This document shows, one piece after another, positions 1 through 64,000 of a stretch of DNA of 64,000 nucleotides. The DNA is taken from contig JBGQET010000007.1 in the NCBI GenBank assembly GCA_041496545.1, positions 5,424 through 69,423 on the forward strand, given 5' to 3'. Origin of the DNA: Candidatus Binatia bacterium (GTDB lineage: Bacteria > Desulfobacterota > Binatia > DP-6). The stretch's first letter is position 1. Each line of letters starts with the position of its first letter. The translations under genes and the position numbers were made by a program. The notes under the pieces were generated by a model. That model was not told the origin of the DNA and made no database searches. It saw only the letters and a list, made by a program, of their open reading frames with translations.

Positions 1-999
1 AAGCCGGCGAACGTGCCGTGGGCGGTGCTCGAGCGGAATCCGAGCGCCGTCTCGCGCCGGCTCGTCGAGGAGATCCAGGCGACGGGCTACTTCCTCCCGC
101 CGCGGCGCGTGACCGGCTACGCCGACGGCCGCGCCCTACTTCGGAGCCAGCACGCGATCGCGCTTCTCGTCGTGCCCCAGGACTTCCGGCGCGACGTCGA
201 GCGCGGCCGCCCCACCGTGCAGCTCCTCCTCGACGGCAGCGACCCGCTGACGGCCGCGCGCGTCGGCAGCTACATTGGACAGGTGGCCGCGACGCTCGAC
301 CTGCACGGCGGGCCGCCGCCGCCGGGGCCGGGCGACGCGCGCTCGCGTCTGCCGGGAGCCATCGACGTCCGCCAGCGCTTCTGGTTCAACCCGACGCTCG
401 CCGACCGCGTCTTCTTCCTCTCCGCGCTCGCCGGCATGCTGCTCACCAACCTCTGCCTCTCGGTCACCAGCCAGGGCCTGGTGGGCGAGCGCGAGCGCGG
501 CACCTACGAGCAGATGCTGGCGCTGCCGACGACGGTGCTGGAGATCGTCCTCGGCAAGATCAGCCCGTACGTCGTGGTCGCGTACGCGATCCTGATCGGG
601 TCGACGCTTGCGACCGGGATCGTCTTCGGCATCTGGCCGCGCGGGAGCTGGCTCGCGCTCCTCGTCGTCACGCTGCCGTTCGTGCTCGCCTCGCTCGCGA
701 TCGGCGTCTTCGTCTCGGTCCTCGCGCACCGGACGGCGCAGGCGGTGTTCATCACGGTGTTCTTCATCCTGCCGTCGTTCGTGCTGTCGGGCGTGATGTA
801 CCCCTATCAGCTCATGCCCCACGGGGTGCGCGAGGTGGGGGCGCTCTTGCCACTTCGCTGGTACCAGATCGCGCTCCGGCGAATCATCGAGCGCGGCGCG
901 GGATTGGCGGACGTCGTGGTGCCGATGCTGGCGCTGGCGGCGCTCTTCGCGGGGCTGCTCGGGCTGATCCGCTGGCGCATGCGGCCGCGGCTCGGGTGA
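1..999 (+). CDS. ABC-2 family transporter permease, C-terminal part; the 5' end lies outside the window
   Basis: The ORF 13..999 runs off the left edge. It encodes six or more hydrophobic helices with the character of an ABC-2 permease (…FFLSALAGMLLTNL…, …LPSFVLSGVMYP…). Confidence 0.7.
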   Translation, partial: KPANVPWAVLERNPSAVSRRLVEEIQATGYFLPPRRVTGYADGRALLRSQHAIALLVVPQDFRRDVERGRPTVQLLLDGSDPLTAARVGSYIGQVAATLDLHGGPPPPGPGDARSRLPGAIDVRQRFWFNPTLADRVFFLSALAGMLLTNLCLSVTSQGLVGERERGTYEQMLALPTTVLEIVLGKISPYVVVAYAILIGSTLATGIVFGIWPRGSWLALLVVTLPFVLASLAIGVFVSVLAHRTAQAVFITVFFILPSFVLSGVMYPYQLMPHGVREVGALLPLRWYQIALRRIIERGAGLADVVVPMLALAALFAGLLGLIRWRMRPRLG

Positions 1000-1297
1000 A
1001 CGCGCGGACCTGGAGTCGCGGCGTTCGTGGACGGGGCGCGGGGCGGCGGGGGTGGCGTCGCTGCTTCGGTTCGGCGCCGGGTCGACGGGCGTGGGATCGC
1101 GCGTCGGCCCTGCCTTGCAAGGTGGGGGATGAAGGACGATGACGCCGGCCTGCCTCTTGCACCTCTGGCTCGGCGAAGCGGAGGGCCTGGTGACGCACGT
1201 GAGTGTCATCGGCGAGCGCCCGGTGGTGACCGTCTTCGACGACGGGCGGTGGATCGAGCGGCCCGTCGTTCCGGAGGGGTTCCACCCCCGCGCGTAG

Positions 1298-2599
1298 CTA
1301 CGCGGCGCGCAGCGTCGCCAGCACGCCGTCGCGCGGGCGCAGCGTCACGAGCGGCTGCGCGACGACCGGGTGGCCGGGCACGAGGTCGAACCGATAGCGC
1401 TGCGCGATCGTGGCTACCACGAGTTGCGCCTCGAGCAGCGCGAAGTCCTCGCCGATGCAGCGGTGCGGGCCGCCGCCGAAGGGGAAGTACGCGTAGCGAG
1501 GGCGGCTGTTCGTACGCTCGGGCGCGAAGCGGTCGGGGTCGAAGGCCTCGGGGTTCTCCCAGAGCGCCGGGTGGCGGTGCGTGACGTAGGGGCTGAAGCC
1601 GACGAGCGTGCCGGCGGGGATTCGGAAGCCGTCGATCGTGTCCTCGGCGACCGCCTGGCGGCCGTTGCCCCACGCGGGCGGGTAGAGGCGCATGGCCTCC
1701 TCGATCACCTGACGGGTGTACGGCAGCGCCGGGAGGTCCTCGAGCGCCGGCACGCGGCCGGCGAGCACGCGGCGCAGCTCGTCGGCGAGCCGGCCGGCGA
1801 TCTCGGGATGTCGCGACAGCAGGTACCACGTCCACGAGAGCGCCACCGCGGTCGTCTCGTGCCCGGCGAAGAGGAACGTCATGACCTCGTCGCGGAGCTG
1901 GCGGTCGCTCATGGCCTCGCCGGTCTCCTCGTCGCGGGTGGCGAGCAGCATGGAGAGGAGGTCGCCCGTGTCGCGGCCGCTGGCGCGCCGCTCGGCGATG
2001 ATCCCGTAGACGATGCGATCGAGGGCACGGCGCGAGCGCCGGAAGCGGAGCGCGGCCGGCGTGGGCATGGGCACGAACATGGGGAGCGGGAGGATCTGGT
2101 GCATGCGGCGGTTCACGAACTCGAGGCCGATGGTGACGTCGCGGCTGACGCGGTCTGCTTCATCGGAGAGGTCGATGCCGAAGAGCGCGCGGCCCGCGAT
2201 CGCGAGCGTGAGGCGCTTCATCTCGTCGGCGATGTCGAGGGGCGCCCCGGAGGCGGCGTGCGGCGCCCAGCGCGCGAGCAGCGTCTCGGTGGCCTCGGTC
2301 ATCAGGGTCGCCAGCGCGCCGATGCGGGCGCGGTGGAAGGCGGGCTGGGCCAGGCGGCGCTGGCGGCGCCAGAACTCACCCTCGGTGGTGATGAGCCCGT
2401 CGCCGGCGAGGACCTTCACGCGGCCGAAGATGACGCCGCGCACATAGTTGTGGTTGTTGTCCTGGAGAATGTGCTTCACGTGCTCGGGATGCACCACCAG
2501 GGTGAAGCTCCATCGTGGTGTGGGCCCGTAGCGGAAGGTGACGACGTCGCCGTAGCAGCGCGCGGCGTCCATCAGCATGGCGATCGGGTCTCGGCGCAT
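1298..2599 (-). CDS. Cytochrome P450 monooxygenase
   Basis: It has the FPFGGGPHRCIG heme-thiolate loop, an ETTA I-helix motif and ExxR. The start could be the ATG at 2599 or lie upstream, because an in-frame PAPGP hinge-like motif sits before that Met. Confidence 0.85.
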   Translation of the reverse strand: MRRDPIAMLMDAARCYGDVVTFRYGPTPRWSFTLVVHPEHVKHILQDNNHNYVRGVIFGRVKVLAGDGLITTEGEFWRRQRRLAQPAFHRARIGALATLMTEATETLLARWAPHAASGAPLDIADEMKRLTLAIAGRALFGIDLSDEADRVSRDVTIGLEFVNRRMHQILPLPMFVPMPTPAALRFRRSRRALDRIVYGIIAERRASGRDTGDLLSMLLATRDEETGEAMSDRQLRDEVMTFLFAGHETTAVALSWTWYLLSRHPEIAGRLADELRRVLAGRVPALEDLPALPYTRQVIEEAMRLYPPAWGNGRQAVAEDTIDGFRIPAGTLVGFSPYVTHRHPALWENPEAFDPDRFAPERTNSRPRYAYFPFGGGPHRCIGEDFALLEAQLVVATIAQRYRFDLVPGHPVVAQPLVTLRPRDGVLATLRAA

Positions 2600-2716
2600 C
2601 GTGCGCAGGAAGCCCACCGGCGTTCGGTGGCGCGGGCCCGGGGCGGGTTCGGGTTCGCCGCGCCGGAGTTCGACGAGTACCCGTGGGTTTTCGACGCCCC
2701 GCGCCGCTACCAGAGC

Positions 2717-4375
2717 GTGCGGGTCTTCCGGCGGGGTGTGCTGCGCCGCCTCGTCGTCGACTGCACGCTCGCGCCGGCGGGCGGCGGCACCCGCGTCGAG
2801 TACGTGACGCGCGCCGAGCTGATCGGCGGTCCCGTCGGCGCCGTCGCGCGCTGGCAGTTTCGCCGCCGCGTCGGGCGCGGCCTGGTGGCGGTGCGCGCGC
2901 TGCTCGAAGCGCGCGCCGGCGGGAGCGACATCGCGTGGGTCTTCCGTTATCCGCGCGAAGACGAGGTTCGGGCGCGTGCCCGGCCGCTCGTCGACGCGCT
3001 GGTCGGCGCGCACCCCGCCGACGCGCCGCTCTACGCGCGACTCGTCGACACCATCGCCATCGCGCCCGACGCGGACGTCGCGCGCATGCGGCCCTACGAG
3101 TTGGCCGTGCGCTGGGGGCTCGCGCGCCGCGACGTGCTCGCCGCGTGCCTCCGTGCGACGAAGGGCGGGCTGCTCCGTCTCTCGTGGGACATCGTCTGCC
3201 CTTCGTGCGAGCAGCCGCCGGCGACCGCCACACGTCTCGCCGACGTGCCGACCGGCGGCCACTGCCCGATGTGCGACGTCGACTTCGCGGTCAGCTTCGA
3301 GCGCGGCGTCGAGGCGACGTTCGCGCCCTCGCCCGCGCTGCGCGACGCGGAGCGCCTCGTCTTCTGCCACGGCTCGCCGATGCGGACGCCGCACTGGGTG
3401 GCGCAGTTCCCGGTCGAGGGCGGTGCGGTGCGCACGATCGCCACCCAGCTGGGTGCCGGGCGCTACCGCGTGCAAGCCTCGGGCGCCGACGGCCGCGCCC
3501 TCTTCGACGTCGATCCCGACGACGGCGGCGCTCGCCTGGGCGTCACCATCCCGGGGCCCGCGGTGGGGACGCGGCCGGCCGTCGTGCTCGACACGCCCAT
3601 CGTGCGCGCCGGCGCGCTCGAGCTGGTGGTGCGGAACGACGACACCACGCCCCACCGCGTGCAGGTGGTCCACCGCGACTACGAGTCGCAGGCCGCCACG
3701 GCGGCCGACGTGACGGCGCTCGGCGTCTTCCGCGACCTCTTCGCCGAGGACGTGCTCAGCCCCGAGCAGCACGTCGGGGTCGGCCGCACGGTGATCCTCT
3801 TCACCGACCTCGTCGGCTCGACGGCGCTCTACGAGCGGGTCGGCGACGCGGCGGCGTACGGCCTCGTCCGCCGCCACTTCCGTCTCCTCTTCGACGCCGT
3901 GGAGCGTCATCGCGGCGCGGTCGTGAAGACGGTGGGCGACTGCGTGATGGCGTCGTTCGCGCGGCCGCTCGACGGCGCGCGCGCGGGACGGGCGGCGATC
4001 GAGGCGCTCGCGGGCTTGACCGACCGCGATGGGAACGCCCCGGGGTTGGCGCTCAGGGTCGGCGTGCACGTCGGGCCGTGCCTCGCCATCGAGGCCAACC
4101 GCGTCGCCGACTACTTCGGGCGGACGGTGAACCTCGCGGCGCGCGTCGAAGCGCAAGCCGGGCCGAACGAGATGGTGCTCTCGGCGAGCATGCGCGACGA
4201 CCCGGAGGTCGCGGCCTGGCTCGCCGCCGCGCCCGCGGACGGCGTCGCCGTCCGTGCCGACCGCTGCGTGGTGAAAGGGGTCGCGGGAGAGCTGGAGGTC
4301 GTGCGCGTGGGCGTTCCCGTCAGCCCGGCGGCGGGCGGAGGAGCGCGAACTCCGGATTCGCGTACGCGCGCGTGA
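2717..4375 (+). CDS. Class III adenylate/guanylate cyclase with an N-terminal uncharacterised domain
   Basis: The C-terminal cyclase homology domain is clear (ILFTDLVGSTALYE…TVGDCVMASF…RVGVHVGPC…FGRTVNLAARVE). GTG start candidates are at 2717 and 2738. It is divergent from the P450 gene. Confidence 0.8.
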   Translation: MRVFRRGVLRRLVVDCTLAPAGGGTRVEYVTRAELIGGPVGAVARWQFRRRVGRGLVAVRALLEARAGGSDIAWVFRYPREDEVRARARPLVDALVGAHPADAPLYARLVDTIAIAPDADVARMRPYELAVRWGLARRDVLAACLRATKGGLLRLSWDIVCPSCEQPPATATRLADVPTGGHCPMCDVDFAVSFERGVEATFAPSPALRDAERLVFCHGSPMRTPHWVAQFPVEGGAVRTIATQLGAGRYRVQASGADGRALFDVDPDDGGARLGVTIPGPAVGTRPAVVLDTPIVRAGALELVVRNDDTTPHRVQVVHRDYESQAATAADVTALGVFRDLFAEDVLSPEQHVGVGRTVILFTDLVGSTALYERVGDAAAYGLVRRHFRLLFDAVERHRGAVVKTVGDCVMASFARPLDGARAGRAAIEALAGLTDRDGNAPGLALRVGVHVGPCLAIEANRVADYFGRTVNLAARVEAQAGPNEMVLSASMRDDPEVAAWLAAAPADGVAVRADRCVVKGVAGELEVVRVGVPVSPAAGGGARTPDSRTRA

Positions 4376-5698
4376 AGCCGAGACGCTCGAGCGCCGCTGC
4401 ATCCTCGCGGTGCGCGAGCACGACGGGCGCGTGCGGGACGCGGTCCGGGGCGGCGGTCGAGCGCAGGTCCCGGTCGAGATAGAAGAGGCAAGCGGCGCGG
4501 AGGTTCGGGCTGTCGGTGCGGAAGCCTGCGAGCGGGCTCCGGTCGCCGGGGGCGAGCACCTCGAGGGCCGGACCGAGCGCTTTCAAGTGCGTTGCGGCGT
4601 GCGTGTGGACGCGGATGGGGAGCACGAGGAGCGCCAGCCCGAGCGCGGCGAACAAGCGCGTCGCGACCTGGGGCACGCGCGCGCGCCAGCCGTCGGGCAG
4701 GACGCGGTCGAGGCCGAGCGCGGTCAGGATGGCGGCGGGCGGGTAGAACTGGTGCAGGTAGCGCGCGCGGCGGCCCTGCGAGAGGTAGAGGAGTGCCAAG
4801 TACCCGCCCGCCCAGCAGAGCACGTAGAGGAGGTTGCGGTCGCGGGCGCGCGCCGCGCGCACGGCGGCGACGACGCCGACGGCGAGGAACGCGACCCACG
4901 GCCAGTCGTCCTTCACGAGGACGCTCAGGTACGACGCCGTCGGCCCGCGCCAGAGCCGTCCCGCGAGCCGGTCGACGACCTGGGTGTGGAAGTAGGTGTT
5001 CAGGAAGGGCTCCCCCCAGTGCACCACCTCGTAGACGTGCCAGGGCAGGCAGACCGCCGCGCCGAGCGCGACCGAGGCGAGAAAGCGCCAGGAGAGGAGG
5101 AGTCCGAGCCGTCGCTCGACGGCGCACCAGATGAGGAACAGGTAGGGGCCCGTCAGCCCGAAGACGCCCTTCGTCATGACCCCGAGACCCCACGCGACGC
5201 CGGCGAGCGCGAAGCCGCGCCCGCCCGCCGCCGCCCCGCGCACGTAGAGCCAGAGCGAGAGGAGGGTGAAGAACGTCACGCCCGAGTCGAGGCGGAAGGT
5301 GGCCGAGTTCCGCACGAAGCGTGGCGTGGTGGCGAGCACCAGCGCCGCGGTCAGCGCGAGCCGCTCGTCCACGAAGCGCCGCGCGAGCTGGAAGAGCACG
5401 ACGCAGGAGAGGACGCCGAAGAGCGCCGAGAAGAGCTTCGCCGCGAACACCGACGGGCCGAGGACGCGGTAGCTGGCGGCCGCGAGCCAGAACATGAGCG
5501 GGGGCTTGTTCCAGTAGTGCGTGTCGCCCAGCCAGAGGTTGAGCCAGTCCCCCGACCTGACGATGCCCTTCGCAACCGCGGCGTAGAGCACCTCGTCGCG
5601 GAAGAGGTCGCCCTCCCAGAGGCGCGCCATCATCGTGACCGCGGCGGCGAAGAGGACGAGCAGCAGGCCGCGGCGGCCGAGGGCGGGCTCGCTCACGG
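4320..5698 (-). CDS. Glycosyltransferase family 39 (ArnT/PMT-like, dolichyl- or undecaprenyl-phosphate sugar transferase)
   Basis: It is polytopic and shows GT39 features (…GDTHYWNKPPLMFWL…). A GTG start at 5698 overlaps the upstream cytochrome c stop by about 4 nt. Confidence 0.75.
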
Positions 5699-6556
5699 CG
5701 CGGAGAGGCTCGGCGCCCGGTACACCGGCGGGACGCGGAACACGTCGTGCGGATGGTCGCCGATGAAGCCGTCGAAGTCCTGCCCGAGCGTCTGCACGCC
5801 GGGGTCGTCGAGGAAGCGGCGGAGGGTGTCGTCGTCGCGGAAGGCGAACAGCGTGGTGAGGACGGTCTGCGGGCGGCGGCGGTCGACGAAGGTGTCGATG
5901 CCGAGGAGCCCGTTCCAGGTGAGGAAGCGGGGCCGGCCGGTGGCGGCGAACCACTGCTCGAAGTCGGCGAGCCGTCCCTCGCGCACGTCGTAGGTCTGGA
6001 CGAGGAAGCTCTTGGCCTCGCTGGGTGGCGGCGCGGGGAGGGCGGCGAGCGCCGGCGGGGTGGTGTGGACCGCGTGCGGGTTCGCGGGATCCACCTGCGC
6101 GGTGAGGTACGCGACCAGGTCGGCGAGCTGCGCCAGCGTCATGTCCGGGTAGGCGGGCATCACCGAGTGGCCGTCGGGGTCGAGGTAGCCCGGGCCGGCG
6201 ATCAGCACGGCGTCGGGGTTCAGGATCGACTCGACGAAGTACTCGGGCGGGTGATGGCTCCCCATGCCGGAGAGATCGGGCCCCGCACCCGCGGTGGGCG
6301 AGCCCTTCTCGCCCGCGATCGCGTGACACGCGGGGCAGCCGAGGTCGACGAACGCCCGTCGCCCGGCGACCGGGTCGCCCGGCGGCGGCGTCAGGCGCCA
6401 GCCGGGCGGCACGCCGCCGGCGCGGTGGAGCGCGTCCATCGAGATGCGGACGCCGGGTTCGCCGCGGCGGACCGCGCGCCCGCCGCCACCCCGCTCACCG
6501 CACGCGCCCGCGAGCAGCGCCGCGAGCCCGAGGGCGACCACCGACCTCCTGGGCAC
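5693..6556 (-). CDS. Mono-heme cytochrome c lipoprotein
   Basis: It has a lipoprotein signal peptide (LAALLAGACG) and a single CPACH heme-binding motif. Confidence 0.75.
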   Translation of the reverse strand: MPRRSVVALGLAALLAGACGERGGGGRAVRRGEPGVRISMDALHRAGGVPPGWRLTPPPGDPVAGRRAFVDLGCPACHAIAGEKGSPTAGAGPDLSGMGSHHPPEYFVESILNPDAVLIAGPGYLDPDGHSVMPAYPDMTLAQLADLVAYLTAQVDPANPHAVHTTPPALAALPAPPPSEAKSFLVQTYDVREGRLADFEQWFAATGRPRFLTWNGLLGIDTFVDRRRPQTVLTTLFAFRDDDTLRRFLDDPGVQTLGQDFDGFIGDHPHDVFRVPPVYRAPSLSAP

Positions 6557-7856
6557 CGAGGCCCTCTGTCACAAGCGGTCGGGCGTGCGCAAGCGACGAG
6601 GCGTCGCAACTCGAGCCGCTCGCTCCGGGGAGCGCGTCGAAGTAGAAGCCGGTGAGCGCGCACGCCTCGTCGTCCGGTGTCGCGCCGCCGACCGCGTTGG
6701 CGACGACGCACGCACCCGTGAAGCTGCGGCCTGGATAGGCCGGGTCGGCGGACGGGCAGGCGAGCGGATTCTGCACCTCGGTGCACGGCCTGGCCGGGCC
6801 CCCGCCGGGCAGACCGCGCGGCGTTCCGGGCGGCTCTCCCGCGCGCTCCTCGCAGCCGAGGCGCGTCGGGGTCGACACCCCGTTCTCGGTCCAGCACTCG
6901 TAGCGGAGCATCTGCCCGGCGCGCAGCAGCAAGGGCGGCTGGAGCGACCGCGTCCCCGGGTCGGTGTAGTCGACGGCGCCGAAGAAGTGCCGCCGCCCCG
7001 GCTCGAACGGGTTCGCCACCGCGTCGCCGCCGGCGAGGACGTTTCCACCCGCATCGACGACGTCGACGCCGAGGAAGCGTCCCCGCTCGTGCATGCGTCC
7101 GGTGATCGCGAGCACGCACACGTCCCCGGCGGGGCCGCCCCCGACGCCCGGTTCCCACACGTCGCGTACGGGTGGCTGGTCCGGGAGCAACGCGTTCAGC
7201 GCGGCCGTGGAGGCTTCCGTCGAGCGCAGCGCCGACGGCGGGACCAGCAGACCCAGCTCCGCCGACGCGGCCTCGAGCGGCAGCGCGATGCGCGGGGACC
7301 GATTGCGCGGCGCGCGCCGCAGCGTCGCCGACGCCGACCCGACCCGCGGCCGGTCCGCCCCGTTCACCCAGTTGATGTCGAGGAGGAAGCCGATGCCGCC
7401 CGGGCCCTCACCCGGGGCGCGCGGCGTCGGAGCGAGACGGAGCGCGACCCCCGGGGGCAGGGCCCGCCGGGCGCGGACGGCGAAGCCGCTCGCCACGAGT
7501 TGGCGACGATCGCGGTCGGACGGACCCAGAGCGAGGCAGGCGCGGCTCGACACCACTCGCCCCGCGTCGGCCGCGAACTCCGCGAACCGCTCGCCTCGGT
7601 ACAGGTAGACGAGGAAGTGCGCGATGCCGAAGGCGCCGCGTGCCCCCTGGACGCGCAGGTCCCAGCTTTCGAGATCGAAGGGCGTCGTCGCGCGCAGGGG
7701 GACGAAGACGCAGAGCTCCGGCCTGGTCCCCGCCGCGACGCTGACGTGCGGGAAGCGGAGCTTGACGGTGCGCGGCTCGCGCGCCGGCGCCGGGCGGCTG
7801 GCGAGCACGAGCAGCGCGACGAAGAAGCCGGCTCCACGCAGCGGCGTGCGGATCAT
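6495..7856 (-). CDS. Secreted PHM/DBH-like protein, a paralogue of the 52641..53825 protein with the copper ligands lost
   Basis: It has a signal peptide and aligns along its length with the 52641 protein (ELCVF/EVCEAL; LGCEE/LGCEAT; …DDEAC/…DDDMC). The HH, H, HxH and M positions are mostly substituted. Confidence 0.65.
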   Translation of the reverse strand: MIRTPLRGAGFFVALLVLASRPAPAREPRTVKLRFPHVSVAAGTRPELCVFVPLRATTPFDLESWDLRVQGARGAFGIAHFLVYLYRGERFAEFAADAGRVVSSRACLALGPSDRDRRQLVASGFAVRARRALPPGVALRLAPTPRAPGEGPGGIGFLLDINWVNGADRPRVGSASATLRRAPRNRSPRIALPLEAASAELGLLVPPSALRSTEASTAALNALLPDQPPVRDVWEPGVGGGPAGDVCVLAITGRMHERGRFLGVDVVDAGGNVLAGGDAVANPFEPGRRHFFGAVDYTDPGTRSLQPPLLLRAGQMLRYECWTENGVSTPTRLGCEERAGEPPGTPRGLPGGGPARPCTEVQNPLACPSADPAYPGRSFTGACVVANAVGGATPDDEACALTGFYFDALPGASGSSCDASSLAHARPLVTEGLGAQEVGGRPRARGAARGRVR

Positions 7857-7875
7857 CGGCCCCAGCGAGCAGCGA

Positions 7876-8925
7876 TCACGGGAAGGCGAGGCGCTTGCCG
7901 TGAGCCTTCACGCGAAAGTTGTCCGTCGAGCGCCCGAGCAGGCCGCCCGCGGCGTAGCTCGTCTGCACCGCGACGGGCGTGCCGGCGGGCGCGGGCAGCA
8001 CCGGGGCACGGAGCTTCACGGCGAGGAGGTAGTTGTCGATCTGGAAGCGACGGCGCACGAACCGCACGCCCATCGACAGGAGCCGATCGTCGCTGCTCGC
8101 CACGAACAGACGGCGGCCGCGCTGGCGGAGCCCGCCCAGCACCGCGCCGGCGCCGATCGTGACCCCGCCGGTGCTGGCGCGGAAGATCGCCGGCTTGCCG
8201 GGAAAGTCGAGGACTTCGTCGGGGTTCGGCGCGAAGAGCACCCTCATGGTCAAGGTTTTCGAGGTCACGCCCGCCGACACGACGACGGAGTCGGTGCTGC
8301 GACGGAACTGGTCCTTGTCGGGGACGGGTGTGGCCTGGCAGCTCGCGCGCACCACCAGCACGCCGCCGAGCGGCGACGGGAGCCCGCTCTGCTGGACGAC
8401 GCCGACGAGCGTGTAGCGGCCGTTGGCGTCCCGCGGCGAGCCCTCGAGGACGAGACCCGGCACCGCCGTGAGCCCCGTGGTGAGCGTCATCGGTAGGGTG
8501 AGCGCCGCGCCGCCGACCGTGAAGCCGAGCGGGAGGTCGGGGACGATGAACTCGCCGGTGCTGCCGCTGCGCGCGCCGGTGCTGCGCAAGAGCGCCACGA
8601 AGAAGCTCGGCAGCTCGAGCATGCTCGCGGTCCCGCCGGCGACGAACGGGCGCGCCGCGTCGGACTGCAGCGTGAACTGCGCGGTCTGATCCTGCATGTC
8701 GTAGGTGGTGTGCACGCCGTCGGGCGCGTTGGAGGGCGGGGCGGTCGCCGCGACGCCGCTGGCCGGGGCGTCGACCTCGAGGGGGTCGAAGGCGCACGTG
8801 CTGGGGAGCACGGGGACGTTGTGCGCCCCGGCCGCGCGTGCCGAGAGGAGCGCGGCCAGGACGAGGATCGAGCGCCGGAGCGCCATGATGGAGGTGAAGC
8901 TAGAAGCGCGCCGCGTACGACGCAA
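7876..8925 (-). CDS. Secreted hypothetical protein
   Basis: A signal peptide (MALRRSILVLAALLSARAAGA) is present from the alternative start at 8886. The gene sits first in the minus-strand operon 8925 to 4320. Confidence 0.6.
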   Translation of the reverse strand: MRRTRRASSFTSIMALRRSILVLAALLSARAAGAHNVPVLPSTCAFDPLEVDAPASGVAATAPPSNAPDGVHTTYDMQDQTAQFTLQSDAARPFVAGGTASMLELPSFFVALLRSTGARSGSTGEFIVPDLPLGFTVGGAALTLPMTLTTGLTAVPGLVLEGSPRDANGRYTLVGVVQQSGLPSPLGGVLVVRASCQATPVPDKDQFRRSTDSVVVSAGVTSKTLTMRVLFAPNPDEVLDFPGKPAIFRASTGGVTIGAGAVLGGLRQRGRRLFVASSDDRLLSMGVRFVRRRFQIDNYLLAVKLRAPVLPAPAGTPVAVQTSYAAGGLLGRSTDNFRVKAHGKRLAFP

Positions 8926-8981
8926 GCCCTCATGGGCGCGGCTTGAGAGCGCGCCGCCTTCGGGCTATTGACGGGCCGTCC

Positions 8982-9359
8982 ATGCGTTCCGCCGTGCTGC
9001 GCCGTCTCGGCGCCTCGCTGCTCGCCGTCGCCGTGCTGGCGGCGGGGCTCGCTGGCGAGACCCGGACGTGCCGGCAGTGCGCGCCGAGCTGCCCCATGCA
9101 CGCCAAGAAGCCCGGCTGTCACCACGGCGCGCGACCGTCGTGCCACCGCGAGGGCGGGCCGATGGGATTCCGCGCGGCGTGCGGGCACCGCGCCGATCCC
9201 GCGCTCCAGGCCGTCGCCATGCGGGCGCTCTTCTGCTCTCCCGCTGCCTCGGGTCGCGCCGTCGTCGCGCGACGCGTCGCTGTGCCCGAGCGCGAGCCGG
9301 ATCTCGGCGTCGCCCCCGAGCCGCCCACCGAGCCGCCGCGCGCCCCCGCCGTCGGTTGA
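8982..9359 (+). CDS. Small Cys/His/Met-rich exported protein, putative metal-binding
   Basis: A signal-like N-terminus is followed by CRQCAPSCPMH…GCHHG…SCH…ACGH. It lies directly upstream of the copCD cluster. Confidence 0.4.
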   Translation: MRSAVLRRLGASLLAVAVLAAGLAGETRTCRQCAPSCPMHAKKPGCHHGARPSCHREGGPMGFRAACGHRADPALQAVAMRALFCSPAASGRAVVARRVAVPEREPDLGVAPEPPTEPPRAPAVG

Positions 9360-9407
9360 GCCGACCGACTCCCGGATTGCCGCGCGCGCGCGGCGGAAGG
9401 GGCGCTC

Positions 9408-10334
9408 ATGCGAAATCGGATGGGCGCCGCGGGTGTGCTCGTCGTCTGCCTCGGGGCAGCGACGGCGCACGCTCACGGCGTCGTTGGAGAGCGATCGTTC
9501 ATCGAGCCATTCATCACCGAGGACGTGAACCCGAAGAACGAGTTCGTGATCGCACGACCGGAGTTCGATCATTCCCGCGACGGGAAGGAATTCTCGCTCG
9601 GCTTCGGCCTGGAGAAGAAGATATCGGATCGCTTCAGCCTCACGCTCGACTCGTCGTGGAACGACATCACCCCGAAGGCGGCGGACGAGCCGCACGCCAG
9701 CGGCTTCGGCAACCTCGGCCTCACCCTCAAGTACGCGTTCTTCATCAACCCGGCGCACGAGGCCATCGCCTCGTTCGCGATCGAGTCGACGGCGCCGACC
9801 GGCACCGCCGACGTCGGCGCGGAGCAGCGCGCGTCGTTCAAGCCCTTCGTGCTCTACGGCAAGGGCGCCGGCGACCTGCCGTCGTGCCTCAAGTACCTCC
9901 GCCCGCTCGCCGTGCAGGGCGACGCGGGCTTCGAGATCTCCCTCGACAACGACCGCACCACGACCCTCGTGCACAACGTCGCGATCCAGTACAGCATCCC
10001 GTACCTCCAGTCCGTCGTGCGCGACTTCGGCCTGCGCTGGCCGCTCAACAAACTGCTCCCCGTCGCCGAGTTCAACTTCGAGCACGGCGTGAACGGCGCG
10101 GAGCACGCCGTCCACAAGGTGACCACTACCCCGGGCATCGTCTACATGGACCGCTGGGTCGAGATCGGGATCGCGGGACGCTTCCCGCTCAACACCTCCG
10201 CGCACCGCGACCTCGACTGGGGCGTGATCGGCATCATCGACCTCTTCATCGACGACATCTTCCCGTGGTCCCGGTGGCAACCGATCGGTGGCATGGGGCT
10301 GCCGACGCCACCCGCCAACGAGCCAAAGTCGTGA
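9408..10334 (+). CDS. Secreted or outer-membrane protein, possibly an outer-membrane channel of the phenol-degradation (MetA-pathway) family
   Basis: It has a GGAAGGGG RBS and a signal peptide. Its stop overlaps the copC GTG start (GTGA). Confidence 0.6.
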   Translation: MRNRMGAAGVLVVCLGAATAHAHGVVGERSFIEPFITEDVNPKNEFVIARPEFDHSRDGKEFSLGFGLEKKISDRFSLTLDSSWNDITPKAADEPHASGFGNLGLTLKYAFFINPAHEAIASFAIESTAPTGTADVGAEQRASFKPFVLYGKGAGDLPSCLKYLRPLAVQGDAGFEISLDNDRTTTLVHNVAIQYSIPYLQSVVRDFGLRWPLNKLLPVAEFNFEHGVNGAEHAVHKVTTTPGIVYMDRWVEIGIAGRFPLNTSAHRDLDWGVIGIIDLFIDDIFPWSRWQPIGGMGLPTPPANEPKS

Positions 10335-10693
10335 AGCGCGGCGTCGCGGCGTTCGGTTTTCTCGTGGGTCTGCTCGCGCTCCGGCCGCCCCCGGCCGGAG
10401 CGCACGCCTTCCTCGACCACGCGGAGCCGCGGGTGGGGTCGAGCGTCGCGGCGCCTCCCACCCTGACGCTCGTCTTCACCGAGCCGGTCGAAGCCGGCTT
10501 CTCTCACCTCGCCCTCCGTGCGCCGGACGGCAAGCCGGTCGAGACGCCGGCGCTCGAGCAGCCGGCGCCGAACACGCTGCGTGTTGCGCTGCCGGCGCTC
10601 GCGCCGGGCGAGTACACCGTCGAGTGGGGCGTGGTCTCGGTCGACACGCATCCGACCGACGGCCGCTTCAACTTCTCCGTGAAGAAACCGTGA
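10331..10693 (+). CDS. copC: Copper resistance protein CopC (periplasmic copper chaperone)
   Basis: It has a signal peptide followed by the mature N-terminus HAFLDHAEP and a CopC-like beta-sandwich sequence. It is translationally coupled to both neighbours. Confidence 0.75.
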   Translation: MKRGVAAFGFLVGLLALRPPPAGAHAFLDHAEPRVGSSVAAPPTLTLVFTEPVEAGFSHLALRAPDGKPVETPALEQPAPNTLRVALPALAPGEYTVEWGVVSVDTHPTDGRFNFSVKKP

Positions 10694-11514
10694 ACGCGGC
10701 CTTCACGGTCACCGGCTGGCTCGACCTGGTGGCGACGGTGCTCCTCGCCGGCGGCCTCGTGTTCGCCGCGGCGGTCGCGACGCCCGCGGAAGCCGGCCGG
10801 CGGACGATGCGCGTGGCTGCCGACGCCCTCGCGCCGGTCCTCGTCGCGAGCTTCGCGCTGGTCGGCATCCGGATGCACGAGGTGGCGGGTGGCGAGGGCG
10901 TCGGATTCGTCGGCCGGCTCCTCGCCATGCACTGGGGGCGCTACTGGATCGGCCGCGCCGCCGGCCTCGTCGTGCTGCGCGTCGGGCTCGCGGCGGCGCG
11001 CCCGCGCTGGACCCTCCTCGCCGTCTTCGCCGTGCCGTGGCTCCTCCTGCGGAGCTCCCAGGGGCATGCGGGGGCGCACGGCACGGTGCCCGCGCTCGTC
11101 GACTGGGCGCACCTCGCGGGCGCCGCGGCGTGGCTCGGCGGTCTCGCGCAGATGGCGCTCCTCGCCGACGACGTGCCGGCCGCGGCGCGCCTGCGGCGCC
11201 TCGCGACGGCGGCGCTGGCGCTCGTCGTGCCCGCCGGCGTGTACGCGGCCTTCCTGCACGTCCCGAGCCTCGACCGGCTGCTGCACACGCCCTACGGGCA
11301 GACGCTCCTCGCGAAGCTCGCCCTGGTCGCCGTCCTCTTGACGCTCGGGGCCGCGAACCACTTCCGTCACGTGCCGGCGCTGGTCGCGGGGGACGCCGTT
11401 GCCGCCGTGCGGCTCCGGCGCACGGTGCGGATGGAGCTGGTGCTCGCCGCCGTGATCCTGCTGCTCAGCGCGCTCCTCGGCGTGCTGCCGATGCCGCACG
11501 AGCCGCCCTCGTGA
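10690..11514 (+). CDS. copD: Copper resistance protein CopD (inner-membrane copper transporter)
   Basis: It has eight predicted transmembrane helices with CopD family character. The GTG start overlaps the copC stop. Confidence 0.75.
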   Translation: MNAAFTVTGWLDLVATVLLAGGLVFAAAVATPAEAGRRTMRVAADALAPVLVASFALVGIRMHEVAGGEGVGFVGRLLAMHWGRYWIGRAAGLVVLRVGLAAARPRWTLLAVFAVPWLLLRSSQGHAGAHGTVPALVDWAHLAGAAAWLGGLAQMALLADDVPAAARLRRLATAALALVVPAGVYAAFLHVPSLDRLLHTPYGQTLLAKLALVAVLLTLGAANHFRHVPALVAGDAVAAVRLRRTVRMELVLAAVILLLSALLGVLPMPHEPPS

Positions 11515-11789
11515 GGCGACGCGCGCTTGCCGTCGTCCTGCTCGCGCTCGTCGCCTGCGGGCGCGACGTCGAGTACGTCGGCGCGGGCGAGGTGGTGTCC
11601 GTCGACGAGCCGCGGCTGCACGTGACGATCCGGCACGAGGACATTCCGGGGCTCATGGGCGCGATGACGATGCGCTTCGCGGTCGGCTCGCCCGACGTCC
11701 TGGCCGGCGTCGAGCCGGGGGCGCACGTCCGCTTCCGGTTGCGGCCCGCGGGCGGCGACTACGTCGTGACGCGGGTCGAGGCCCGCTGA
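11511..11789 (+). CDS. CusF-like periplasmic copper-binding lipoprotein
   Basis: It has a lipobox (LALVACG) and an H…M.M.F motif (IRHEDIPGLMGAMTMRF). The GTG start overlaps the copD stop. Confidence 0.65.
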   Translation: MRRRALAVVLLALVACGRDVEYVGAGEVVSVDEPRLHVTIRHEDIPGLMGAMTMRFAVGSPDVLAGVEPGAHVRFRLRPAGGDYVVTRVEAR

Positions 11790-11790
11790 G

Positions 11791-12492
11791 TCAGCGGCGG
11801 CGCAGCGAGTCGATGTACGCCACCAGGTCCCAGAGCTGCGGCGGCTCGAGGGCGTCGGCGTACGACGGCATGGGCGTGCCGTCGAGGCCGGTCACCAGCG
11901 AGCGGTAGACGTCGGCGGGCGCGCCGCCGTTCTTGAAGCGGGTGGGGAGGCGGAGGTCGGCGGGCAGGATGCGGAGCCCCGTCTCGTCCTTGAGCTGCTT
12001 CGCCGAGCCGCCGTCGCCGCGGCCGCGGTCGCCGTGGCAGGACGGGCAGCCGGCGCTCTCGTAGAGGTCGCGGCCGCGCGACGCCGCCGCGGCGTCGAGC
12101 GGCGGCGCCTCGGGGAGGGCGATGGGCGTGGGCGTCGCGCTCGCGAAGCCGGGGTAGAAGCGCTTCACGGCGGTGATCGCGAGGCGGCGCTCGCCCGCCG
12201 TGAGCCCGATGAAGGACGGCATGTAGCCCGGGATGCCGCGCTCGAGGGTGCGCAGGATATCCGCGTCGGTCGGCAATTGCCCGCTCGGCGTCGAGCGGAG
12301 CTTGAAGCGGCCGCGGGTGAAGTCGCGCGGGCGCGGCGACAGGTACTTGTTGATCGAGAAGTACGCGGGCCCGTCGCCGCGCCCGTCCTTGCCGTGGCAC
12401 CACGCGCAGGCGTGGTTGTAGACGGCGGTCGCGTCGTCGGCCGCGACGGCCGGGGCGGCGAGCGCGAGGACGAGGAGGACGGCCGTTCGCAT
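11791..12492 (-). CDS. Di-heme cytochrome c
   Basis: It has a signal peptide and two CxxCH motifs (CAWCH, CPSCH). Confidence 0.8.
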   Translation of the reverse strand: MRTAVLLVLALAAPAVAADDATAVYNHACAWCHGKDGRGDGPAYFSINKYLSPRPRDFTRGRFKLRSTPSGQLPTDADILRTLERGIPGYMPSFIGLTAGERRLAITAVKRFYPGFASATPTPIALPEAPPLDAAAASRGRDLYESAGCPSCHGDRGRGDGGSAKQLKDETGLRILPADLRLPTRFKNGGAPADVYRSLVTGLDGTPMPSYADALEPPQLWDLVAYIDSLRRR

Positions 12493-12494
12493 CG

Positions 12495-14123
12495 TCAGAG
12501 CGCGAAGTCGAAGCCGAGGAAGAGACCGTTCCGCCAGTTGCCGAAGGGGTGGCTGCCGCCCGGCGTGAGGTTGACGCTGTCGCGCAGCGAGAGGCTCAGG
12601 AGGGCGGGGATCGGGACCCTAGCCAGATTGTCGCCCTCGAAGACGTACCAGCGCATCTGGAGGTGCAGCACCTGCGACTGCCGCGGGCCCGGCTCGAAGA
12701 CGACGTCGCTCTTGAAGCCGCCGGCGCTCATCCAGTCGTAGCGCACCGACGGCACGAGCGAGTGCGTGAGGCGGTAGTCCACCTCCGCGGTGAGCCCGTC
12801 GGCGCGTCGCTTGAAGCGCCCGGCGAGGCGCGACGGGACGTTGAAGACCTGGTCGTGCATGTAGGCGCCGTAGGTGTCCCACGGGCCGCGGCGCAGGTTC
12901 CAGCCGACGCCCTGGCGGGAGACATCGAGGTCGCGTTGGTTCGTGATCGTGCCGACGCCGAGCGGCGGTGGCGGGCGGTGCTGCGTGACGGGGCCGCCGA
13001 AGTCGCCGAGCGGGATCGACGGCAGCGGCGCCGGCGAGAGGTAGAACACGCGGTACGCCTCCCAGCCGTAGTTGCCGAGCACGGAGACCGAGCCGGTCAG
13101 GCCGTCGCGGTCGCCGAAGTCCCAGCGCAGCATGCCGTACGGCACGGCGGTGTGCAGCCCGTCGGTGAACTCGGGTGCCGCGCCGGTCGTCGTGCCGAGC
13201 TGGTAGAGGAGGTGGGAGGCGAAGAGGCGGCCGTGGAGGTCGAGGCCGGGCGCGGCCTCGGCGTGGTAGAGGGTCGGCTCGGTGGCGAGGAGCGTGTGGT
13301 CGCCGCGCTTGAAGATGCCGAAGAACTTGGCGCCGAAGGCGTAGGGGTTGAGCGGCATGCGGAGGAGGAAGCCGGACTCCGAGGTATCGGCCGGCACGTC
13401 GTGGAAGAGCTGGCGGTCGACGGCGTAGGAGAAGTTGGTCGAGGGGTCGATGCGACCGAACATGATCATGGGGCCGTGACCGACGAGGCCGTCGCCCATG
13501 GTCGCCATGCCGTGCCCGCCGTGGTCCATGTCTCCCATGTCGTGGCCCATCTGCTCGTGGTCCATGTGGGCCATGTCGTGTCCGCCGTGGCCGTGGAGGC
13601 CGAGCAGCATGGGGACGTCGACCATGACGAACGCCTTCTGCATGCCGCCCGTGTTGCTGTTCACGAAGTCGCCGCGCTTGTTGATGTCGGTCTCGTGGAC
13701 GGTGTGCTCGAGCTCGATGAAGAGGCTCGTCGAGGGCGTGAGCGGACCCGCGATGTAGACGCTCGTGTGCTCGGGGACGGCGAAGCCGCCCCGCGAGCCC
13801 GGCGCGTCGTCGAACTGCGAGCGCTCGAACCACTCGCCCCGCGTCCAGATCGCCATGCCCTTGGTGAGCGCGTCCTTCCACGTCGACGGGAACGGCGTCC
13901 ACATCGTGCCCGGCGGCTTGAAGCCGTTCATGTGGAACTCCTCGCCGTAGGCGTTGAGGCGCGGAACGGCGGAGTGGCAGACCCCGCAGGCGAGGTTGTA
14001 GCGACGGGCGAAGGCGGGTAGCGCCGCCGCCGAACGCGCCGTGACGAGGAGAGCGACAAGAGCGAGCAGGCGGCGCGCGAGCATCGGTCGCGCCCGTATA
14101 CCGGCCCGTGCCCCCGGGCTCAA
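12495..14123 (-). CDS. Secreted CxxCH-containing protein with a Met/His-rich copper-binding-like region and a beta-barrel-like C-terminus
   Basis: It has a signal peptide, a CGVCH motif and the tract HGHGGHDMAHMDHEQMGHDMGDMDHGGHGM. The C-terminus is rich in aromatic/Gly strands. Confidence 0.7.
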   Translation of the reverse strand: MSPGARAGIRARPMLARRLLALVALLVTARSAAALPAFARRYNLACGVCHSAVPRLNAYGEEFHMNGFKPPGTMWTPFPSTWKDALTKGMAIWTRGEWFERSQFDDAPGSRGGFAVPEHTSVYIAGPLTPSTSLFIELEHTVHETDINKRGDFVNSNTGGMQKAFVMVDVPMLLGLHGHGGHDMAHMDHEQMGHDMGDMDHGGHGMATMGDGLVGHGPMIMFGRIDPSTNFSYAVDRQLFHDVPADTSESGFLLRMPLNPYAFGAKFFGIFKRGDHTLLATEPTLYHAEAAPGLDLHGRLFASHLLYQLGTTTGAAPEFTDGLHTAVPYGMLRWDFGDRDGLTGSVSVLGNYGWEAYRVFYLSPAPLPSIPLGDFGGPVTQHRPPPPLGVGTITNQRDLDVSRQGVGWNLRRGPWDTYGAYMHDQVFNVPSRLAGRFKRRADGLTAEVDYRLTHSLVPSVRYDWMSAGGFKSDVVFEPGPRQSQVLHLQMRWYVFEGDNLARVPIPALLSLSLRDSVNLTPGGSHPFGNWRNGLFLGFDFAL

Positions 14124-14238
14124 TCCTCAGAGCCGCCGGCCGGGGAGCCCGTGCCCGACCATCACCGCCGATCGGCTCGGTCGTGCGGAGCGGCCGTCCG
14201 CTGTCAGCGCGACGCGCGAGTACGCTAGACTCCGTCGC

Positions 14239-14898
14239 GTGGAGGCGACCTTCTGCTTCGTCGATCTCGCCGGCTTCACGGCCCTGACGGAAGCGCACGG
14301 GGATCAGGCGGCGGCGGACCTCGCGCTCGCCTTCGGCAGGCTCGTCGAGCAGGCGCTCCAGGGAGCGGGCCAGGTCGTCGACACCGTCGGAGACGCCGTG
14401 TTCGTGGTGGCCGAGCGGCCGGCGGAAGCGGTGCGGTTCGTCGGCCGGCTCTTCGACCGAGCAGCGACGGAGCCCGATTTCCCCGCCCTCCGTGTCGGCC
14501 TGCACCACGGCGAGGCGGTGGTGCGGAACGACCGGTACTTCGGCACCTCGGTGAACCTTGCGGCACGCGTCGCGTCGCAGGCCGGCGGGGACGAGATCCT
14601 CGCCACCCGCGGGGTCGCGGAGGCGGCACGAGCGGTCGGGATCGACGCCACGTCCCGCGGCACCGTCGCGCTCCGGAACATCCTCGAGCCCGTCGAGCTC
14701 TTCGTCCTGGCGATCGGACGGTTCCCCGAAACCGTGATCGACCCGGTCTGCCGCATGCGCGTGGAGCGGAACGGGGCCGCCGGCCGCCTGCGCTTCCAGG
14801 GCACGGAGTACTTCTTCTGCTCGCTCGACTGCACGGCGCGCTTCGCCGCCCGCCCCGCGGCGTACGCGGCGGGCGAGGCGCCGGCCTCCAGGTCTTGA
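14239..14898 (+). CDS. Nucleotidyl cyclase (class III cyclase homology domain) fused to a C-terminal YHS/TRASH metal-binding domain
   Basis: The cyclase part reads FCFVDLAGFTALTE…TVGDAVFVV…GLHHGEAV…FGTSVNLAARV. The C-terminus reads DPVCRMRV…YFFCSLDC. The start is uncertain, and the GTG at 14239 is the best candidate. Confidence 0.65.
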   Translation: MEATFCFVDLAGFTALTEAHGDQAAADLALAFGRLVEQALQGAGQVVDTVGDAVFVVAERPAEAVRFVGRLFDRAATEPDFPALRVGLHHGEAVVRNDRYFGTSVNLAARVASQAGGDEILATRGVAEAARAVGIDATSRGTVALRNILEPVELFVLAIGRFPETVIDPVCRMRVERNGAAGRLRFQGTEYFFCSLDCTARFAARPAAYAAGEAPASRS

Positions 14899-14971
14899 CG
14901 TCGAGCGCGTCCTCCGCGAGATACGGGCACGGTTATTGGATGCCCAGCTAGCAAGCCAAGGAGGGGAACGC

Positions 14972-15334
14972 ATGACGAGGAGAAAGATCAGGACGCTCGC
15001 GCTGGTCGCCGTGATGGCGACCGGCTTGGCCCTGCCCAACTTCCGGGCAGCCGTTGCCGATGAAATGAACATCGAGCAGCGAATCTCCACCGCGAAGACG
15101 GCCGCGGATCACGAAGCCATCGCCGCGTACTACGAGGAGCAGGCGAAGGCGGCGCGCGCGAAGGGCGAGGAGCACAAGCGGATGTCGGCCGATTACAGGA
15201 AGGCCGGCGGTTCCATGGCGAAGAGCCAGCTGCCCGAGCATTGCAACGGTCTGGCGGTGATCTACAGCGGTGCCGCGAAGCAGTACGACGCCCTCGCTGC
15301 GATGCATCGTAAGATGGCCAAAGCGGCGAAGTAG
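14972..15334 (+). CDS. Small secreted hypothetical protein
   Basis: An AAGGAGGGG RBS precedes the start, and a signal peptide is present (RTLALVAVMATGLALP). Confidence 0.55.
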   Translation: MTRRKIRTLALVAVMATGLALPNFRAAVADEMNIEQRISTAKTAADHEAIAAYYEEQAKAARAKGEEHKRMSADYRKAGGSMAKSQLPEHCNGLAVIYSGAAKQYDALAAMHRKMAKAAK

Positions 15335-15521
15335 GCGCGGCACTGCCGAGGTCGCGGGCCGTGAGGCGGCGACCCCGGACGGGATACCCCCGGGGTCCGT
15401 TCGCTCGGTCGCCCGTGGGAACCGGTCTGCGTCTGCCTTCTCAGTAATGGGAACGCCGGCTGCGGAGACGCACTCTTTGCCTCGGGCACGGTTTGTGCCA
15501 AATGGGCGAAGCGAGGATTGC

Positions 15522-15944
15522 ATGTCCGCGCTCACTCGGATGTTCCGCCGCTCGCGCACCTTGGTGGCGCTCCTCCTCGGCGTCTTGGTGCCGTACGTGT
15601 CGACTCGCTGCCTCCCCGGCTGCACGGTCGTGCACGGCGCCGCCGCGCATCATCATGCAGCGGTGACGCACGAGCGAGGCGGGGTGCATCGGCATGCGGC
15701 CCACGATGCCGAGCGTCCCGCGGATGCGGGGCATGACCACGACCAGCCGAGCTGCTGCCAAGTCACCGGAAAGCTCGCCGTCACGGTCCCGTCTCCCGCC
15801 GCAGGCATGGCGGGCCCGCTGCTGCGACCGGCCCTCCGGGTCGCGCCGACAGGACGTCTCTCAGCCGGCCGCACGCTCCCCCCGCCAGAATTCCTCGCGC
15901 ACGGTCCACCCGTCTACCTCCTCCACGCGACTCTCGTGATCTGA
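15522..15944 (+). CDS. His-rich exported protein upstream of the efflux operon, putative metal-binding
   Basis: It has a signal peptide and then AAHHHAAVTHERGGVHRHAAHDAERPADAGHDHD…CC. Confidence 0.5.
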   Translation: MSALTRMFRRSRTLVALLLGVLVPYVSTRCLPGCTVVHGAAAHHHAAVTHERGGVHRHAAHDAERPADAGHDHDQPSCCQVTGKLAVTVPSPAAGMAGPLLRPALRVAPTGRLSAGRTLPPPEFLAHGPPVYLLHATLVI

Positions 15945-16085
15945 TCCCCCGCCGCGCCCACCCGTGGAACGAGGTGGCGATGCGCCTGCGAGCCACCGGC
16001 GCTCCTCGGGGAGGGTCGTCGCGCCGGCGCCCATGCGGGCGTCTGCCCCCGACCGTGCGAACGGCAGGCGAGGGATGGGAGAGAC

Positions 16086-17426
16086 ATGAGGGCCAGGAGA
16101 TCGGAGACACGCGAGGTGCCGGCGAGCCGGCTCCGCCCGCTCCACGTCGGCAAGCGGCCGGCGCTCGTCGTCTGTGCGCTCGCGTGCATGACCGCGAGCG
16201 CGACGCGCCTCGCGCGCGCGGAGGAGGGGCGCCCGACGCTCGCGTCGCTGCTCGAGACCGCGCGGGTCCAGAACGCCGAGATCCGGGCGGCGGAGGCGCG
16301 CTACCAGGCGATGCGCCAGCGTCCCGTCCAGGAGCGCACGCTGCCCGACCCGACCATCGGCGCCCGGTATCACAACGAGAAGACGGACCGCCTCACGCTC
16401 GGTGAGTCCGACTTCTCGTTCCTCGAGTTCTCCGCCGAGCAGGAGGTGCCGTTCCCCGGCAAGCTCGGGCTCCGCGGCGACGTCGCGGCGCGCGAGGCCG
16501 ATCGTGAACGGGCGATGCGTGACGAGACCGTCCTCATGGTCCTCGCCAAGGTCGCGGGCGGCTACGCCGACCTGGCGGCCGTGGACCGCACCAGGACCGC
16601 ACTCGAGCAGAGCGCCGCTACCCTCGACCTCATGGTGCGGCAGGCGGGCGAGAGCTACGGCGTCGGCACGGTGGCGCAGGCCGACGTCCTCCGCGCGACG
16701 CTCGAACGCGCCGCGATCGAGGAGCGGCTCACCATGCTCACCCAGAAGCGGGTCGCCGCCGAAGCGACGCTGAACGTGCTGCTGGCGCGCCCGGCGGCCG
16801 AGCGCGTCGGGCCCGTCGCGCTGCCGGCGACGGTGCCGCCCCTCGAGACGCTGGAGGCCTGGGGGCGGCGCGTTCAGGACGAGGCGCCCGCCGTGCGGGC
16901 GGCACGCGAGGACGTGCTCCGGGCCGGCGCCGCGCTGAAGCTCGCCGAGCGCGAGTACTTTCCCGACTTCGCGCTGATGGGCGGATACACCGATAAGAGT
17001 CGGCTCTTGCCGGAGTGGGAATTCGGCGTTCGCGTGCGTGTTCCGCTCTACTTCTGGCGGCGCCAGGGCCCGGCGGTCGCCGAAGCCGTCCACAACCGGA
17101 CGGCGGCCGAGGAGACGCGCCGGAACACCGCGCTCACGCTCGACGGCCGCCTCCGCGAGCTGCACGCCATGGCCGAGTCCGGGCAGCGGCTCGTCGCGCT
17201 CTACCGCGACACGCTCATCCCGCAGGCGTCGCTCACGCTCGAGTCGACGCGCGCCTCCTACGTAGTCGGCCGCGTCGATTTCCTGACCATGCTGACCGCG
17301 TTCACGAGCCTCCTCGAGTACCGCATTCGGTACGCGGAGACGATGGGGAGCCTCTACCGCGCCCGCGCCGAGATCGGGCCGCTCGTCGGCGAGAGCCCAC
17401 TCGACTGGTGGAAGGAGTCGCCGTGA
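16086..17426 (+). CDS. cusC: TolC-family outer-membrane efflux protein (CusC-like)
   Basis: It has outer-membrane factor coiled-coil repeats. Its stop overlaps the start of the next gene. Confidence 0.8.
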   Translation: MRARRSETREVPASRLRPLHVGKRPALVVCALACMTASATRLARAEEGRPTLASLLETARVQNAEIRAAEARYQAMRQRPVQERTLPDPTIGARYHNEKTDRLTLGESDFSFLEFSAEQEVPFPGKLGLRGDVAAREADRERAMRDETVLMVLAKVAGGYADLAAVDRTRTALEQSAATLDLMVRQAGESYGVGTVAQADVLRATLERAAIEERLTMLTQKRVAAEATLNVLLARPAAERVGPVALPATVPPLETLEAWGRRVQDEAPAVRAAREDVLRAGAALKLAEREYFPDFALMGGYTDKSRLLPEWEFGVRVRVPLYFWRRQGPAVAEAVHNRTAAEETRRNTALTLDGRLRELHAMAESGQRLVALYRDTLIPQASLTLESTRASYVVGRVDFLTMLTAFTSLLEYRIRYAETMGSLYRARAEIGPLVGESPLDWWKESP

Positions 17427-18544
17427 TGCGCACGCTCGCGACGGTGATTCTGGCCGGCGCCGTCACGTGCGCGGCCGCGGCGGAGATCCCGTCGCACGGG
17501 GCGCACGCGGCGCACGAGGGCGCGCAGGTGGCGGTCCCCGGGATGGCCGAGGTCGAGGTGCCCGTCGAGCGCCGGCAGGCGATCGGGGTGCGGACGGCGG
17601 AGGTTGCCCGGCGCACGCTCACGCAGGGCGTTCGCACCGTGGGTCTCGTCGCCGCGGACGAGCGCCGCGTGCGCCGCATCCAGACGAAGGTCTCCGGATG
17701 GGTCGACGAGCTGCTCGTCGCCTACACCGGCGCGCTCGTGAAGGCGGGCGAGCCCATCCTCTCGATCTACAGCCCGGAGCTGGTCGCCGCGCAGCGTGAG
17801 TATCTCCTCGCCCGCCGGGCGGGTGGAGCCGCCGGGGGCTCGAGCGGCCTGCTCGTGCAGTCGGCGCGGATGCGGCTCAGGAACTGGGACCTGACCGACG
17901 CGCAGATCGAGGCGCTCGGGAGGAGCGGGGAGCCGAGGCGCTCGGTCGTCCTCCACTCGCCCATCGCCGGCTACGTGACGCTCAAGCCGGTGACGCAGGG
18001 CATGTACGTGACGCCCGAGATGGAGCTCTACCGCATCACCGACCTCGACGCCGTCTGGATCTGGGCCGATCTCTACGAGAGCGAGATCGAGCTCGTGGCG
18101 ATCGGGCAGACGGCGGCGATCTCGCTCGCGTCGGCTCCCGGACGCACCTTCACCGCCGTGGTGGCGTACGTGAGCCCCACGATGGAGCCCGCCACCCGCA
18201 CGCTCCGCGTGCGCTTCGACATCGACAACCGTGGCCACCCCCTCAAGCCGGGCATGTACGCGACCGTCGTCCTCGAAGCGCCGCTCGGCGAGGTGCTCGC
18301 GCTCCCGGAAGAAGCCGTCATCGACACGGGCGAGCGTCGCGTGGTCTTCGTCGAGACGGCGCCGGGCCGCTTCCAGCCACGCGAGGTCGAGCTCGGCCGC
18401 ACGGGCGAGGGCCACTACGAGGTGCTCGGCGGCCTCGAGGCGGGCGAGCGGGTGGTGGTGAGCGCGCAGTTCCTGCTCGACTCCGAGAGCCGGCTCCGCG
18501 CCGCCGGCCGCGGCCCGGCGCACGCGGGGCACGGAGGCCAGTGA
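17426..18544 (+). CDS. cusB: RND efflux membrane fusion protein (CusB-like)
   Basis: It has the periplasmic adaptor architecture (beta-barrel and lipoyl-like regions). Confidence 0.8.
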   Translation: MRTLATVILAGAVTCAAAAEIPSHGAHAAHEGAQVAVPGMAEVEVPVERRQAIGVRTAEVARRTLTQGVRTVGLVAADERRVRRIQTKVSGWVDELLVAYTGALVKAGEPILSIYSPELVAAQREYLLARRAGGAAGGSSGLLVQSARMRLRNWDLTDAQIEALGRSGEPRRSVVLHSPIAGYVTLKPVTQGMYVTPEMELYRITDLDAVWIWADLYESEIELVAIGQTAAISLASAPGRTFTAVVAYVSPTMEPATRTLRVRFDIDNRGHPLKPGMYATVVLEAPLGEVLALPEEAVIDTGERRVVFVETAPGRFQPREVELGRTGEGHYEVLGGLEAGERVVVSAQFLLDSESRLRAAGRGPAHAGHGGQ

Positions 18545-18548
18545 GGCG

Positions 18549-21500
18549 ATGGAACGGCTGATCGAGTTCTGCGGCCGCCGGCGCGCGCTCGTCTTCCTGG
18601 CGACGGGCCTCTTCGTAGCGTGGGGCGTCTGGGCCATTCGGCGGACGCCCGTCGACGCCCTGCCCGACCTCTCCGACACGCAGGTCATCGTCTTCACCGA
18701 GTGGATGGGCCGCAGCCCGAACCTCGTCGAGGACCAGATCACTTACCCGATCGTCACCACCTTCCTCGCCGCGCCCCACGTGAAGGTCGTCCGCGGCTTC
18801 ACGATGTTCGGCATGTCCTTCGTCTACATCGTCTTCGAGGACGGGACGGACATCTACTGGGCGCGGAGCCGAACGCTCGAGTACCTCGTGAAGCTCCAGG
18901 GACGCCTCCCGCCCGGCGTCACGCCCCAGATCGGGCCCGATGCGACCGGCCTCGGCTGGGTCTTCGAGTACGCGCTGGTCGACGACACCGGCCAGCACGA
19001 CCTCCAGCAGCTCCGGAGCTTCCAGGACTGGTACCTCCGGTACTGGCTCTCCTCCGTCCCGGGCGTCGCCGAGGTCGCCGGCGTCGGCGGGTACGAGAAG
19101 GAATACCAGATCGAGCTCGACCCGGTGCGGCTCCAGGCCTTCAACGTGTCGATCGGCGACATCGTGCAGGCCGTGCGGATGTCGAACGGCGACGTCGGCG
19201 GGCGGGTGATCGAGCTGGCGGAGCACGAGTACGCCGTGCGCGGCCGCGGCTACATCCAGTCCCGCGACGACCTGGCGAGCATCGCGGTCACGACGAACGC
19301 GGCCGGCACGCCGGTCCGGCTCGGCGACCTGGCGCGGATCCAGGTCGGCGGGGCGATCCGCCGCGGTTTCGCCGAGCTGGACGGACTCGGCGAGACGGTG
19401 GGCGGGATCGTCGTCATGCGCTTCGGCGAGAACGCGCTCGACGTGATCGAGCGGGTGAAGGCGAAGCTCGAGGAGATGAAGGCCGCCTTCCCGCCGGGCG
19501 TCCGGATCGTCACCACGTACGACCGCTCGGATCTCATCCGCGCCTCGGTGGCGACGCTCCGCGACAACCTCGTGCAGGTCATGGTCGTCGTGTGTCTCAC
19601 CGTCGTCGTCTTCCTCTTCCACGTGCGCTCCGCGCTCGTCCCGGCGATCACGCTGCCGGTCGCCGTCGTCCTCTCGTTCATCCCGATGGCCTACATGGGC
19701 CTCACCACCAACATCATGTCGCTGGCGGGGATCATCATCGCGGTCGGCGACATGGTCGACGCGGCCGTCGTGCTGGTGGAGAACGCCCACAAACGCCTCG
19801 AGCACGCGGGCCCCGACGCCGACCGCACGGCGGTCGTGATCGGCGCCGCCAAGGAGCTCGGCCCGCCGATCTTCGGGTCGCTCCTCGTCATCACGATTGC
19901 CTTCCTCCCGGTCTTCACGCTCCAGGCGCAGGAGGGCCGGCTCTTCAAGCCGCTCGCGTACACGAAGACCTTCTCGATGGCGTTCGCCTCCGTGCTCTCG
20001 GTGACGCTCGTCCCCGCGCTCATGGTGACCTTCGTGCGCGGCCGCATCCGCCCGGAGCGGGAGAACCCCGTGAACCGGGCCGTCATGGCCGCCTATCGGC
20101 CCGTGCTGCGCTTCTGCCTCGAGCGGCGGCGGCTCCTGATCGCGGCCGTCGTGCTCGCGCTCGGCGTCACGGTGGTGCCGTTCTTTCGGCTGGGCTCGGA
20201 GTTCATGCCGCCGCTCTACGAGGGTTCGCTTCTGTTCATGCCGATCACCGTCCCGGGCATCTCGATCGAGGAGGCGAAGCGCCTCGTCCAGGAGCAGGAC
20301 CGCCGGCTGAAGGAGTTCCCGGAGGTGGAGACGGTCTTCGGCAAGGCAGGCCGCGCCGAGACGCCGACCGACCCGGCGCCGCTCTCGATGATCGAGACCG
20401 TGGTGGCGTTGAAGCCGCGCACGGCGTGGCGGCCGGGCATGACGTGGGAGCGGCTCGTCCGCGAGATGGACGCCGCCGTCGCCATGCCGGGGCTCCAGGC
20501 GGCGTGGACGATGCCGATCAAGGCGCGGGTCGACATGCTGACGACCGGCATCCGCACGCCCGTCGGCGTCAAGGTCTTCGGCCCCGACCTCGAGGAGATC
20601 GCCCGCGTCGGCGAGTCGCTCGAGAACATCCTGCGCGACGTGCCCGGCACGCGATCGGTGTACGCGGAGCGGGAGCTCGGCGGCTTCTTCATCGACTTCG
20701 TCCCGGACCGGGCCGCGATCGCGCGCTACGGGCTTCGCCTGATGGACGTCATGAACGTCGTCGAGACGGCGATCGGAGGGCTCGACATCGACACCACCAT
20801 CGAGGGCCGCGAGCGCTACCGGGTGAATGTCCGCTACCCGCGCGAGCTGCGCGACACGCCCGAGGAGCTGGCGCGCGTGCTCGTGCCCATTCCCGCGCAG
20901 TCGGGCGGGCTCGGGCCCGCGAACGAAGGTCCCATGGACGGGACGCCGCGTCCCGGCGCCGACGCCATGAGCGGGGGACGCGTCGCGCACGTCCGCCTCG
21001 GGCAGCTCGGCCGGATCACCGCCGCCATGGGCCCCCCGATGATCAAGGACGAGGGCGGGTCGCTCACCGGCTGGGTCTACGTGGACACGTCGCGCAGCGA
21101 CCTCGGCGGCTACGTCGCGGAGGCGAAGCGCGCCGTCGCGCGTGAGCTCCGGCTGAAGCCCGGCTACTACCTCCGCTGGACGGGCACCTACGAGTTCCTC
21201 GAGCGGATGCAGGCGCGGATGCGGATCGTGATCCCGCTCACGGTGGGGATCATCCTGGCGATCCTCTTCGTGAACTTCGGCGGGCTCGCGCAGGCGCTGC
21301 TCGTGCTGTTCTCGGTGCCCTGCGCGGCGATGGGCTCGATCTGGCTCCTGTGGCTCCTTGGCTTCAATACGTCGGTGGCCGTGTGGGTCGGCATGATCGC
21401 GCTCCTCGGCGTTGCGGCCGAGACCGCCTCGATCATGGTGATCTACCTCGACGAGGGCTACGCGCGCTGGCAGGCCGACGGCCGCATCCACACCACGCGC

Positions 21501-21752
21501 GACCTGATCGAGATGGCGATGGAGTCCGCGGTGCTCCGCGTCCGTCCGCTCCTCATGACCGTCGCGATGAACATCTTCGGGCTCATCCCGGTCATGTTCG
21601 ACACCGGCATCGGCTCCGACGTCGCGAAGCGGATCGCCGCGCCGCTCTGGGGTGGCCTCGTCTCGCTCACGCTGCTGACGCTCGCCGTGATCCCGGCCCT
21701 GTACGTGATTTGGCGCGAGCGGCAGCTCCGCCACGCGGAGGCACGGCCGTGA
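18549..21752 (+). CDS. cusA: Heavy-metal efflux RND transporter, CusA/CzcA family
   Basis: It is 1067 aa. The N-terminal 400 aa are collinear with and very similar to E. coli CusA (…PVDALPDLSD.QVI…GPDATG.GW.FEYALVD…). Confidence 0.9.
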   Translation: MERLIEFCGRRRALVFLATGLFVAWGVWAIRRTPVDALPDLSDTQVIVFTEWMGRSPNLVEDQITYPIVTTFLAAPHVKVVRGFTMFGMSFVYIVFEDGTDIYWARSRTLEYLVKLQGRLPPGVTPQIGPDATGLGWVFEYALVDDTGQHDLQQLRSFQDWYLRYWLSSVPGVAEVAGVGGYEKEYQIELDPVRLQAFNVSIGDIVQAVRMSNGDVGGRVIELAEHEYAVRGRGYIQSRDDLASIAVTTNAAGTPVRLGDLARIQVGGAIRRGFAELDGLGETVGGIVVMRFGENALDVIERVKAKLEEMKAAFPPGVRIVTTYDRSDLIRASVATLRDNLVQVMVVVCLTVVVFLFHVRSALVPAITLPVAVVLSFIPMAYMGLTTNIMSLAGIIIAVGDMVDAAVVLVENAHKRLEHAGPDADRTAVVIGAAKELGPPIFGSLLVITIAFLPVFTLQAQEGRLFKPLAYTKTFSMAFASVLSVTLVPALMVTFVRGRIRPERENPVNRAVMAAYRPVLRFCLERRRLLIAAVVLALGVTVVPFFRLGSEFMPPLYEGSLLFMPITVPGISIEEAKRLVQEQDRRLKEFPEVETVFGKAGRAETPTDPAPLSMIETVVALKPRTAWRPGMTWERLVREMDAAVAMPGLQAAWTMPIKARVDMLTTGIRTPVGVKVFGPDLEEIARVGESLENILRDVPGTRSVYAERELGGFFIDFVPDRAAIARYGLRLMDVMNVVETAIGGLDIDTTIEGRERYRVNVRYPRELRDTPEELARVLVPIPAQSGGLGPANEGPMDGTPRPGADAMSGGRVAHVRLGQLGRITAAMGPPMIKDEGGSLTGWVYVDTSRSDLGGYVAEAKRAVARELRLKPGYYLRWTGTYEFLERMQARMRIVIPLTVGIILAILFVNFGGLAQALLVLFSVPCAAMGSIWLLWLLGFNTSVAVWVGMIALLGVAAETASIMVIYLDEGYARWQADGRIHTTRDLIEMAMESAVLRVRPLLMTVAMNIFGLIPVMFDTGIGSDVAKRIAAPLWGGLVSLTLLTLAVIPALYVIWRERQLRHAEARP

Positions 21753-24484
21753 CGACCGACACGCGCTGGCACGCGAAGGTCCCCGCCGACATCGCGCGCG
21801 AGCTTGGCACCGACCTCGTGCGCGGTCTCGACCCGGCGGAAGCGGCGGGCCGCCTCGCGCGCGACGGCCGCAACGAGCTCGAGCGCGGCGAGGCCGCCTC
21901 GCCGTGGTCGAGCTTCGTGGGGCAGTTCAAGAGCCTCGTCATCTGGGTCCTCATCGGGGCGGCCGTCATCTCGGGGCTGCTCGGTGAAGCCGTCGACGCG
22001 GGGGCGATCCTCGCCATCGTGGTGCTGAACGCGCTCATCGGCTTCGCCCAAGAGTACCGCGCCGAGCGCGCCGTCGCCGCGCTCGCGCGGCTGGCGGCGC
22101 CGCGGGCGCGCGTGCTTCGGGGCGGGCACGCGGCCGTCGTTCCCGCCGCCGAGATCGTGCGCGGCGACGTCCTCGTCCTCGACGCTGGCGATCTCGTGGG
22201 CGCGGATGCACGCCTCTTCGACGCCTCGGCGCTTCGCACGACGGAGGCGCCGCTCACCGGTGAGTCCGAGCCGGTGGACAAGCAGACCACTCCATGCCCT
22301 CCCGGGACCGCGCTCGCCGATCGGCGGAACATGGTCTTCCTCGGCACGAGCGTGGCGGGCGGCTCCGGCCGTGCGGTGGTGGTGGCGACGGGGATGGCGA
22401 CCGAAGTCGGACGCATCGCCTCGCTGCTCGAGACCGCGTCGAGCGGGGAGACGCCGCTCCAGCGCAAGCTCGACCAGGTCGGCCGGCGCCTGCTGTGGGC
22501 CTGCCTCGGCATCGTCGTGGTCGTCTTCCTGCTGGGGGCGCTGCGCGGCATCGCCCTCGGGGAGATGTTTCTCGGCGCGGTGAGCCTCGCCGTGGCCGCC
22601 ATCCCCGAGGGCCTGCCTGCCGTGGTGACGATCGCGCTCGCCGTCGGCGTGTCACGCATGGCCCGTCGCAACGCGCTCGTCCGCCGGCTGCCGTCGGTCG
22701 AGACGCTCGGCTGCGCGCAGGTGATCTGCACGGACAAGACGGGGACCCTGACCGTGGGCGAGATGACCGTCCGGCGGATCGTGACGGCCGAGCGGGTGGT
22801 CGCGGTCACGGGGGAGGGCTACGCGACCGAGGGGGGTTTCTTCCAGGACGGTGTCGCGATCGACCCGACCGGCGCGGCCGTGACGCGCGCGCTCCTGGAG
22901 GCCGCCGCAGCGTGTAACGATGCGGAGCTCGTGCGGCGCGACGGCCGCGTCGGCATCGTCGGCGACCCGACCGAGGCCGCGCTCCTGGTCGCGGCGGCGA
23001 AGGCCGGCATTGGCCGCGACAGCATCGAGACGGCGATGCCGAGGTTGGGCTCGATCCCCTTCGACTCCGACCGGAAGCGGATGACGGTGATCCGTCGCCG
23101 GGACGGCGTGCCGTGGGCGTTCGTCAAGGGCGCGCCCGAGGTGCTCCTCGAGCGCTGCACCGCCGTGCGGACGGAGCAGGGCGCGGAATCGTTGCGCGAG
23201 GTGGACCGGGCGCGCATGACCGAGGCGGCGGCGCTCATGGCGAACGAGGCCCTCCGCGTCCTCGCGCTTGCCGAGCGGCGGCTTCCCGGCGAGCCTCGTG
23301 CGGGCGCCGCCGACGAGGTTGAGCGCGACCTGGTCCTCCTCGGCCTGGTCGGTCTGCAGGACCCGCCGCGTGCCGAGGCGCTCGAGGCCGTCCGGAAGTG
23401 CAAGCGCGCGGGCATCCGCACGGTGATGATCACCGGCGACCATCCCGAGACCGCCCGCGCCATCGCACGCGAGCTCGAGATCCTGGAGCGCGGCGACGAG
23501 GCGATCGTCGGCCACGAGCTCGATGAGCTGTCGGACGCGCAGCTCGCCGAGCGCGTCGGTCGCGCTTCGGTGTACGCGCGCGTGACGGCCGAGCACAAGC
23601 TGCGGATCGTGCGTGCATGGAAGGCGAAGGGTGCCGTGGTCGCGATGACGGGCGACGGCGTGAACGACGCGCCGGCGCTGAAGGAGGCCTCGATCGGGAT
23701 CGCCATGGGCATCGCGGGCACCGAGGTCACCAAGGAAGCCGCGGACATGGTGATCACGGACGACAACTTCGCCTCGATCGTCGCCGCCGTCGAGGAGGGC
23801 CGCGGCATCTACGACAACATCGCCAAGACGCTCGCCTACCTGCTCGCCGGGAATGCCGGCGAGCTGCTCGTCACCCTGCTGGCCGTGCTCGTCGGCTGGC
23901 CGTTCCCGCTCCTCCCCATCCAGCTTCTCTGGATCAACCTCGTGACGGACGGCCTGCCGGCGCTCGCTCTCGCGACGGACCCGATCGACCCCGAGGTGCT
24001 GTCCCGGCCGCCACGGCGTCCCGAGGCGCAGCTCATGGACCGGCGCTTCCTCGGGCGGCTCGCCCTCACCGGGATTCTCACCGCCGCCGTCGCACTCGTC
24101 GGCTTCGCCTACGAGTATCGCATCGACCGCAACGTGATGGACGCGAGGAATGCGGCCTTCTCGGTGCTGGTGATCGCGGAGCTCCTGCGCTCCTTCGGCG
24201 CCCGGAGCGAGACCCGGACGGTCTGGGAGCTGGGGCTGCTGTCGAACGCGCGCCTCTTCGCCATCGTGGCCGTGAGCTTCGGCCTGCAGCTGACGATTCA
24301 CCACACGCCCGGGCTCGAAGTCGTGTTCGGGACGGAGCCGATCTCGCTCGGGCAGTGCGTCGCCTGGATCGCGCTCGGCGCGGTGCCGTCGATCCTGCTC
24401 GAGGGAATGAAGATCGTGGGCGCGCGCGGCTGGATCGACCCGGGCGCCGCGACAGCGCTCGGCGGCCGCCAGGGGGCGCGATGA
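21749..24484 (+). CDS. P2-type (SERCA/PMCA-like) cation-transporting P-type ATPase
   Basis: It has ICTDKTGTLT, the PEGLPAVVTIALAVG helix-4 motif (not CPC), TGDGVNDAPAL and MITGD. The GTG start overlaps the cusA stop. Confidence 0.85.
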   Translation: MTTDTRWHAKVPADIARELGTDLVRGLDPAEAAGRLARDGRNELERGEAASPWSSFVGQFKSLVIWVLIGAAVISGLLGEAVDAGAILAIVVLNALIGFAQEYRAERAVAALARLAAPRARVLRGGHAAVVPAAEIVRGDVLVLDAGDLVGADARLFDASALRTTEAPLTGESEPVDKQTTPCPPGTALADRRNMVFLGTSVAGGSGRAVVVATGMATEVGRIASLLETASSGETPLQRKLDQVGRRLLWACLGIVVVVFLLGALRGIALGEMFLGAVSLAVAAIPEGLPAVVTIALAVGVSRMARRNALVRRLPSVETLGCAQVICTDKTGTLTVGEMTVRRIVTAERVVAVTGEGYATEGGFFQDGVAIDPTGAAVTRALLEAAAACNDAELVRRDGRVGIVGDPTEAALLVAAAKAGIGRDSIETAMPRLGSIPFDSDRKRMTVIRRRDGVPWAFVKGAPEVLLERCTAVRTEQGAESLREVDRARMTEAAALMANEALRVLALAERRLPGEPRAGAADEVERDLVLLGLVGLQDPPRAEALEAVRKCKRAGIRTVMITGDHPETARAIARELEILERGDEAIVGHELDELSDAQLAERVGRASVYARVTAEHKLRIVRAWKAKGAVVAMTGDGVNDAPALKEASIGIAMGIAGTEVTKEAADMVITDDNFASIVAAVEEGRGIYDNIAKTLAYLLAGNAGELLVTLLAVLVGWPFPLLPIQLLWINLVTDGLPALALATDPIDPEVLSRPPRRPEAQLMDRRFLGRLALTGILTAAVALVGFAYEYRIDRNVMDARNAAFSVLVIAELLRSFGARSETRTVWELGLLSNARLFAIVAVSFGLQLTIHHTPGLEVVFGTEPISLGQCVAWIALGAVPSILLEGMKIVGARGWIDPGAATALGGRQGAR

Positions 24485-25581
24485 CCACCGACCCCGCGTC
24501 CGAGCCCGCGAGGCGGCCGGCCGGTGCGCTCGGCGCACGCCTCGCCCTCGCGCTGGGCGGCGGCGCCGCGCGGGGCCTCGCCCACATCGGCGTGCTCGAG
24601 GTGCTCGAGCGCGAAGGCATTCGCCCCGACTGCATCGTCGGGAGCAGCATCGGCGGTCTGATCGGAGCGCTCAGCGCGAGCGGCCTGCGCTCGGGGGAGA
24701 TCCGGCGGCTGGCGCGAGGCTTCCACTTCCCGCGCTGGTTCGTTCCCGGGGCCGCGGTGCGGTGGGAGTCCGTCTTCGCCCCTGCGGTCCCGATCCTCTC
24801 CGGCCTGTCGTTCGAGGAGCTGGTGACGCCGCTGGTGGTCACGGCCGTCGACCTCGAGGCCGGCACCCAGGTAATTCTCCGCGCGGGGTCCCTGCTTCCC
24901 GCGGTGCGGGCGACTTGTGCGGTGCCCGGCGTGCTCCCGCCCGAGAAGATCGGGAGCCGCTGGCTCGTGGACGGGGGGCTGGTGAACATTCTGCCCGTGG
25001 ACGTCGCGTGGCTGGTCGAGCCGGACGTGGTGATCGCCGTCAAGGTCGGTGCCACGCGCGCTCGCCATGTCCCCCAGCTCGGCTGGCGCCTCACCGGTCT
25101 CCTCTCGTGGCTGGGTAGCGTGGTGCCGAACCCGGCCACCGCGAAGGTGTCGTTCGAGGTTCTCGTCCGCGCCGCGGAGATCGTCCTCGATCGGCAGACC
25201 GCGCTCGCCACCGCGATGACCGGTCCCGAGGTCCTCGTCGAGCCGGAGCTGCACGACATCGGGCTGCGCGACTTCGATCGGCTCGACGACGCCGTCAAGG
25301 CAGGGCGCCGCGCCGCCGACGAAGTCTTGCCGGAGCTCCTCCGACTGCTCGAAGCACCGCCCAGCTCGGCCGTGCGCAGCCAGCTCGTGTTGACGCTCCG
25401 TTTCGACCCGGTGTGCGCCATGGTGGTCAGCCCCCCTCGTGCCCGCGCGCGGGCGGAGCACGCCGGTACGACGTACTACTTTTGCTCGGCGAATTGCCGC
25501 GATTGCTTCGAGCGCGACCCGGAACGGTTCCTCACCGGCAAGGCGCTCGCGTTTCTCACCAGCCGGGGGGCGCCGCAGTGA
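24481..25581 (+). CDS. Patatin-like phospholipase fused to a C-terminal YHS/TRASH domain
   Basis: It has the GGGAARG oxyanion motif, GSSIGG nucleophile and a DGG motif. The C-terminus reads DPVCAMVV…YYFCSANC. The ATG start overlaps the ATPase stop. Confidence 0.85.
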   Translation: MTTDPASEPARRPAGALGARLALALGGGAARGLAHIGVLEVLEREGIRPDCIVGSSIGGLIGALSASGLRSGEIRRLARGFHFPRWFVPGAAVRWESVFAPAVPILSGLSFEELVTPLVVTAVDLEAGTQVILRAGSLLPAVRATCAVPGVLPPEKIGSRWLVDGGLVNILPVDVAWLVEPDVVIAVKVGATRARHVPQLGWRLTGLLSWLGSVVPNPATAKVSFEVLVRAAEIVLDRQTALATAMTGPEVLVEPELHDIGLRDFDRLDDAVKAGRRAADEVLPELLRLLEAPPSSAVRSQLVLTLRFDPVCAMVVSPPRARARAEHAGTTYYFCSANCRDCFERDPERFLTGKALAFLTSRGAPQ

Positions 25582-25964
25582 CGGGCCATGGGCGAACAGG
25601 CGACGCCGATCTCCGAAGCGGCCGCCGGCCGCGGCTCCCGCGTCATGGCGGGGGTGCAGCGGCACCACGTGACGCTCGGCGCGTTCCCGCCGTCGGCGAC
25701 GGGATTGAGCTTCCGATTCAGTGTGGGCATCCCGACTGCGAATGCCGCGACGCGTGCTGCCGAGTACGCCGGACGACTCGTCGCTGCGTTCCCAGCCTTG
25801 AAGGCTGGGACGGCGTTTCGTCTCATACTTGAGAACGTCGGGGCGGGGGTCCCGCCATGCAGGTGCGTGCCGGGCGGCGGTCCAATTGCAGAAGCACCGA
25901 GGTGGGCCCCTGGCTTTCGAGGATACCCGTGCACGACCGAGGACCAGAACAACCTGCCTCCCGC

Positions 25965-26726
25965 ATGCGATTCAAGGTCGGCGTCATGGGAGGCGCCACC
26001 GGCGTAGCGTCGCGAGAGATACTCGAGAAAGCTCACGCGCTCGGACGCGCGATCGCCAAGACCGGCTGCGTCCTCGTCACCGGCGGATGTCCGGGCCTCC
26101 CGCTCGCCGCCGCCTGCGGGGCGAAGGAGGAGGGAGGCTTCGTGGTCGGCATCTCACCCGGGCTGAGCCTCGACGAGCACGTCTACAAGTACGGCTCTCC
26201 AACCGACTTCCATGACGTCCTGATCTTCACGGGCAGCGGGCTCATGGGACGGGAGGTCGTCAACATCCGCAGCTCCGACATCGTGGTGATCATCGGCGGG
26301 CGCAGCGGCACGCTCGGCGAGCTTGCCATCTCCTACGACGAGGGGAAGCTGATCGGCGTGCTGACCGGCACCGGCGGGATCAGCGACATGGTCGCCGACA
26401 TCCTCGCCGCGTGCGCCAAGGACACCGGCGCGCGGGTCGTCTACGACGCGGATCCGGAGCGCCTGGTCGACCGGCTTCTGCGCCTCTACCGCTCGGAGCA
26501 CCGGCGAAAGCCGTCGTGCTTCTGCGCGGAACGCCGGCCGGACGAGGGAGAGCCCGCCACCCGCGTGTTCCGCGACCCGGTGTGCGGGATGCCGCTCGTC
26601 GCGACCTCCGCGGCCGCGGAGCGTACGGCCGGCGGGGAGCGCCATCTTTTCTGCTCGGTGGCATGTGCCAATCGGTTCGATGCGAATCCGGGTGCCTACA
26701 CCGACGCGAGGGAGCGCCATGCCTGA
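25965..26726 (+). CDS. LOG/TIGR00725-family Rossmann nucleotide-binding protein fused to a C-terminal YHS/TRASH domain
   Basis: It has the GGxGTxxE motif ([12 protein letters not shown]). The C-terminus reads DPVCGMPL…HLFCSVAC. Confidence 0.75.
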
Positions 26727-26899
26727 TCGCACGCTCCACTTCCTCGGCGGCGCAGGTACGGTCACCGGGTCGAAGCATCTCGTCACGGTGGGAGGCCGTC
26801 GGATCCTGCTCGACTGCGGCCTGTTCCAAGGGGCTCAAGGAGCTCCGGCTACTCAACTGGCAAGCGCCTCCATTCGAGCCGCACGCGATCGACGGATGA
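26719..26899 (+). pseudogene. MBL-fold (beta-CASP RNase-like) metallo-hydrolase, N-terminal remnant that is frameshifted and truncated
   Basis: [38 protein letters not shown] reads correctly, then the homology shifts frame ([21 protein letters not shown]) and stops before the HxHxDH motif. Confidence 0.65.
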
Positions 26900-26996
26900 C
26901 AAGCACCCGGCGGGCCACCCGGGAGGGCTCTATTCGATGAAAGGCCGATGCAACGAGCCGCGCGGCCAAAAGCGCGGCGGCAGGAGGAACACGACG

Positions 26997-27407
26997 ATGA
27001 CGCAGAGGAGCTTCACAGTCTGGACGATAGTTGCGCTCGGCATCCTGGGCACGGCGCTGGCGCGAGCCGGGAACGTTTCCGCACCTCCGTCCGGCTACAC
27101 CGGTAAGCTCGACGACCGGCAGATGATCTGCATGACGCAGGACACGGTCCAAGCCAAGCCTGGCCTCGCAGAGGAGTACAAGGGCAAGCGCTACTACCTC
27201 TGCTGCGAGGGGTGCCGCGCCGCCTTCGAGGCGAGCCCGGACCGCTACGCGCGCGCGACCGACCCCGTGAACGGCCAGCAGGTGGACAAGGCCGACGCCC
27301 CAGTCTACGCGTACGGCGGGCGGGCCTACTACTTCAGCTCGGCGGAGACACAGGCGGCGTTCGCGCGGGAGCCGGGGCGCTATCTGAAGGGCTCGCCGGC
27401 GCCGTGA
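26997..27407 (+). CDS. Secreted protein with two tandem YHS/TRASH-like domains
   Basis: It has a signal peptide, then KRYYLCCEGCRAAFEASPDRY and DPVNGQQV…GRAYYFSSAETQAAFAREPGRY. The second domain lacks the Cys residues. Confidence 0.65.
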   Translation: MTQRSFTVWTIVALGILGTALARAGNVSAPPSGYTGKLDDRQMICMTQDTVQAKPGLAEEYKGKRYYLCCEGCRAAFEASPDRYARATDPVNGQQVDKADAPVYAYGGRAYYFSSAETQAAFAREPGRYLKGSPAP

Positions 27408-27425
27408 AGCCGCGCGGTCGGCACC

Positions 27426-28442
27426 ATGGACACCGAGCGAGCCCGAGCCGTGATGCCGGCGGTGCGCGCAATCCTCGCGGGCCTCCTCCTGCTGGCGACC
27501 GCCCGCGCGCGTGGCGCCGAGCCGAGACCCCTCGACGTGGGCACTGGCGAACATTTGGTCGTCGTGGCTCCGCACCCCGATGACGAGACGCTCGGCGCCG
27601 GCGGCCTGATCCAGCGGGTGCTCGAGCGCGGTGGCGCGGTTCGCGTCGTGCTCGTGACGGCCGGCGACGGGTACGTCGAGGCCGTCGTGCACGAGACGGG
27701 TCGGCCCCGGCCGCGTCCAGCCGACTACATCGCATACGGCGAACGCCGGCTTCGCGAGGCGCGTCGGGCCCTTCGCGAGCTCGGCGGCGACGCCATCCGC
27801 GCGGAGCATCTGCTCGGCTTCCCGGACGGCGGTCTGGATTCGCTCTTGACCGCGCACTGGCAGCGGATGTCCCCCGAGCGCTCCGCGACCACCGACGCTT
27901 CCCGGCCGCCCTACCCGGAGGCGGAGCATCCCGAGGCGCACTACGACGGCGACGATCTGCGCGCCGCGCTTCTCCGGTGCTCCCGCGAGATCCGTCCGAC
28001 GCTGATCGCGTTCCCCGACCCGGCCGACCGCCATCCGGATCATCACGCCGCGGGACTCTTCACGCTCCTCGCCGTGGACGACATGGCGCGCGCCAAGGAG
28101 ACACTGCCCCGCCTCGTCGCTTACCTCGTTCACTGGCCGCACTGGCCGCCGGGCTGGGACGCCGCGGCGCCGTCGCCCGACGTCACGGCAGCGCCGCTCG
28201 AGCTGCCGCGGACGCTTCCCGCACGGGGACTCGCGCGCGCCGTTCTCACTCTAAGCGACGGGGAGGTCGTCGCGAAGGGCGCCGCTCTCGCTCGGTACGC
28301 GAGCCAGCAGCGGGAGGTCAGGCCGCTGTTGGCGGCGTTCGTGCGTCGCACGGAGCCGTTCACGGTCTTCACACTTGCGGAGCTGCGGCGGATCGAGGAG
28401 ATGACCGCGCGTTGCGGCCGACCGCGTTCGCGCGATAGGTAG
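27426..28442 (+). CDS. PIG-L/LmbE-family N-acetylglucosaminyl deacetylase
   Basis: It has the VVAPHPDDETLGAGG motif and a possible signal peptide. Confidence 0.75.
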   Translation: MDTERARAVMPAVRAILAGLLLLATARARGAEPRPLDVGTGEHLVVVAPHPDDETLGAGGLIQRVLERGGAVRVVLVTAGDGYVEAVVHETGRPRPRPADYIAYGERRLREARRALRELGGDAIRAEHLLGFPDGGLDSLLTAHWQRMSPERSATTDASRPPYPEAEHPEAHYDGDDLRAALLRCSREIRPTLIAFPDPADRHPDHHAAGLFTLLAVDDMARAKETLPRLVAYLVHWPHWPPGWDAAAPSPDVTAAPLELPRTLPARGLARAVLTLSDGEVVAKGAALARYASQQREVRPLLAAFVRRTEPFTVFTLAELRRIEEMTARCGRPRSRDR

Positions 28443-28446
28443 ACCG

Positions 28447-28791
28447 GTGCTGCGCAATCTCTGTCGGAACCTCCTCCACGAACCCGGCCGCACGGCGCTC
28501 AGCACGCTAGCGGTCGCGGCGGCGATCACGCTCGTCCTCGTATTCGAAGGCTTCCGCGTCGGCCTCTACCATCAGGTCCGCGCCTTCCCCGAAGGGATGC
28601 CGGCCGACCTGATCGCGACGCAGGCCGGCGTGTCGAACATCCTCGGTGCACGGTCGGTTCTCCCGCAGAGCGCCCGTGCCGACGTCCAGGCCGTGCCCGG
28701 GGTGAAGGCAGCGCACCCCCTCGGCGGCACGCCGATCATCTACACGAAGGGGACACGCAGCGCGCCCAAGGAGCCGGAGCGATACGCGTAG
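28447..28791 (+). pseudogene. FtsX/MacB-type ABC permease, N-terminal fragment
   Basis: MLRNLCRNLLHEPGRTALSTLAVAAAITLVLV is a canonical FtsX permease N-terminus. The ORF stops after 114 aa with no transmembrane helices 2–4. Confidence 0.55.
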
Positions 28792-29099
28792 GGCTCGGGA
28801 GGCGGCCGGTGAACGCGCCTCACGCGCGCGACGCGATCGCGGCGACGATCGGGCGCTCCGGCCGCATCCCCGTCGAGATGCGCGCGAGCTGCCGGACGGC
28901 GAATTCGACCTCGCACAGCAGCCCGAGGCTCCGGCGGTTCAGGTGGCAGTTCGCCGCCATCCGCGGCCAGAGCGGCGCCAGCCCATCCCGGAGCCATGCC
29001 CGCCATGACCCATCCGCGCGGACGTGCTCGATGAGAAGAGGCCCGGGGTGGCGCATGCCCCACCCCGGGCCTCCGACCGAATGGCGTCCGTCAAGGAGC

Positions 29100-29738
29100 T
29101 CAACCCGCGGGCTTCATGACCGGGCGTGCGACGCGGGGGTTTTGTCGCGGCTGCGACGGCGTCGGACACCGGCTGCGAAGAGAGTACACGTCATCATAGA
29201 TTGGGCAGTCTGCGATGCAGAAGGTGAAGTTGTTCTGGTAGTCGAGCCCCGCCTCGGCGCACCCGAACAAGCACAGGTGGAAGTTCGCGTCGGCGGTGGT
29301 CAGGCACGCCGCGTCCCCCCCGGCCCAGATGGTGTCGCCATCCGCGATCAGCAGGCACGCCTTCTTGTCCGCCTTGCGGGTCACGATGCACGCCTTGCGG
29401 CAGGCCTTCTCGGTGGCCAGCACTGCAGCCGCGCACGTCGACTGCTTCGTCACGCACGACTTCGCGCATTTCACGCTGGCGGGGGCCGCGAAGCAATTGG
29501 AGAAGGCGGTCTGGAAGTCCGTCAAGCAGGTGGCCGCTCGCGTGATGCGACACATCTTGAACTTGTGCCGCGTCCGACGAACGCAGGCCCCGGTGGCGCG
29601 GCCGTACCGGTGCGGCTGCAGCGTGGTGGTCGTGGTGCTGGTGGTCGTGGTGGTCGTCACTTGCGCGTGCGCGGTGCCCCGGAGCAGCACGGCACCCGCC
29701 ACGATCCCGGCTGCTACGCCTTTCGATACTCGAAACAT
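29100..29738 (-). CDS. Secreted Cys-rich protein with a poly-Thr linker
   Basis: It has a signal peptide, a T-rich tract (TTTTTTSTTTTT) and about 20 Cys in the mature part. Local GC is lower. Confidence 0.65.
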   Translation of the reverse strand: MFRVSKGVAAGIVAGAVLLRGTAHAQVTTTTTTSTTTTTLQPHRYGRATGACVRRTRHKFKMCRITRAATCLTDFQTAFSNCFAAPASVKCAKSCVTKQSTCAAAVLATEKACRKACIVTRKADKKACLLIADGDTIWAGGDAACLTTADANFHLCLFGCAEAGLDYQNNFTFCIADCPIYDDVYSLRSRCPTPSQPRQNPRVARPVMKPAG

Positions 29739-29780
29739 GCCAAGTCTCCCTCTGCGAGCCGCCGGTCCTCTCCGGTCGGG

Positions 29781-31244
29781 CTAGAACTTCACCAGCGCGT
29801 CGAGCTGGAAGCGCGAGAGCGTCGGGTTGCTCGTTCCGGCCGGGCGGTTGATGAAGTTCGAGAAGTAGCCCCGGGCGCTGATCGTGAGCGGGTTCAGGAG
29901 CTGGTAGTCGATGCCCACGCCGGGGCCCGCCTGGTTCGTCCCGCCGTTCGGGCCGAAGTCGCTCGCCGTGAAGGCCGAGATCGTCGCCTCCTGGCCGAGG
30001 TGCTCGTAGAAGCCCCAGAGCGACCAGTCGCCCTTGCTCTTCGTCTGACCGAGCCGGACGCCGGCCTGCCAGCCGTGGGCGTCGTCGGTCGCCGCCAGCC
30101 AGTTGTAGACGTAGTCGATCCAGAGGCGCAGTGGCTGCGCCGCGACCACGTTCGGGATGTTCGCCGCGAGCAGGAAGTTCGACTGGTTGAAGCCGCTCTG
30201 GTAGCCCGTGATCGCCTGGAACGCGGCTGGCCGCTTCCCGCCCTTCGCCGTCGGCGGCTGGATGGTCTGCGTCACGAGCAGGTTCTGGTTCGAGGCCGCG
30301 ATCACGGTGTTCAGGTTCGAGTTCGCGACCGGCGCACCCGACGCCGTGAACGCCGTCGTGTTCCGGCTCTGCGCCTGGGCGATCTGGTCCGCGTTGAGCC
30401 ACCAGTACTGCCCGAGGCCCGCCTCGAGCCCGACGGAGCCGATGTGGGTGGTCGGGTTCACCTGGCCCCCGAACATCCACCCGTCCTCCTTGTTCGCGAT
30501 CTCGTTGAACGTCCACTGGAGGGCGTGGACCTTCACCTGGTCGAGGGCGCCGAGCGGCTTGTCGAGGAGCTGGAACGTCTCGGAGAGGCCTTCGGGCGAG
30601 AGGTCCTCGTCGAGGAACATCTCGTCGGTGCGGAAGATCGGGTTCGGGAACTTGCCCGCGGTGATGCTCGCCACCCCGGGTCGCATGCCGAAGCTCTTCC
30701 CCGGCGTGAAGGTGAGGAAGGCCCAGTCGAGGTTGAAGTTCTTGCGGTTGAAGTTGCCGGTGAGCGTTTCGTTGGTGGAGATCGGGTCGTTGATGTTGCC
30801 GCTGGCGCCGCGGATGGTCGCCGACAGCTCGTCGCTGAACGCGACGCGCGCGCCGAGGCGGGCGCGGACGCGCTCGCGGTTGCGCGCGGTGGTATCCGCG
30901 TTCTTGACGTGCGGTTGGTGGTAGAAGCCCTCGTGCCGGCCCCGCACGTCGCCGAAGACGGTCGTACGCTTCATCCAGTCCGCGAGATCGACGGCGGGCT
31001 TCTTCGCCACCTCGGCACTCGCCGCCTTGGCTTGCTCCGCCGCGTCCTGCACCTGCTTCTGGGTCGCCTGGCCGATGGCCTTCTGCTGCTCCAACATGGC
31101 CTTCAGCTCTTGCATCTGCTGCTGCGTCCGGCGGAGCTGCTCCTCCAGCGCCCGGATGCGTTTCTCCGCGGGCGTCTCGGCCGCCGCCACGCGCGCGATC
31201 AGCGCCAGCAGCGCCATCGCGATGAGACCAGACTTGGCAGACAT
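29781..31244 (-). CDS. Outer-membrane porin with an N-terminal coiled coil
   Basis: It has a signal peptide, a Q/E-rich coiled coil and alternating beta-strand pattern, and it ends in …LVKF. Confidence 0.7.
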   Translation of the reverse strand: MSAKSGLIAMALLALIARVAAAETPAEKRIRALEEQLRRTQQQMQELKAMLEQQKAIGQATQKQVQDAAEQAKAASAEVAKKPAVDLADWMKRTTVFGDVRGRHEGFYHQPHVKNADTTARNRERVRARLGARVAFSDELSATIRGASGNINDPISTNETLTGNFNRKNFNLDWAFLTFTPGKSFGMRPGVASITAGKFPNPIFRTDEMFLDEDLSPEGLSETFQLLDKPLGALDQVKVHALQWTFNEIANKEDGWMFGGQVNPTTHIGSVGLEAGLGQYWWLNADQIAQAQSRNTTAFTASGAPVANSNLNTVIAASNQNLLVTQTIQPPTAKGGKRPAAFQAITGYQSGFNQSNFLLAANIPNVVAAQPLRLWIDYVYNWLAATDDAHGWQAGVRLGQTKSKGDWSLWGFYEHLGQEATISAFTASDFGPNGGTNQAGPGVGIDYQLLNPLTISARGYFSNFINRPAGTSNPTLSRFQLDALVKF

Positions 31245-31340
31245 GCGATCCTCCGATCGACTGCATGCCCGCCTCCGGTACGTCCGGTCAGCAGTGCGAT
31301 GTTTCTGGGTGGGTGCCTCCCGTTGCCGGGTCGGCAGCGC

Positions 31341-31510
31341 GGCAGCTATCGATCAGACGGCTCAGAACGCGGCAAACGAACCTTCTCCGTGCGGTCCACC
31401 TGGACCACGACCCCGTCCTGGACGATCGCGGTCACGGTCCCGAAGCGGAGCCCGCGGAGTGCGGCCCGGATTCGCTCCAGCGCTTCCACCGTCTCGTCCT
31501 CTTCCATGGC
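31341..31510 (-). CDS. YezD/DUF2292-like small protein; it is shorter than the cutoff of the ORF track
   Basis: A manual minus-strand translation gives MEEDETVEALERIRAALRGLRFGTVTAIVQDGVVVQVDRTEKVRL…. It lies immediately downstream of cysA. Confidence 0.45.
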
Positions 31511-31518
31511 TGCACTCC

Positions 31519-32577
31519 TCAGATCTGGTAGTCGTGGATGAAGACCTTGACGTCCCTGGGTGAGGCGTAGACGGTCTCGTCGATCTTGAGCCGCAGCTCC
31601 TCGTAGCGCTCCCGGTCCACGTTCACGGTCAGCTCGACGCCGAAGTCGACGGCGACCAGCCGCACCTTGACGATGGCCCCGGCCGGGTTGATGTGCAGCA
31701 CCTTCGCCGCCAGGCCGGGGCGCCCGTTCTTCACGCGCAGGATCTCGAGGTCGTGCGAGCGGATGAAGGCCGTCGCCGGCCGCCGCTCGTCGTGCGGGTG
31801 CTGGGGGTAGGAGATGTCGAAGCTGCCCAGCTCGACCTTCCCGCGCTGCACGTGGCCGTGGAAGACGTTCACGTTGCCGAGGAAGTCCATCACGAAGGGG
31901 CTCGCCGGCTGCTCGAAGATCTCCTGCGGCGTGCCGACCTGCTCGACCTGGCCGTGGTTCATGATGACGACGCGGTCGGCCACCTCGAAGGCCTCCTCCT
32001 GGTCGTGCGTCACGAACACGGTCGTGACGTGGATATCATCGTGCAGGCGGCGGAGCCACTGCCGGAGGTCCTGGCGGACCTTGGCGTCGAGCGCGCCGAA
32101 GGGCTCGTCGAGCAGCAACACCTTGGGCTCGGCGGCGAGCGCACGCGCGAGCGCGACGCGCTGGCGCTGCCCGCCGGAGAGCTGCGACGGCCGTGCCTTC
32201 TCGATCCCGTGGAGCTGGATCAAGCGCAGCAGCTCGCGGACGCGCTCGTTCACCTTCGCCTTCGGCCAGTGCCGCACGCGGAGCCCAAAGGCGATGTTCT
32301 CGAACACGCTCATGTGGCGGAAGAGCGCGTAGTGCTGGAAGACGAAGCCGACGTTGCGCTCCCGGACGCTCGCCTCGGTGACGTCCTCGTCGAGGTAGCG
32401 GACGGTGCCCGAGTCGGGCGTCTCGAGCCCGGCGATGACGCGGAGGAGCGTCGTCTTCCCGGAGCCCGACGGCCCGAGGAGCGCGAGCAGCGCGCCGCCG
32501 GGGACCTCGAGGCTCACGTTGTCGAGTGCCAGGAAGTCCCCGAAGCGCTTGGTCACGCGGATGGCGGTGATGCTCAT
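31519..32577 (-). CDS. cysA: Sulfate/thiosulfate ABC transporter ATP-binding protein
   Basis: It has Walker A (GPSGSGKTT), the [15 protein letters not shown] signature and a C-terminal regulatory domain. Confidence 0.9.
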
Positions 32578-33434
32578 GCGGCCTCCCCTTCGCTGTGCAT
32601 GCGGACGGCTTCCGCCAGGTCGCGGCGCGTCTTCCATTCGAGCGCCGTCTTCACGACGAGCGTGACCACGGCGAGGAAGGTGAGCACCGAGGCGACCGCG
32701 AACGCCCCCGGCATGTTGTACTCCTGGAAGAGCTTCTCCACGCGGAGCGGCATGGTGTCGGTCTGCCCGGTGATACGCCCCGACACCACGTACACCGCGC
32801 CGAACTCCCCCATGGCGCGCGCGTTCGCCAGGATGATCCCGTAGAGGAGGCCCCACTTGATGTTGGGGATCGTGATGCGCCGGAAGACCTGCCAGCCCGA
32901 CGCCCCCAGGCTCACCGCCGCGATCTCCTCGTCGGGGCCGATCGCCTCCATGACGGGGATCAGCTCGCGCGCGATGAACGGGAAGGTGACGAAGGTGGTA
33001 GCGAGGACGATGCCCGGCAGCGCGAAGATGACCTTCACGTCGTGCGCGCGGAGCCAGGGACCGAAGTAGCCCTGCAGACCGAAGAGCAGCACGAACACCA
33101 GACCCGCGACGACGGGCGAGACCGAGAACGGCAGGTCGATGAGGGCCGTGAGCAGCGTGCGGCCGGGGAAGCGGAAGCGCGCGATCGTCCACGCCGCCGC
33201 GACGCCGAAGAGCAGGTTCGCGACCACGGCGAGCGGCGCCACGACGAGCGTCAAGCGGACCGCCGACCAGGTGTCGGCGTCGGCGGTGATGCTCCGCCAG
33301 TACGCGCCGGGGCCGTTCGCGAACGCTTCGACGAAGATGTCGACGAGTGGCAGCCCGACGAGCAGGCCCATGACGCCGATGGCGAGCCCGACGAGCGCCC
33401 AGCGGACGGCGGGATGATCCTCGCGGCTATGCAT
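32574..33434 (-). CDS. cysW: Sulfate ABC transporter permease
   Basis: It is an ABC permease carrying the EAA-like loop. Confidence 0.85.
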
Positions 33435-34251
33435 AGATCCGCTTGCTCCAGCGCTCGAGCAGGTTGATCGCGACCAGCGTCAGGAAGGAGAAGACGAGCA
33501 GCACGACCGCGACCGCGGTCGCTTCGCCGTAGGCGAACTCTTCGAGGCGGGACACGATCAGGACCGGCGCGATCTCGGTCTTGAACGGCATGTTGCCCGA
33601 CACGAAGACGACCGAGCCGTACTCCCCGAGCGCGCGCGCGAAGGCGAGCGCGAAGCCGGTGATGGCGGCCGGCACGAGCGGCGCCAGCACGACGCGGCGG
33701 ACGGTCTGCCAGCGCGACGCCCCGAGGCACGCCGCCGCCTCCTCGACGTCGGGCTCGATGCGCTCGAGCACGGGCTCGAGCGTGCGCACGACGAAGGGGA
33801 AGCCGGTGAAGACGAGCACGAGCACGATCGCCGTCCGCGAGTACGCGCCGTGGACGCCGAGCGGGACGAGGAAGCGGCCGATCCAGCCGCGCTCCACGTA
33901 GAGGTTCGAGTAGACGAGCCCGGCGACGGCCGTCGGCAGCGCGAACGGCAGGTCGACGAGCGCGTCCATGAGACGCTTGCCGGGGAACTCGTAGCGGACG
34001 AGCACCCAGGCGACGAGCGTGCCGAGCACCACGTTGATGGCGCCGGCGGCGAGCGAGGCGGCGAAGGTGAGCCGGTACGCCGCCAGCGCTCGCTCCGTCG
34101 AGACGGCCGCCCAGAAGCGGTCCAGCGGCAGCGTCGACGCCTTCACGAAGCAAGCGGCGAGCGGCACCAGGATCAGCACCGTGAGGTAGCTGACCGTGAA
34201 GCCGAGGCTCAGACGGAACCCCGGCAGCACGCGGCGGTTCACGTCGCTCAT
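33427..34251 (-). CDS. cysT: Sulfate ABC transporter permease
   Basis: It is an ABC permease translationally coupled on both sides. Confidence 0.85.
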   Translation of the reverse strand: MSDVNRRVLPGFRLSLGFTVSYLTVLILVPLAACFVKASTLPLDRFWAAVSTERALAAYRLTFAASLAAGAINVVLGTLVAWVLVRYEFPGKRLMDALVDLPFALPTAVAGLVYSNLYVERGWIGRFLVPLGVHGAYSRTAIVLVLVFTGFPFVVRTLEPVLERIEPDVEEAAACLGASRWQTVRRVVLAPLVPAAITGFALAFARALGEYGSVVFVSGNMPFKTEIAPVLIVSRLEEFAYGEATAVAVVLLVFSFLTLVAINLLERWSKRIYA

Positions 34252-35246
34252 GGCTTGTAGATCCCGTCGAAGACCTTGCCCTCGCCGAAGAACTTCTGGA
34301 AGGCGTCGTCCCAGTCCTTGGCGACGGCTGTGACCGGGAAGAGCTTCACGTCGCGGAGCTCGGTGTGTCGCTTCAGCACCGCTTCGTCGACCGGCCGGTA
34401 GTGGTGCTTGGCGATGGTCTCCTGACCCGCGGGCGTCCAGAGGTACTCGAGGTACGCCTTGGCGGCCGCCTCGGTGTGGTGGCGCTTGGCGTTCGCGTCC
34501 ACCACCGCGACGGGCGGCTCGGCCAGGATGCTCGCCGACGGGTAGATGATCTCCAGCTCGCCCTTCGACTCCTCGACCTCGAGGTACGCCTCGTTCTCCC
34601 AGGTGAGGTGCACGTCGCCGATGCCCTTCTGCGCGAAGGTCGTCGTCGAGCCGCGCGCCCCGGAGTCGAGCACCGGCACCTGCTTGTAGAGCTTGGTCAC
34701 GTAGTCGAGCGCCGCCGCGTCCGAGCCGCCGCGCGAGACGACCTGTCCCCAGGCGGCGAGGAACGAGAGCTTCCCGTTGCCCGACGTCTTCGGGCTCGGG
34801 GTGATGATCTGGTTGCCCGGCTTCACGAGGTCCGGCCAGTCCTTGACGCCCTTGGGGTTCCCCTTGCGGACGACGAACACGATCGTCGACCGATACGGGA
34901 TCGAGTTGTTCGGGAGCTCCTTCTGCCACCCTTCGTCGATGAGGCCCGCTTTGCGGACCTGCTCGGTGTCGGGGAGGAGGGCGAGCGTCACGACGTCGGC
35001 TTCGAGCCCGTCGATCACCGCGCGGGCCTGGGCGCTCGAGCCGCCGTGCGACTGCTTGACGTCGACGGTCACGCCGGTCTTCTGCTCGTACTGCCTGGCG
35101 AACTGCTGGTTCAGGTCTTTCCACAGCTCCCGCGTCGGGTCGTACGAGACGTTCAGCAGCTCCAGCGTCGCGGCCCCCCCGACGCCGTGCACGGCGAGGA
35201 GGGCGGTCGTGGTGAGGAGCAGGGTCTTCCAGGGCGTCATTGCCAT
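34248..35246 (-). CDS. sbp: Sulfate/thiosulfate-binding periplasmic protein
   Basis: It has a signal peptide and the Sbp/CysP fold sequence, with a GGAAGGA RBS. Confidence 0.85.
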   Translation of the reverse strand: MAMTPWKTLLLTTTALLAVHGVGGAATLELLNVSYDPTRELWKDLNQQFARQYEQKTGVTVDVKQSHGGSSAQARAVIDGLEADVVTLALLPDTEQVRKAGLIDEGWQKELPNNSIPYRSTIVFVVRKGNPKGVKDWPDLVKPGNQIITPSPKTSGNGKLSFLAAWGQVVSRGGSDAAALDYVTKLYKQVPVLDSGARGSTTTFAQKGIGDVHLTWENEAYLEVEESKGELEIIYPSASILAEPPVAVVDANAKRHHTEAAAKAYLEYLWTPAGQETIAKHHYRPVDEAVLKRHTELRDVKLFPVTAVAKDWDDAFQKFFGEGKVFDGIYKP

Positions 35247-35272
35247 TCCTTCCGATATTTTCGACTCGAAAC

Positions 35273-35312
35273 CAAAAAAAAGGCCCGGGGGCGTGAGCCT
35301 CCCGGGCCTTTT
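35273..35312 (-). terminator. GC-rich hairpin flanked by A8 and T4, with U8 on the minus strand: an intrinsic terminator or attenuator
   Basis: The stem is ggcccggg…cccgggcc. On the minus strand it is followed by TTTTTTTT, and the sbp RBS and ATG come 27 nt later. Confidence 0.6.
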
Positions 35313-35586
35313 GGTCGGAGCGTTCAGGGGTTCAGATCATGGGCACGCAGAACGCATGGCGACCGCCGGCGTGAGAGGCCGTGACCTCATACAGCAACAA
35401 CACGCGGTCGCGAGGAGAGCGTTCACGCGTCCGGGTATGCCCGAGGTGCGCGACCCGTGTCAAGTACTTTCCCCGACGACGCGACGTTGCCGGCTGCGGC
35501 GGCGAGCGCTTCGGCGAGCGCGGTCTCGTCTTGCTTCACCCCGACTGCCCGTGTAGGCCGCTCAACACAAGAAGGAGGAGGGCCGC

Positions 35587-36204
35587 ATGAAGATATACGA
35601 CTTCGTCGGAGCGCCGAACCCGAAGAAGCTGCGCGTGTACCTGGCCGAGAAGGGGCTCACGATCCCGCTCGAGCAGGTGAACATCGCGGCGGGCGAGAAC
35701 CGCAAGCCCGAGTTCCTGAAGAAGAACCCGGCGGGTGGCCTGCCGGTGCTGGAGCTGGACGACGGCAGCCATCTGCCCGAGTCGCTCGCCATCATCGAGT
35801 ACCTGGAGGAGCTGCACCCCAACCCGCCCATGATCGGCACCACGCCGCTCGAGCGGGCCCGCGTGCGCGCCCTCGAGCGTGTCTGCGAGCTCGGCGTGCT
35901 GTCACGGGTGGCCGCCTACTTCCAGAACTCGCACCCGTTCATGGCCGGGCGAATCAAGCAGTCGGCCGACGCGGCGGAGAACGCCCGCACCGGCCTCGCG
36001 GGGGTGCTCAAGATGCTGGACGCGCACGTCGGCAAGGGGCCGTTCATCGCGGGCCCGCGCCCGACGATCGCCGACTGCACGCTCTACGCGTCGTACGAGT
36101 TCGGGGAGTTCGCCGGCATCCCGCTCGGCGAGGTGGATCCGTCGCTCCGCAACCTGGCCGCCTGGCACGCCGGCTTCCGCGAGCGTCCGAGCGCGCGCAG
36201 CTGA
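35587..36204 (+). CDS. Glutathione S-transferase
   Basis: It has an N-terminal thioredoxin-like GST domain (…GGLPVLELDDG…) and a GAAGGAGGAGG RBS. Confidence 0.85.
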   Translation: MKIYDFVGAPNPKKLRVYLAEKGLTIPLEQVNIAAGENRKPEFLKKNPAGGLPVLELDDGSHLPESLAIIEYLEELHPNPPMIGTTPLERARVRALERVCELGVLSRVAAYFQNSHPFMAGRIKQSADAAENARTGLAGVLKMLDAHVGKGPFIAGPRPTIADCTLYASYEFGEFAGIPLGEVDPSLRNLAAWHAGFRERPSARS

Positions 36205-36223
36205 TCGGGCCGCCGGGGGCTCG

Positions 36224-36631
36224 ATGTTCGCGGTGTCCCCCGACAAGGCGCGGGCGCTCGAGCGCCGCATGGAGGCACTCGGCGTGCGCGCCGCGGACCT
36301 GGAGGAGCACTTCGTCCGCTCCGGCGGCAAGGGCGGACAGAACGTCAACAAGGTCGCGACCTGCGTCGTCCTGCGCCACGTCCCGACCGGCGTCATGGTG
36401 AAGTGTCAGCAGGAGCGCTCGCAGGCGCTCAACCGGTTCCTCGCCCGCCGTCTTCTCCTGGACAAGCTGGAGGCGCGTGCCCGTGGCATCACCGATGCGG
36501 CGGCCCGCGAGCGGGCGCGCATCCGTCGCCAGAAGCGCCGCCGCTCGCGCCGCGCGGACGCGAAGCGGCTCGCGGCCAAGCGGGCGCTGGGCGAGAAAAA
36601 AGCGGCGCGGCGATCTCCGGCGGAGGAGTAG
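36224..36631 (+). CDS. arfB: Peptidyl-tRNA hydrolase ArfB-like (release-factor GGQ domain protein)
   Basis: It has a GGQ motif (SGGKGGQNVNKV) and a basic C-terminal tail, about 135 aa in all. Confidence 0.75.
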   Translation: MFAVSPDKARALERRMEALGVRAADLEEHFVRSGGKGGQNVNKVATCVVLRHVPTGVMVKCQQERSQALNRFLARRLLLDKLEARARGITDAAARERARIRRQKRRRSRRADAKRLAAKRALGEKKAARRSPAEE

Positions 36632-36653
36632 CGGCGGTCGGTCCCTCCCGGTC

Positions 36654-37364
36654 CTACGCCGGGTAGAGCCGCTTCAGTAGGGCCGACAGCTCGCCGAGCG
36701 GCATCTGACCCGGGCCCGTCGGGCGACCGACGGACGCGTACGTCAGCAGCGAACCGGCGGCGGGGAACACGACGCGCGACACGGTGCCGAGGGGACCCAT
36801 CGCGATCGTCACGACGCCGCGGTCGCGGGCGGCGAGCGTCACCTCCAGCAGCGTGCGCACGTCGTCCAGGGTGCGGGCGTGCGCGGCGAGCTTCGTCAAG
36901 TCGGCGCCGAGCGACTCGGCGCGGTCGATGAGGCCGAGCAGGGCCGCGCGCGGGGGCGTCGTGTCGAAGGCGTGGGCGGAGAGGATGACGGTGCGGCCGG
37001 CGGCGCGGGCGCGGGGGACGATCTCCGCCACCACGCCGGCGGCGGCGATCTCGACGTCCACGGCGTCGGCGTGCGGCAGGCCGGCGGCGTAGATCGCCGT
37101 GCGCTGGGCGTCGTCGAGCGCGCTGCCGCCGCCCTCGGCGGCGGAGCGCACGGTCAGGATGACGGGGCGGCCGGCGGCCCGGAGACGGGCGAGCGCAGCG
37201 CCGATCCGGTCGGGCTGCGGGTCCCGGAAGAGGTCGGCGCGCAGCTCGACGAGGTCCGCGCCCTCGGCAGCGGCGAGCGCCTCGAGCTCCTCCTCGCCGC
37301 CGGCGGCGACGACGCGCGGGACGTCCCCGAGCGTCACGCCGCCGATCGTGCGCGCCCGTCCCAT
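36654..37364 (-). CDS. aroD: 3-dehydroquinate dehydratase, type I
   Basis: It has a type I DHQase-like TIM-barrel sequence. Confidence 0.7.
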   Translation of the reverse strand: MGRARTIGGVTLGDVPRVVAAGGEEELEALAAAEGADLVELRADLFRDPQPDRIGAALARLRAAGRPVILTVRSAAEGGGSALDDAQRTAIYAAGLPHADAVDVEIAAAGVVAEIVPRARAAGRTVILSAHAFDTTPPRAALLGLIDRAESLGADLTKLAAHARTLDDVRTLLEVTLAARDRGVVTIAMGPLGTVSRVVFPAAGSLLTYASVGRPTGPGQMPLGELSALLKRLYPA

Positions 37365-37367
37365 GCG

Positions 37368-38183
37368 CTAGGGGGCGGGGACCGAGCGGACGCGGGCGCG
37401 CTGGAGAACCTCCACCGAGTCGCCCACGAAGGCGCCGCTGAAGCGCCCGTTGGTGCCGAGATGGATCTTACCGTTCGGCGCGTAGACCGTGGCGTCGACC
37501 GTGCTCCGCGCCTCGGCGCGGAACGCGGCGCGTCCGCCGCCGCCCTCGACGTTCACGCGGATGGCGCGCGCGTCGAGCCCACCCGGCGCGGTGAGGATCG
37601 ATTCCTCGCGCAGCTGGACCTGGTCGCGCACGTTGAGCGTGCAGAGGGGGGCGAGGCAGAGGATCTGCCCGCCGCGCGTCACGTCGATCGAGCGCACGTC
37701 GTAGGTGCCGCCGGCGAGCGTCAACCGGCTCTTGGTGCCGACCCTGATCTTGCCGTACTCGCCCGCGACCAATCCCTCCTGGCGGGAGCGGGCGGGCAGC
37801 TTCACGTCGAGGACGCCCGGGACGACGCGGACGATCTGCAGGCGGCCGTCGAGCGGCAGCGTCAGGTGGCCGCACGTGACGCTCACGTCGCCCTCGACCA
37901 CGCGACAGAGGAAGCCGGCGGCGTGCGAGTGCGGGCCGAGCTTGACCGTGTCGGCCGCCACCAGCCCGGAGACCCGGGCGCGGTTGCGCAGCCAGACCGA
38001 GCCCAGGTCGAGGTTGCAGCCGACGTCCCCACCGTCCACGCGCGCGAAGGAGCCGATCATCACGTCCGAGATCCCGAAGACGGCGTAGTCGAAGGCTCGC
38101 GTGGGCAGGGTGCCGGCCAGGGCGGTCGCGGCCCACAGGATCGGGGCCGCCGCCAGGGCCGTCCAGGTCGAAGCGCGTCTCAT
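37368..38183 (-). CDS. Secreted hypothetical protein
   Basis: It has a signal peptide (WTALAAAPILWAATALAG) and a repetitive beta-rich sequence. Confidence 0.55.
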   Translation of the reverse strand: MRRASTWTALAAAPILWAATALAGTLPTRAFDYAVFGISDVMIGSFARVDGGDVGCNLDLGSVWLRNRARVSGLVAADTVKLGPHSHAAGFLCRVVEGDVSVTCGHLTLPLDGRLQIVRVVPGVLDVKLPARSRQEGLVAGEYGKIRVGTKSRLTLAGGTYDVRSIDVTRGGQILCLAPLCTLNVRDQVQLREESILTAPGGLDARAIRVNVEGGGGRAAFRAEARSTVDATVYAPNGKIHLGTNGRFSGAFVGDSVEVLQRARVRSVPAP

Positions 38184-38296
38184 GGGGTCACCTCCTCGGA
38201 CGGCTCCAGTATGCCGGTGCGGCGACGAGCGCAAAAGCACTCGGGAGCGAAGGCCCCTGGCTTGCGGCCGGGCGCCTATATTAAGGTGGCGCCCGG

Positions 38297-39694
38297 ATGG
38301 TGGGGCTCGTCCGGATCGGCGCGTACTTTCCGCGCCGGCGCCTCGAGCGGGCGCTGATCGGCAAGGCGTGGGGCGTGCGCCCACCGGCCGGCAGCCGGAC
38401 GGTGGCGGCCATCGACCAGGACGTCGTCACCATGGCCGTCGACGCCGTCCTCGACTGCCTCGGCGACGACGACCCGGCGGCCGTCGACGCGCTCTACTTC
38501 GCCAGCACGACCTCGCCCTGGGGTGAGAAGCAGGCCGCGAGCCTGGTGGCGACGGCGGCCGACCTGCCGCGCACGGTCGCGGTCGCGGACTTCGCGGGCT
38601 CGGTCCGGGCGGGGCTCGGCGCGCTCCGCGCCGCGCTCGACGGCGTCGCGGCGGGGAGCCTCCGCCGGGCGATCGTGGTCGCGGCCGACGCGCGGCTCGC
38701 GGCGCCGGAGTCGGAGCTCGAGGGTCTCCTCGGCGACGGCGCCGCGGCGGTCACGCTCGGGCGCGAGGACGTCGTCGCCGAGCTGGTCGCGTCGGCTTCC
38801 GTGTCGGAGGAGTTCACGTACCTCTGGCGCATGGCGGGCGAGCGCTACGTCGAGGCGAGCGAGCCGCGCTTCGGCGCGACCTACGGCTTCGGCCGCGACG
38901 TCGCCGAAGCGCTCGGCCTGGCGCTGCGCAAGGCGGAGCTGCCGCCGGGGCGCGTCGCTGCGCTGGCGCTCGCCGCGCCCGACGCACGCGCCGCCGCCGA
39001 GGTCGCCAAGCGCGCCGGCTTCGACCCGGGCCGCCAGCTCGTCCCCTCGCTGCTCGCCGACGCCGGCGTGCTCGGCGCGCCCGAGCCGCTCGTGCTCCTC
39101 GCGCGCGCGCTCGAGACGGCCGAGCCAGGCGACTTCCTCGCCGTCGGCGCGTGGGGCGATGGCGCCGACGTCATGATCTTCCGCGCCACCGACCGGCTGC
39201 CGGCGGCGCGCCCGCGTCCGCTCGCCGACCGCCTGGCCCGTGGCCTCCCGCTGCCGTCCTACGAACGCTATCTCCGCGCGCGCGGCGTGCTGCCGGGCGA
39301 GCCCATCATCGACACGGTGACCAGCATCGTCGAGTGGAAGGAGCTCCGCCAGGACATCCGCTTGTACGGCAGCCGGTGCGACGAGTGCGGGCTCGTGCAG
39401 TACCCGCAGACGCGCGTCTGCCTCGGCTGCCGCGCGCGCGACCGTCTGCTGGAGCACAAGCTCGCCAAGCGCGGCGTCGTGTTCACGTTCACCATCGACA
39501 ACCTCTCGCCCGCGCTCGAGCACCCGATGCCGATGGCGGTGATCGACCTCGAGGGCGGCGGTCGCGTGTACCTCCAGATGACCGATTCGGCCGAGGGCGA
39601 GGTGAAGATCGGCACGCCGGTGGAGTTGACGTTCCGCCGTCTGCACGAGGCGGAAGGACACCCCAACTATTTCTGGAAGGCACGGCCCGCATGA
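38297..39694 (+). CDS. HMG-CoA synthase-like thiolase-fold protein fused to a DUF35 OB-fold / Zn-ribbon domain
   Basis: It has an N-terminal KAS-III/HMGCS-like fold and a C-terminal rubredoxin-like Zn ribbon (CDECG…CLGC) plus OB fold. Confidence 0.75.
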   Translation: MVGLVRIGAYFPRRRLERALIGKAWGVRPPAGSRTVAAIDQDVVTMAVDAVLDCLGDDDPAAVDALYFASTTSPWGEKQAASLVATAADLPRTVAVADFAGSVRAGLGALRAALDGVAAGSLRRAIVVAADARLAAPESELEGLLGDGAAAVTLGREDVVAELVASASVSEEFTYLWRMAGERYVEASEPRFGATYGFGRDVAEALGLALRKAELPPGRVAALALAAPDARAAAEVAKRAGFDPGRQLVPSLLADAGVLGAPEPLVLLARALETAEPGDFLAVGAWGDGADVMIFRATDRLPAARPRPLADRLARGLPLPSYERYLRARGVLPGEPIIDTVTSIVEWKELRQDIRLYGSRCDECGLVQYPQTRVCLGCRARDRLLEHKLAKRGVVFTFTIDNLSPALEHPMPMAVIDLEGGGRVYLQMTDSAEGEVKIGTPVELTFRRLHEAEGHPNYFWKARPA

Positions 39695-40836
39695 GAGACC
39701 AGGTGGCGGTAATCGGCGTCGGCTGCACCAAGTTCGGCGACCGCTTCGAGCGCGGCTACGAGGAGCTGATCTGCGACGCCGCCTTCGAGGCCTACGCCGA
39801 CGCCGGGATCGAGCCGTCGCAGATCCAGGCGGCGTACCTCGGCACGTATCTCCCCGGCGCGGGCGGCGGGAAGGCGGCGGTGTCGCTCGCCGACGCGCTC
39901 CGCCTCTACGACCGACCGATCACGCGCGTCGAGAACTACTGCGCGACGGGCACCGACGCCTTCCGGAACGGCTGCATGGCGGTCGCGGCCGGCCTCTACG
40001 ACGTCGTGCTCGTGGTCGGCGCCGAGAAGCTGAAGGACCGCGGCGGGCGCGGTCTCCCGCGCCTTGGCCATCCGCTGCTTGCCAAGGGCAACACCGCGCC
40101 CGGCCTCTTCGCGCTCGCCGCCAACCGCTACATGCACACCTTCGGCCTCGGCCGCGAGACGCTCGCCAAGGTGGCGGTGAAGAACCACAAGAACGGCGCC
40201 AAGAACGAACGAGCCCATCTCCGGATGGAGGTGACCGAGGAGCAGGTGCTGAAGGCGCCGATCATCGCCTGGCCCTTCGGCCTCTTCGACTGCTGCCCCA
40301 CGACCGACGGCGCCGCCGCCGCGATCGTCTGCCGCGCCGACCTCGCGAAGCGCTTCAAGAAGCCACCCATCATGCTGAAGGGTGCCGGCCTCGCGGTCGC
40401 GACGGGCCGTCCCTACTTCGACCCGACGTTCGACTACCTCGGCTTCCGCTCCACGCAGGCCGCGGCACGGCAAGCGTACGCGATGGCGGGTATCACGCCG
40501 CGCGACGTCGACTTCGCGGAGGTCCACGACTGCTTCACCTGGACCGAGATTTCGAACATCGAGGACCTCGGCTTCTGCGAGAAGGGGCACGGCGGCGGGC
40601 TCGTCGAGGAAGGCCGCACCGCGCTCGAGGGCGACATCCCGATCAACCCGAGCGGCGGGCTCAAGTCCTTCGGCCATCCGATCGGGGCGAGCGGCGTCCG
40701 CATGATCACCGAGTGCGTGATGCAGCTCCGCGGCGAGGCGGGCGCCCGCCAGATCCGCGACGCGGAGATCGGCCTCGCGCACAACGTCGGCGGGCCCGGC
40801 TCCGTCGCCTGCGTGGTCGTCCTCGGCCGCTCCTAG
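39691..40836 (+). CDS. Thiolase-like protein (SCP-x/nonspecific lipid-transfer thiolase type)
   Basis: VIGVGCTKFG marks the N-terminal Cys region and GGLKSFGHPIGASG the C-terminus. The ATG start overlaps the upstream stop. Confidence 0.8.
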   Translation: MRDQVAVIGVGCTKFGDRFERGYEELICDAAFEAYADAGIEPSQIQAAYLGTYLPGAGGGKAAVSLADALRLYDRPITRVENYCATGTDAFRNGCMAVAAGLYDVVLVVGAEKLKDRGGRGLPRLGHPLLAKGNTAPGLFALAANRYMHTFGLGRETLAKVAVKNHKNGAKNERAHLRMEVTEEQVLKAPIIAWPFGLFDCCPTTDGAAAAIVCRADLAKRFKKPPIMLKGAGLAVATGRPYFDPTFDYLGFRSTQAAARQAYAMAGITPRDVDFAEVHDCFTWTEISNIEDLGFCEKGHGGGLVEEGRTALEGDIPINPSGGLKSFGHPIGASGVRMITECVMQLRGEAGARQIRDAEIGLAHNVGGPGSVACVVVLGRS

Positions 40837-40846
40837 CGGGGTTCGC

Positions 40847-41392
40847 GTGGCCCGCCGCTGGGGGCTGCTCGCCGCCTACACGGCCCTGATCTACACCACG
40901 CTGCCGCTCGGTCCCGCCGCCGGCCGCGCTCTCATCCGCTCCGCGCCCGGGGCGTGGCTCCTCGGCCCGGGGCTCGTCGCGCTCGTCGTCGGCGGCGCCG
41001 TGGCGCTCGTCGTCGTGCTCGGGCGTCGCGCCGCGCCGGCACGCGCCTACGCCATGCTCGCGCTCACGGCGGCGGGCTATGCGGCGGCGCTCGCCTGGCT
41101 CCACGCGCAGCAGCTCGAGCGCGTCCACCTTCCCGAGTACGGGCTCGCCGGCTGGCTCGCCTGGCGCGCCGTCGCCCCGCTCGTCGCCGGGGAGACGGCC
41201 GGCTACGCGACGGGCGCGCTGGTCGCGTCGGCGATCGGCTGGGGCGACGAGCTCCTCCAGGCGATCGTCCCGGGCCGCGTCTACGATCTCCGCGACGTCG
41301 CCGCCAACGCCCTCGGCGCCGTCCTGGGTCTGCTGCTCGTCGCGACGCTGCGCTGCGGATCGCGGCTCACTCGCCCGGGATCGCGAGCGTGA
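40847..41392 (+). CDS. VanZ-family membrane protein
   Basis: It has four transmembrane helices and a VanZ-like C-terminal motif (…DELLQAIVPGRVYDLRDVAANALGA…). Confidence 0.6.
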   Translation: MARRWGLLAAYTALIYTTLPLGPAAGRALIRSAPGAWLLGPGLVALVVGGAVALVVVLGRRAAPARAYAMLALTAAGYAAALAWLHAQQLERVHLPEYGLAGWLAWRAVAPLVAGETAGYATGALVASAIGWGDELLQAIVPGRVYDLRDVAANALGAVLGLLLVATLRCGSRLTRPGSRA

Positions 41393-41421
41393 GCTTGCGG
41401 TAGTAGTTCTGGCATCCGTCC

Positions 41422-41895
41422 TCAGCGCCGGATGCTGAGCACGAGGATCAGGAACACCATCAGGATCATCGCCGCCAGGAAGAAGCCCGAGAACGTGCGG
41501 AAACCCGACACGTTCGAGTTGACCCCCGCGACGTCGTCCTTGAGCGCGTCGATCTGCTGCTTGACGGTGCTGCTCTCGACGTAGAGGCCCTTCACCTCCT
41601 CGCGGAGCGCTTTCACCTCCTGGTCGGTGGCGAGCTGCTCGTCGTGGCGGGCGGCGAGATCACCGCGCATCGTGTCGAGGGCCTCCTTCGACTGCTGGAT
41701 CTGCTCGCTGAGGCCGCGCTGCGCGTCGGCGAGCTGGCGGAGGAACGAGGCCTCGTCGCGCGCGGAGGCGGCCGGCGTGCGCGCCGTCGCACCCGAACGC
41801 GGGCGACGCGCCGGGGCGGTCTCCTCGTTCTCCTGCGCCGCCGCCGCGCCGCCGAGGACGAGGGCGAGGCAGAGGAGCGTGGCGGGGGCGCGCAT
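41422..41895 (-). CDS. Coiled-coil protein with a signal peptide and a C-terminal transmembrane anchor
   Basis: The N-terminus reads MRAPATLLCLALVLGGAAAA. A coiled coil follows, then the C-terminal helix FFLAAMILMVFLILVL. Confidence 0.55.
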   Translation of the reverse strand: MRAPATLLCLALVLGGAAAAQENEETAPARRPRSGATARTPAASARDEASFLRQLADAQRGLSEQIQQSKEALDTMRGDLAARHDEQLATDQEVKALREEVKGLYVESSTVKQQIDALKDDVAGVNSNVSGFRTFSGFFLAAMILMVFLILVLSIRR

Positions 41896-41936
41896 GGCGG
41901 CACGTCTCATAGTGGCGGGCGGAACCCCGGTCAAGG

Positions 41937-43229
41937 TCAGGGTCGGAGGCGCTCCAGCATGCGGGGGAAGGGGATCGTCTCGCGCACGTGATGGAGGCCG
42001 CAGAGCCATGCGACGCAGCGCTCGACGCCCATGCCGAAGCCGGCGTGCGGCACGGTGCCGTAGCGGCGGAGGTCGAGGTACCAGCCGAAGGCGTCGAGCG
42101 GCAGCCCGTGGGCACGGATCTTCGCCTCCAGGACCGCGGCGTCGTCCTCGCGTTGCCCGCCGCCGATGATCTCGCCGTAGCCTTCGGGCGCGAGCACGTC
42201 GACGCAGAGCGCGAGCCGCGGCTCGGCCGGGTCGGCCTTCATGTAGAAGGCCTTCGCCTCGGCGGGATAGCGGTGCACCATCACCGGACGGTCGAACTCT
42301 TGCGACAGCGCCGTCTCCTCGTCGCCGCCGAAGTCCGCGCCCCACTCGACGGGGAAGCCCTTGCGCCGGAGGACCTCGATGGCCTCGCCGTAGCTGATGC
42401 GCGGGAAGGGCTTCTCGACGCGCGCGAGCGGCGCCGGGTCTCTCCCGAGGACGGCGAGCTCGGCGGCTCGGCGCTCGCGGACGGCGCGTACGACGTGCAC
42501 CAGGAAGTCCTCGGCGAGGTCCATGTCCTCGTCGAGGCCGGCGAACGCCATCTCCGGCTCCACCATCCAGAACTCCGTCAGGTGCCGCCGCGTCTTCGAC
42601 TTCTCGGCGCGGAACGTGGGCCCGAAGCAGTACACCTTGCCGAAGGCGAGCGCGCCCGCTTCGAGATAGAGCTGCCCGCTCTGCGTGAGATACGCGGTTT
42701 CGCCGAAGTACTCGACGGGGAAGAGCGTCGTCGTGCCCTCGCACGCGGCCGGGGTGAGGATCGGCGCGTCGAAGGCGGTGAAGCCGTGGCCGTCCAGGTA
42801 CTCGCGGCACGCGCGCTCGACCTCGGCCCGCACGCGCAGGAGCGCGTGCTGCCGCGACGACCGCACCCAGAGGTGGCGGTGGTCGAGCAGGAAGGCGGGT
42901 CCGTGCTCCTTCGGCGTGATCGGGTAGTCCGCGCTCTGGCTGACGACCCGGAGATCCGTCACGCCCAGCTCGAAGCCGATCGGTGCCCGCGCGTCGGCGC
43001 GCACCGTGCCCGTCACCTCGAGCGCCGACTCCTGCGGCAGGTGGTCGGCGGCGGCGAACGTCTCGGCGGGCACCTCCGCCTTCACCATGACGCACTGGAT
43101 GGTGCCCGTGCCGTCGCGCACCTGGAGGAAGTGGATCTTCCCGCTCGAGCGCCGCGCCGTGAGCCAGCCGCGGAGCGTGACCGTCTGCCCCGCGAACTCG
43201 CTGATGCGCTCGACGGTCGCGACCGGCAT
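41937..43229 (-). CDS. asnS: Asparagine--tRNA ligase
   Basis: It has an N-terminal OB fold and class II aaRS motifs (…FRAE.S.T.RHL.EF.M.E.E…GGG.RE…). Confidence 0.85.
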
Positions 43230-43339
43230 GCCCCGCTGCCATAGCAGATGGCGGCGTCGAGGCAAGCCGCGACGCCGAGCCGGGCAACTTGTCGGCACCG
43301 CGAGCGCCCGGCTAGAGTCGCCGCCCGGAAGGAGATGCC

Positions 43340-44479
43340 ATGCTCGGCTTTCGCCTGAACGAGGAGCAGGAGAGCTTTCGCGCGGCCGTCCGCGGCTTCG
43401 CCGAGAAGGAGCTCGCGCCGCGCGTCGAGGAGCTGGAGCGGACGGAGACGTTCCCGGTGGACCTCTTCCGCCAGCTCGGACGCCTCGGCTATCTCGGGGT
43501 CGGCATCTCCGAGGAGTACGGCGGCAGCGGCGGCGACATGGTGATGCGCTGCCTCCTCATCGAGGAGATCGCGCGCATCAACTGCGGCTTCGCGGCGGCG
43601 CTGCTCGCGCACGTCGGTCTCGCCACCATCCCGCTCATCAAGTTCGGCACCGAGGCGCAGAAGCAGGAGTACCTCGGCCCCGCGCTGCGCGGCGAGAAGC
43701 TCGGCGCCTTCGGGCTCTCGGAGCCCAACTCCGGCTCCGACGCCGCCTCCATCCGCACCACCGCCGAGCGGCGCGGCGACCAGTACGTCATCAACGGCAG
43801 CAAGATGTTCATCACCAACGGGAACATCGCCGACTACTGCATGGTGGCCGCCTACACCGACCGCACGCGGCGCGGCGCGGGCATCTCGATGTTCATCGTC
43901 GACACCGAGACACCCGGCTTCTCCGTGTCGCGAAAGCTCAAGAAGACCGGGCATCACACCTCGGAGACGGCCGCGCTCACTTTCGAGGACATGCACGTGC
44001 CGGCGTCGGCGCTCTTGGGCGGCGTCGAGGGCGGCTTCAAGCAGGTGACGGGCACGCTCGAGGGCGGGCGCATCACGCACGCGGCGCGCTCCGTCGGCGT
44101 CAGCCAGGCGGCGCTCGAGGCGGCGCTCCAGTACGCGCAGGAGCGCGAGCAGTTCGGGCAGAAGATCGCCAAGTTCCAGGCCATCAAGTTCAAGCTCGCC
44201 CGCATGGCGATGGAGGTCGAGACCGCACGCACGATGATGTGGCGGGCGGCATGGCTCTTCGACCAGGGCCCCTGCATGCGCGAAGCGGCGATGGCGAAGC
44301 TCTTCGCCTCGGAGGTGGCGCAGCGGGTGACGTGGGAAGCCGTCCAGGTCTTCGGCGGCTACGGCTACATCACGGAGTTCCCCGTCGAGCGCTTCTGGCG
44401 CGACGCCCGCCTGATGACCATCACCGAGGGGACCACGGAGATCCAGCTCATCCTGATCGCCCGGGAGCTGGGACTGTGA
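43340..44479 (+). CDS. Acyl-CoA dehydrogenase
   Basis: It has the canonical ACAD N-terminal, middle and C-terminal domains. Confidence 0.9.
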
Positions 44480-44520
44480 GGGGCCTCGCAACTCCGGCCA
44501 GGCGCTGGTATGATCCCATA

Positions 44521-44922
44521 ATGGGGATGGGTCGGATGTGGCGATGGGGACTGGCGAGCGCGCTGCTGGCTGCGCTCGCCGTCAGTTGCGGGCCGACGTC
44601 GAAGAAGTCGCCCTTCCACGACGAGTCGAAGGATGCGCCCGAGCTCTCGGCCGTCCACCTGCGGGACGGCTTCGACGGGGCCTCGGTGGTCGACCTCCTC
44701 GGCCCGCAGGAGAAGGGTGCCGTGGAGCGCTCGGGGATGTCCTTCGGCGCCGATCCGGACGGCCCTCCCGGCGCGCCGCCGCGGAGGAACGTCTCGGCCG
44801 ACGACGACGAGCCGAAGACCGGCTTCGGCCGCGCCATGGACACCGCCGGCAAGGTCGGCGTGACCCTGCTCGGCGTCGGCGTGTCGGTTGGTGCCGTCGT
44901 GGCGCCGTTCTTCCTCTTCTAG
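44521..44922 (+). CDS. Small lipoprotein, hypothetical
   Basis: It has a lipobox (LAALAVSCG) and a hydrophobic C-terminus. Confidence 0.55.
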   Translation: MGMGRMWRWGLASALLAALAVSCGPTSKKSPFHDESKDAPELSAVHLRDGFDGASVVDLLGPQEKGAVERSGMSFGADPDGPPGAPPRRNVSADDDEPKTGFGRAMDTAGKVGVTLLGVGVSVGAVVAPFFLF

Positions 44923-44929
44923 GGCCTTC

Positions 44930-45181
44930 GTGCGCGTCCTCCGCGCGACGGCGGTGGCGGCCGCGGTCGGCGGAATCCTCTGGCTGATGCTCGACTCGCG
45001 CCTCGTCAGCCCGCAAGTCGCGCCCCGCCTGGCGTCGCTCTCGCTCGGCGGCCTCGGCGCGATCTTCGGCCTCGGCGCCTGGGCGACGGCGGTCGGCGGG
45101 CAGCCGGAGCGCGCACCGCTCCTCGCGGGACTCTCGCTCGGTGCAGGCGGCTACGCGCTGCTCCGCCTCATCGCCTTCTGA
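44930..45181 (+). CDS. Small membrane protein, hypothetical
   Basis: It has two predicted transmembrane helices. The start is ambiguous (ATG 44888 or GTG 44930). Confidence 0.35.
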   Translation: MRVLRATAVAAAVGGILWLMLDSRLVSPQVAPRLASLSLGGLGAIFGLGAWATAVGGQPERAPLLAGLSLGAGGYALLRLIAF

Positions 45182-45233
45182 CCCGCGACGCGCCGAGCAG
45201 ACCGCCCGCATCGTGCGCGCCTGCGGAGTCTCC

Positions 45234-45520
45234 ATGCGGGACATCCTCCTCCACCCGACGGGGGGCGTCATCGGGCGGCGGGAAGCGTGCGACGTCGACA
45301 TCGACGCCATCAACGCGGCGGCCAAGGCGACGGGCATCGTGCTCGAGCTCGACGCCTACCCGACCGGCTCGATCTGGAGGACGTGCGCGAGTGGGGCGTC
45401 CCCCCCGGCGCGGCGGGCCTGGGCGACGGCGGCCGACGTGCTCAACAGGCGGCGTGTGTGGAGGCCCTTTTTCGCGGCGTTGAAGGGCGGGGCGCACAGA
45501 ACATAGCGCAAGGCGTGTAG
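45234..45520 (+). pseudogene. PHP-domain (PolX / histidinol-phosphatase-like) C-terminal fragment, frameshifted
   Basis: MRDILLHPTGGVIGRREACDVDIDAINAAAKATGIVLELDAYP reads correctly. The homology then continues in another frame (DRLDLEDVREWGVP…). No upstream part of the gene is present. Confidence 0.55.
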
Positions 45521-45705
45521 CGCTAATCTAAGTAGCCTAATCTAGGGGCAGTCCGGTTGTCGTTCGTTGTCGTTGGCCGAGTTCGTACAGTATTGACCCC
45601 GGAGATGCGCTCGCCGTGCACGCGCCAGATGACGGACTCCGCCGCTCGCTCCCGGATGCTCCGCACAAACGTTCGCAGCGGGCGTACGCCTCCAGCGCGG
45701 GGACA

Positions 45706-46125
45706 ATGGACGAGCCCGTGCCGAAGCGTGCGTCGCCCATGGCGGTCTTTCAGCGTGCCGTGCGCGACGCTTTCACCTTCCTCGAGACCGAGTACGGTTT
45801 TCGACTCACGGTCGCCGACGAAACACACGTGCGATTCGAGTCGGATCGCATCCGTCTCTCGATCTGCCGTGGCCCCGGGCGCAATCAGCTCCGCCTCGAG
45901 ATCGGTCGTCGTGACCTCGAGGGCGACCCGCCAGTCGGCTTGCCCGAGCTGCTCGCCGTCTCCGGCGGCCGGAAGGGCTTCAGGGCGGAGCGCGAAATCC
46001 TCGCCCGCAACGTGCTCGAGGTCGCGAGCGTCGTCCGGACCCTGGGGCACGCCCTGCTCCGCGGCGACCCGGCCGCCTTCCGGCGCGTGCACGGCCGGCG
46101 CGCCCGCGAAGGGAGGCCGGCATAG
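45706..46125 (+). CDS. Hypothetical protein
   Basis: The ORF has typical codon usage. No family was recognised. Confidence 0.45.
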   Translation: MDEPVPKRASPMAVFQRAVRDAFTFLETEYGFRLTVADETHVRFESDRIRLSICRGPGRNQLRLEIGRRDLEGDPPVGLPELLAVSGGRKGFRAEREILARNVLEVASVVRTLGHALLRGDPAAFRRVHGRRAREGRPA

Positions 46126-46146
46126 CGTGGGCGCAGCGAAGGGACG

Positions 46147-47955
46147 ATGGAGCGCCTGACTCGTAACACCGCGCTCGGCATCGCCGAAGGCGAGGATCGC
46201 GGGGCGTCGGCCGGCGACCGGTCGCCGGCCGCGGCGCCCTTCGTCGGCAGGCGCGACGATCGTCGCATGCTCGACGCGGCGCTCCGCGCCGCGATCGGCG
46301 GCGAGGGCCAGGCCGTGCTCGTGGCCGGAGAGCCGGGAAGCGGGAAGAGCCGCCTGCTGGCCTGGCTCGGGGACCGGGCGAGCGGTCTCGGCGCGCGTGT
46401 CCTGAGCGCCCAGTGCCTCGGCGGCCCGGCCGAACCGCCCTACTGGCCCTGGATCGAGATACTGCGGACCTACGCGCGCCAGGTGCCGCCCGATGCCGTC
46501 CGATCGGTCTTCCGCGGCGCTGCCGGGCGGCTCGCCCCGCTCGTGCCCGAGCTCGCCCAGCTCCCCTCGGACCCGAGCGACGCCTGGGGCGACGGCGAGG
46601 GCCTCTTTTGGCGGCTCGACGCCTTCGGCGGCTCGCTCCGTCAGGTGGCGCTCGCAGACCCCCTCGTCATTCTCATCGAAGACCTCCACCTCGCCGACAC
46701 CCCCTCGCTCCTGGTCTTCGAGTGGGTGGCCCGGGAGATCGGCGACGAGCGCTTGCTTCTGGTCGCGACCTACCGCGACTGCGACGTCGGCCCGCAACAC
46801 CCGCTGTCGGACACGCTGACCGAGCTCGTCCGGCTGCCGCGATTCGATCGCCTGGTGCTGTCGCCGCTCACACGCGAGGACGTCGGCGACTATCTCGCGC
46901 TTCTGACGGGCACGAGCCCCGCGGCCGCCGCGGTGGATGCGATCTACGCCTACACCGCGGGCAATGCGATGTTCGTGAGCGAGGTCGCCCGCCAATCGGT
47001 ACGGGAGCGGCTCCCGCTCGGCGCCCAGGACTGCGCCTCGCGTGCCGTGCCGCTCGCGATCCGCGATTTCGTCCGTGGACGGATCGGGCGGCTGCGGACG
47101 TATTGCACGCGCGTGCTCACGGCGGCAGCCGTGATCGGCCGGCAATTTCCGCTCACCCTGCTCTGCGAAGTCCTCGCCCAGCCCGAAGACGACGTCATCG
47201 AATCGCTCGAGGAGGGGCTCGCCCTGCAGCTCGTCGCGCGCGACGCCTCAGCCCCGGGCCACTATCATTTTGCCGCCCCCGTCCTGCACGCCGCCATCCT
47301 GGGCATGATCCCCCCGAGCCAGCGCGCCCGGCTCGAGCGGCGCTGCGCCCGACTGGTCGCGACTCCCGACGATGCGACGAGCCCGGCGCCGTGCGACCCT
47401 CAAGCCGCCGTCATGCGCCGCGACGGCGAATTCTGGACCATCGTGTTCGCGGACACCGTCATGCGACTGCGCGACTCGACCGGCCTGCGGTGCCTGTCGC
47501 ATCTGCTGCGTCACCCGGGCCGCGATCTCCTGGCGCTCGACGTGGCGGTGCTGGCGAGCGGGAACGGCACCGAGGCGGTCGCGGAGCGCGCGGGCGGAAC
47601 GGTGATCGATGCCCGCGCGCGCGATACGTACAAACAGCGGATCCGGGAGCTCGAAGCCGAAGCCGGCGAAGCCGAGCGCTGCAACGATTTCGACCGCGTG
47701 CGCCGGGTCCGAACGGAGCTCGATTTCCTCCTCCGAGAGCTCGCACACGGGCTCGGCCTCGGCAACCGGATGCGCACCCACGTGGGTCCGGCCGAGCGCG
47801 CACGGATCAACGTGACGCGCACCATCAAGACGGCGATCAAGAAGATCACCGCCGCCGACCCCCGGCTCGGCCGCCACCTCACCGCCACGGTCCATACGGG
47901 CGTCTACTGCTCGTACAACCCGGATCCGCGACTGCCGATCGCCTGGACCTCCTGA
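46147..47955 (+). CDS. AAA_16-type P-loop ATPase (STAND/MalT-like N-terminus) with no recognisable output domain
   Basis: It has Walker A (GEPGSGKSRLL) and Walker B (LVILIEDLHLAD). The C-terminal 300 aa could not be assigned. Confidence 0.75.
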   Translation: MERLTRNTALGIAEGEDRGASAGDRSPAAAPFVGRRDDRRMLDAALRAAIGGEGQAVLVAGEPGSGKSRLLAWLGDRASGLGARVLSAQCLGGPAEPPYWPWIEILRTYARQVPPDAVRSVFRGAAGRLAPLVPELAQLPSDPSDAWGDGEGLFWRLDAFGGSLRQVALADPLVILIEDLHLADTPSLLVFEWVAREIGDERLLLVATYRDCDVGPQHPLSDTLTELVRLPRFDRLVLSPLTREDVGDYLALLTGTSPAAAAVDAIYAYTAGNAMFVSEVARQSVRERLPLGAQDCASRAVPLAIRDFVRGRIGRLRTYCTRVLTAAAVIGRQFPLTLLCEVLAQPEDDVIESLEEGLALQLVARDASAPGHYHFAAPVLHAAILGMIPPSQRARLERRCARLVATPDDATSPAPCDPQAAVMRRDGEFWTIVFADTVMRLRDSTGLRCLSHLLRHPGRDLLALDVAVLASGNGTEAVAERAGGTVIDARARDTYKQRIRELEAEAGEAERCNDFDRVRRVRTELDFLLRELAHGLGLGNRMRTHVGPAERARINVTRTIKTAIKKITAADPRLGRHLTATVHTGVYCSYNPDPRLPIAWTS

Positions 47956-48189
47956 CGCGAGGGTCTGGGTACCTAGAACCCTCTCCGGTGGAACGTCCGT
48001 CCGCCGCCCGGCCGCGGCACCGCGCGGCCACGGCGATTTCCTGGGCCTCCTGACGCCCTACGGCAGCGCGCGGGTACGTACGAGCGGGATCCCGGCGAAC
48101 ATCCGTTCCTTCCGGGCGAACTCCAGCAGGGTGACAGGGATCTCACTGGTGGGACCCGGGCTGGGCCCAAGGGCCCGAAGGATAAAGCG

Positions 48190-49074
48190 ATGAACCGCAT
48201 CCGATACACTATCGCGGCCATGGTCGGGTTCCTGGTGACCGCGCCCATGGCGACCGTCTACACGGCGGGTCCGCCGACGGTGAGCAATTTCTCTATCGCG
48301 GACGTCACCAACGGCGGTGTCCTGACGGAGGTGGACGGAAGCCACGGGGTGCCGGGCGACGTCGTGCGAGTCGGCTACGTGCAGCGGAACTTCAACGAGG
48401 GCGTCCCCGGCGCCGCGACCGACCCGTTTGCGTGGTGCGCCTGGAAGAACGGTGGGAACGAGATCACCCTCGGCTGGGCGACCGTCAACCAGTTCGGCGA
48501 CTTTGCGCTCCCGAATCTGTCGACACAGGTCTATCCGACCAACCCCACCGACGTGTGCGCCTCCGGCTTGATGACACAGATCATCACTCACTCGAATTTC
48601 GGCCCGTCCACGGTGCCCGTCCTGCACTGGCTGAACATTGGCAAGCCCGCGAACGGCATACGGACCGTTGCCGGCTCCATCCAGTACGCCACTCAGGTCG
48701 CGGCGATGGTCGCCGACGGCCCGAAGGACGTCGACGGCGGCGAGAACCACGCGGACCTGAGCACCGACGGCATCGGCGCCGGGCGGCAGGTGAGCTGGAA
48801 GGGGAACGGCGGCACGTTCCAGTCGCCGACCTGCAACGTGGTCGATGAAACGAACATCGGGTCTCCGACGCAGGAGTTCCCCTTCATCGTCGGCAAGCTC
48901 GTCGGCCACGCGCCCGGCGGCTCGGTGCTGGCGATCGCCAAGGGAACTCGACCGGCACTGCGGAATCCGCAGACGATCTACGTCAAGGTGAACATCAAGG
49001 GTCTCCCGGGATGCGGCGGGGGCGGGTTCGGCAGCGGCGCCGGCCTCCTCGGCAGCATCTTCAAGTTCCTCTAG
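48190..49074 (+). CDS. Secreted hypothetical protein
   Basis: It has a signal peptide and lower GC, and it ends Gly-rich (GCGGGGFGSGAGLLGSIFKFL). Confidence 0.6.
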   Translation: MNRIRYTIAAMVGFLVTAPMATVYTAGPPTVSNFSIADVTNGGVLTEVDGSHGVPGDVVRVGYVQRNFNEGVPGAATDPFAWCAWKNGGNEITLGWATVNQFGDFALPNLSTQVYPTNPTDVCASGLMTQIITHSNFGPSTVPVLHWLNIGKPANGIRTVAGSIQYATQVAAMVADGPKDVDGGENHADLSTDGIGAGRQVSWKGNGGTFQSPTCNVVDETNIGSPTQEFPFIVGKLVGHAPGGSVLAIAKGTRPALRNPQTIYVKVNIKGLPGCGGGGFGSGAGLLGSIFKFL

Positions 49075-49136
49075 CCGTCGCGCGGGAACCGGCGTCCATG
49101 TGGCCGCCGGTTCCCGCCCTACTGGAGAGCCATCCC

Positions 49137-50993
49137 ATGTATCCTCACTTCCCCGTGATTCAGCTACACGCGATCGGCACGCTGGTCCGCATCGAGTCCT
49201 ACCCGGCGGCCCACGTCATCGGGCTTCTGGTCCTCGTCGTGATGACGCTCCGCCTCTACGCACGCGACGTCCGCCCGACAGCCACGCTACTCGATCCGTT
49301 CCTCTTCGGCGTCCCGGCCGCGATGCTGGGTGCGAGCGTCCTGGGGTCGCTCACGGCGGGGACATGGCTCCCCGAGCACCTCTCGCTCGCCCCGTCGGTT
49401 CTGTGGACGGGCCACCGGTCCGCGTACGGCGGGTTGCTTGCGGGCGTGGCCGTGGCGGCGCTCGTCGCACGACTCCGACGGATCGACGTCTTGTGCTTCC
49501 TCGATGCGGGCGCGCCTGGCCTGGCCTTCGCGACCTGCTGCGCCCGCATCGGCTGCTTTCTCGGCGGCTGCTGCTACGGCCTTCCTACCGCGTCGGTGCT
49601 GGGCGTGCGCTTTCCCGACGGCCACCCGGGGATGGCAAAGCTCCTGCCCGGTGATCCACGCGGCCTCCATCCGACGCAGCTCTATCTGGCTGCCGCCGCG
49701 CTGGCGATCGGGCTCGTCCTGCTTGCGCTCCGTCGCCGGCAGTGGGGCCGACCCGGACATCGCTTCGCGCTCGGCGCCGCGCTCTACGCCGCTACGACGT
49801 TCGCCGTCGAGCTCCTGCGGGACGACCCGGGCCGCTGGTTCGCCCTCGGCCTCTCCCACACGCAGTGGATCAGCATCGCGATCGTGCTGGCGACGGCCGT
49901 GGTTCTCGGGCGCTCGCCGCGCTTCGCCCGCCGCCGGACGCCCGCGGTCGCCGTCGGTCTTCTGCTGGTCCTCGCCACGACTCCGGCGCGCGCCCAGAGC
50001 GCCGACGACGCGTTCAACGCCATCGCGGAAGGCCTCGTCACCCGTAACCCGACCGCTTCCGTCCTCGTCGCCCAGCTCCTCGAGCTGGGCGGCGGCGGCC
50101 CGCTCACCACTTGGGCGCGGATCGCCAAAGGCGCCGACGGGCTGCTCCAGGGCGACCTCGGGGGCGCGATCGCGCAATGGCAAGCGGCGGCCGCCGCGGA
50201 CCCCGGCACGGCGTGGAGCGCCCAGGCCGACCTCGCGCTCGGCCTGGGGTACATGATGGCCGGCGCCCGCGGCGGGGCCGCGGATGCGCTGGCGGCCGCC
50301 GCCGAGCACGGCGAAGGTGACACGGTCGCGTACGCGGAGGTGTCACTCGGCCGGCTGCAAGCCGTGGCGGGGGACTACGCCGGCGCCGAGCGAAGCTTCC
50401 GACGCGTGTTCGAGGACTACTCCGCCGTCGGAGTTGCCGACGACGCCGCCCTCGGCCTCGCCAAGAGCCTCGTCGCCCAGGACCGACGCGCGGAGGCGCG
50501 CGAGGTGCTCGCCGTTGCGCACGGGCGCTACTGGCATCGCGGGGCGTACATGGTCGCGCGGCGCAACCGGCCGCTTCCGTTCGACCAGGTGGGCAGCCTC
50601 ACGCCCGCGCAGCTCGGGGAGGCGCTCAGGGCGCGCGCCGCCGGCGCGGCCACCCGCGGCGTCTTGCCGATCTACGCCGTGCTCGCGGCGCTGACCGATC
50701 ACTACTCCGGCCCGGACCTCGAGCGGCTCCGTCACCAGATCGCCCGCGCGCCCGGGGCGACGTCCGACCGACCGGCGGCGGCTGCCGTGGTCCAGGCTCG
50801 AGCGGTCGAGCCGGGCGCCGCATCGCAAGCGAGCTCACGCGGGCACTCCACGCCGCGACCACTCGCAGCCGGTCACCGGCAAGGGTTCGGCCGCGTGGCG
50901 GTCGCGTTGCTCGCCCTCGTCGCCACGACCGTAGCGTGGCTGCGCCGGGCCCGCCGGGGTGGACAACCGGGGCGCGGCGCGGTCTACCGATAA
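49137..50993 (+). CDS. Prolipoprotein diacylglyceryl transferase (Lgt)-like membrane domain fused to a C-terminal TPR-like domain
   Basis: Lgt signatures are present (ARIGCFLGGCCYG, HPTQLY). An Ala-rich TPR-like tail ends in a transmembrane segment. Confidence 0.7.
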   Translation: MYPHFPVIQLHAIGTLVRIESYPAAHVIGLLVLVVMTLRLYARDVRPTATLLDPFLFGVPAAMLGASVLGSLTAGTWLPEHLSLAPSVLWTGHRSAYGGLLAGVAVAALVARLRRIDVLCFLDAGAPGLAFATCCARIGCFLGGCCYGLPTASVLGVRFPDGHPGMAKLLPGDPRGLHPTQLYLAAAALAIGLVLLALRRRQWGRPGHRFALGAALYAATTFAVELLRDDPGRWFALGLSHTQWISIAIVLATAVVLGRSPRFARRRTPAVAVGLLLVLATTPARAQSADDAFNAIAEGLVTRNPTASVLVAQLLELGGGGPLTTWARIAKGADGLLQGDLGGAIAQWQAAAAADPGTAWSAQADLALGLGYMMAGARGGAADALAAAAEHGEGDTVAYAEVSLGRLQAVAGDYAGAERSFRRVFEDYSAVGVADDAALGLAKSLVAQDRRAEAREVLAVAHGRYWHRGAYMVARRNRPLPFDQVGSLTPAQLGEALRARAAGAATRGVLPIYAVLAALTDHYSGPDLERLRHQIARAPGATSDRPAAAAVVQARAVEPGAASQASSRGHSTPRPLAAGHRQGFGRVAVALLALVATTVAWLRRARRGGQPGRGAVYR

Positions 50994-51035
50994 AAATTGC
51001 TCGGCGCGCCGAGGATCGCTAGGCACCGGTACCTC

Positions 51036-52589
51036 ATGCGGATCCTGCTCATCGCTCCCCGCAATCCCGAGTCCTTCTGGACCTGGGACCGCATCCTGCC
51101 GACGATCGGCACGCGGTGCTTCTTCCCCAACCTCTCGCTGCCGACGGTGGCCGCGCTCACGCCGCCCGAGCACGAGGTCGTCTGCTGCGACGAGAACGTC
51201 GAGCCGATCGACTTCGACGCCGAAGCCGACATCGTGGGCGTGACCGGCTACGTCGTGCACCTGCGGCGCGTCCTGGAGATCGTGGACGAGCTCAAGCGCC
51301 GCGGGCGCTTCGTCGTCGTCGGCGGCCCGGTCGCCTCGCTCTGCCCGGAGCGCTTTCGCGACCGCGCCGACGTCGTGTTCATCGACGAAGCCGAGGAGAC
51401 CTGGCCGCGCTTCCTCCGCGACCGGGCCGAGGGCCGGTGGCAGCACGAGTACCGCATGGAGGAGAAGCCGAGCCTGGAGAACGCGCCGCTCCCGCGCTTC
51501 GACCTGCTCAAGCTCGACCGCTACCGGACGATGACCGTACAGTTCGCGCGCGGCTGTCCCTACAGTTGCGAGTTCTGCGACATCATCGCGATGTACGGGC
51601 GGCGGCCGCGCAGCAAGACGGTCGAGCAGTTGATGCGGGAGGTCGCCGAGCTGGCGCGCCTCGGGGTGCGCAACGTCTTCATCGTCGACGACAACTTCAT
51701 CGGGGACAAGAAGAAGGCCAAGGCGCTGCTCCGCACGCTCGCCGCCTGGCAAGCGGAGCACGGCTACCCGCTCGAGTTCTTCACGGAGCTCTCGCTCAAC
51801 GTGGCGCAGGACGCCGAGCTGCTCGAGCTGCTCCGGGCGGCGCGCTTCACGACCGTCTTCATCGGCATCGAGTCACCGCGCGCGGCAAGCCTCCAGGAGA
51901 CGAAGAAGACGCAGAACCTCCGCGAGGACATGGTGGCGGCCGTGCACCGCGTGCAGGAGGCCGGCATCGAGGTGATGGCCGGCATGATCGTCGGCTTCGA
52001 CCACGACGACGCGGAGATCTTCGACGAGCACCTCCGCTTCATCGAGGAAGCCCGCCTCCCGGTGGCGATGACCGTCATGCTGAACGCCATGCCGCGGACG
52101 CCCCTCTACGAACGGGTGAAGCGCGAGGGCCGCCTGCTCGCCGAGTCGGTGGGCGACTGCTTCACGCTCACGAACATCGTGCCGCAGAGGATGTCGCTGC
52201 TCGCGCTGTACGAGGGCTACCAGCGCCTCCTGCGCACGCTCTACGACTACGACACGTATCGGCGCCGCGCGATGGCGCTCGTCCTCGCCAAGGGGCGCGA
52301 CGTCCGCACGCGGTCGCTCGCGGGCTGGCGCGACCTCCCGCTCTTCTTCCGCCTCCTCTGGACGTGCGTGCTCGGCGCCTCGCGCGACTACCGGCGCATG
52401 ACGCTCGCCATGATGGGCGAGACCGCCCGGCGCCGTCCCGAGCATCTCCGTCTCGCGGCCGCGCTCGCCCTCAAACACAAGCACCTGCACGGCTACGTGC
52501 AAGACGTCTCGGCGCAGCTCGACGGCGCCATCGCGGAGCTGCGTCGGGCGTCCGAAGGGGCGGGGGCACTGCGGCAGGCCGTGTCCTGA
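51036..52589 (+). CDS. B12-binding domain radical SAM protein (class B rSAM, DUF4070-type C-terminus)
   Basis: It has an N-terminal cobalamin-binding domain and the CPYSCEFCD rSAM cluster motif. Confidence 0.85.
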   Translation: MRILLIAPRNPESFWTWDRILPTIGTRCFFPNLSLPTVAALTPPEHEVVCCDENVEPIDFDAEADIVGVTGYVVHLRRVLEIVDELKRRGRFVVVGGPVASLCPERFRDRADVVFIDEAEETWPRFLRDRAEGRWQHEYRMEEKPSLENAPLPRFDLLKLDRYRTMTVQFARGCPYSCEFCDIIAMYGRRPRSKTVEQLMREVAELARLGVRNVFIVDDNFIGDKKKAKALLRTLAAWQAEHGYPLEFFTELSLNVAQDAELLELLRAARFTTVFIGIESPRAASLQETKKTQNLREDMVAAVHRVQEAGIEVMAGMIVGFDHDDAEIFDEHLRFIEEARLPVAMTVMLNAMPRTPLYERVKREGRLLAESVGDCFTLTNIVPQRMSLLALYEGYQRLLRTLYDYDTYRRRAMALVLAKGRDVRTRSLAGWRDLPLFFRLLWTCVLGASRDYRRMTLAMMGETARRRPEHLRLAAALALKHKHLHGYVQDVSAQLDGAIAELRRASEGAGALRQAVS

Positions 52590-52640
52590 AGGGCTGGACG
52601 TCCCGGGCCGCCCCGGTCTAGAGAAGGAGCCGAGGCGGCC

Positions 52641-53825
52641 ATGCGACGCATCGTGATCGGGCTCGTGCTCGCCTGTTTGGCGGCGCCCGCCATCGCCCAC
52701 GAGCGGGTCGTGCACCTGAAGGTCGGCCCGTTCTGGGTCCCCGCCAAGCGCGACCGCGAGGTGTGCGAGGCGCTGCGCATCCCGCGCGTGGCCGGGATGG
52801 ACGTCGTCAGCTTCGAAGCCCGCTCGCGCACCGGCAACGGCGTCGGCTCGCACCACTTCGTCGCCTACGCCTACCGGGGCGCGAACAGCGCCGCCTTCCC
52901 GAAGGGCATCGTCGACGACCCGGGCTGCAACGGCTTCGGACCCTCCGACTTCTTCACCACCCGCGGCTTCATCGCCGGCTCGGGCGGCGAGTACCAGCGC
53001 GGGCGCTGGCTCATCACGCGCGGCGGCTTCCCGGACGGGCTCGCGCTGCGCATGTCCGGCCCCGCCGACGCGCCGCGCGACACCTACGTCGTCCTCAACT
53101 CGCACTACTTCAACGACAACCCGACCCGGCCGGGCCGCGCGCTCGTGCGTCTCACGCTGCGTCTCGCGCCCGCCGACCCGCGAAAGCGCGTGCTCCGCAT
53201 GCTGACCGAGGTGACCGCCAGCCGCGACATCTTCGTCCCCCCGGGCGGGACGGCGACCGTCGAGGCGACCTGGCAGGCCGACGGGCGGCCGAACCCGGGC
53301 ACCGAGGGCGCCGCCAACCCGGCCCGCGACGTCTGCCTTCTCTACCTCGGCGCCCACATGCACAAGCGCGGCCGGCGCTTCCTCCTCACCTACGAGGAGG
53401 ACGGCAAGCCGCCCCAGGAGATCCTCGACGTGCGCGACTATCTCCATCCCGGCATCGCGTACTTCGGCCGCGGCCGCTTGCTGCACGCGTACACGGCGGA
53501 GAACGGGCACCCGCGGTTCCGCTACGCTTGCACGCACGAGAACGGCGCCGAGGGCGTGCCCCTCAAGCTCGGCTGCGAAGCGACGCCCGGCGTCGTTCCC
53601 GGGCTCAAGTGGACGGACGCCGAGGCGCGCGGCATCTCGCCGCTCGACGCCCACGCGCGCCCGTGCGGCGCGGGCGGCGTGAACTGCGCCGGCGAGCCCT
53701 GCGTCGCGGCCAACCTCGTCTTCGGCCCGCTCTCCGACGACGACATGTGCGTGCTGCCCGGCGCACTCTACGACCCGCTGCCCGGCGTGCCGCCCGAGCA
53801 AGCGTGCAACCCCTTCGGCTTCTGA
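52641..53825 (+). CDS. Secreted copper type II ascorbate-dependent monooxygenase homologue (PHM/DBH-like) with all ligand positions intact
   Basis: It has a signal peptide. The copper-ligand motifs align with PHM (see the corresponding finding). Confidence 0.75.
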   Translation: MRRIVIGLVLACLAAPAIAHERVVHLKVGPFWVPAKRDREVCEALRIPRVAGMDVVSFEARSRTGNGVGSHHFVAYAYRGANSAAFPKGIVDDPGCNGFGPSDFFTTRGFIAGSGGEYQRGRWLITRGGFPDGLALRMSGPADAPRDTYVVLNSHYFNDNPTRPGRALVRLTLRLAPADPRKRVLRMLTEVTASRDIFVPPGGTATVEATWQADGRPNPGTEGAANPARDVCLLYLGAHMHKRGRRFLLTYEEDGKPPQEILDVRDYLHPGIAYFGRGRLLHAYTAENGHPRFRYACTHENGAEGVPLKLGCEATPGVVPGLKWTDAEARGISPLDAHARPCGAGGVNCAGEPCVAANLVFGPLSDDDMCVLPGALYDPLPGVPPEQACNPFGF

Positions 53826-53839
53826 CGAGGAGCGCGACC

Positions 53840-54364
53840 ATGCAGCGCCGGATCCGTCTCGCCTGTCTCTCGGCCGTCGCCCTGCCGGCGCTCGCCTTCG
53901 CCGGCGGCTTCAACAAGACGTACCTCGTGCCCGCGTTCCTCGGCTGCGCCGGGCCCGCCACCTGCGCACCGCAGCGCGAGTCGCTCTACCGCTTCGACTC
54001 CGCCGTCCTGCGCAACTCCGCGTCGCGCTTCCTCGTCCCGGGCAAGGTTGCCTTCATGTTCGAGATCAAGGGCGTGCGTGACGGGGGCGGAAACCTCGTC
54101 ACCACCAACACGGCCGACCGCAGTGACGACTTCAAGCTCGTCTCGATCCCGGGCCAGATCACGATCACGGGCCTCGGCACGTTCCCCGCCGACGCCATTC
54201 CCGAGGTCGTCCTGCCGCTCGACCTGAAGAACGGCGCCGGCAAGCTCTCGTTCAAGACCCCCGAGGCGACGCCGCCCGGCCTCGTCTCCGACGGCGGCGG
54301 CATCGTCGTCCTCGACAACCAGGGCAAGCGGCTGGCGGTCGTCGGCGCGATGTCGAAGCCGTAG
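53840..54364 (+). CDS. Secreted hypothetical protein
   Basis: It has a signal peptide (LACLSAVALPALAFAG) and lies 15 nt downstream of the monooxygenase-like gene. Confidence 0.6.
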   Translation: MQRRIRLACLSAVALPALAFAGGFNKTYLVPAFLGCAGPATCAPQRESLYRFDSAVLRNSASRFLVPGKVAFMFEIKGVRDGGGNLVTTNTADRSDDFKLVSIPGQITITGLGTFPADAIPEVVLPLDLKNGAGKLSFKTPEATPPGLVSDGGGIVVLDNQGKRLAVVGAMSKP

Positions 54365-54374
54365 CGGTCGGCCG

Positions 54375-55868
54375 CTACTCGGCGAACGCGCCCCCGGAGC
54401 GGCCGGCGACGCCGCTCGCCTTCAGCTCGCGGGCGAGCGTCTCGGCGAGCGTGCTGTGGTACCGGCCGTAGGAGAAGTAGAGGACGAGCCCGACCGCGAG
54501 CCAGACGAGCAAGCGGAGCCAGTTCTCGGGGCCGAGGTAGCACATCAAGCCGAAGTTGCTCAGGATGCCCAGGATGGGGACGAGCGGGACGAGCGGCGTG
54601 CGGAAGGGTCGGGGCAGCTCGGGGTGCGTGCGTCGCATCACCAGGACCGCGAAGCACACGATGACGAACGCCATCAGCGTGCCGATGTTTACCAGCTGGG
54701 CGAGGATCGTGAGCGGGAAGAGCGCGGCGACGGTGGCCACCAGGACCCCGGTGAGCGCGGTCGCCTTGTGCGGCGTCCGGAAGCGCTCGTGGACGGCGGC
54801 GAAGAAGCTGCGCGGGATGAGGCCGTCGCGCGCCATGGCGAGCAGGATGCGGGCCTGGCTCAGCAGCAGCACGAGGAGCACGCTGGTGAGGCCGATCACC
54901 GCGCCGGCCGAGATCAGGTACTTGGCGACGTTCAAGCCGCGATCGCCGAAGGCGTGCGCCACCGGCGCGTCGAGGTTGATCTGGTGGTACGGCACCATGC
55001 CGGTCAGCACCGCGGCGACGAGGATGTAGAGGACCGTGCAGAGCCCCAGCGAGGCGAGGATGCCGATCGGCACGTCGCGCTGCGGGTTGCGTGCCTCCTC
55101 GGCGTGGGTGGAGACCGAGTCGAAGCCGATGTAGGCGAAGAAGATGTACGCTGCACCCTTGAAGACGCCCGAGTAGCCGTAGGGCAGGAACGGGTGCCAG
55201 TTCTCCGGCCGGATGTAGCGCCAGCCGACGAAGATCACGAACAGCACGACGACGAGCTTCAAGACCACCATGGCGGCGTTGAAGGTCGCGCTCTCGCGGA
55301 TGCCGACGACGAGGATCACCGACACCGCGAGCACGACGAGCGCCGCCGGCAGGTTGCAGTAGGCGCCGGTCACCTCGAGGGCGTGGGTCGCGGGGTTGAA
55401 GTCGATCGGGTTCCCGATCCAGCGCGCGGGAAGCTGGATCCCGAAGAGCTCGAGGAGCGCGATCAGGTAGTGCGACCAGCCGTGCGCCACCGCGCTCGAC
55501 GCGACGGCGTACTCGAGGATCAGGTCCCAGCCGATGATCCAGGCGAACAGCTCGCCGAGCGTCGCGTAGGCGTAGGTGTAGGCACTGCCGGCGACGGGAA
55601 CCATCGACGCGAACTCGGCGTAGCAGAGCCCCGCGAACGCGCAGGCGCTGCCCGCGACGATGAACGACAGCACGAGCCCCGGCCCGGCGTACTGGTTGGC
55701 GGCGAGCCCGGTCAGCACGAAGATGCCGGCGCCGATGATGGCGCCGACGCCGAGGGCCGTCAGCGTGATCGGGCCGAGGACGCGCCGCAGCCGGTGCTCG
55801 CCGGCGAGCTCCGCCAGCAGGACCTCCACCGGCTTGACCGCGAAGAGCCCACTCGGCGCCGCCATCAC
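54375..55868 (-). CDS. APC-family amino acid permease (cationic amino acid transporter type)
   Basis: It has 12–14 transmembrane helices and an APC signature region. Confidence 0.85.
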   Translation of the reverse strand: MMAAPSGLFAVKPVEVLLAELAGEHRLRRVLGPITLTALGVGAIIGAGIFVLTGLAANQYAGPGLVLSFIVAGSACAFAGLCYAEFASMVPVAGSAYTYAYATLGELFAWIIGWDLILEYAVASSAVAHGWSHYLIALLELFGIQLPARWIGNPIDFNPATHALEVTGAYCNLPAALVVLAVSVILVVGIRESATFNAAMVVLKLVVVLFVIFVGWRYIRPENWHPFLPYGYSGVFKGAAYIFFAYIGFDSVSTHAEEARNPQRDVPIGILASLGLCTVLYILVAAVLTGMVPYHQINLDAPVAHAFGDRGLNVAKYLISAGAVIGLTSVLLVLLLSQARILLAMARDGLIPRSFFAAVHERFRTPHKATALTGVLVATVAALFPLTILAQLVNIGTLMAFVIVCFAVLVMRRTHPELPRPFRTPLVPLVPILGILSNFGLMCYLGPENWLRLLVWLAVGLVLYFSYGRYHSTLAETLARELKASGVAGRSGGAFAE

Positions 55869-55932
55869 CCACCTCCCCGCGTCATGCGCCGCGCCTAACA
55901 GGTTTGCCGCGGGCCCGCAACGCGCCCGGCGC

Positions 55933-57228
55933 CTACTGCGCCTCCAGCTCGGCTAGCCGGGCGCTCAGCGCGGCGAGCAGCGCGGCGTGGCCCGGGTCGA
56001 AGGCGAGGTTGACCAGCTCGTAGGGGTCGCCTTGCAGGTCGTACAGCTCGTCGGCGATGCCGAAGGTCGTCTCGGTGTGGATGTACTTCCAGCGATCGGT
56101 GCGCACGGCGGAGGACGGCAGGATCAGGAAGGTGACGAAGTTCTCGAACAGGAGATCCGTCCGCCAGCCGGCGGCGCTTCCGTCGAGGAGCGGCACGAGG
56201 CTCGCTCCGTCGACCGGCCCGGGCACCGTCGCGCCGGCGACGGCGGCGATCGTCGGCGCGAGGTCGATGTTGGCGACCAGCTCGTCGGCCCGCCGGCCGA
56301 GGGGCACGAGCGCGGGGTAGCGGATCGCGAACGGAACGCGGATCGCCTCCTCGTAGAGCGTCTCCTTGAACGTCCACCAGTGCTCGAGGAGGTGGAGGCC
56401 GTTGTCGGAGAGGAAGATCACCATGGTGTCGTCGGCGAGGCCGAGCTGCTCGAGCCGGGCGAGCAAGGCGGCGACCGCTTCGTCGACGGCGAGCAGCGAC
56501 TCCAGCATGCCGATCCGGAGCTGGTCCGTCTGAACGCTCCGGTCCGCTTGCGTGATCGCCTTCTGGAACTGCACCCAGACGGGCTTGAGGGACACGTCGG
56601 GCTCTTCCCAGTTGGGCGGCCGCCAGGGCGGCACGCCGGCGAAGCGGCCGACGTGGCGGGGCGCCGGGATCGCCGGGTCGTGGGGGGCGAAGGGGGCGAA
56701 GAGGGCGAAGAACGGTCGCCGGGCGTTCTGCTCGATGAAGGCGAGCGTGCGGTCGCGCATCACGTCCGTCGAGTAGTCTTCCTCCTGGTGTCCGTGCTTG
56801 ACGGCGACGCCGTTCTCGCTGACCGTGTAGTCGAAGTAGAGCGGCCCGTCCTGGACGAACGCCTGCCAGGCGTCCCAGCCGGGGGGCACGCCGGGGGCGA
56901 TGAGGTAGTACGCGTTCATGTACTTCCCGAAGAGCCCAGTCTGATAGCCCGCGGCGTGGAGCCAGACGGGGAGCGCGAAGGTCGGATCGAACAGCGGCGC
57001 GCCGCCGCGAGGCGGCGCGTTGGTGAGCACGCCGTGGTTGTGCGCGTAGCGCCCCGTCAAGATGCTGGCGCGGCTCGGACAGCAGAGGGAGGTGGTGACG
57101 AAGCCGTTCTGGAACTCCACGCCTCGCTTCACGATCTCGTGCTGCACGACCGGCATCACGTCCACCTGGTCCCAGCGCTGATCGTCACCGGGACGCCCCG
57201 CGAATCCCGTGCGGGCGGGACGGCGCAA
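55933..57228 (-). CDS. Sulfatase (formylglycine-dependent); the N-terminus is anomalous
   Basis: It has the CCPSRASILTGRY CxPxR motif. There is no signal peptide, and the start overlaps the 3' end of the upstream gene. Confidence 0.75.
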   Translation of the reverse strand: MRRPARTGFAGRPGDDQRWDQVDVMPVVQHEIVKRGVEFQNGFVTTSLCCPSRASILTGRYAHNHGVLTNAPPRGGAPLFDPTFALPVWLHAAGYQTGLFGKYMNAYYLIAPGVPPGWDAWQAFVQDGPLYFDYTVSENGVAVKHGHQEEDYSTDVMRDRTLAFIEQNARRPFFALFAPFAPHDPAIPAPRHVGRFAGVPPWRPPNWEEPDVSLKPVWVQFQKAITQADRSVQTDQLRIGMLESLLAVDEAVAALLARLEQLGLADDTMVIFLSDNGLHLLEHWWTFKETLYEEAIRVPFAIRYPALVPLGRRADELVANIDLAPTIAAVAGATVPGPVDGASLVPLLDGSAAGWRTDLLFENFVTFLILPSSAVRTDRWKYIHTETTFGIADELYDLQGDPYELVNLAFDPGHAALLAALSARLAELEAQ

Positions 57229-57632
57229 CGCGAGAGGACGCGATCGAAGGCCCCCGCCGACCGGAGCTGCTGTCGCTCCCCGGCCCGACGCTCCGCGACG
57301 CGGTCGGTGAGGAAGCGGCCGGCCGACCGGAAGACCGCGCGCTGGCAGCGCACCTGTTCGCCCACCGAGGTGGCGTCGAGCGGGGGAAGCGCCGGCGACC
57401 CGGAGAACAGCTCGACCATGCTCGCGACCGCCGTGCCCGCGCAGGGGGGCGGAGGAGGCGAGGAGCAGCGCGGGCCGGAGCCGGCGACGAATCGCCGGGA
57501 CGCGCAGCCCAGTGCCGCGCGCGCCGCCCGCCGCACGATCTCGACCTCGGACTGCGTGGTGCAGCGGGCGCGCGCCGCGCCCGGCAGCGTCGCCGCCAGC
57601 GAGAGGGCGAGGAGGAAGCGGCCCGCCGTCAT
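57156..57632 (-). CDS. Small secreted Cys-containing hypothetical protein
   Basis: It has a signal peptide (RFLLALSLAATLPGAARA). Its stop shares 1 nt with the internal Met codon of the sulfatase. Confidence 0.45.
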   Translation of the reverse strand: MTAGRFLLALSLAATLPGAARARCTTQSEVEIVRRAARAALGCASRRFVAGSGPRCSSPPPPPCAGTAVASMVELFSGSPALPPLDATSVGEQVRCQRAVFRSAGRFLTDRVAERRAGERQQLRSAGAFDRVLSRCAVPPARDSRGVPVTISAGTRWT

Positions 57633-57669
57633 CCTTGCCCGTGACCCTACGACCGGGCGCGCGCCGCGG

Positions 57670-58530
57670 TCAACCGCCAAGCGTCGCCGCGACGTGCGCC
57701 GCGTAGCGCGCCTGGAGGAGCCGCGTGACCGCGCCCGGGCGGCCGGCGGCGAGCGGGTGCCCGTCGAGCCGGACGACGGGGAGAATCTCGACCGTCGACG
57801 CGGTGAGGAACGCCTCGGCGGCGGCGCGGAGCCGCGCCGGCGTCACGGGCTCCTCGCGCACCGCGAGGCCGGCGCGCCGGGCGAGCCGGATGACGAGCGC
57901 GCGCGTCACGCCCGGCAAGAGGCCGGCGGAGAGCGGCGGGGTCACCAGCGCGCCGCGCTCGAGGAGGAAGAGGTTCGTCGTCGTCCCCTCCGTGACCTCG
58001 CGGGCCGCGTTCACGTAGAGGCCCTCGTCGGCACGCCGGCGCGCGATCACGAGCCGCCCGACGACGGCGCTCGCGTTGCCGATGAGCTTCATGCCGGCCC
58101 ACGGCGGCGCCACCTCGCGCGGGAACGGCAGCAGCACGACGGCGACGCCGTCGCGCTGCCGCCGCGCCAGGTCGGGCGGCAGGCGCCGGACGGTCAGGAG
58201 GCGCGTCGGCGAGACGCGGCGCGTGGGGTAGAGCGCGTCGCCGGCGGCGCCGCGCGTGACGGTCAGCCGAACCGCCGCGTCGGCGAGGGCGTTGCGCGAG
58301 ACGAGGAGACGCGTCGCACGCTCCCAGCGCGCGGGCGGCCCGGGCGGCGGGAGGCGGAGCGCGCGCGCCGCGGCCGCCATGCGGCGGAGGTGCGCCGCCA
58401 CCGCGAACGGGCGCCCGCCGTAGGTGCGCCACGTCTCGTAGACGCCGTCACCGTGGAGGAGTCCCCGGTCGAGCGCGGAGACGCGGGCGGCGGCGGCGGG
58501 AACGAGCCGCCCGTTCAGCCAGACGAGCAC
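57670..58530 (-). CDS. pabC: Aminotransferase class IV (aminodeoxychorismate lyase-like)
   Basis: It has the fold-type IV PLP enzyme sequence. The GTG start overlaps the pabB 3' end. Confidence 0.7.
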   Translation of the reverse strand: MLVWLNGRLVPAAAARVSALDRGLLHGDGVYETWRTYGGRPFAVAAHLRRMAAAARALRLPPPGPPARWERATRLLVSRNALADAAVRLTVTRGAAGDALYPTRRVSPTRLLTVRRLPPDLARRQRDGVAVVLLPFPREVAPPWAGMKLIGNASAVVGRLVIARRRADEGLYVNAAREVTEGTTTNLFLLERGALVTPPLSAGLLPGVTRALVIRLARRAGLAVREEPVTPARLRAAAEAFLTASTVEILPVVRLDGHPLAAGRPGAVTRLLQARYAAHVAATLGG

Positions 58531-59876
58531 CGCTCGAGCAACGGCGCGTCGGCGCCGAGGGCGAGGCGGAGAGCCGCCGTCTTGAGCCACGCCTCGTCGA
58601 GCTCGCGCTCGGGATCGGAGTCGGCGACGACACCGCCGCCGGCGTGCCACGCCAGCACGCCGCCCTGCACGACCGCGGTGCGGATCGCGAGCCCGAGCTC
58701 GAGGTCGCCCCCCGGGTGAAGCAGCCCGAAGGCGCCGGTGTACGCCCCGCGCGGCGCGGCCTCCAGCTCCGCGATGATCTGCATGGCGCGGATCTTGGGC
58801 GCGCCGGTGATCGAGCCGCCCGGGAAGGTGGCGCCGAGGAGTCGCGCCAGGCCGACGTCGGGCGCGAGCCGCGCCGACACCGTCGAGACGAGATGATGGA
58901 CGCTCGGATGCGTTTCGATCCGTGCGTAGTCTTCCACCGCCACCGACCCGACCTCGGCGACCCGCCCGAGGTCGTTCCGCTCGAGGTCGACGATCATCAC
59001 GTGCTCGGCGCGCTCCTTGGGGTCGTGGGCGAGCTCGGCGGCGAGCGCCGCGTCGGCCGCGGGCGAGGCGCCGCGCGGCCGCGTGCCCTTGATCGGCCGC
59101 GTCTCGACGCGGCGCCCGCGGCGGCGGAGGAACAGCTCGGGCGAGTTGGCGACGAGACGGGCGTCGCCCAGGTCGAGGTAGGCGCCGTACGCCATCGGGT
59201 GACGGCGGGTGAGCGCGGCGTAAAGCGCCCACGCCGGCGCGGCGAGCGGCGCCCGGAAGGGCTGCGTCAGGTTCACCTGGTAGACATCGCCCGCGGCGAG
59301 ATAGGCGAGGATGCGGCGGACGGCGTCGCGGTAGGCGCCCGGCGTTCGCGCCGCGGCGAGCGGCGCGGCGACGAGCGGTCCTTCCCACGCCGGCGCCGGC
59401 GCGGCGAGCCGTTCCAGCCACGGGGCGCGCGCGCTCGCCGGGTCGGCCGAGACGAGGGCGTACTGCCCGCGCGCGCGCTCGTAGACGACGAGCGGGTCGT
59501 AGCGGGCCAGCACGGCGAGCGGCAGCGCGGGCGCGGGGAGCGGGCCCGCGGCGGGCTCGGTCAGGTGGCCGAGCTCGTAGGCGAAGCAGCCGACGACGCC
59601 GCCGGCGAGCGGGAAGGGGAGGGCGGGATCGACGGGTGTTGCGGCGACGAAGCGCTCGATCGCCGCCAGCGGGTCGTCGCGCGGCACGTCGTCGTCGCCC
59701 TCGCACGCCACGCGGCCGTCGGCGAGGACGCGGAGCACGGCGCGCGGCGCGCAGCCGAGCAGCGTGACCGGGTGCGCCGGGTCGGGAACGTCGAGCAGGA
59801 AGGCGCCGCGCTCGCCGGCGAGGCTCGCCAGCACGTCGAGCGGGTCGCGCCGCAGCGCGAGCGGGACGAGCGCCAT
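58515..59876 (-). CDS. pabB: Aminodeoxychorismate / anthranilate synthase component I
   Basis: It has the chorismate-binding domain (…PIKGT.PRG…FPGGSITGAPK…). Confidence 0.8.
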   Translation of the reverse strand: MALVPLALRRDPLDVLASLAGERGAFLLDVPDPAHPVTLLGCAPRAVLRVLADGRVACEGDDDVPRDDPLAAIERFVAATPVDPALPFPLAGGVVGCFAYELGHLTEPAAGPLPAPALPLAVLARYDPLVVYERARGQYALVSADPASARAPWLERLAAPAPAWEGPLVAAPLAAARTPGAYRDAVRRILAYLAAGDVYQVNLTQPFRAPLAAPAWALYAALTRRHPMAYGAYLDLGDARLVANSPELFLRRRGRRVETRPIKGTRPRGASPAADAALAAELAHDPKERAEHVMIVDLERNDLGRVAEVGSVAVEDYARIETHPSVHHLVSTVSARLAPDVGLARLLGATFPGGSITGAPKIRAMQIIAELEAAPRGAYTGAFGLLHPGGDLELGLAIRTAVVQGGVLAWHAGGGVVADSDPERELDEAWLKTAALRLALGADAPLLERCSSG

Positions 59877-59996
59877 CGCGGCGGATCGTAGGGGCCGCTC
59901 GGCGGTGCGTCAAGCCGACTCGCCGTCTCGAACCGGGCCTTGCGTCCCGCCGGGGCACCGTCTAGCGTGCGCGCCGTGAACGCCGCCGTGAGCCTG

Positions 59997-60872
59997 ATGG
60001 AGCGGGTGCTGCCGGCCGTGGTCCACGTCCGTGCAGACATCCCGGAGACGCATCCGTCGTCGCGGCTGCTCGGCACCGAACGCATGGGCTCCGGCGCGGT
60101 GGTTGACGCAGACGGCCTCGTCCTCACCGTGAACTACGTCGTGCTCGGCGCAGAGCAGGTGAAGGTGACGCTGCTCGATCAGCGCGTCTTCGTGGCCGAC
60201 GTCGTGCGGCACGACTTCGTCTCGGGCCTGGCACTGCTCCGCCTCGCCGGGCAGCGCCTCCCCACCATCCCGCTCGCGCGCACCGACGAGCTCGCGCTCG
60301 GCGACGATATCTTCATCGTGGCGAGCGTTGGCGAGGGCGCGGCGCGCGTCTCGAACGGCGCCGTCAGCTACCTGGGACCCTTCGACGCCAACTGGGAGTA
60401 CGTCCTCGAGCGCGGCGTCATGACGACGGCCATGAACCCCGGCCTGGGCGGCGGCCCGCTCTGCGACACGCGCGGCCGCATGGTGGGCGTCGTGTCCCTC
60501 AACCTGAACGAGATCGGGCGTTTCTCGCTCGCCATCCCGGCCGACTACTACCTCGACGCGCGCGACGCCTTCGTCGCCGGCCGGCGCCCCGCCGATGGCA
60601 CGCGGGCCTGGCTCGGCATCTTCTGCTACGCCCTCCAGGAGCGCGTCGTGATCGCCGGCCTGCTGCCCGACGGCCCGGGCGAGCGCGCGGGGCTCAAAGC
60701 GGGCGACGTCATCGTCGCGGTCGACGGGCACGACGTCGCCGACCGGCGTTCGCTCTACCGGCTCCTCTGGACGCACCGGCCCGGCGAGCAGGTCACGCTC
60801 CGCATCGTCCGTGGCAAGGACGAGCGCACCGTCACCGTCGCCTCGGGCGACGCCGAGGAGTTCTTCGCCTAG
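59997..60872 (+). CDS. Trypsin-like serine protease with a C-terminal PDZ domain (HtrA-like, no signal peptide)
   Basis: It has the His, Asp and Ser regions (GSGAVVD…LTVNYV; GLGGGPL) and a PDZ domain (GLKAGDVIVAVDG). Confidence 0.75.
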   Translation: MERVLPAVVHVRADIPETHPSSRLLGTERMGSGAVVDADGLVLTVNYVVLGAEQVKVTLLDQRVFVADVVRHDFVSGLALLRLAGQRLPTIPLARTDELALGDDIFIVASVGEGAARVSNGAVSYLGPFDANWEYVLERGVMTTAMNPGLGGGPLCDTRGRMVGVVSLNLNEIGRFSLAIPADYYLDARDAFVAGRRPADGTRAWLGIFCYALQERVVIAGLLPDGPGERAGLKAGDVIVAVDGHDVADRRSLYRLLWTHRPGEQVTLRIVRGKDERTVTVASGDAEEFFA

Positions 60873-60892
60873 GCCCCGGGGTGCGCGCCACC

Positions 60893-62548
60893 ATGCCCCT
60901 CGGCGACTTCCTGGTCGCCTACCTCCGGAAGATCGGCGTCACCCATCTCTTCGGCATCCCGGGCGACCTGGTGCTTCGGCTCTTCGTCCGCTTCGGGCGC
61001 CCGCATGGGCTCCAGATCGTGACCCTGTCGCACGAGCCGGGCGTCGGCTTCGCCGCCGACGGCTACGCGCGCGCGACGGGACGGATCGGCGTCGCGTGCG
61101 TGACGTACGGCGCCGGCGGGCACAACATGGTGAACCCGGTCGCGGGCTCGTTCTCCGAGCGCGTGCCCGTGCTGGTGATCAGCGGCGGTCCCGGCGAGGA
61201 GGAGCGGCGGCTCGGCACGCTCATCCACCACCAGGCGAAGGAGATCGAGTCTCAGCTCCGCATCTACCAGGAGGTCACCTGCGCGGCTCGCGTGCTCGAC
61301 GACCCCGCGACCGCCGCCGAGGCCGTGCACGACGTCGTCCGCCGCGTGTGGCGCGAGCAGCAGCCCGGCTACCTCGAGATCCACCGCGACATGGTGGAGC
61401 GTCGCATCCCCGTGCCGCCGGCCATCCAGGAGTTCGACGGCGTGCTCCACTTCTCGCGTTCGGACGATCGGAAAGTCACCGAGGCGGTGCGCGACACCGC
61501 CGAGCGCTGGAACGCCGCGCGCCGGCCGCTCGTCATGGTCGGCATCGAGACGTGGCGGTTCCGGGTGCAGCGCGAAGTCCGTGCGCTGGCCGAGAAGATG
61601 GGCGCGCCGGTCACGACCAGCGTGCTCGCCAAGGGCGCCTTCCCGATGGACCACCCGCTCTTCATGGGCGTCGACATCGGGCGCATCTCGCCCCCGCCGA
61701 TCCGCCGCCGCGTGCTGCGCGCCGACCTGGTGCTCTCGCTCGGCACGCTGCTCACCGACATGGACCTCGGCGGGCGCCCGCCGCAGATCATCCGCAGCCG
61801 CTCGATCTGGGCCGTCAACAACCGCGTCAACGTCAGCTACCATACCTATACCGACGTCAACATCCGCGACTTCGTCCGCGGGCTCCTGCGCGCGCGCCTC
61901 CGGCGGCACCGGGAGCGCGTCGAGTACGTCGACAACCTCCCACCCGAGCCGGCGCGCGTCGCGCCGCGGCTCCGCGTCACGGACCTGCTGCACGAGGTGA
62001 ACCGCTTCCTCCGCGGGCGGCGCGGCTACGGCGTCGTCGCGGAGTCGGGCGACATGCTGTTCGCCGGCCTCGACGTGAAGGTCGAGCGCGGGGGCGGGTA
62101 TCTCGCGCAGGCCTTCTACGCCTCGATGGGGTTCGGCGTGCCGGGCGCGCTCGGCGCGCAGCTCGGTGCCGGCTTCCGGCCGCTCGTGCTGTGCGGCGAC
62201 GGCGCGTTCCAGATGACGGGTCCCGAGATCGCGCAAGCGCCGCGCTACGGGTTGAACCCCATCGTGGTGGTCGTGAACAACGGCGGCTGGCAGATCTTCC
62301 GTCCCGTGGTCGCGCGCCCCGACCTGCTCGCGGTCCCGAATTGGCCCTACGCCGCGCTCGCGCAGCAGTGGGGCGGGCACGGCTTCGTCGTGTCGCGCGC
62401 CGACGAGCTGCGCGCGGCGCTCGCCGAGGCGGCGCGCGTCCCGTCGTTCGTCGTGATCGAGGCGCGCGTCGCGCCCGACGACCACTCGCCGGTGTCGCGC
62501 AAGTACATCCAGGCCTCCGCGCGCCGCGGCGGCAAGGCGGCCGCGTGA
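60893..62548 (+). CDS. Thiamine-diphosphate-dependent 2-keto-acid decarboxylase (indolepyruvate/pyruvate decarboxylase family)
   Basis: It has the N-terminal Pyr domain (GIPGD…), a central domain and a C-terminal PP domain (GDGAFQMT…NNGG). Confidence 0.85.
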   Translation: MPLGDFLVAYLRKIGVTHLFGIPGDLVLRLFVRFGRPHGLQIVTLSHEPGVGFAADGYARATGRIGVACVTYGAGGHNMVNPVAGSFSERVPVLVISGGPGEEERRLGTLIHHQAKEIESQLRIYQEVTCAARVLDDPATAAEAVHDVVRRVWREQQPGYLEIHRDMVERRIPVPPAIQEFDGVLHFSRSDDRKVTEAVRDTAERWNAARRPLVMVGIETWRFRVQREVRALAEKMGAPVTTSVLAKGAFPMDHPLFMGVDIGRISPPPIRRRVLRADLVLSLGTLLTDMDLGGRPPQIIRSRSIWAVNNRVNVSYHTYTDVNIRDFVRGLLRARLRRHRERVEYVDNLPPEPARVAPRLRVTDLLHEVNRFLRGRRGYGVVAESGDMLFAGLDVKVERGGGYLAQAFYASMGFGVPGALGAQLGAGFRPLVLCGDGAFQMTGPEIAQAPRYGLNPIVVVVNNGGWQIFRPVVARPDLLAVPNWPYAALAQQWGGHGFVVSRADELRAALAEAARVPSFVVIEARVAPDDHSPVSRKYIQASARRGGKAAA

Positions 62549-64000
62549 TCGCCCCGCGGCGCCTCTACGACCCGCTCGTCGCGGGGTTCCGCTGGCAGGT
62601 GCCGGAGGAGTTCAACTTCGGCGCGCTCGTCGACGCCTGGGCGACCGACCGCAGCCGCGTCGCCCTCTACTGGGAGGACGAAGCCGGCCGCGGCGAGCGC
62701 CACACCTTCTGGGACGTGAAGCAGGCCTCCAACCGCGTGATGAACGCGCTCGCCGGCCTCGGCGTTCGCCGCGGCGACCCGGTGCTCGTCATGCTGCCGC
62801 GCGTCCCGGCGTGGCAGGCGGCGGTGATCGGCGGCTTGAAGCTCGGGGCGCTCGTCATCCCGTGCACGGCGTCGCTGCGCGCCAAGGACATCGCGTACCG
62901 CGCCCGCCACAGCGGCGCGCGCGCCATCGTGACGACGGTCGAGCAGGCGTCCGAGGTCGACGCCGCCGAGGCGCCCGATCTGACGGTTCGCCTCGCGCTC
63001 GGCGGCGCGCCCGCCGGCTGGCACGACCTCGACGCGGTCCTCGCCCGCGCCTCGACCGGCGGCGTGCCGGCGCGGACGCGCAGCGACGAGCCCGCGCTCT
63101 GCTTCTACACCTCGGGGACGACCAAGGACCCGAAGGCCGTGCTGCACGCGCACGCCTACACCTTCGCGCACCGCTACACGGGTGAGTACTGGCTCGACCT
63201 CCAGCGGAGCGACCTCCACTGGACGACGTCGGACACCGGCTGGGCGAAGGCCGCGTACGGCGTCCTCTTCGGCCCCTGGATGAACGGCGTGCCGGTCTTC
63301 ATGTACCAGGGCCGCTTCGACCCCGAGCGCGAGCTCGACCTCCTCGAGGAGAAGGAGATCTCGGTCTTCTGCGCGCCGCCGACCGAGTACCGCCTGCTCG
63401 TGAAGCAGGACCTGAAGCGCCGTCGCTTGCCGCGGCTCCGGCACTGCGCGGGCGCGGGCGAGCCGCTCAACCCGGAGGTGATCCACGCCTGGCACGACGC
63501 CTTCGGCCTCCTCGTCCACGACGGCTACGGCCAGACCGAGACCGGGCTCCTGGCCGCCAACCTCCCCGGCCTTCCCATCCGCCCCGGCTCGATGGGGAAG
63601 CCCTTCCCCGGCCACGAGGTGCGCGTGATCGGCGAGGGCGACGCCGAGCTGCCCCCCGACGAGATCGGCGAGCTCGCCGTCCGCGGCCAGCCGCCCACCC
63701 TCTTCAAGGAGTACTGGAAGGACCCCGCGGAGACCGCCGCCCGCCGCCGGGGCGAGTGGTATCTCACCGGCGACCGCGCCCGCCGCGACGCCGACGGCTA
63801 TCTCTGGTTCGTCGGCCGCGCCGACGACCTCATCATCTCCGCCGGCTACCGCATCGGCCCCTTCGAGGTGGAGAGCGCGCTGCTCGAGCACCCGGCGGTG
63901 CTGGAGTCCGCCGTCGTCGCCAGCCCCGATCCGACGCGCGGCGAGGTCGTGAAGGCGTTCGTCGTGCTGCGCACGGGGCACGCGCCCGGCGACGCGCTCG
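62545..64000 (+). CDS. AMP-forming acyl-CoA synthetase; the 3' end lies outside the window
   Basis: It has YTSGTTKDPKAV and GYGQTETG motifs. The GTG start overlaps the upstream stop, and there is no stop before the window end. Confidence 0.8.
   Translation, partial: MIAPRRLYDPLVAGFRWQVPEEFNFGALVDAWATDRSRVALYWEDEAGRGERHTFWDVKQASNRVMNALAGLGVRRGDPVLVMLPRVPAWQAAVIGGLKLGALVIPCTASLRAKDIAYRARHSGARAIVTTVEQASEVDAAEAPDLTVRLALGGAPAGWHDLDAVLARASTGGVPARTRSDEPALCFYTSGTTKDPKAVLHAHAYTFAHRYTGEYWLDLQRSDLHWTTSDTGWAKAAYGVLFGPWMNGVPVFMYQGRFDPERELDLLEEKEISVFCAPPTEYRLLVKQDLKRRRLPRLRHCAGAGEPLNPEVIHAWHDAFGLLVHDGYGQTETGLLAANLPGLPIRPGSMGKPFPGHEVRVIGEGDAELPPDEIGELAVRGQPPTLFKEYWKDPAETAARRRGEWYLTGDRARRDADGYLWFVGRADDLIISAGYRIGPFEVESALLEHPAVLESAVVASPDPTRGEVVKAFVVLRTGHAPGDAL

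Follow-up and report, generated by a model that had tools for sequence, protein, structure and literature searches.

A rare Lgt-like membrane protein with a TPR-like domain and its secreted partner form a candidate module beside two unrelated gene units in Binatia

Introduction

The prolipoprotein diacylglyceryl transferase of Escherichia coli, Lgt, is a membrane protein with seven transmembrane (TM) helices in an N-out/C-in topology (PMC4728403), and its residue R239 is essential (PMC4728403; PMC13251419). Several departures from this enzyme have been described. Mycobacterium smegmatis has a second homologue, MSMEG_5408, with an N146C substitution; a subgroup of Lgt homologues lacks R143 and R239, and a different acyl substrate or mechanism has been proposed for variants without R239; the M. 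tuberculosis Lgt (Rv1614) carries a long extension C-terminal to its Lgt core (PMC13251419). Among cobalamin-type radical SAM proteins, the HpnP-like clades are uncharacterised (PMC10697835).

Here we describe a locus from a Binatia bacterium, found in a window of 64,000 nucleotides (the whole stretch of DNA analysed), where an Lgt-like protein fused to a TPR-like domain (Lgt-TPR) is encoded next to a radical SAM gene and a gene named PHM-like in a preliminary description, which had read the three as one modification cassette. We consider it rather probable that the interval 48190-54364 contains three independent units instead, the first made of an Lgt-derived enzyme and its dedicated partner.

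Results

Lgt-TPR combines an Lgt core with a TPR-like domain

The Lgt-TPR gene (49137-50993, + strand) encodes a 618-aa protein made of a 7-TM Lgt domain, an extra TM helix, a TPR-like domain and a last TM helix; its start is consistent with the N-termini of Lgt-TPR orthologues. Pfam, phmmer and Foldseek all supported the assignment of residues 1-258 (49137..49910) to the Lgt family. The Pfam profile search matched PF01790 (LGT) to residues 17-257 with 111.3 bits (cut-off 24.9), phmmer aligned the protein with E. coli Lgt (5azb, E 0.0065), and Foldseek returned the same structure as the best PDB match of the Lgt-TPR model (E 8.6e-4, target-normalised TM-score 0.60). The other Foldseek matches were TPR proteins (among them LGN, APC/C, designed consensus-TPR proteins, MamA and LapB).

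The core is followed by an Arg-rich loop containing five K+R, GRSPRFARRRTPA, and by TM helix 8 (residues 268-287, 49938..49997), where the AlphaFold2 model has a helix at residues 268-281. Residues 289-537 (50001..50747, about 250 aa) form the TPR-like helical-repeat domain, modelled by AlphaFold2 as about ten paired hairpin helices with a pLDDT of 70-95. The Pfam TPR_19 profile was sub-threshold in the window protein (20.0 against 25) and above threshold in the orthologue P0016 (45.4 bits); NCBIfam returned weak YbgF and BamD TPR matches. Alanine accounts for 71 of the 294 residues (24%) of the C-terminal half, and TM helix 9 (residues 583-606, 50883..50954), which the AlphaFold2 model also contains, is followed by a basic tail, RRARRGGQPGRGAVYR. 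The preliminary description had noted an Lgt-like domain with HPTQLY and GCFLGGCCYG motifs, extended by Ala-rich TPR-like repeats and a terminal TM segment, and each of these elements was recovered. By analogy with the topology of E. coli Lgt, TM helix 8 would return the chain to the periplasmic side. A core followed by one extra and one closing TM helix would therefore place the TPR domain at the periplasmic surface, over an Lgt active site that faces outward.

The Lgt-TPR active site is a Cys-substituted variant lacking R239

The Lgt signature of the window protein (49545..49580, + strand) reads R137-I-G-C140-F-L-G-G-C145-C146-Y-G148, the E. coli counterpart being R143-L-G-N146-F-I-N-G-E151-L-W-G154. 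GCFLGGCCYG had been taken for the canonical Lgt signature; the canonical form is GRLGNFINGELWG, and the window motif is a Cys-substituted variant of distant Lgt relatives (PMC13251419). The form RxGCFxxGCCxG is invariant within the Lgt-TPR family and occurs in over 115 of the 150 closest relatives in the database. In E. coli numbering, Lgt-TPR has kept Y26, D129, R143, G154, H196, Y235, E243 and R246, while H103 is replaced by Y, each of N146, E151 and L152 by C, and E202 by L. The position equivalent to R239 is T221 (codon 49797..49799, + strand); it is occupied by T, V, S, I or A in every Lgt-TPR member, the distant P0027 included, whereas all of the 96 aligned standalone Cys-variant relatives have an Arg. 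A core with a Cys triad and without R239 suggests that the donor lipid or the chemistry is probably unlike the canonical phosphatidylglycerol-to-lipobox transfer.

Alternatively, the loss of R239 may have left the core without catalytic activity. Against this, R137, C140, C145, C146, D123, H178-P-T-Q-L-Y, Y217, E225 and R228 are invariant across Lgt-TPR proteins that share only 35-50% identity, a pattern typical of a working catalytic site. The family also has a new invariant loop, D-x-G-R233-W-F, in which R233 could serve as the replacement Arg.

Lgt-TPR is paired with a secreted protein

Seven other Lgt-TPR loci from at least four lineages were compared. Five were read as DNA; one (JGI 3300045391) was available as gene calls only, and another (JGI 3300043331) has a partial upstream ORF truncated by the contig end. 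Directly upstream of Lgt-TPR, all seven have a gene for a secreted protein of 277-294 aa or an ORF consistent with it. This gene is intact and on the same strand at L017/L018 (two tandem copies), L019/L020, L021 and the JGI 3300045391 contig; the copy at L106 is frameshifted, and the partial ORF of JGI 3300043331 abuts the Lgt-TPR gene. At the loci with DNA, the upstream gene is 35-47% identical to window 48190-49074, which confirmed its homology. The link between the partner and Lgt-TPR is one of adjacency alone, seen in about four independent lineages.

In the window, the partner gene (48190..49074, + strand) encodes an exported protein of 294 aa. Alignments A1 and A2 put its identity at 33-47% with the upstream genes at L017 (both copies), L019 and L021 and with P0010-14. 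It matched no family in Pfam, NCBIfam, PHROG or PADLOC. Residues 1-26 form a signal or anchor segment, after which comes a conserved motif, P-x-A-x-V-Y-T-A..P; a G-H-x-P-G-G-S motif is invariant, and an Ig-like beta-sandwich is predicted for the N-terminal half. Since the AlphaFold2 model was poor (pLDDT 46.6), the fold and the Cys pairing are tentative; no significant PDB fold match to this model was found. The partner has no lipobox, and no sequence that we would judge a good -3/-1 signal-peptidase site follows its hydrophobic N-terminal segment. The C-terminal tail (49012..49071, + strand) consists of a conserved C275 and a short Gly/aromatic hydrophobic stretch, CGGGGFGSGAGLLGSIFKFL, which in relatives reads C-N-G-G-F-F-x-L-[WF] or similar. 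All nine full-length homologues examined have a Cys 8-19 residues before the C-terminus, and one of them, P0012, has two further Cys closer to the end. Not counting the signal segment, eight of the nine have an odd number of Cys; the window partner itself has an even number (four).

In our best reading, Lgt-TPR is a non-canonical enzyme derived from Lgt and dedicated to the co-encoded secreted partner, which it docks through its periplasmic TPR domain; we infer that it lipidates or tethers this protein. The partner would be exported via its N-terminal signal and captured by the TPR domain, most plausibly at the conserved Cys-plus-aromatic tail, which we propose as the docking site. The Lgt-like core would then move a lipid group onto the partner or keep it at the membrane. 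The most likely lipid acceptor would be the conserved, probably unpaired C-terminal Cys, and we propose C275 for this role.

The most serious alternative, which we regard as unlikely though worth weighing, is that the Lgt-like core is a pseudoenzyme and that the protein acts as a scaffold, receptor or chaperone in the membrane, binding its partner via the TPR domain without any lipid transfer; an uncleaved signal-anchor of the partner would perhaps sit in the old lipobox cleft. The loss of both R239 and E202 fits this possibility, as does a partner without a lipobox Cys whose hydrophobic N-terminal segment precedes an unusually conserved motif and, in our judgement, no good cleavage site. It is at odds with the many invariant active-site residues and with the potential replacement Arg described above.

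Lgt-TPR is probably too rare for a housekeeping Lgt

A search with Lgt-TPR returned eight clusters among 5.8 billion proteins. At E<=1e-30, there were 15 representatives among 1.84 billion, corresponding to 15 of 8779 LGT-type matches; below these 15, scores fell to generic Lgt-like proteins, mostly of 240-300 aa. The partner protein was found in seven clusters, the named ones being Binatia. As judged from these searches, the partner/Lgt-TPR module occurs only in a few Binatia-type lineages.

This rarity bears on the possibility that Lgt-TPR is the housekeeping Lgt of this organism, carrying an accessory extension at its C-terminus like the M. tuberculosis Lgt, next to an unrelated upstream gene. 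The PF01790 match, the public annotation of the protein as Lgt and the presence of the H103Y, N146C and E151C changes in distant proteins that are counted as Lgt (PMC13251419) all speak for it. Furthermore, Lgt activity is required somewhere in the genome, because at least one protein encoded in the window (44536-44922) has an ordinary lipobox, and no second lgt was found within the 64 kb. However, eight clusters are too few for the essential Lgt of Binatia, the NCBIfam Lgt equivalog scores are far under their cut-offs (38.9 against 118.9 and 109.9 against 334), the R239 kept by all close standalone relatives is missing, and the pairing with one particular secreted protein is strict. We therefore consider this explanation improbable and retain the dedicated, Lgt-derived enzyme as the preferred reading.

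The neighbouring genes belong to two other units

Comparative synteny resolved 49137-52589 and its flanks into three mutually unrelated gene units lying side by side on the + strand: the exported 294-aa partner and the Lgt-TPR membrane protein (48190-50993), a cobalamin-type radical SAM gene (51036-52589), and a secreted His/Met-rich protein with a small secreted partner (52641-54364).

The second unit (51036..52589, + strand) encodes a class B radical SAM protein of 517 aa, as previously described, with B12-binding, Radical_SAM and DUF4070 domains (Pfam scores of 42.7 against 32.1, 80.9 against 29.5 and 71.3 against 22) and a CxxxCxxC motif, CPYSCEFC, at residues 174-181 (51555-51578). Its start is most likely the ATG at 51036, used by gene callers in eight assemblies and in line with orthologues that align from residue 1, rather than the TTG at 50997 given earlier. 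The orthologous group is large, with 46-67% identity across Binatia, Acidobacteriota, Myxococcota and others and more than 488 relatives in genome representatives. These genes lie in variable contexts, which in Myxococcota include aminotransferase/LuxE/LuxC and suf genes, and none of 80 orthologue loci from 80 species has a homologue of Lgt-TPR, the partner, the PHM-like or the 174-aa protein within 10 kb. The best NCBIfam family was PhpK (102 against 600), and no equivalog threshold was reached. The protein has neither a TM helix nor a signal. Pfam detected no SPASM or RiPP-recognition domain, which leaves the suggested RiPP-type role without a match, and the Pfam lists contained no hopanoid genes nearby. 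On sequence and synteny grounds, this widely conserved radical SAM is cytoplasmic, functionally unrelated to its neighbours and outside the Lgt-TPR module, one of the two findings that the preliminary description had itself named as jointly contrary to its proposal.

The PHM-like gene (52641..53825, + strand) encodes a secreted protein of 394 aa without a Pfam match or a PDB sequence match, and H71, H72, H155, H239, H241 and M369 are invariant in three homologues. The gene opens a separate conserved pair, whose second member encodes a 174-aa secreted protein (53840..54364, + strand). A homologue of the latter lies directly downstream of the PHM-like gene at both other loci, L102 (131 bits) and L103 (106 bits), as the sole neighbour kept, and neither locus has a radical SAM or Lgt gene. 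The ORFs flanking the enzymes encode conserved proteins of 294 and 174 aa and not the small precursor peptides suggested earlier.

All five genes of the interval are on the same strand with intergenic gaps of 15-63 nt. They are supported by a higher GC3 in the + frames (0.87-0.96) than in the long antisense ORFs (0.69-0.77). No + strand terminator was detected among them, and the three units may be co-transcribed in this organism. GC3 is 0.87-0.89 in the partner/Lgt-TPR pair against 0.95-0.96 in the three downstream genes. This composition, together with sigma54-type promoters upstream of the partner gene at L017, L019, L021 and L106, argues for the pair as a separate unit.

That Lgt-TPR, the B12 radical SAM and a PHM-like copper enzyme act serially on one secreted or lipidated substrate (RiPP-like or lipoprotein-tailoring) fits the tight same-strand spacing and the two small or medium secreted proteins on either side, but it is very improbable and already largely refuted by synteny, as the arrangement was found only in near-identical MAG/metagenome copies of this one species, neither a radical SAM nor a PHM-like gene adjoins Lgt-TPR at the other loci, none of the 80 radical SAM loci has any of the other four genes within 10 kb, neither of the two other PHM-like loci has a radical SAM or Lgt gene, a cytoplasmic radical SAM without SPASM or RiPP-recognition domains would have to meet exported substrates, and GC3 is unequal between the units. 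What stands of the earlier proposal is that the Lgt-like copy is atypical and specialised and probably handles a secreted protein; the three-enzyme cassette does not stand.

Discussion

The radical SAM protein of the second unit has the same B12-binding, radical SAM and DUF4070 architecture as HpnP, the hopanoid C-2 methylase, and HpnP-like proteins (PMC10697835). It differs from HpnP in reaching no NCBIfam equivalog threshold, in having no hopanoid genes nearby and in the varied gene contexts of its orthologues.

For the partner/Lgt-TPR module, the closest known protein is E. coli Lgt (PDB 5azb/5azc). Both have the PF01790 domain and 7-TM fold, the kept residues listed above, including H196-P-x-Q-L-Y, and an active site expected to face the periplasm. 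Lgt-TPR differs by its signature (RIGCFLGGCCYG against RLGNFINGELWG in E. coli), by the replacement of H103 by Y, E202 by L and the essential R239 by T, and by some 330 extra residues, in which the TPR domain lies between two additional TM helices. Lgt-TPR is also genetically tied to one secreted protein without a lipobox and extremely rare, whereas Lgt is universal.

The Cys-variant Lgt homologues share with Lgt-TPR the replacement of N146 by C and of E151 by C or D. The nearest of these putative enzymes are mostly standalone proteins of 240-300 aa that keep R239 (96/96 aligned), and they have neither a fused periplasmic TPR domain nor a dedicated partner gene. Lgt-TPR also differs from the subgroup lacking both R143 and R239, as it has kept R143 and lost R239. 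A long C-terminal extension is found in M. tuberculosis Lgt and in the relatives of 466-690 aa recovered here. These long relatives carry GCD[YF]G, R239, E202 and Pro-rich, non-TPR extensions; by these sequence features, they are a different family from Lgt-TPR.

Membrane transferases fused to lumenal TPR domains exist in eukaryotes as the TMTC O-mannosyltransferases. Their fold is GT-C and not Lgt, and we take the two families to be unrelated and without homology, the comparison being one of analogy alone. What they would presumably have in common with Lgt-TPR is the recruitment of protein substrates, through a non-cytoplasmic TPR domain, to a polytopic enzyme with a lipid-embedded donor.

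Lgt-TPR and an upstream gene form a conserved pair

Between 48.2 and 54.4 kb, five plus-strand genes are separated by gaps of 15-63 nt. They encode a 294-aa protein (48190-49074), here called the partner, the Lgt-TPR protein (49137-50993; 618 aa), a radical SAM enzyme (51036-52589; 517 aa), a PHM-like protein (52641-53825; 394 aa) and a 174-aa protein (53840-54364). The window has a G+C content of about 72%; GC3 was 0.87-0.96 in the five plus-strand frames versus 0.69-0.77 in long antisense ORFs, and the same five genes were called in eight public assemblies of this organism. Copies of the locus encoding identical proteins were found in the MAGs GCA_041485145.1 and GCA_041492335.1 and in several JGI and Logan assemblies, and Candidatus Binatia was the source of the nearest named relatives for several of the five genes. 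The start of the radical SAM gene was moved from the TTG at 50997, proposed in the preliminary description, to the ATG at 51036; an exact look-up of the TTG-initiated product was empty, and the ATG is that of the called gene.

Searching 5.8 billion clustered proteins returned eight relatives of Lgt-TPR at E ≤ 1e-5, and the contigs of six of them were looked up. At the loci L017/L018, L019/L020 and L021 and on a JGI 3300045391 contig, the Lgt-TPR gene was directly preceded by a same-strand gene for a 277-294 aa protein without a Pfam match; where there was DNA to read, these upstream proteins were homologues of the window partner (35-47% identity). Locus L017 carried two tandem partner copies, L106 a frameshifted copy detected by tblastn, and a seventh Lgt-TPR contig had a partial ORF at the partner position. 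Taken together with the domain analyses described below, this showed that the partner and Lgt-TPR make up a rare, conserved two-gene module, in which an exported protein is paired with an Lgt-derived core that carries a repeat domain, probably on the periplasmic side.

Upstream of this pair lies a gene for a 602-aa AAA_16 ATPase (46147-47955, plus strand), which matched the TOMM kinase/cyclase fusion model in part (88.9 vs 705.75) and had no recognisable DNA-binding domain in Pfam or NCBIfam. It was rejected as a module member because the other loci did not keep it beside the partner gene.

Lgt-TPR combines an Lgt fold with a TPR-like domain

Lgt-TPR had been described as an Lgt-like protein extended by TPR-like repeats and a closing transmembrane segment, and this description was borne out. 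Residues 17-257 matched PF01790 (LGT) with 111.3 bits (gathering threshold 24.9), and the protein aligned by sequence to E. coli Lgt (5azb). An AlphaFold2 model, built from seven family members (mean pLDDT 64; 50-86 in the Lgt core), had the seven-TM Lgt fold, with 5azb as the top Foldseek PDB match (E 8.6e-4, target-normalised TM-score 0.60 over 290 columns). Every other top match was a TPR protein; these included LGN, APC/C subunits, designed consensus-TPR proteins, MamA (target-normalised TM-score 0.71) and LapB. About ten paired antiparallel helices formed a TPR-like superhelix at residues 289-537 (pLDDT 70-95). Pfam TPR_19 stayed below threshold in the window protein (20.0 vs 25); the aligned region of the orthologue P0016 scored 45.4 bits with TPR_19 and 37.9 with TPR_16 (threshold 32.7). 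In public clusters, Lgt-TPR bears the plain name phosphatidylglycerol:prolipoprotein diacylglycerol transferase.

A further TM helix (residues 268-287), missing from the preliminary description, separates the Lgt core from the TPR domain. It comes after GRSPRFARRRTPA, a segment with five Arg that follows TM7. At the other end, the TPR domain is followed by a low-confidence linker, a hydrophobic helix (residues 583-606) and a basic tail with six Arg. E. coli Lgt has seven TM helices and an N-out/C-in topology (PMC4728403). Considering this topology and applying the positive-inside rule to the Arg-rich segments, we infer that the TPR domain would be periplasmic and anchored at both ends, sharing its side of the membrane with the Lgt active site.

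The active site of Lgt-TPR is altered and conserved

GCFLGGCCYG, first taken as the Lgt signature, turned out to be a variant and not the canonical motif. Lgt-TPR reads A-RIGCFLGGCCY-G where E. coli Lgt has G142-RLGNFINGELW-G154, so that N146, E151 and L152 (E. coli numbering) are replaced by Cys. This signature motif recognises phosphatidylglycerol (PMC4728403). The pattern R-x-G-C-F-x-x-G-C-[CD]-x-G was carried by nearly all of the 150 best matches; more than 115 of these 150 nearest relatives, standalone or extended, combined RxGCFxxGC[CD]xG, as opposed to the canonical GRLGNFINGELWG, with R143 and R239 (P0029-P0163). Among these proteins we noted a second long Lgt-like subfamily (466-690 aa) with GCD[YF]G and Pro-rich, non-TPR extensions. 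In distant Lgts, C at position 146 and C or D at position 151 have been noted, and low activity is presumed for the N146C homologue MSMEG_5408 (PMC13251419). The Cys variant as such is thus already known, though uncharacterised.

We aligned 96 standalone relatives and seven Lgt-TPR family members to E. coli Lgt. Both groups kept Y26, D129, R143, G145, G150, G154, the H196-P-x-Q-L-Y motif, Y235, E243 (or D) and R246, and both had Cys at positions 146, 151 and 152 and a replacement of H103, in most cases Y. The groups differed at R239, which was Arg in all 96 standalone relatives and T, V, S or I in every aligned Lgt-TPR member (T in the window protein); the more distant members P0017 and P0027 had A or T. 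E202 was also replaced in Lgt-TPR, by L or T. Six residues are indispensable to E. coli Lgt: Y26, H103, R143, N146, G154 and R239 (PMC13251419). Lgt-TPR keeps Y26, R143 and G154, and has Y for H103, C for N146 and T for R239. The H103 substitution was rejected as a sign of inactivity, since Y and W occur naturally at this position in bona fide Lgt of Firmicutes and Actinobacteria (PMC13251419). R239, called the most conserved residue, forms with R143 a pocket that activates the C3-O bond (PMC4728403). For a subgroup of Lgt homologues devoid of R143 and R239, a different acyl substrate or mechanism was suggested (PMC13251419). Only in the small Lgt-TPR family does a missing R239 occur together with a TPR fusion.

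The loss of R239 could mean that the Lgt core is inactive and that Lgt-TPR is a pseudoenzyme serving as a scaffold. However, many core residues were invariant among family members that are 44-66% identical overall to the window protein, as was a family-specific D-x-G-R233-W-F loop just after R228. Conservation of this strength argues against decay and for a working site.

A housekeeping Lgt that acquired an extension is less compatible with the data. When 1.84 billion representatives were searched exhaustively with HMMER, 8779 matched at E ≤ 1e-3 but only 15 reached E ≤ 1e-30. These 15 were the Lgt-TPR family and its fragments; the scores then dropped from about 130 bits to about 110 bits, where generic Lgt-like proteins, mostly of 240-300 aa, began. 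Such rarity argues against a housekeeping role. Lgt-TPR also remained below the equivalog cut-offs for Lgt (TIGR00544, 38.9 vs 118.9; NF000778, 109.9 vs 334; others lower), and its strict pairing with the partner gene likewise argues against this explanation. No second lgt was found within the 64-kb window.

The partner is a rare exported protein with a near-C-terminal cysteine

The partner had no match in Pfam, NCBIfam, PHROGs or PADLOC, and Pfam was empty even at E ≤ 1 for all five homologues. A single-sequence word search retrieved the partner itself only; its relatives were reached by profile search and fell into seven clusters, those named being from Binatia, which puts the rarity of the partner on a par with that of Lgt-TPR. 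The N-terminus consists of a basic stretch and a hydrophobic segment, followed by P-x-A-x-[VI]-[YH]-T-[AS]-x-x-P, a motif that is unusually well conserved. Neither a lipobox ([LVI][ASTVI][GAS]C) nor a conserved Cys in or after the signal segment was present. The AlphaFold2 model was poor (pLDDT 46.6) and its N-terminal half resembled an Ig-like sandwich; Foldseek against the PDB gave nothing significant, the best matches being generic Ig-like domains (E 8.5e-3).

At the other end, each of the nine full-length partner homologues carried a Cys at a distance of 8-19 residues from the C-terminus. A short Gly/aromatic tail comes after it, for example CNGGFFxL[WF] or CGNKFFDFLG; in the window partner the sequence is CGGGGFGSGAGLLGSIFKFL. 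The number of Cys outside the signal segment was odd in eight of the nine homologues and four in the window partner. Given these odd counts, at least one thiol would be expected to be free. A PEP-CTERM or GlyGly-CTERM sorting signal was judged out, as the majority of the tails are not long enough to cross a membrane and have no basic cluster.

Elsewhere in the window, a 128-aa protein (44536-44922, plus strand) starts with MGMGRMWRWGLASALLAALAVSCGP, a lipobox signal of the canonical type. Ordinary lipoproteins are thus made by the organism, in which conventional Lgt activity would be expected somewhere.

Upstream of the partner gene, a sigma54-type -24/-12 element (GGCACG-N4-TTGCT, 10-11 of 12 consensus positions) was detected at a distance of 44-81 nt in four other loci (approximately L017:8168-8183, L019:4962-4977, L021:1729-1744 and L106:530-545); shuffled controls reached the score of the site in 2-62 of 5000 trials. 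A sigma54 activator gene lies directly upstream in L017 and nearby in L021. The corresponding region of the window (47956-48189) had no such site, its best candidate matching 8 of 12 positions, a score equalled in 3160 of 5000 shuffles. Scanning 47800-54500 for sigma70 promoters and terminators was uninformative, with no promoter and terminator-like sites on the minus strand only. The 42-nt gap between the Lgt-TPR and radical SAM genes (50994-51035) contains an AT-rich island, ATAAAAATT, and a perfect GC palindrome, CTCGGCGCGCCGAG, and has a terminator-like score on the minus strand only.

The radical SAM and PHM-like genes appear to belong to other units

The radical SAM gene product was confirmed as a class B enzyme, with matches to the Radical_SAM family PF04055 (80.9 vs 29.5) and, N-terminally, the B12-binding family PF02310 (42.7 vs 32.1), and with the cluster motif C174-x3-C178-x2-C181 (CPYSCEFC, residues 174-181). 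It also matched DUF4070 (PF13282; 71.3 vs 22) and thereby has the same B12-binding, radical SAM and DUF4070 architecture as HpnP and HpnP-like proteins, clades of the latter being uncharacterised (PMC10697835). No NCBIfam equivalog threshold was reached (best match the PhpK family, 102 vs 600), and matches to HpnR and HpnJ were far below their cut-offs. The 21-kb neighbourhood contained no hopanoid genes, and a tblastn search of plasmid records for an annotated HpnP found just generically named B12 radical SAM proteins with at most 50% identity. The public cluster name, YgiQ (UPF0313), is wrong, since the YgiQ model matched far below its cut-off (16 bits vs 462; E 0.0025). The enzyme has neither a TM helix nor a signal, and no SPASM or RiPP-recognition domain of Pfam or NCBIfam matched it above threshold, which speaks against the RiPP-like tailoring role first envisaged. 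Similarly, the ORFs flanking the three enzyme genes, where a short precursor peptide had been suspected, encode conserved secreted proteins of 294 and 174 aa. A defence system was rejected, the sole PADLOC match being a weak generic radical SAM.

The orthologous group of the radical SAM enzyme is large, with 46-67% identity and at least five phyla. A scan of one genome per GTDB species gave at least 488 relatives, and the best 80 loci (46-67% identity, essentially full length) came from Binatia, Acidobacteriota/Thermoanaerobaculia, Myxococcota, Gemmatimonadota, Methylomirabilota and others. All six-frame ORFs within 10 kb on each side of these 80 genes were queried with the window proteins, and none of the 80 loci had a homologue of Lgt-TPR, its partner, or the PHM-like or 174-aa proteins. 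Neighbours varied, the commonest neighbour family occurring at just 14 of the 80. A subset of mostly Myxococcota loci (L058, L060, L072, L083, L086, L090, L092 and L095) shared the order class-III aminotransferase, LuxE, LuxC, radical SAM, Rrf2 regulator and SufBCD, which hints at acyl-chain chemistry or an acyl-chain substrate, but this gene order is lineage-specific.

In the PHM-like protein, the HH...H...HxH...M ligand pattern of PHM/DBH copper monooxygenases is kept, with H71, H72, H155, H239, H241 and M369 invariant in three homologues of 59-66% identity, but Pfam (including the Cu2_monooxygen families) and NCBIfam gave no match, and PDB sequences, which include solved PHM/DBH structures, were matched neither by the single sequence with phmmer nor by a three-sequence profile. 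The PHM-like label derives only from this residue pattern. No relative came from a scan of genome collection contigs; two were found in a metagenome collection (65% and 56% identity). Both had a homologue of the 174-aa protein directly downstream, the two genes spanning L102:10001-11682 and L103:2385-4083, and neither had a radical SAM or Lgt gene upstream. With two of two other loci in agreement, the PHM-like and 174-aa secreted proteins are a conserved pair of their own.

Since the five-gene arrangement recurred at none of the other Lgt-TPR loci looked up, at 0 of 80 radical SAM loci and at 0 of 2 PHM-like loci, gene order indicates that the interval is three units lying side by side in one species: the partner with Lgt-TPR, the radical SAM gene alone, and the PHM-like gene with the 174-aa gene. 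In agreement with this division, GC3 stepped from 0.87-0.89 in the partner, Lgt-TPR and AAA_16 genes to 0.95-0.96 in the radical SAM, PHM-like and 174-aa genes, a difference consistent with different origins or expression levels. The proposal that Lgt-TPR, the radical SAM enzyme and the PHM-like protein form one modification cassette is not supported by synteny and was rejected, as neither a radical SAM nor a PHM-like gene adjoined Lgt-TPR at L017/L018, L019/L020, L021, L106 or the JGI 3300045391 contig.

Discussion

What survived our analysis is a narrower proposal, that this Lgt paralogue is specialised and acts on some secreted protein, but the candidate substrate is the product of the upstream gene. 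TPR domains commonly bind C-terminal peptides, and on this basis the TPR domain of Lgt-TPR could recruit the partner. The Lgt-like core would then either move lipid onto the partner or keep it at the membrane. Because Lgt chemistry yields thioethers, the most plausible acceptor would be the near-C-terminal Cys of the partner. With R239 missing and three Cys lining the signature motif, the lipid donor or the mechanism probably differs from that of canonical Lgt.

Taken to its full extent, the proposal describes a previously unrecognised lipidation or sorting route, which we consider unlikely as a whole: the TPR domain would bind the C-terminal aromatic tail of the partner, lipid would be placed on the near-C-terminal Cys or on a non-Cys residue of P-x-A-x-V-Y-T-A, and the chemistry would proceed without R239, perhaps using a membrane-embedded Cys triad. 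This would amount to a bacterial pathway for C-terminal or non-lipobox lipoproteins derived from Lgt. Should Lgt-TPR lipidate a protein that does not follow the lipobox rule, both the prediction of lipoproteins and the range of protein lipidation known from bacteria would have to be widened. If Lgt-TPR lipidates nothing of this kind, the outcome is a correction, and the radical SAM and PHM-like genes are to be read apart from Lgt-TPR.

Lgt is seen as a universal, single-purpose enzyme and an antibiotic target. Distant homologues with Cys substitutions, or devoid of R143/R239, have been noted (PMC13251419). A TPR-fused family that has lost R239 and has a dedicated partner gene is not among the Lgt homologues noted in the literature. 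The two genes would make the role of divergent Lgt homologues directly testable: unlike those already noted, Lgt-TPR has a candidate dedicated substrate in the adjacent gene and carries a domain of its own that may recruit it.

Follow-up and report, generated by a model that had tools for sequence, protein, structure and literature searches.

Does a 394-aa protein that curated domain models pass over, encoded in an uncultured bacterium, belong with peptidylglycine α-hydroxylating monooxygenase (PHM) and DBH, and if so, on what might it act? The textbook examples of non-coupled binuclear copper monooxygenases are PHM, DBH and TBM, and the animal enzymes of this kind include those responsible for the maturation of peptide hormones and the synthesis of noradrenaline. 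The gene in question lies on contig JBGQET010000007.1 of a Candidatus Binatia assembly (GCA_041496545.1), within a stretch of 64,000 nucleotides that was analysed as a whole and is hereafter called the window. An initial annotation, made from the letters of the window, read the product as a secreted bacterial PHM homologue with the full set of copper ligands. Binatia are known only from genomes and are noted for oxidative C1 and alkane metabolism (PMC8262859).

A 394-aa protein with an export signal

The G+C content of the window is ~72% throughout, and long spurious open reading frames are therefore plentiful on both strands. Despite this background, 154 homologues of the 394-aa protein were found at E ≤ 1e-3 in a collection of 5.8 billion proteins; all are annotated as 'hypothetical', and none carries a precomputed Pfam domain. 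The identical protein is also present in the metagenome-assembled genomes (MAGs) GCA_041485145.1 and GCA_041492335.1 and in one JGI metagenome. The following features were assigned to the gene and its upstream region, the ribosome-binding site being read from the sequence and the signal peptide from sequence features, the AlphaFold2 (AF2) helix and homologue N-termini.

52623-52629, + strand: Shine-Dalgarno-like GAAGGAG, 11 nt before the ATG of the monooxygenase gene
52641-53825, + strand: monooxygenase gene, encoding a 394-aa secreted homologue of the two-domain copper monooxygenases of the PHM/DBH superfamily
52641-52697, + strand: signal peptide, residues 1-19, predicted cleavage after AIA

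The N-terminus has the form of a Sec-type signal peptide (MRRIVIGLVLACLAAPAIA, with HE following the cleavage site). The AF2 model shows a low-confidence helix at residues 2-13, and the N-termini of the homologues are variable in sequence and hydrophobic throughout. The open reading frame described in the initial annotation is thus real, with an ATG start, a ribosome-binding site and a signal peptide all in place. Two other export routes were considered and rejected. A lipoprotein reading, based on Cys12 and the neighbouring Lgt gene, was set aside because Cys12 is not conserved among the homologues, so that the signal region contains no lipobox; Tat export was set aside because the RR pair is not conserved in the homologues.

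Homology to PHM and DBH appears through intermediates and fold

Direct searches did not connect the protein to any known family. A Pfam scan returned no family even at E ≤ 1 (neither PF01082 nor PF03712), and NCBIfam scans of the protein and of the product of the downstream gene (the partner, described below) gave no match, as did a Pfam scan of the partner. Nothing relevant was found by phmmer among PDB sequences, and hmmsearch against the same sequences, using an HMM built from 36 homologues with 48-77% identity to the query, gave no match. As the reference for PHM we used the rat sequence that is 100% identical to PDB 4e4z_A over 312 residues, corresponding to PAM residues 45-356. Direct alignment of the 36-homologue profile to this single sequence by hhalign gave an E value of 0.026 and a probability of 1.9%, too weak to count; the aligned segment pairs NSH(155)YF with QVH(172)YG and H(239)MH(241)KRG with H(242)TH(244)HLG. 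Sub-threshold matches to PF03712 (Cu2_monoox_C) were obtained for 10/36 homologues (best E 0.0095), and the N-terminal model PF01082 (Cu2_monooxygen) matched no member of the family. The initial annotation had named the lack of a significant PHM/DBH profile match as an outcome that would refute its own reading, and, taken literally, this is what the direct searches returned.

The two-step comparison through intermediates, on the other hand, was significant. Searching the family profile against 1.84 billion cluster representatives retrieved only 223 proteins at E ≤ 1e-3, and among the distant matches (library-wide E 1e-14 to 1e-6) were ~300-aa proteins that score above the Pfam gathering threshold for PF03712. 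Alignment of the family to 14 of these bridging proteins by hhalign gave a probability of 100% and an E value of 1.8e-46 over 276 columns, and alignment of the bridging profile to rat PHM gave 96.7% and 3.8e-10 over 234 columns, in each case spanning both domains. The profile evidence called for in the initial annotation was therefore obtained along this chain and not by direct search.

Structure prediction agreed with the chain. The AF2 model built from the 36-sequence alignment (pLDDT 90.6, pTM 0.84) comprises two beta-rich domains with the two-domain antiparallel beta-sandwich core that is the hallmark of the catalytic region of PHM and DBH. In a Foldseek search against the PDB, the first 16 matches were all PHM or DBH (best E 8.8e-12, target-normalised TM 0.66). 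Homology to PHM thus shows only through intermediates and structure. Taken together, these results make the 394-aa protein a true, though very remote, member of the PHM/DBH superfamily, and the earlier reading holds at the superfamily level. The family is rare (the 223 representatives above) and comes from uncultured Binatia and deltaproteobacterial MAGs; all of its sequences are from metagenome assemblies. The taxa recorded for the relatives are Candidatus Binatia, 'uncultured delta proteobacterium', Thermodesulfobacteriota and one Limnocylindria MAG.

Six candidate copper ligands are invariant

Alignment of the protein with the intermediates and rat PHM by MAFFT placed DREVC(42) in register with DTYFC(81), SHH(71,72) with VHH(107,108), NSH(155)YF with QVH(172)YG, H(239)MH(241)KRG with H(242)TH(244)HLG, and DDM(369)C with DEM(314)C. 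All five motifs quoted in the initial annotation were accordingly recovered, each of them in the translation and in register with rat PHM. The corresponding codons, together with a clade-specific insertion, are located as follows.

52851-52856, + strand: codons of H71-H72, aligned with PHM CuH ligands H107/H108; invariant in 36 homologues
53103-53105, + strand: codon of H155, aligned with PHM CuH ligand H172 (NSHYF with QVHYG); invariant
53355-53363, + strand: codons of H239-M240-H241, aligned with PHM CuM ligands H242/H244; H239 and H241 invariant
53547-53705, + strand: clade-specific Cys-rich insertion of ~55 residues (~303-355), gapped against the bridging family and PHM
53745-53747, + strand: codon of M369, aligned with PHM CuM ligand M314 (SDDDMC with SSDEMC); the sole invariant Met

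On this alignment, H71, H72 and H155 supply the HH pair and the additional His in the N-terminal domain expected of a CuH site, and H239, H241 and M369 supply the HxH pair and the Met in the C-terminal domain expected of a CuM site; both are candidate sites predicted from the sequence. All six residues are invariant in the 36 homologues. Because only 69 of the 394 positions (17.5%) are invariant in this alignment, the chance that six positions specified beforehand would all be so is ~3e-5. M369 is the only invariant residue among the six Met of the protein. Six His are invariant: the five that correspond to PHM ligands, and H269. The fold, the profile-profile chain and the ligand invariance together support the initial assignment of a PHM/DBH-superfamily homologue with the full ligand set.

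Cysteines corresponding to three PHM disulfides are also present: C42 and C96 align with PHM C81 and C126, C297 and C370 with C293 and C315, and C389 with C334. The insertion lies between the CTHxNG strand and the strand bearing the CuM Met, and holds four invariant Cys of its own (C312, C342, C349 and C354).

Of the distant relatives, 29 full-length sequences were aligned at every ligand position. The complete HHHHHM set is present in 22 of them, and between three and five of the ligands have been lost from the remaining 7. Loss in blocks of this size is the pattern expected if the six residues act as a unit. These observations bear on a reading in which the protein uses the PHM scaffold and its metal sites for periplasmic copper binding, copper buffering or electron transfer, with no C-H hydroxylation. 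The window also encodes CopC and CopD and a ligand-less paralogue, which, on this reading, shows non-catalytic use of the scaffold in this lineage, and the locus offers no clue to any substrate. However, both distinct sites are strictly kept, including a His2Met CuM site of the kind typical of O2 activation; the lineages that lose ligands drop three to five of the six rather than single residues or one site; and in the genomes examined no copper-homeostasis genes are linked to the gene and its partner. We therefore consider a non-oxygenase role improbable.

A distinct clade beside PHM, DBH and the bacterial Cu2_monoox_C proteins

The protein shares with PHM (the PAM catalytic core; PDB 1PHM/1SDW; PF01082 and PF03712) the order of the CuH His3 and CuM His2Met ligands at aligned positions and the equivalents of at least two disulfides (C81-C126 and C293-C315), and both proteins are secreted. 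It differs in having only 14-16% identity to PHM and no direct Pfam match, in the spacing between the HH pair and the third His (83 residues from H72 to H155, against 64 in PHM), in the spacing between HxH and the Met (128 residues from H241 to M369, against 70), and in the Cys-rich insertion that precedes the Met-bearing strand. Unlike PHM, it is bacterial, lacks a PAL partner and is accompanied instead by an obligatory small partner protein, and ascorbate is an unlikely donor.

In PHM, R240, N316 and Y318 bind the glycine carboxylate and the peptide backbone of the substrate. Here the equivalents are G237, V371 and P373, at which the family has G/T/S, V/I and P/T/V, respectively. Since all three residues are replaced, the aligned sequences indicate that the protein is not a PHM orthologue. 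No gene for a PAL-like lyase or for a Gly-extended precursor peptide was linked to the locus in the neighbourhoods examined. These replacements, the missing genes and the low identity make it extremely unlikely that the protein is a true bacterial peptidylglycine α-hydroxylating enzyme, performing the first step of C-terminal amidation on Gly-extended peptides. Nor does it have the architecture of DBH/TBM/MOXD1 (PDB 4ZEL), because the N-terminal DOMON domain of these enzymes is absent.

A further comparison is with the bridging proteins, bacterial ~300-aa Cu2_monoox_C proteins (such as P0199, P0204 and P0268) that are homologous to it over both domains, and with relatives in which a cytochrome-like, dockerin or PD40 domain is fused on (P0260, P0261 and P0153). 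These proteins have the same HH / H / HxH / M ligands and are likewise secreted. Unlike the monooxygenase, they pass PF03712 and have neither the Cys-rich insertion nor the partner gene family, and many carry an N-terminal Cx4CH domain that it lacks. The protein therefore belongs to a known superfamily, within which it represents a distinct, rare clade with its own insertion and partner, missed by curated models. In the literature searched, no characterised bacterial homologue of PHM or DBH is described, which is not proof of absence elsewhere.

A small secreted protein is encoded directly downstream

The monooxygenase gene is followed, after a gap of 14 nt, by a gene for a small secreted protein, with these features.

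53827-53832, + strand: Shine-Dalgarno-like GAGGAG for the partner gene, inside the 14-nt intergenic gap; read from the sequence
53840-54364, + strand: partner gene, encoding a 174-aa secreted Ig-like beta-sandwich protein with C36/C42, GVRD and a ...TGSQSKP tail

A partner homologue lies directly downstream of the monooxygenase gene in 17/17 loci from at least 11 different genomes, and the two genes overlap in two of the other genomes (by 4 nt in L018 and 25 nt in L019). For the partner, 72 homologues were found, and Pfam assigns a domain to none of them. The protein has a signal peptide. Its invariant features are the C-x5-C pair of C36 and C42 and the motif G78-V-R-D81, where only R80 falls just short of full invariance. 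Because the partner homologues have no conserved His or Met, a metal or redox role can be set aside. Its AF2 model is an Ig-like beta-sandwich (pLDDT 87.8). The partner evolves faster than the enzyme, with ~40% against ~55% identity for the same genome pairs. An apparent natural fusion of enzyme and partner (P0172) was rejected, since the sequence, taken from a long-read MAG, has the look of a frameshifted gene call.

The nearest sister subfamily (P0126, 36% identity) keeps the ligands and the insertion and has no partner gene; the P0126 gene sits among catabolic-looking genes. The basic chemistry thus does not depend on the partner, whose role more likely lies in substrate specificity. One specific form of this idea is that the partner is itself the substrate, and that the monooxygenase hydroxylates one of its residues, most plausibly in the flexible C-terminal tail (...TGSQS[KR]P-COOH, a putative target). 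This would echo the action of PHM on peptide C-termini, at a different residue. The strict gene linkage fits such a relationship, as do the restriction of the partner to this subfamily and its absence from the ligand-bearing sister subfamily, and the lack of conserved His or Met that would mark a metal or redox protein. The chain, whose end is unusually conserved (typically ...LAVTGSQSKP), terminates in [KR]P in 49/64 homologues and in xP in 54/64, pLDDT drops below 50 nowhere but in its last three residues, the one stretch predicted to be disordered, and the invariant R243 beside the CuM His pair could bind a carboxylate. However, some partners run 1-2 residues beyond KP or end differently, one genome has a partner with a large internal deletion beside an intact enzyme, and it would be unusual for an enzyme and a stoichiometric protein substrate to be encoded 1:1. 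Weighing these points, we regard this explanation as unlikely.

The other neighbours do not travel with the pair. The initial annotation had placed the gene between the small secreted partner on one side and a B12-binding radical SAM protein (50997-52589) and an LGT-TPR fusion (49011-50993) on the other; all three genes are present, but only the partner is conserved as a neighbour. Between 48190 and 54364 the genes of this genome all run in one direction, separated by short gaps, an arrangement that, like the context given in the initial annotation, could suggest a larger maturation cluster in which the radical SAM protein, the Lgt-TPR fusion and a secreted 294-aa protein carry out a RiPP-like or lipoprotein modification. 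A distant locus (L007) has LGT and AAA_16 genes within 4 kb. In tblastn searches with the radical SAM, Lgt-TPR and 294-aa proteins, however, no radical SAM or 294-aa homologue was found in the loci of other genomes, and the LGT and AAA_16 matches occurred only in L007, as separate genes, a proximity that we treated as coincidence. The neighbourhoods of P0058, P0087, P0107, P0003 and P0009 all differ from one another. A maturation cluster is thus very unlikely, already largely refuted by the neighbourhood comparison, and a functional link to these three genes was rejected because they are not conserved neighbours.

Proposed function of the two-gene cassette

We propose, at a probability of roughly 65%, that the cassette encodes a very divergent two-copper hydroxylase of the PHM/DBH superfamily that is periplasmic, needs no ascorbate and acts with or on the partner. 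The genes at 52641-53825 and 53840-54364 would form a two-gene cassette, probably translated together, whose products are exported to the periplasm. In the proposed enzyme, the N-terminal beta-sandwich would hold the electron-transfer copper, CuH, on H71, H72 and H155, and its C-terminal counterpart would carry CuM, the copper that activates O2, on H239, H241 and M369. A periplasmic redox protein would supply CuH with electrons, two per turnover; if the chemistry parallels that of PHM and DBH, O2 at reduced CuM would abstract a hydrogen atom from a C-H bond of the substrate, which would then be hydroxylated. The mechanism of PHM and DBH is itself established (reviewed in PMC12164859). For the cassette, the analysis shows the fold, the homology, the conserved ligands, the export signals and the linkage of the two genes; copper binding, the chemistry, the donor, the substrate and what the partner does are proposals.

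Because the residues with which PHM binds its substrate are replaced, and because the insertion stands next in sequence to the strand of the CuM Met, we infer that the substrate is not a C-terminal peptidyl-glycine; the Cys-rich insertion may reshape the substrate pocket. The partner lacks conserved metal ligands and is specific to the subfamily, and it would therefore most likely set or present the substrate, or be the substrate itself.

As to the electron donor, all mechanistic work on PHM, DBH and TBM has, to our knowledge, been done on animal enzymes using ascorbate, and we know of no general supply of ascorbate to the periplasm by bacteria. A periplasmic redox protein, for example a c-type cytochrome, is therefore the most likely donor. 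In the fused distant relatives inspected, a Cx4CH motif lies ~165-175 residues upstream of the HH pair (8/8); P0260 scores above threshold with Pfam PSCyt1 ('Planctomycete cytochrome C'), and P0254, P0246 and P0168 give sub-threshold cytochrome-like matches. The cytochrome c gene that follows the paralogue described below points the same way. Judging from these motifs, the fused architectures suggest that bacterial members of the superfamily may take electrons from c-type cytochrome domains and not from ascorbate. The monooxygenase itself has no cytochrome-like domain, and no electron-donor gene is linked to the cassette. Combined with the partner-tail idea above, this would describe the first bacterial ascorbate-independent PHM-type monooxygenase dedicated to one co-encoded protein, oxidising the ...SQS[KR]P tail of its partner through cytochrome c, a conjunction that we offer as speculative and rather unlikely.

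The family represents a bacterial branch of the PHM/DBH superfamily with an intact ligand set, lying outside current Pfam models and of undescribed function. More than 150 Binatia proteins from soil and sediment MAGs, so far listed as 'hypothetical', thereby gain a fold and a likely chemistry. As a small, secreted and probably recombinantly tractable protein, it would lend itself to the study of long-range electron transfer from CuH to CuM, and could be used to test whether a protein donor such as cytochrome c replaces ascorbate. Its strict pairing with one partner points to a new mode of substrate delivery or a new protein modification; oxidation of the partner tail, if true, would constitute a new system of protein post-translational modification in the uncultured phylum Binatota.

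A paralogue elsewhere in the window

A paralogue with 30% identity to the monooxygenase (E 5e-24) is encoded at 6495-7856 on the - strand. Its ligands are lost, with AH in place of HH, N in place of H155, R.H in place of H.H and A in place of the Met, and it is 44% identical to a ligand-less metagenomic subfamily represented by P0161. A cytochrome c gene (5693-6556, - strand) follows the paralogue, and genes for CopC and CopD lie ~2.5 kb from it.

Ligand loss within the PHM-like family

The window encodes a second PHM-like protein, with 30% identity to the predicted two-copper monooxygenase at 52641–53825 (+) (tblastn E value 5e-24), and the following features lie at and around its gene:

5693–6556, (-): c-type cytochrome gene (PF00034, CPACH motif), immediately after the paralogue
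6495–7856, (-): the PHM-like paralogue, a 453-aa ORF
7876–8925, (-): 349-aa secreted protein of unknown family, preceding the paralogue
~10330–10693, (+): CopC copper-handling gene
~10690–11514, (+): CopD copper-handling gene

Both the fold-defining Cys residues and the insertion are kept in the paralogue. Five of the six copper ligands are scored as gone, with AH in place of HH, N in place of H155, R.H in place of H.H and A in place of the Met, and all that remains of the set is the second His in each of the HH and HxH pairs. Its probable role is that of a pseudo-enzyme or binding protein. The paralogue shares 44% identity with a metagenomic ligand-less subfamily, represented by P0161, a homologue found by the family profile search. 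At its own locus (L022), P0161 is likewise adjoined by the start of a protein resembling the 349-aa secreted protein of the window. The CopC and CopD genes are located ~2.5 kb from the paralogue on the opposite strand, and together with the cytochrome c and the 349-aa protein they may constitute a copper/redox periplasmic gene neighbourhood around the ligand-less gene.

Of 29 full-length distant relatives, 7 (P0144, P0151, P0156, P0161, P0164, P0165 and P0169) lack between three and five of the six copper ligands. This loss indicates that the PHM-like scaffold was converted to a non-copper function, either repeatedly or anciently. Eight distant relatives are fusion proteins (P0152, P0160, P0168, P0217, P0246, P0254, P0260 and P0261), none of them encoded in the window: in all eight, a Cx4CH motif precedes the HH copper motif by ~165–175 residues, and P0260 was the only one to pass a cytochrome model (PSCyt1). 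The Cx4CH region may give bacterial PHM-type enzymes an integral heme c domain that donates electrons.

An additional invariant histidine

The sixth invariant His of the target family is H269 (nt 53445–53447, DYLH269PG, in the C-terminal domain), which has no counterpart in PHM. It is not kept outside the close family, most distant relatives having D or E at this position. This residue may serve the partner-associated subfamily specifically, either as an additional ligand or in catalysis.

Genes upstream of the target and apparently damaged cassettes elsewhere

Upstream of the target lie the following genes:

46147–47955: AAA_16 ATPase
48190–49074, (+): 294-aa secreted protein with a Gly-rich C-terminus, without a Pfam or NCBIfam match
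49011–50993, (+): LGT (prolipoprotein diacylglyceryl transferase) domain fused to a long C-terminal TPR/YbgF-like periplasmic region
50997–52589, (+): B12-binding radical SAM protein with a C-terminal DUF4070 domain

The gene encoding the radical SAM protein is not conserved beside the PHM-like gene, and every NCBIfam match of its product fell far under the respective cut-off, the top one, to a PhpK-type methyltransferase model, scoring 102 bits where 600 are required. The LGT-TPR fusion has an unusual architecture; its ORF comprises 660 aa, and the start chosen by gene callers gives 618 aa. The protein could act as a second Lgt or as a specialised transferase.

In other MAGs, two cassettes appear damaged. 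At L006 (9134–9460; same contig as L009), the partner gene has a large internal deletion (108 aa versus the usual ~170) beside an intact enzyme gene, and at L016 (6001–7732, another MAG) enzyme and partner both appear frameshifted. These lesions could reflect long-read assembly errors or decaying cassettes.

Near the window start, two long ORFs overlap on opposite strands:

1298–4402, (-): ends in a cytochrome P450 with the heme motif FPFGGGPHRCIG
1370–4375, (+): includes a segment resembling class III nucleotidyl cyclases, ILFTDLVGSTALYERVGD
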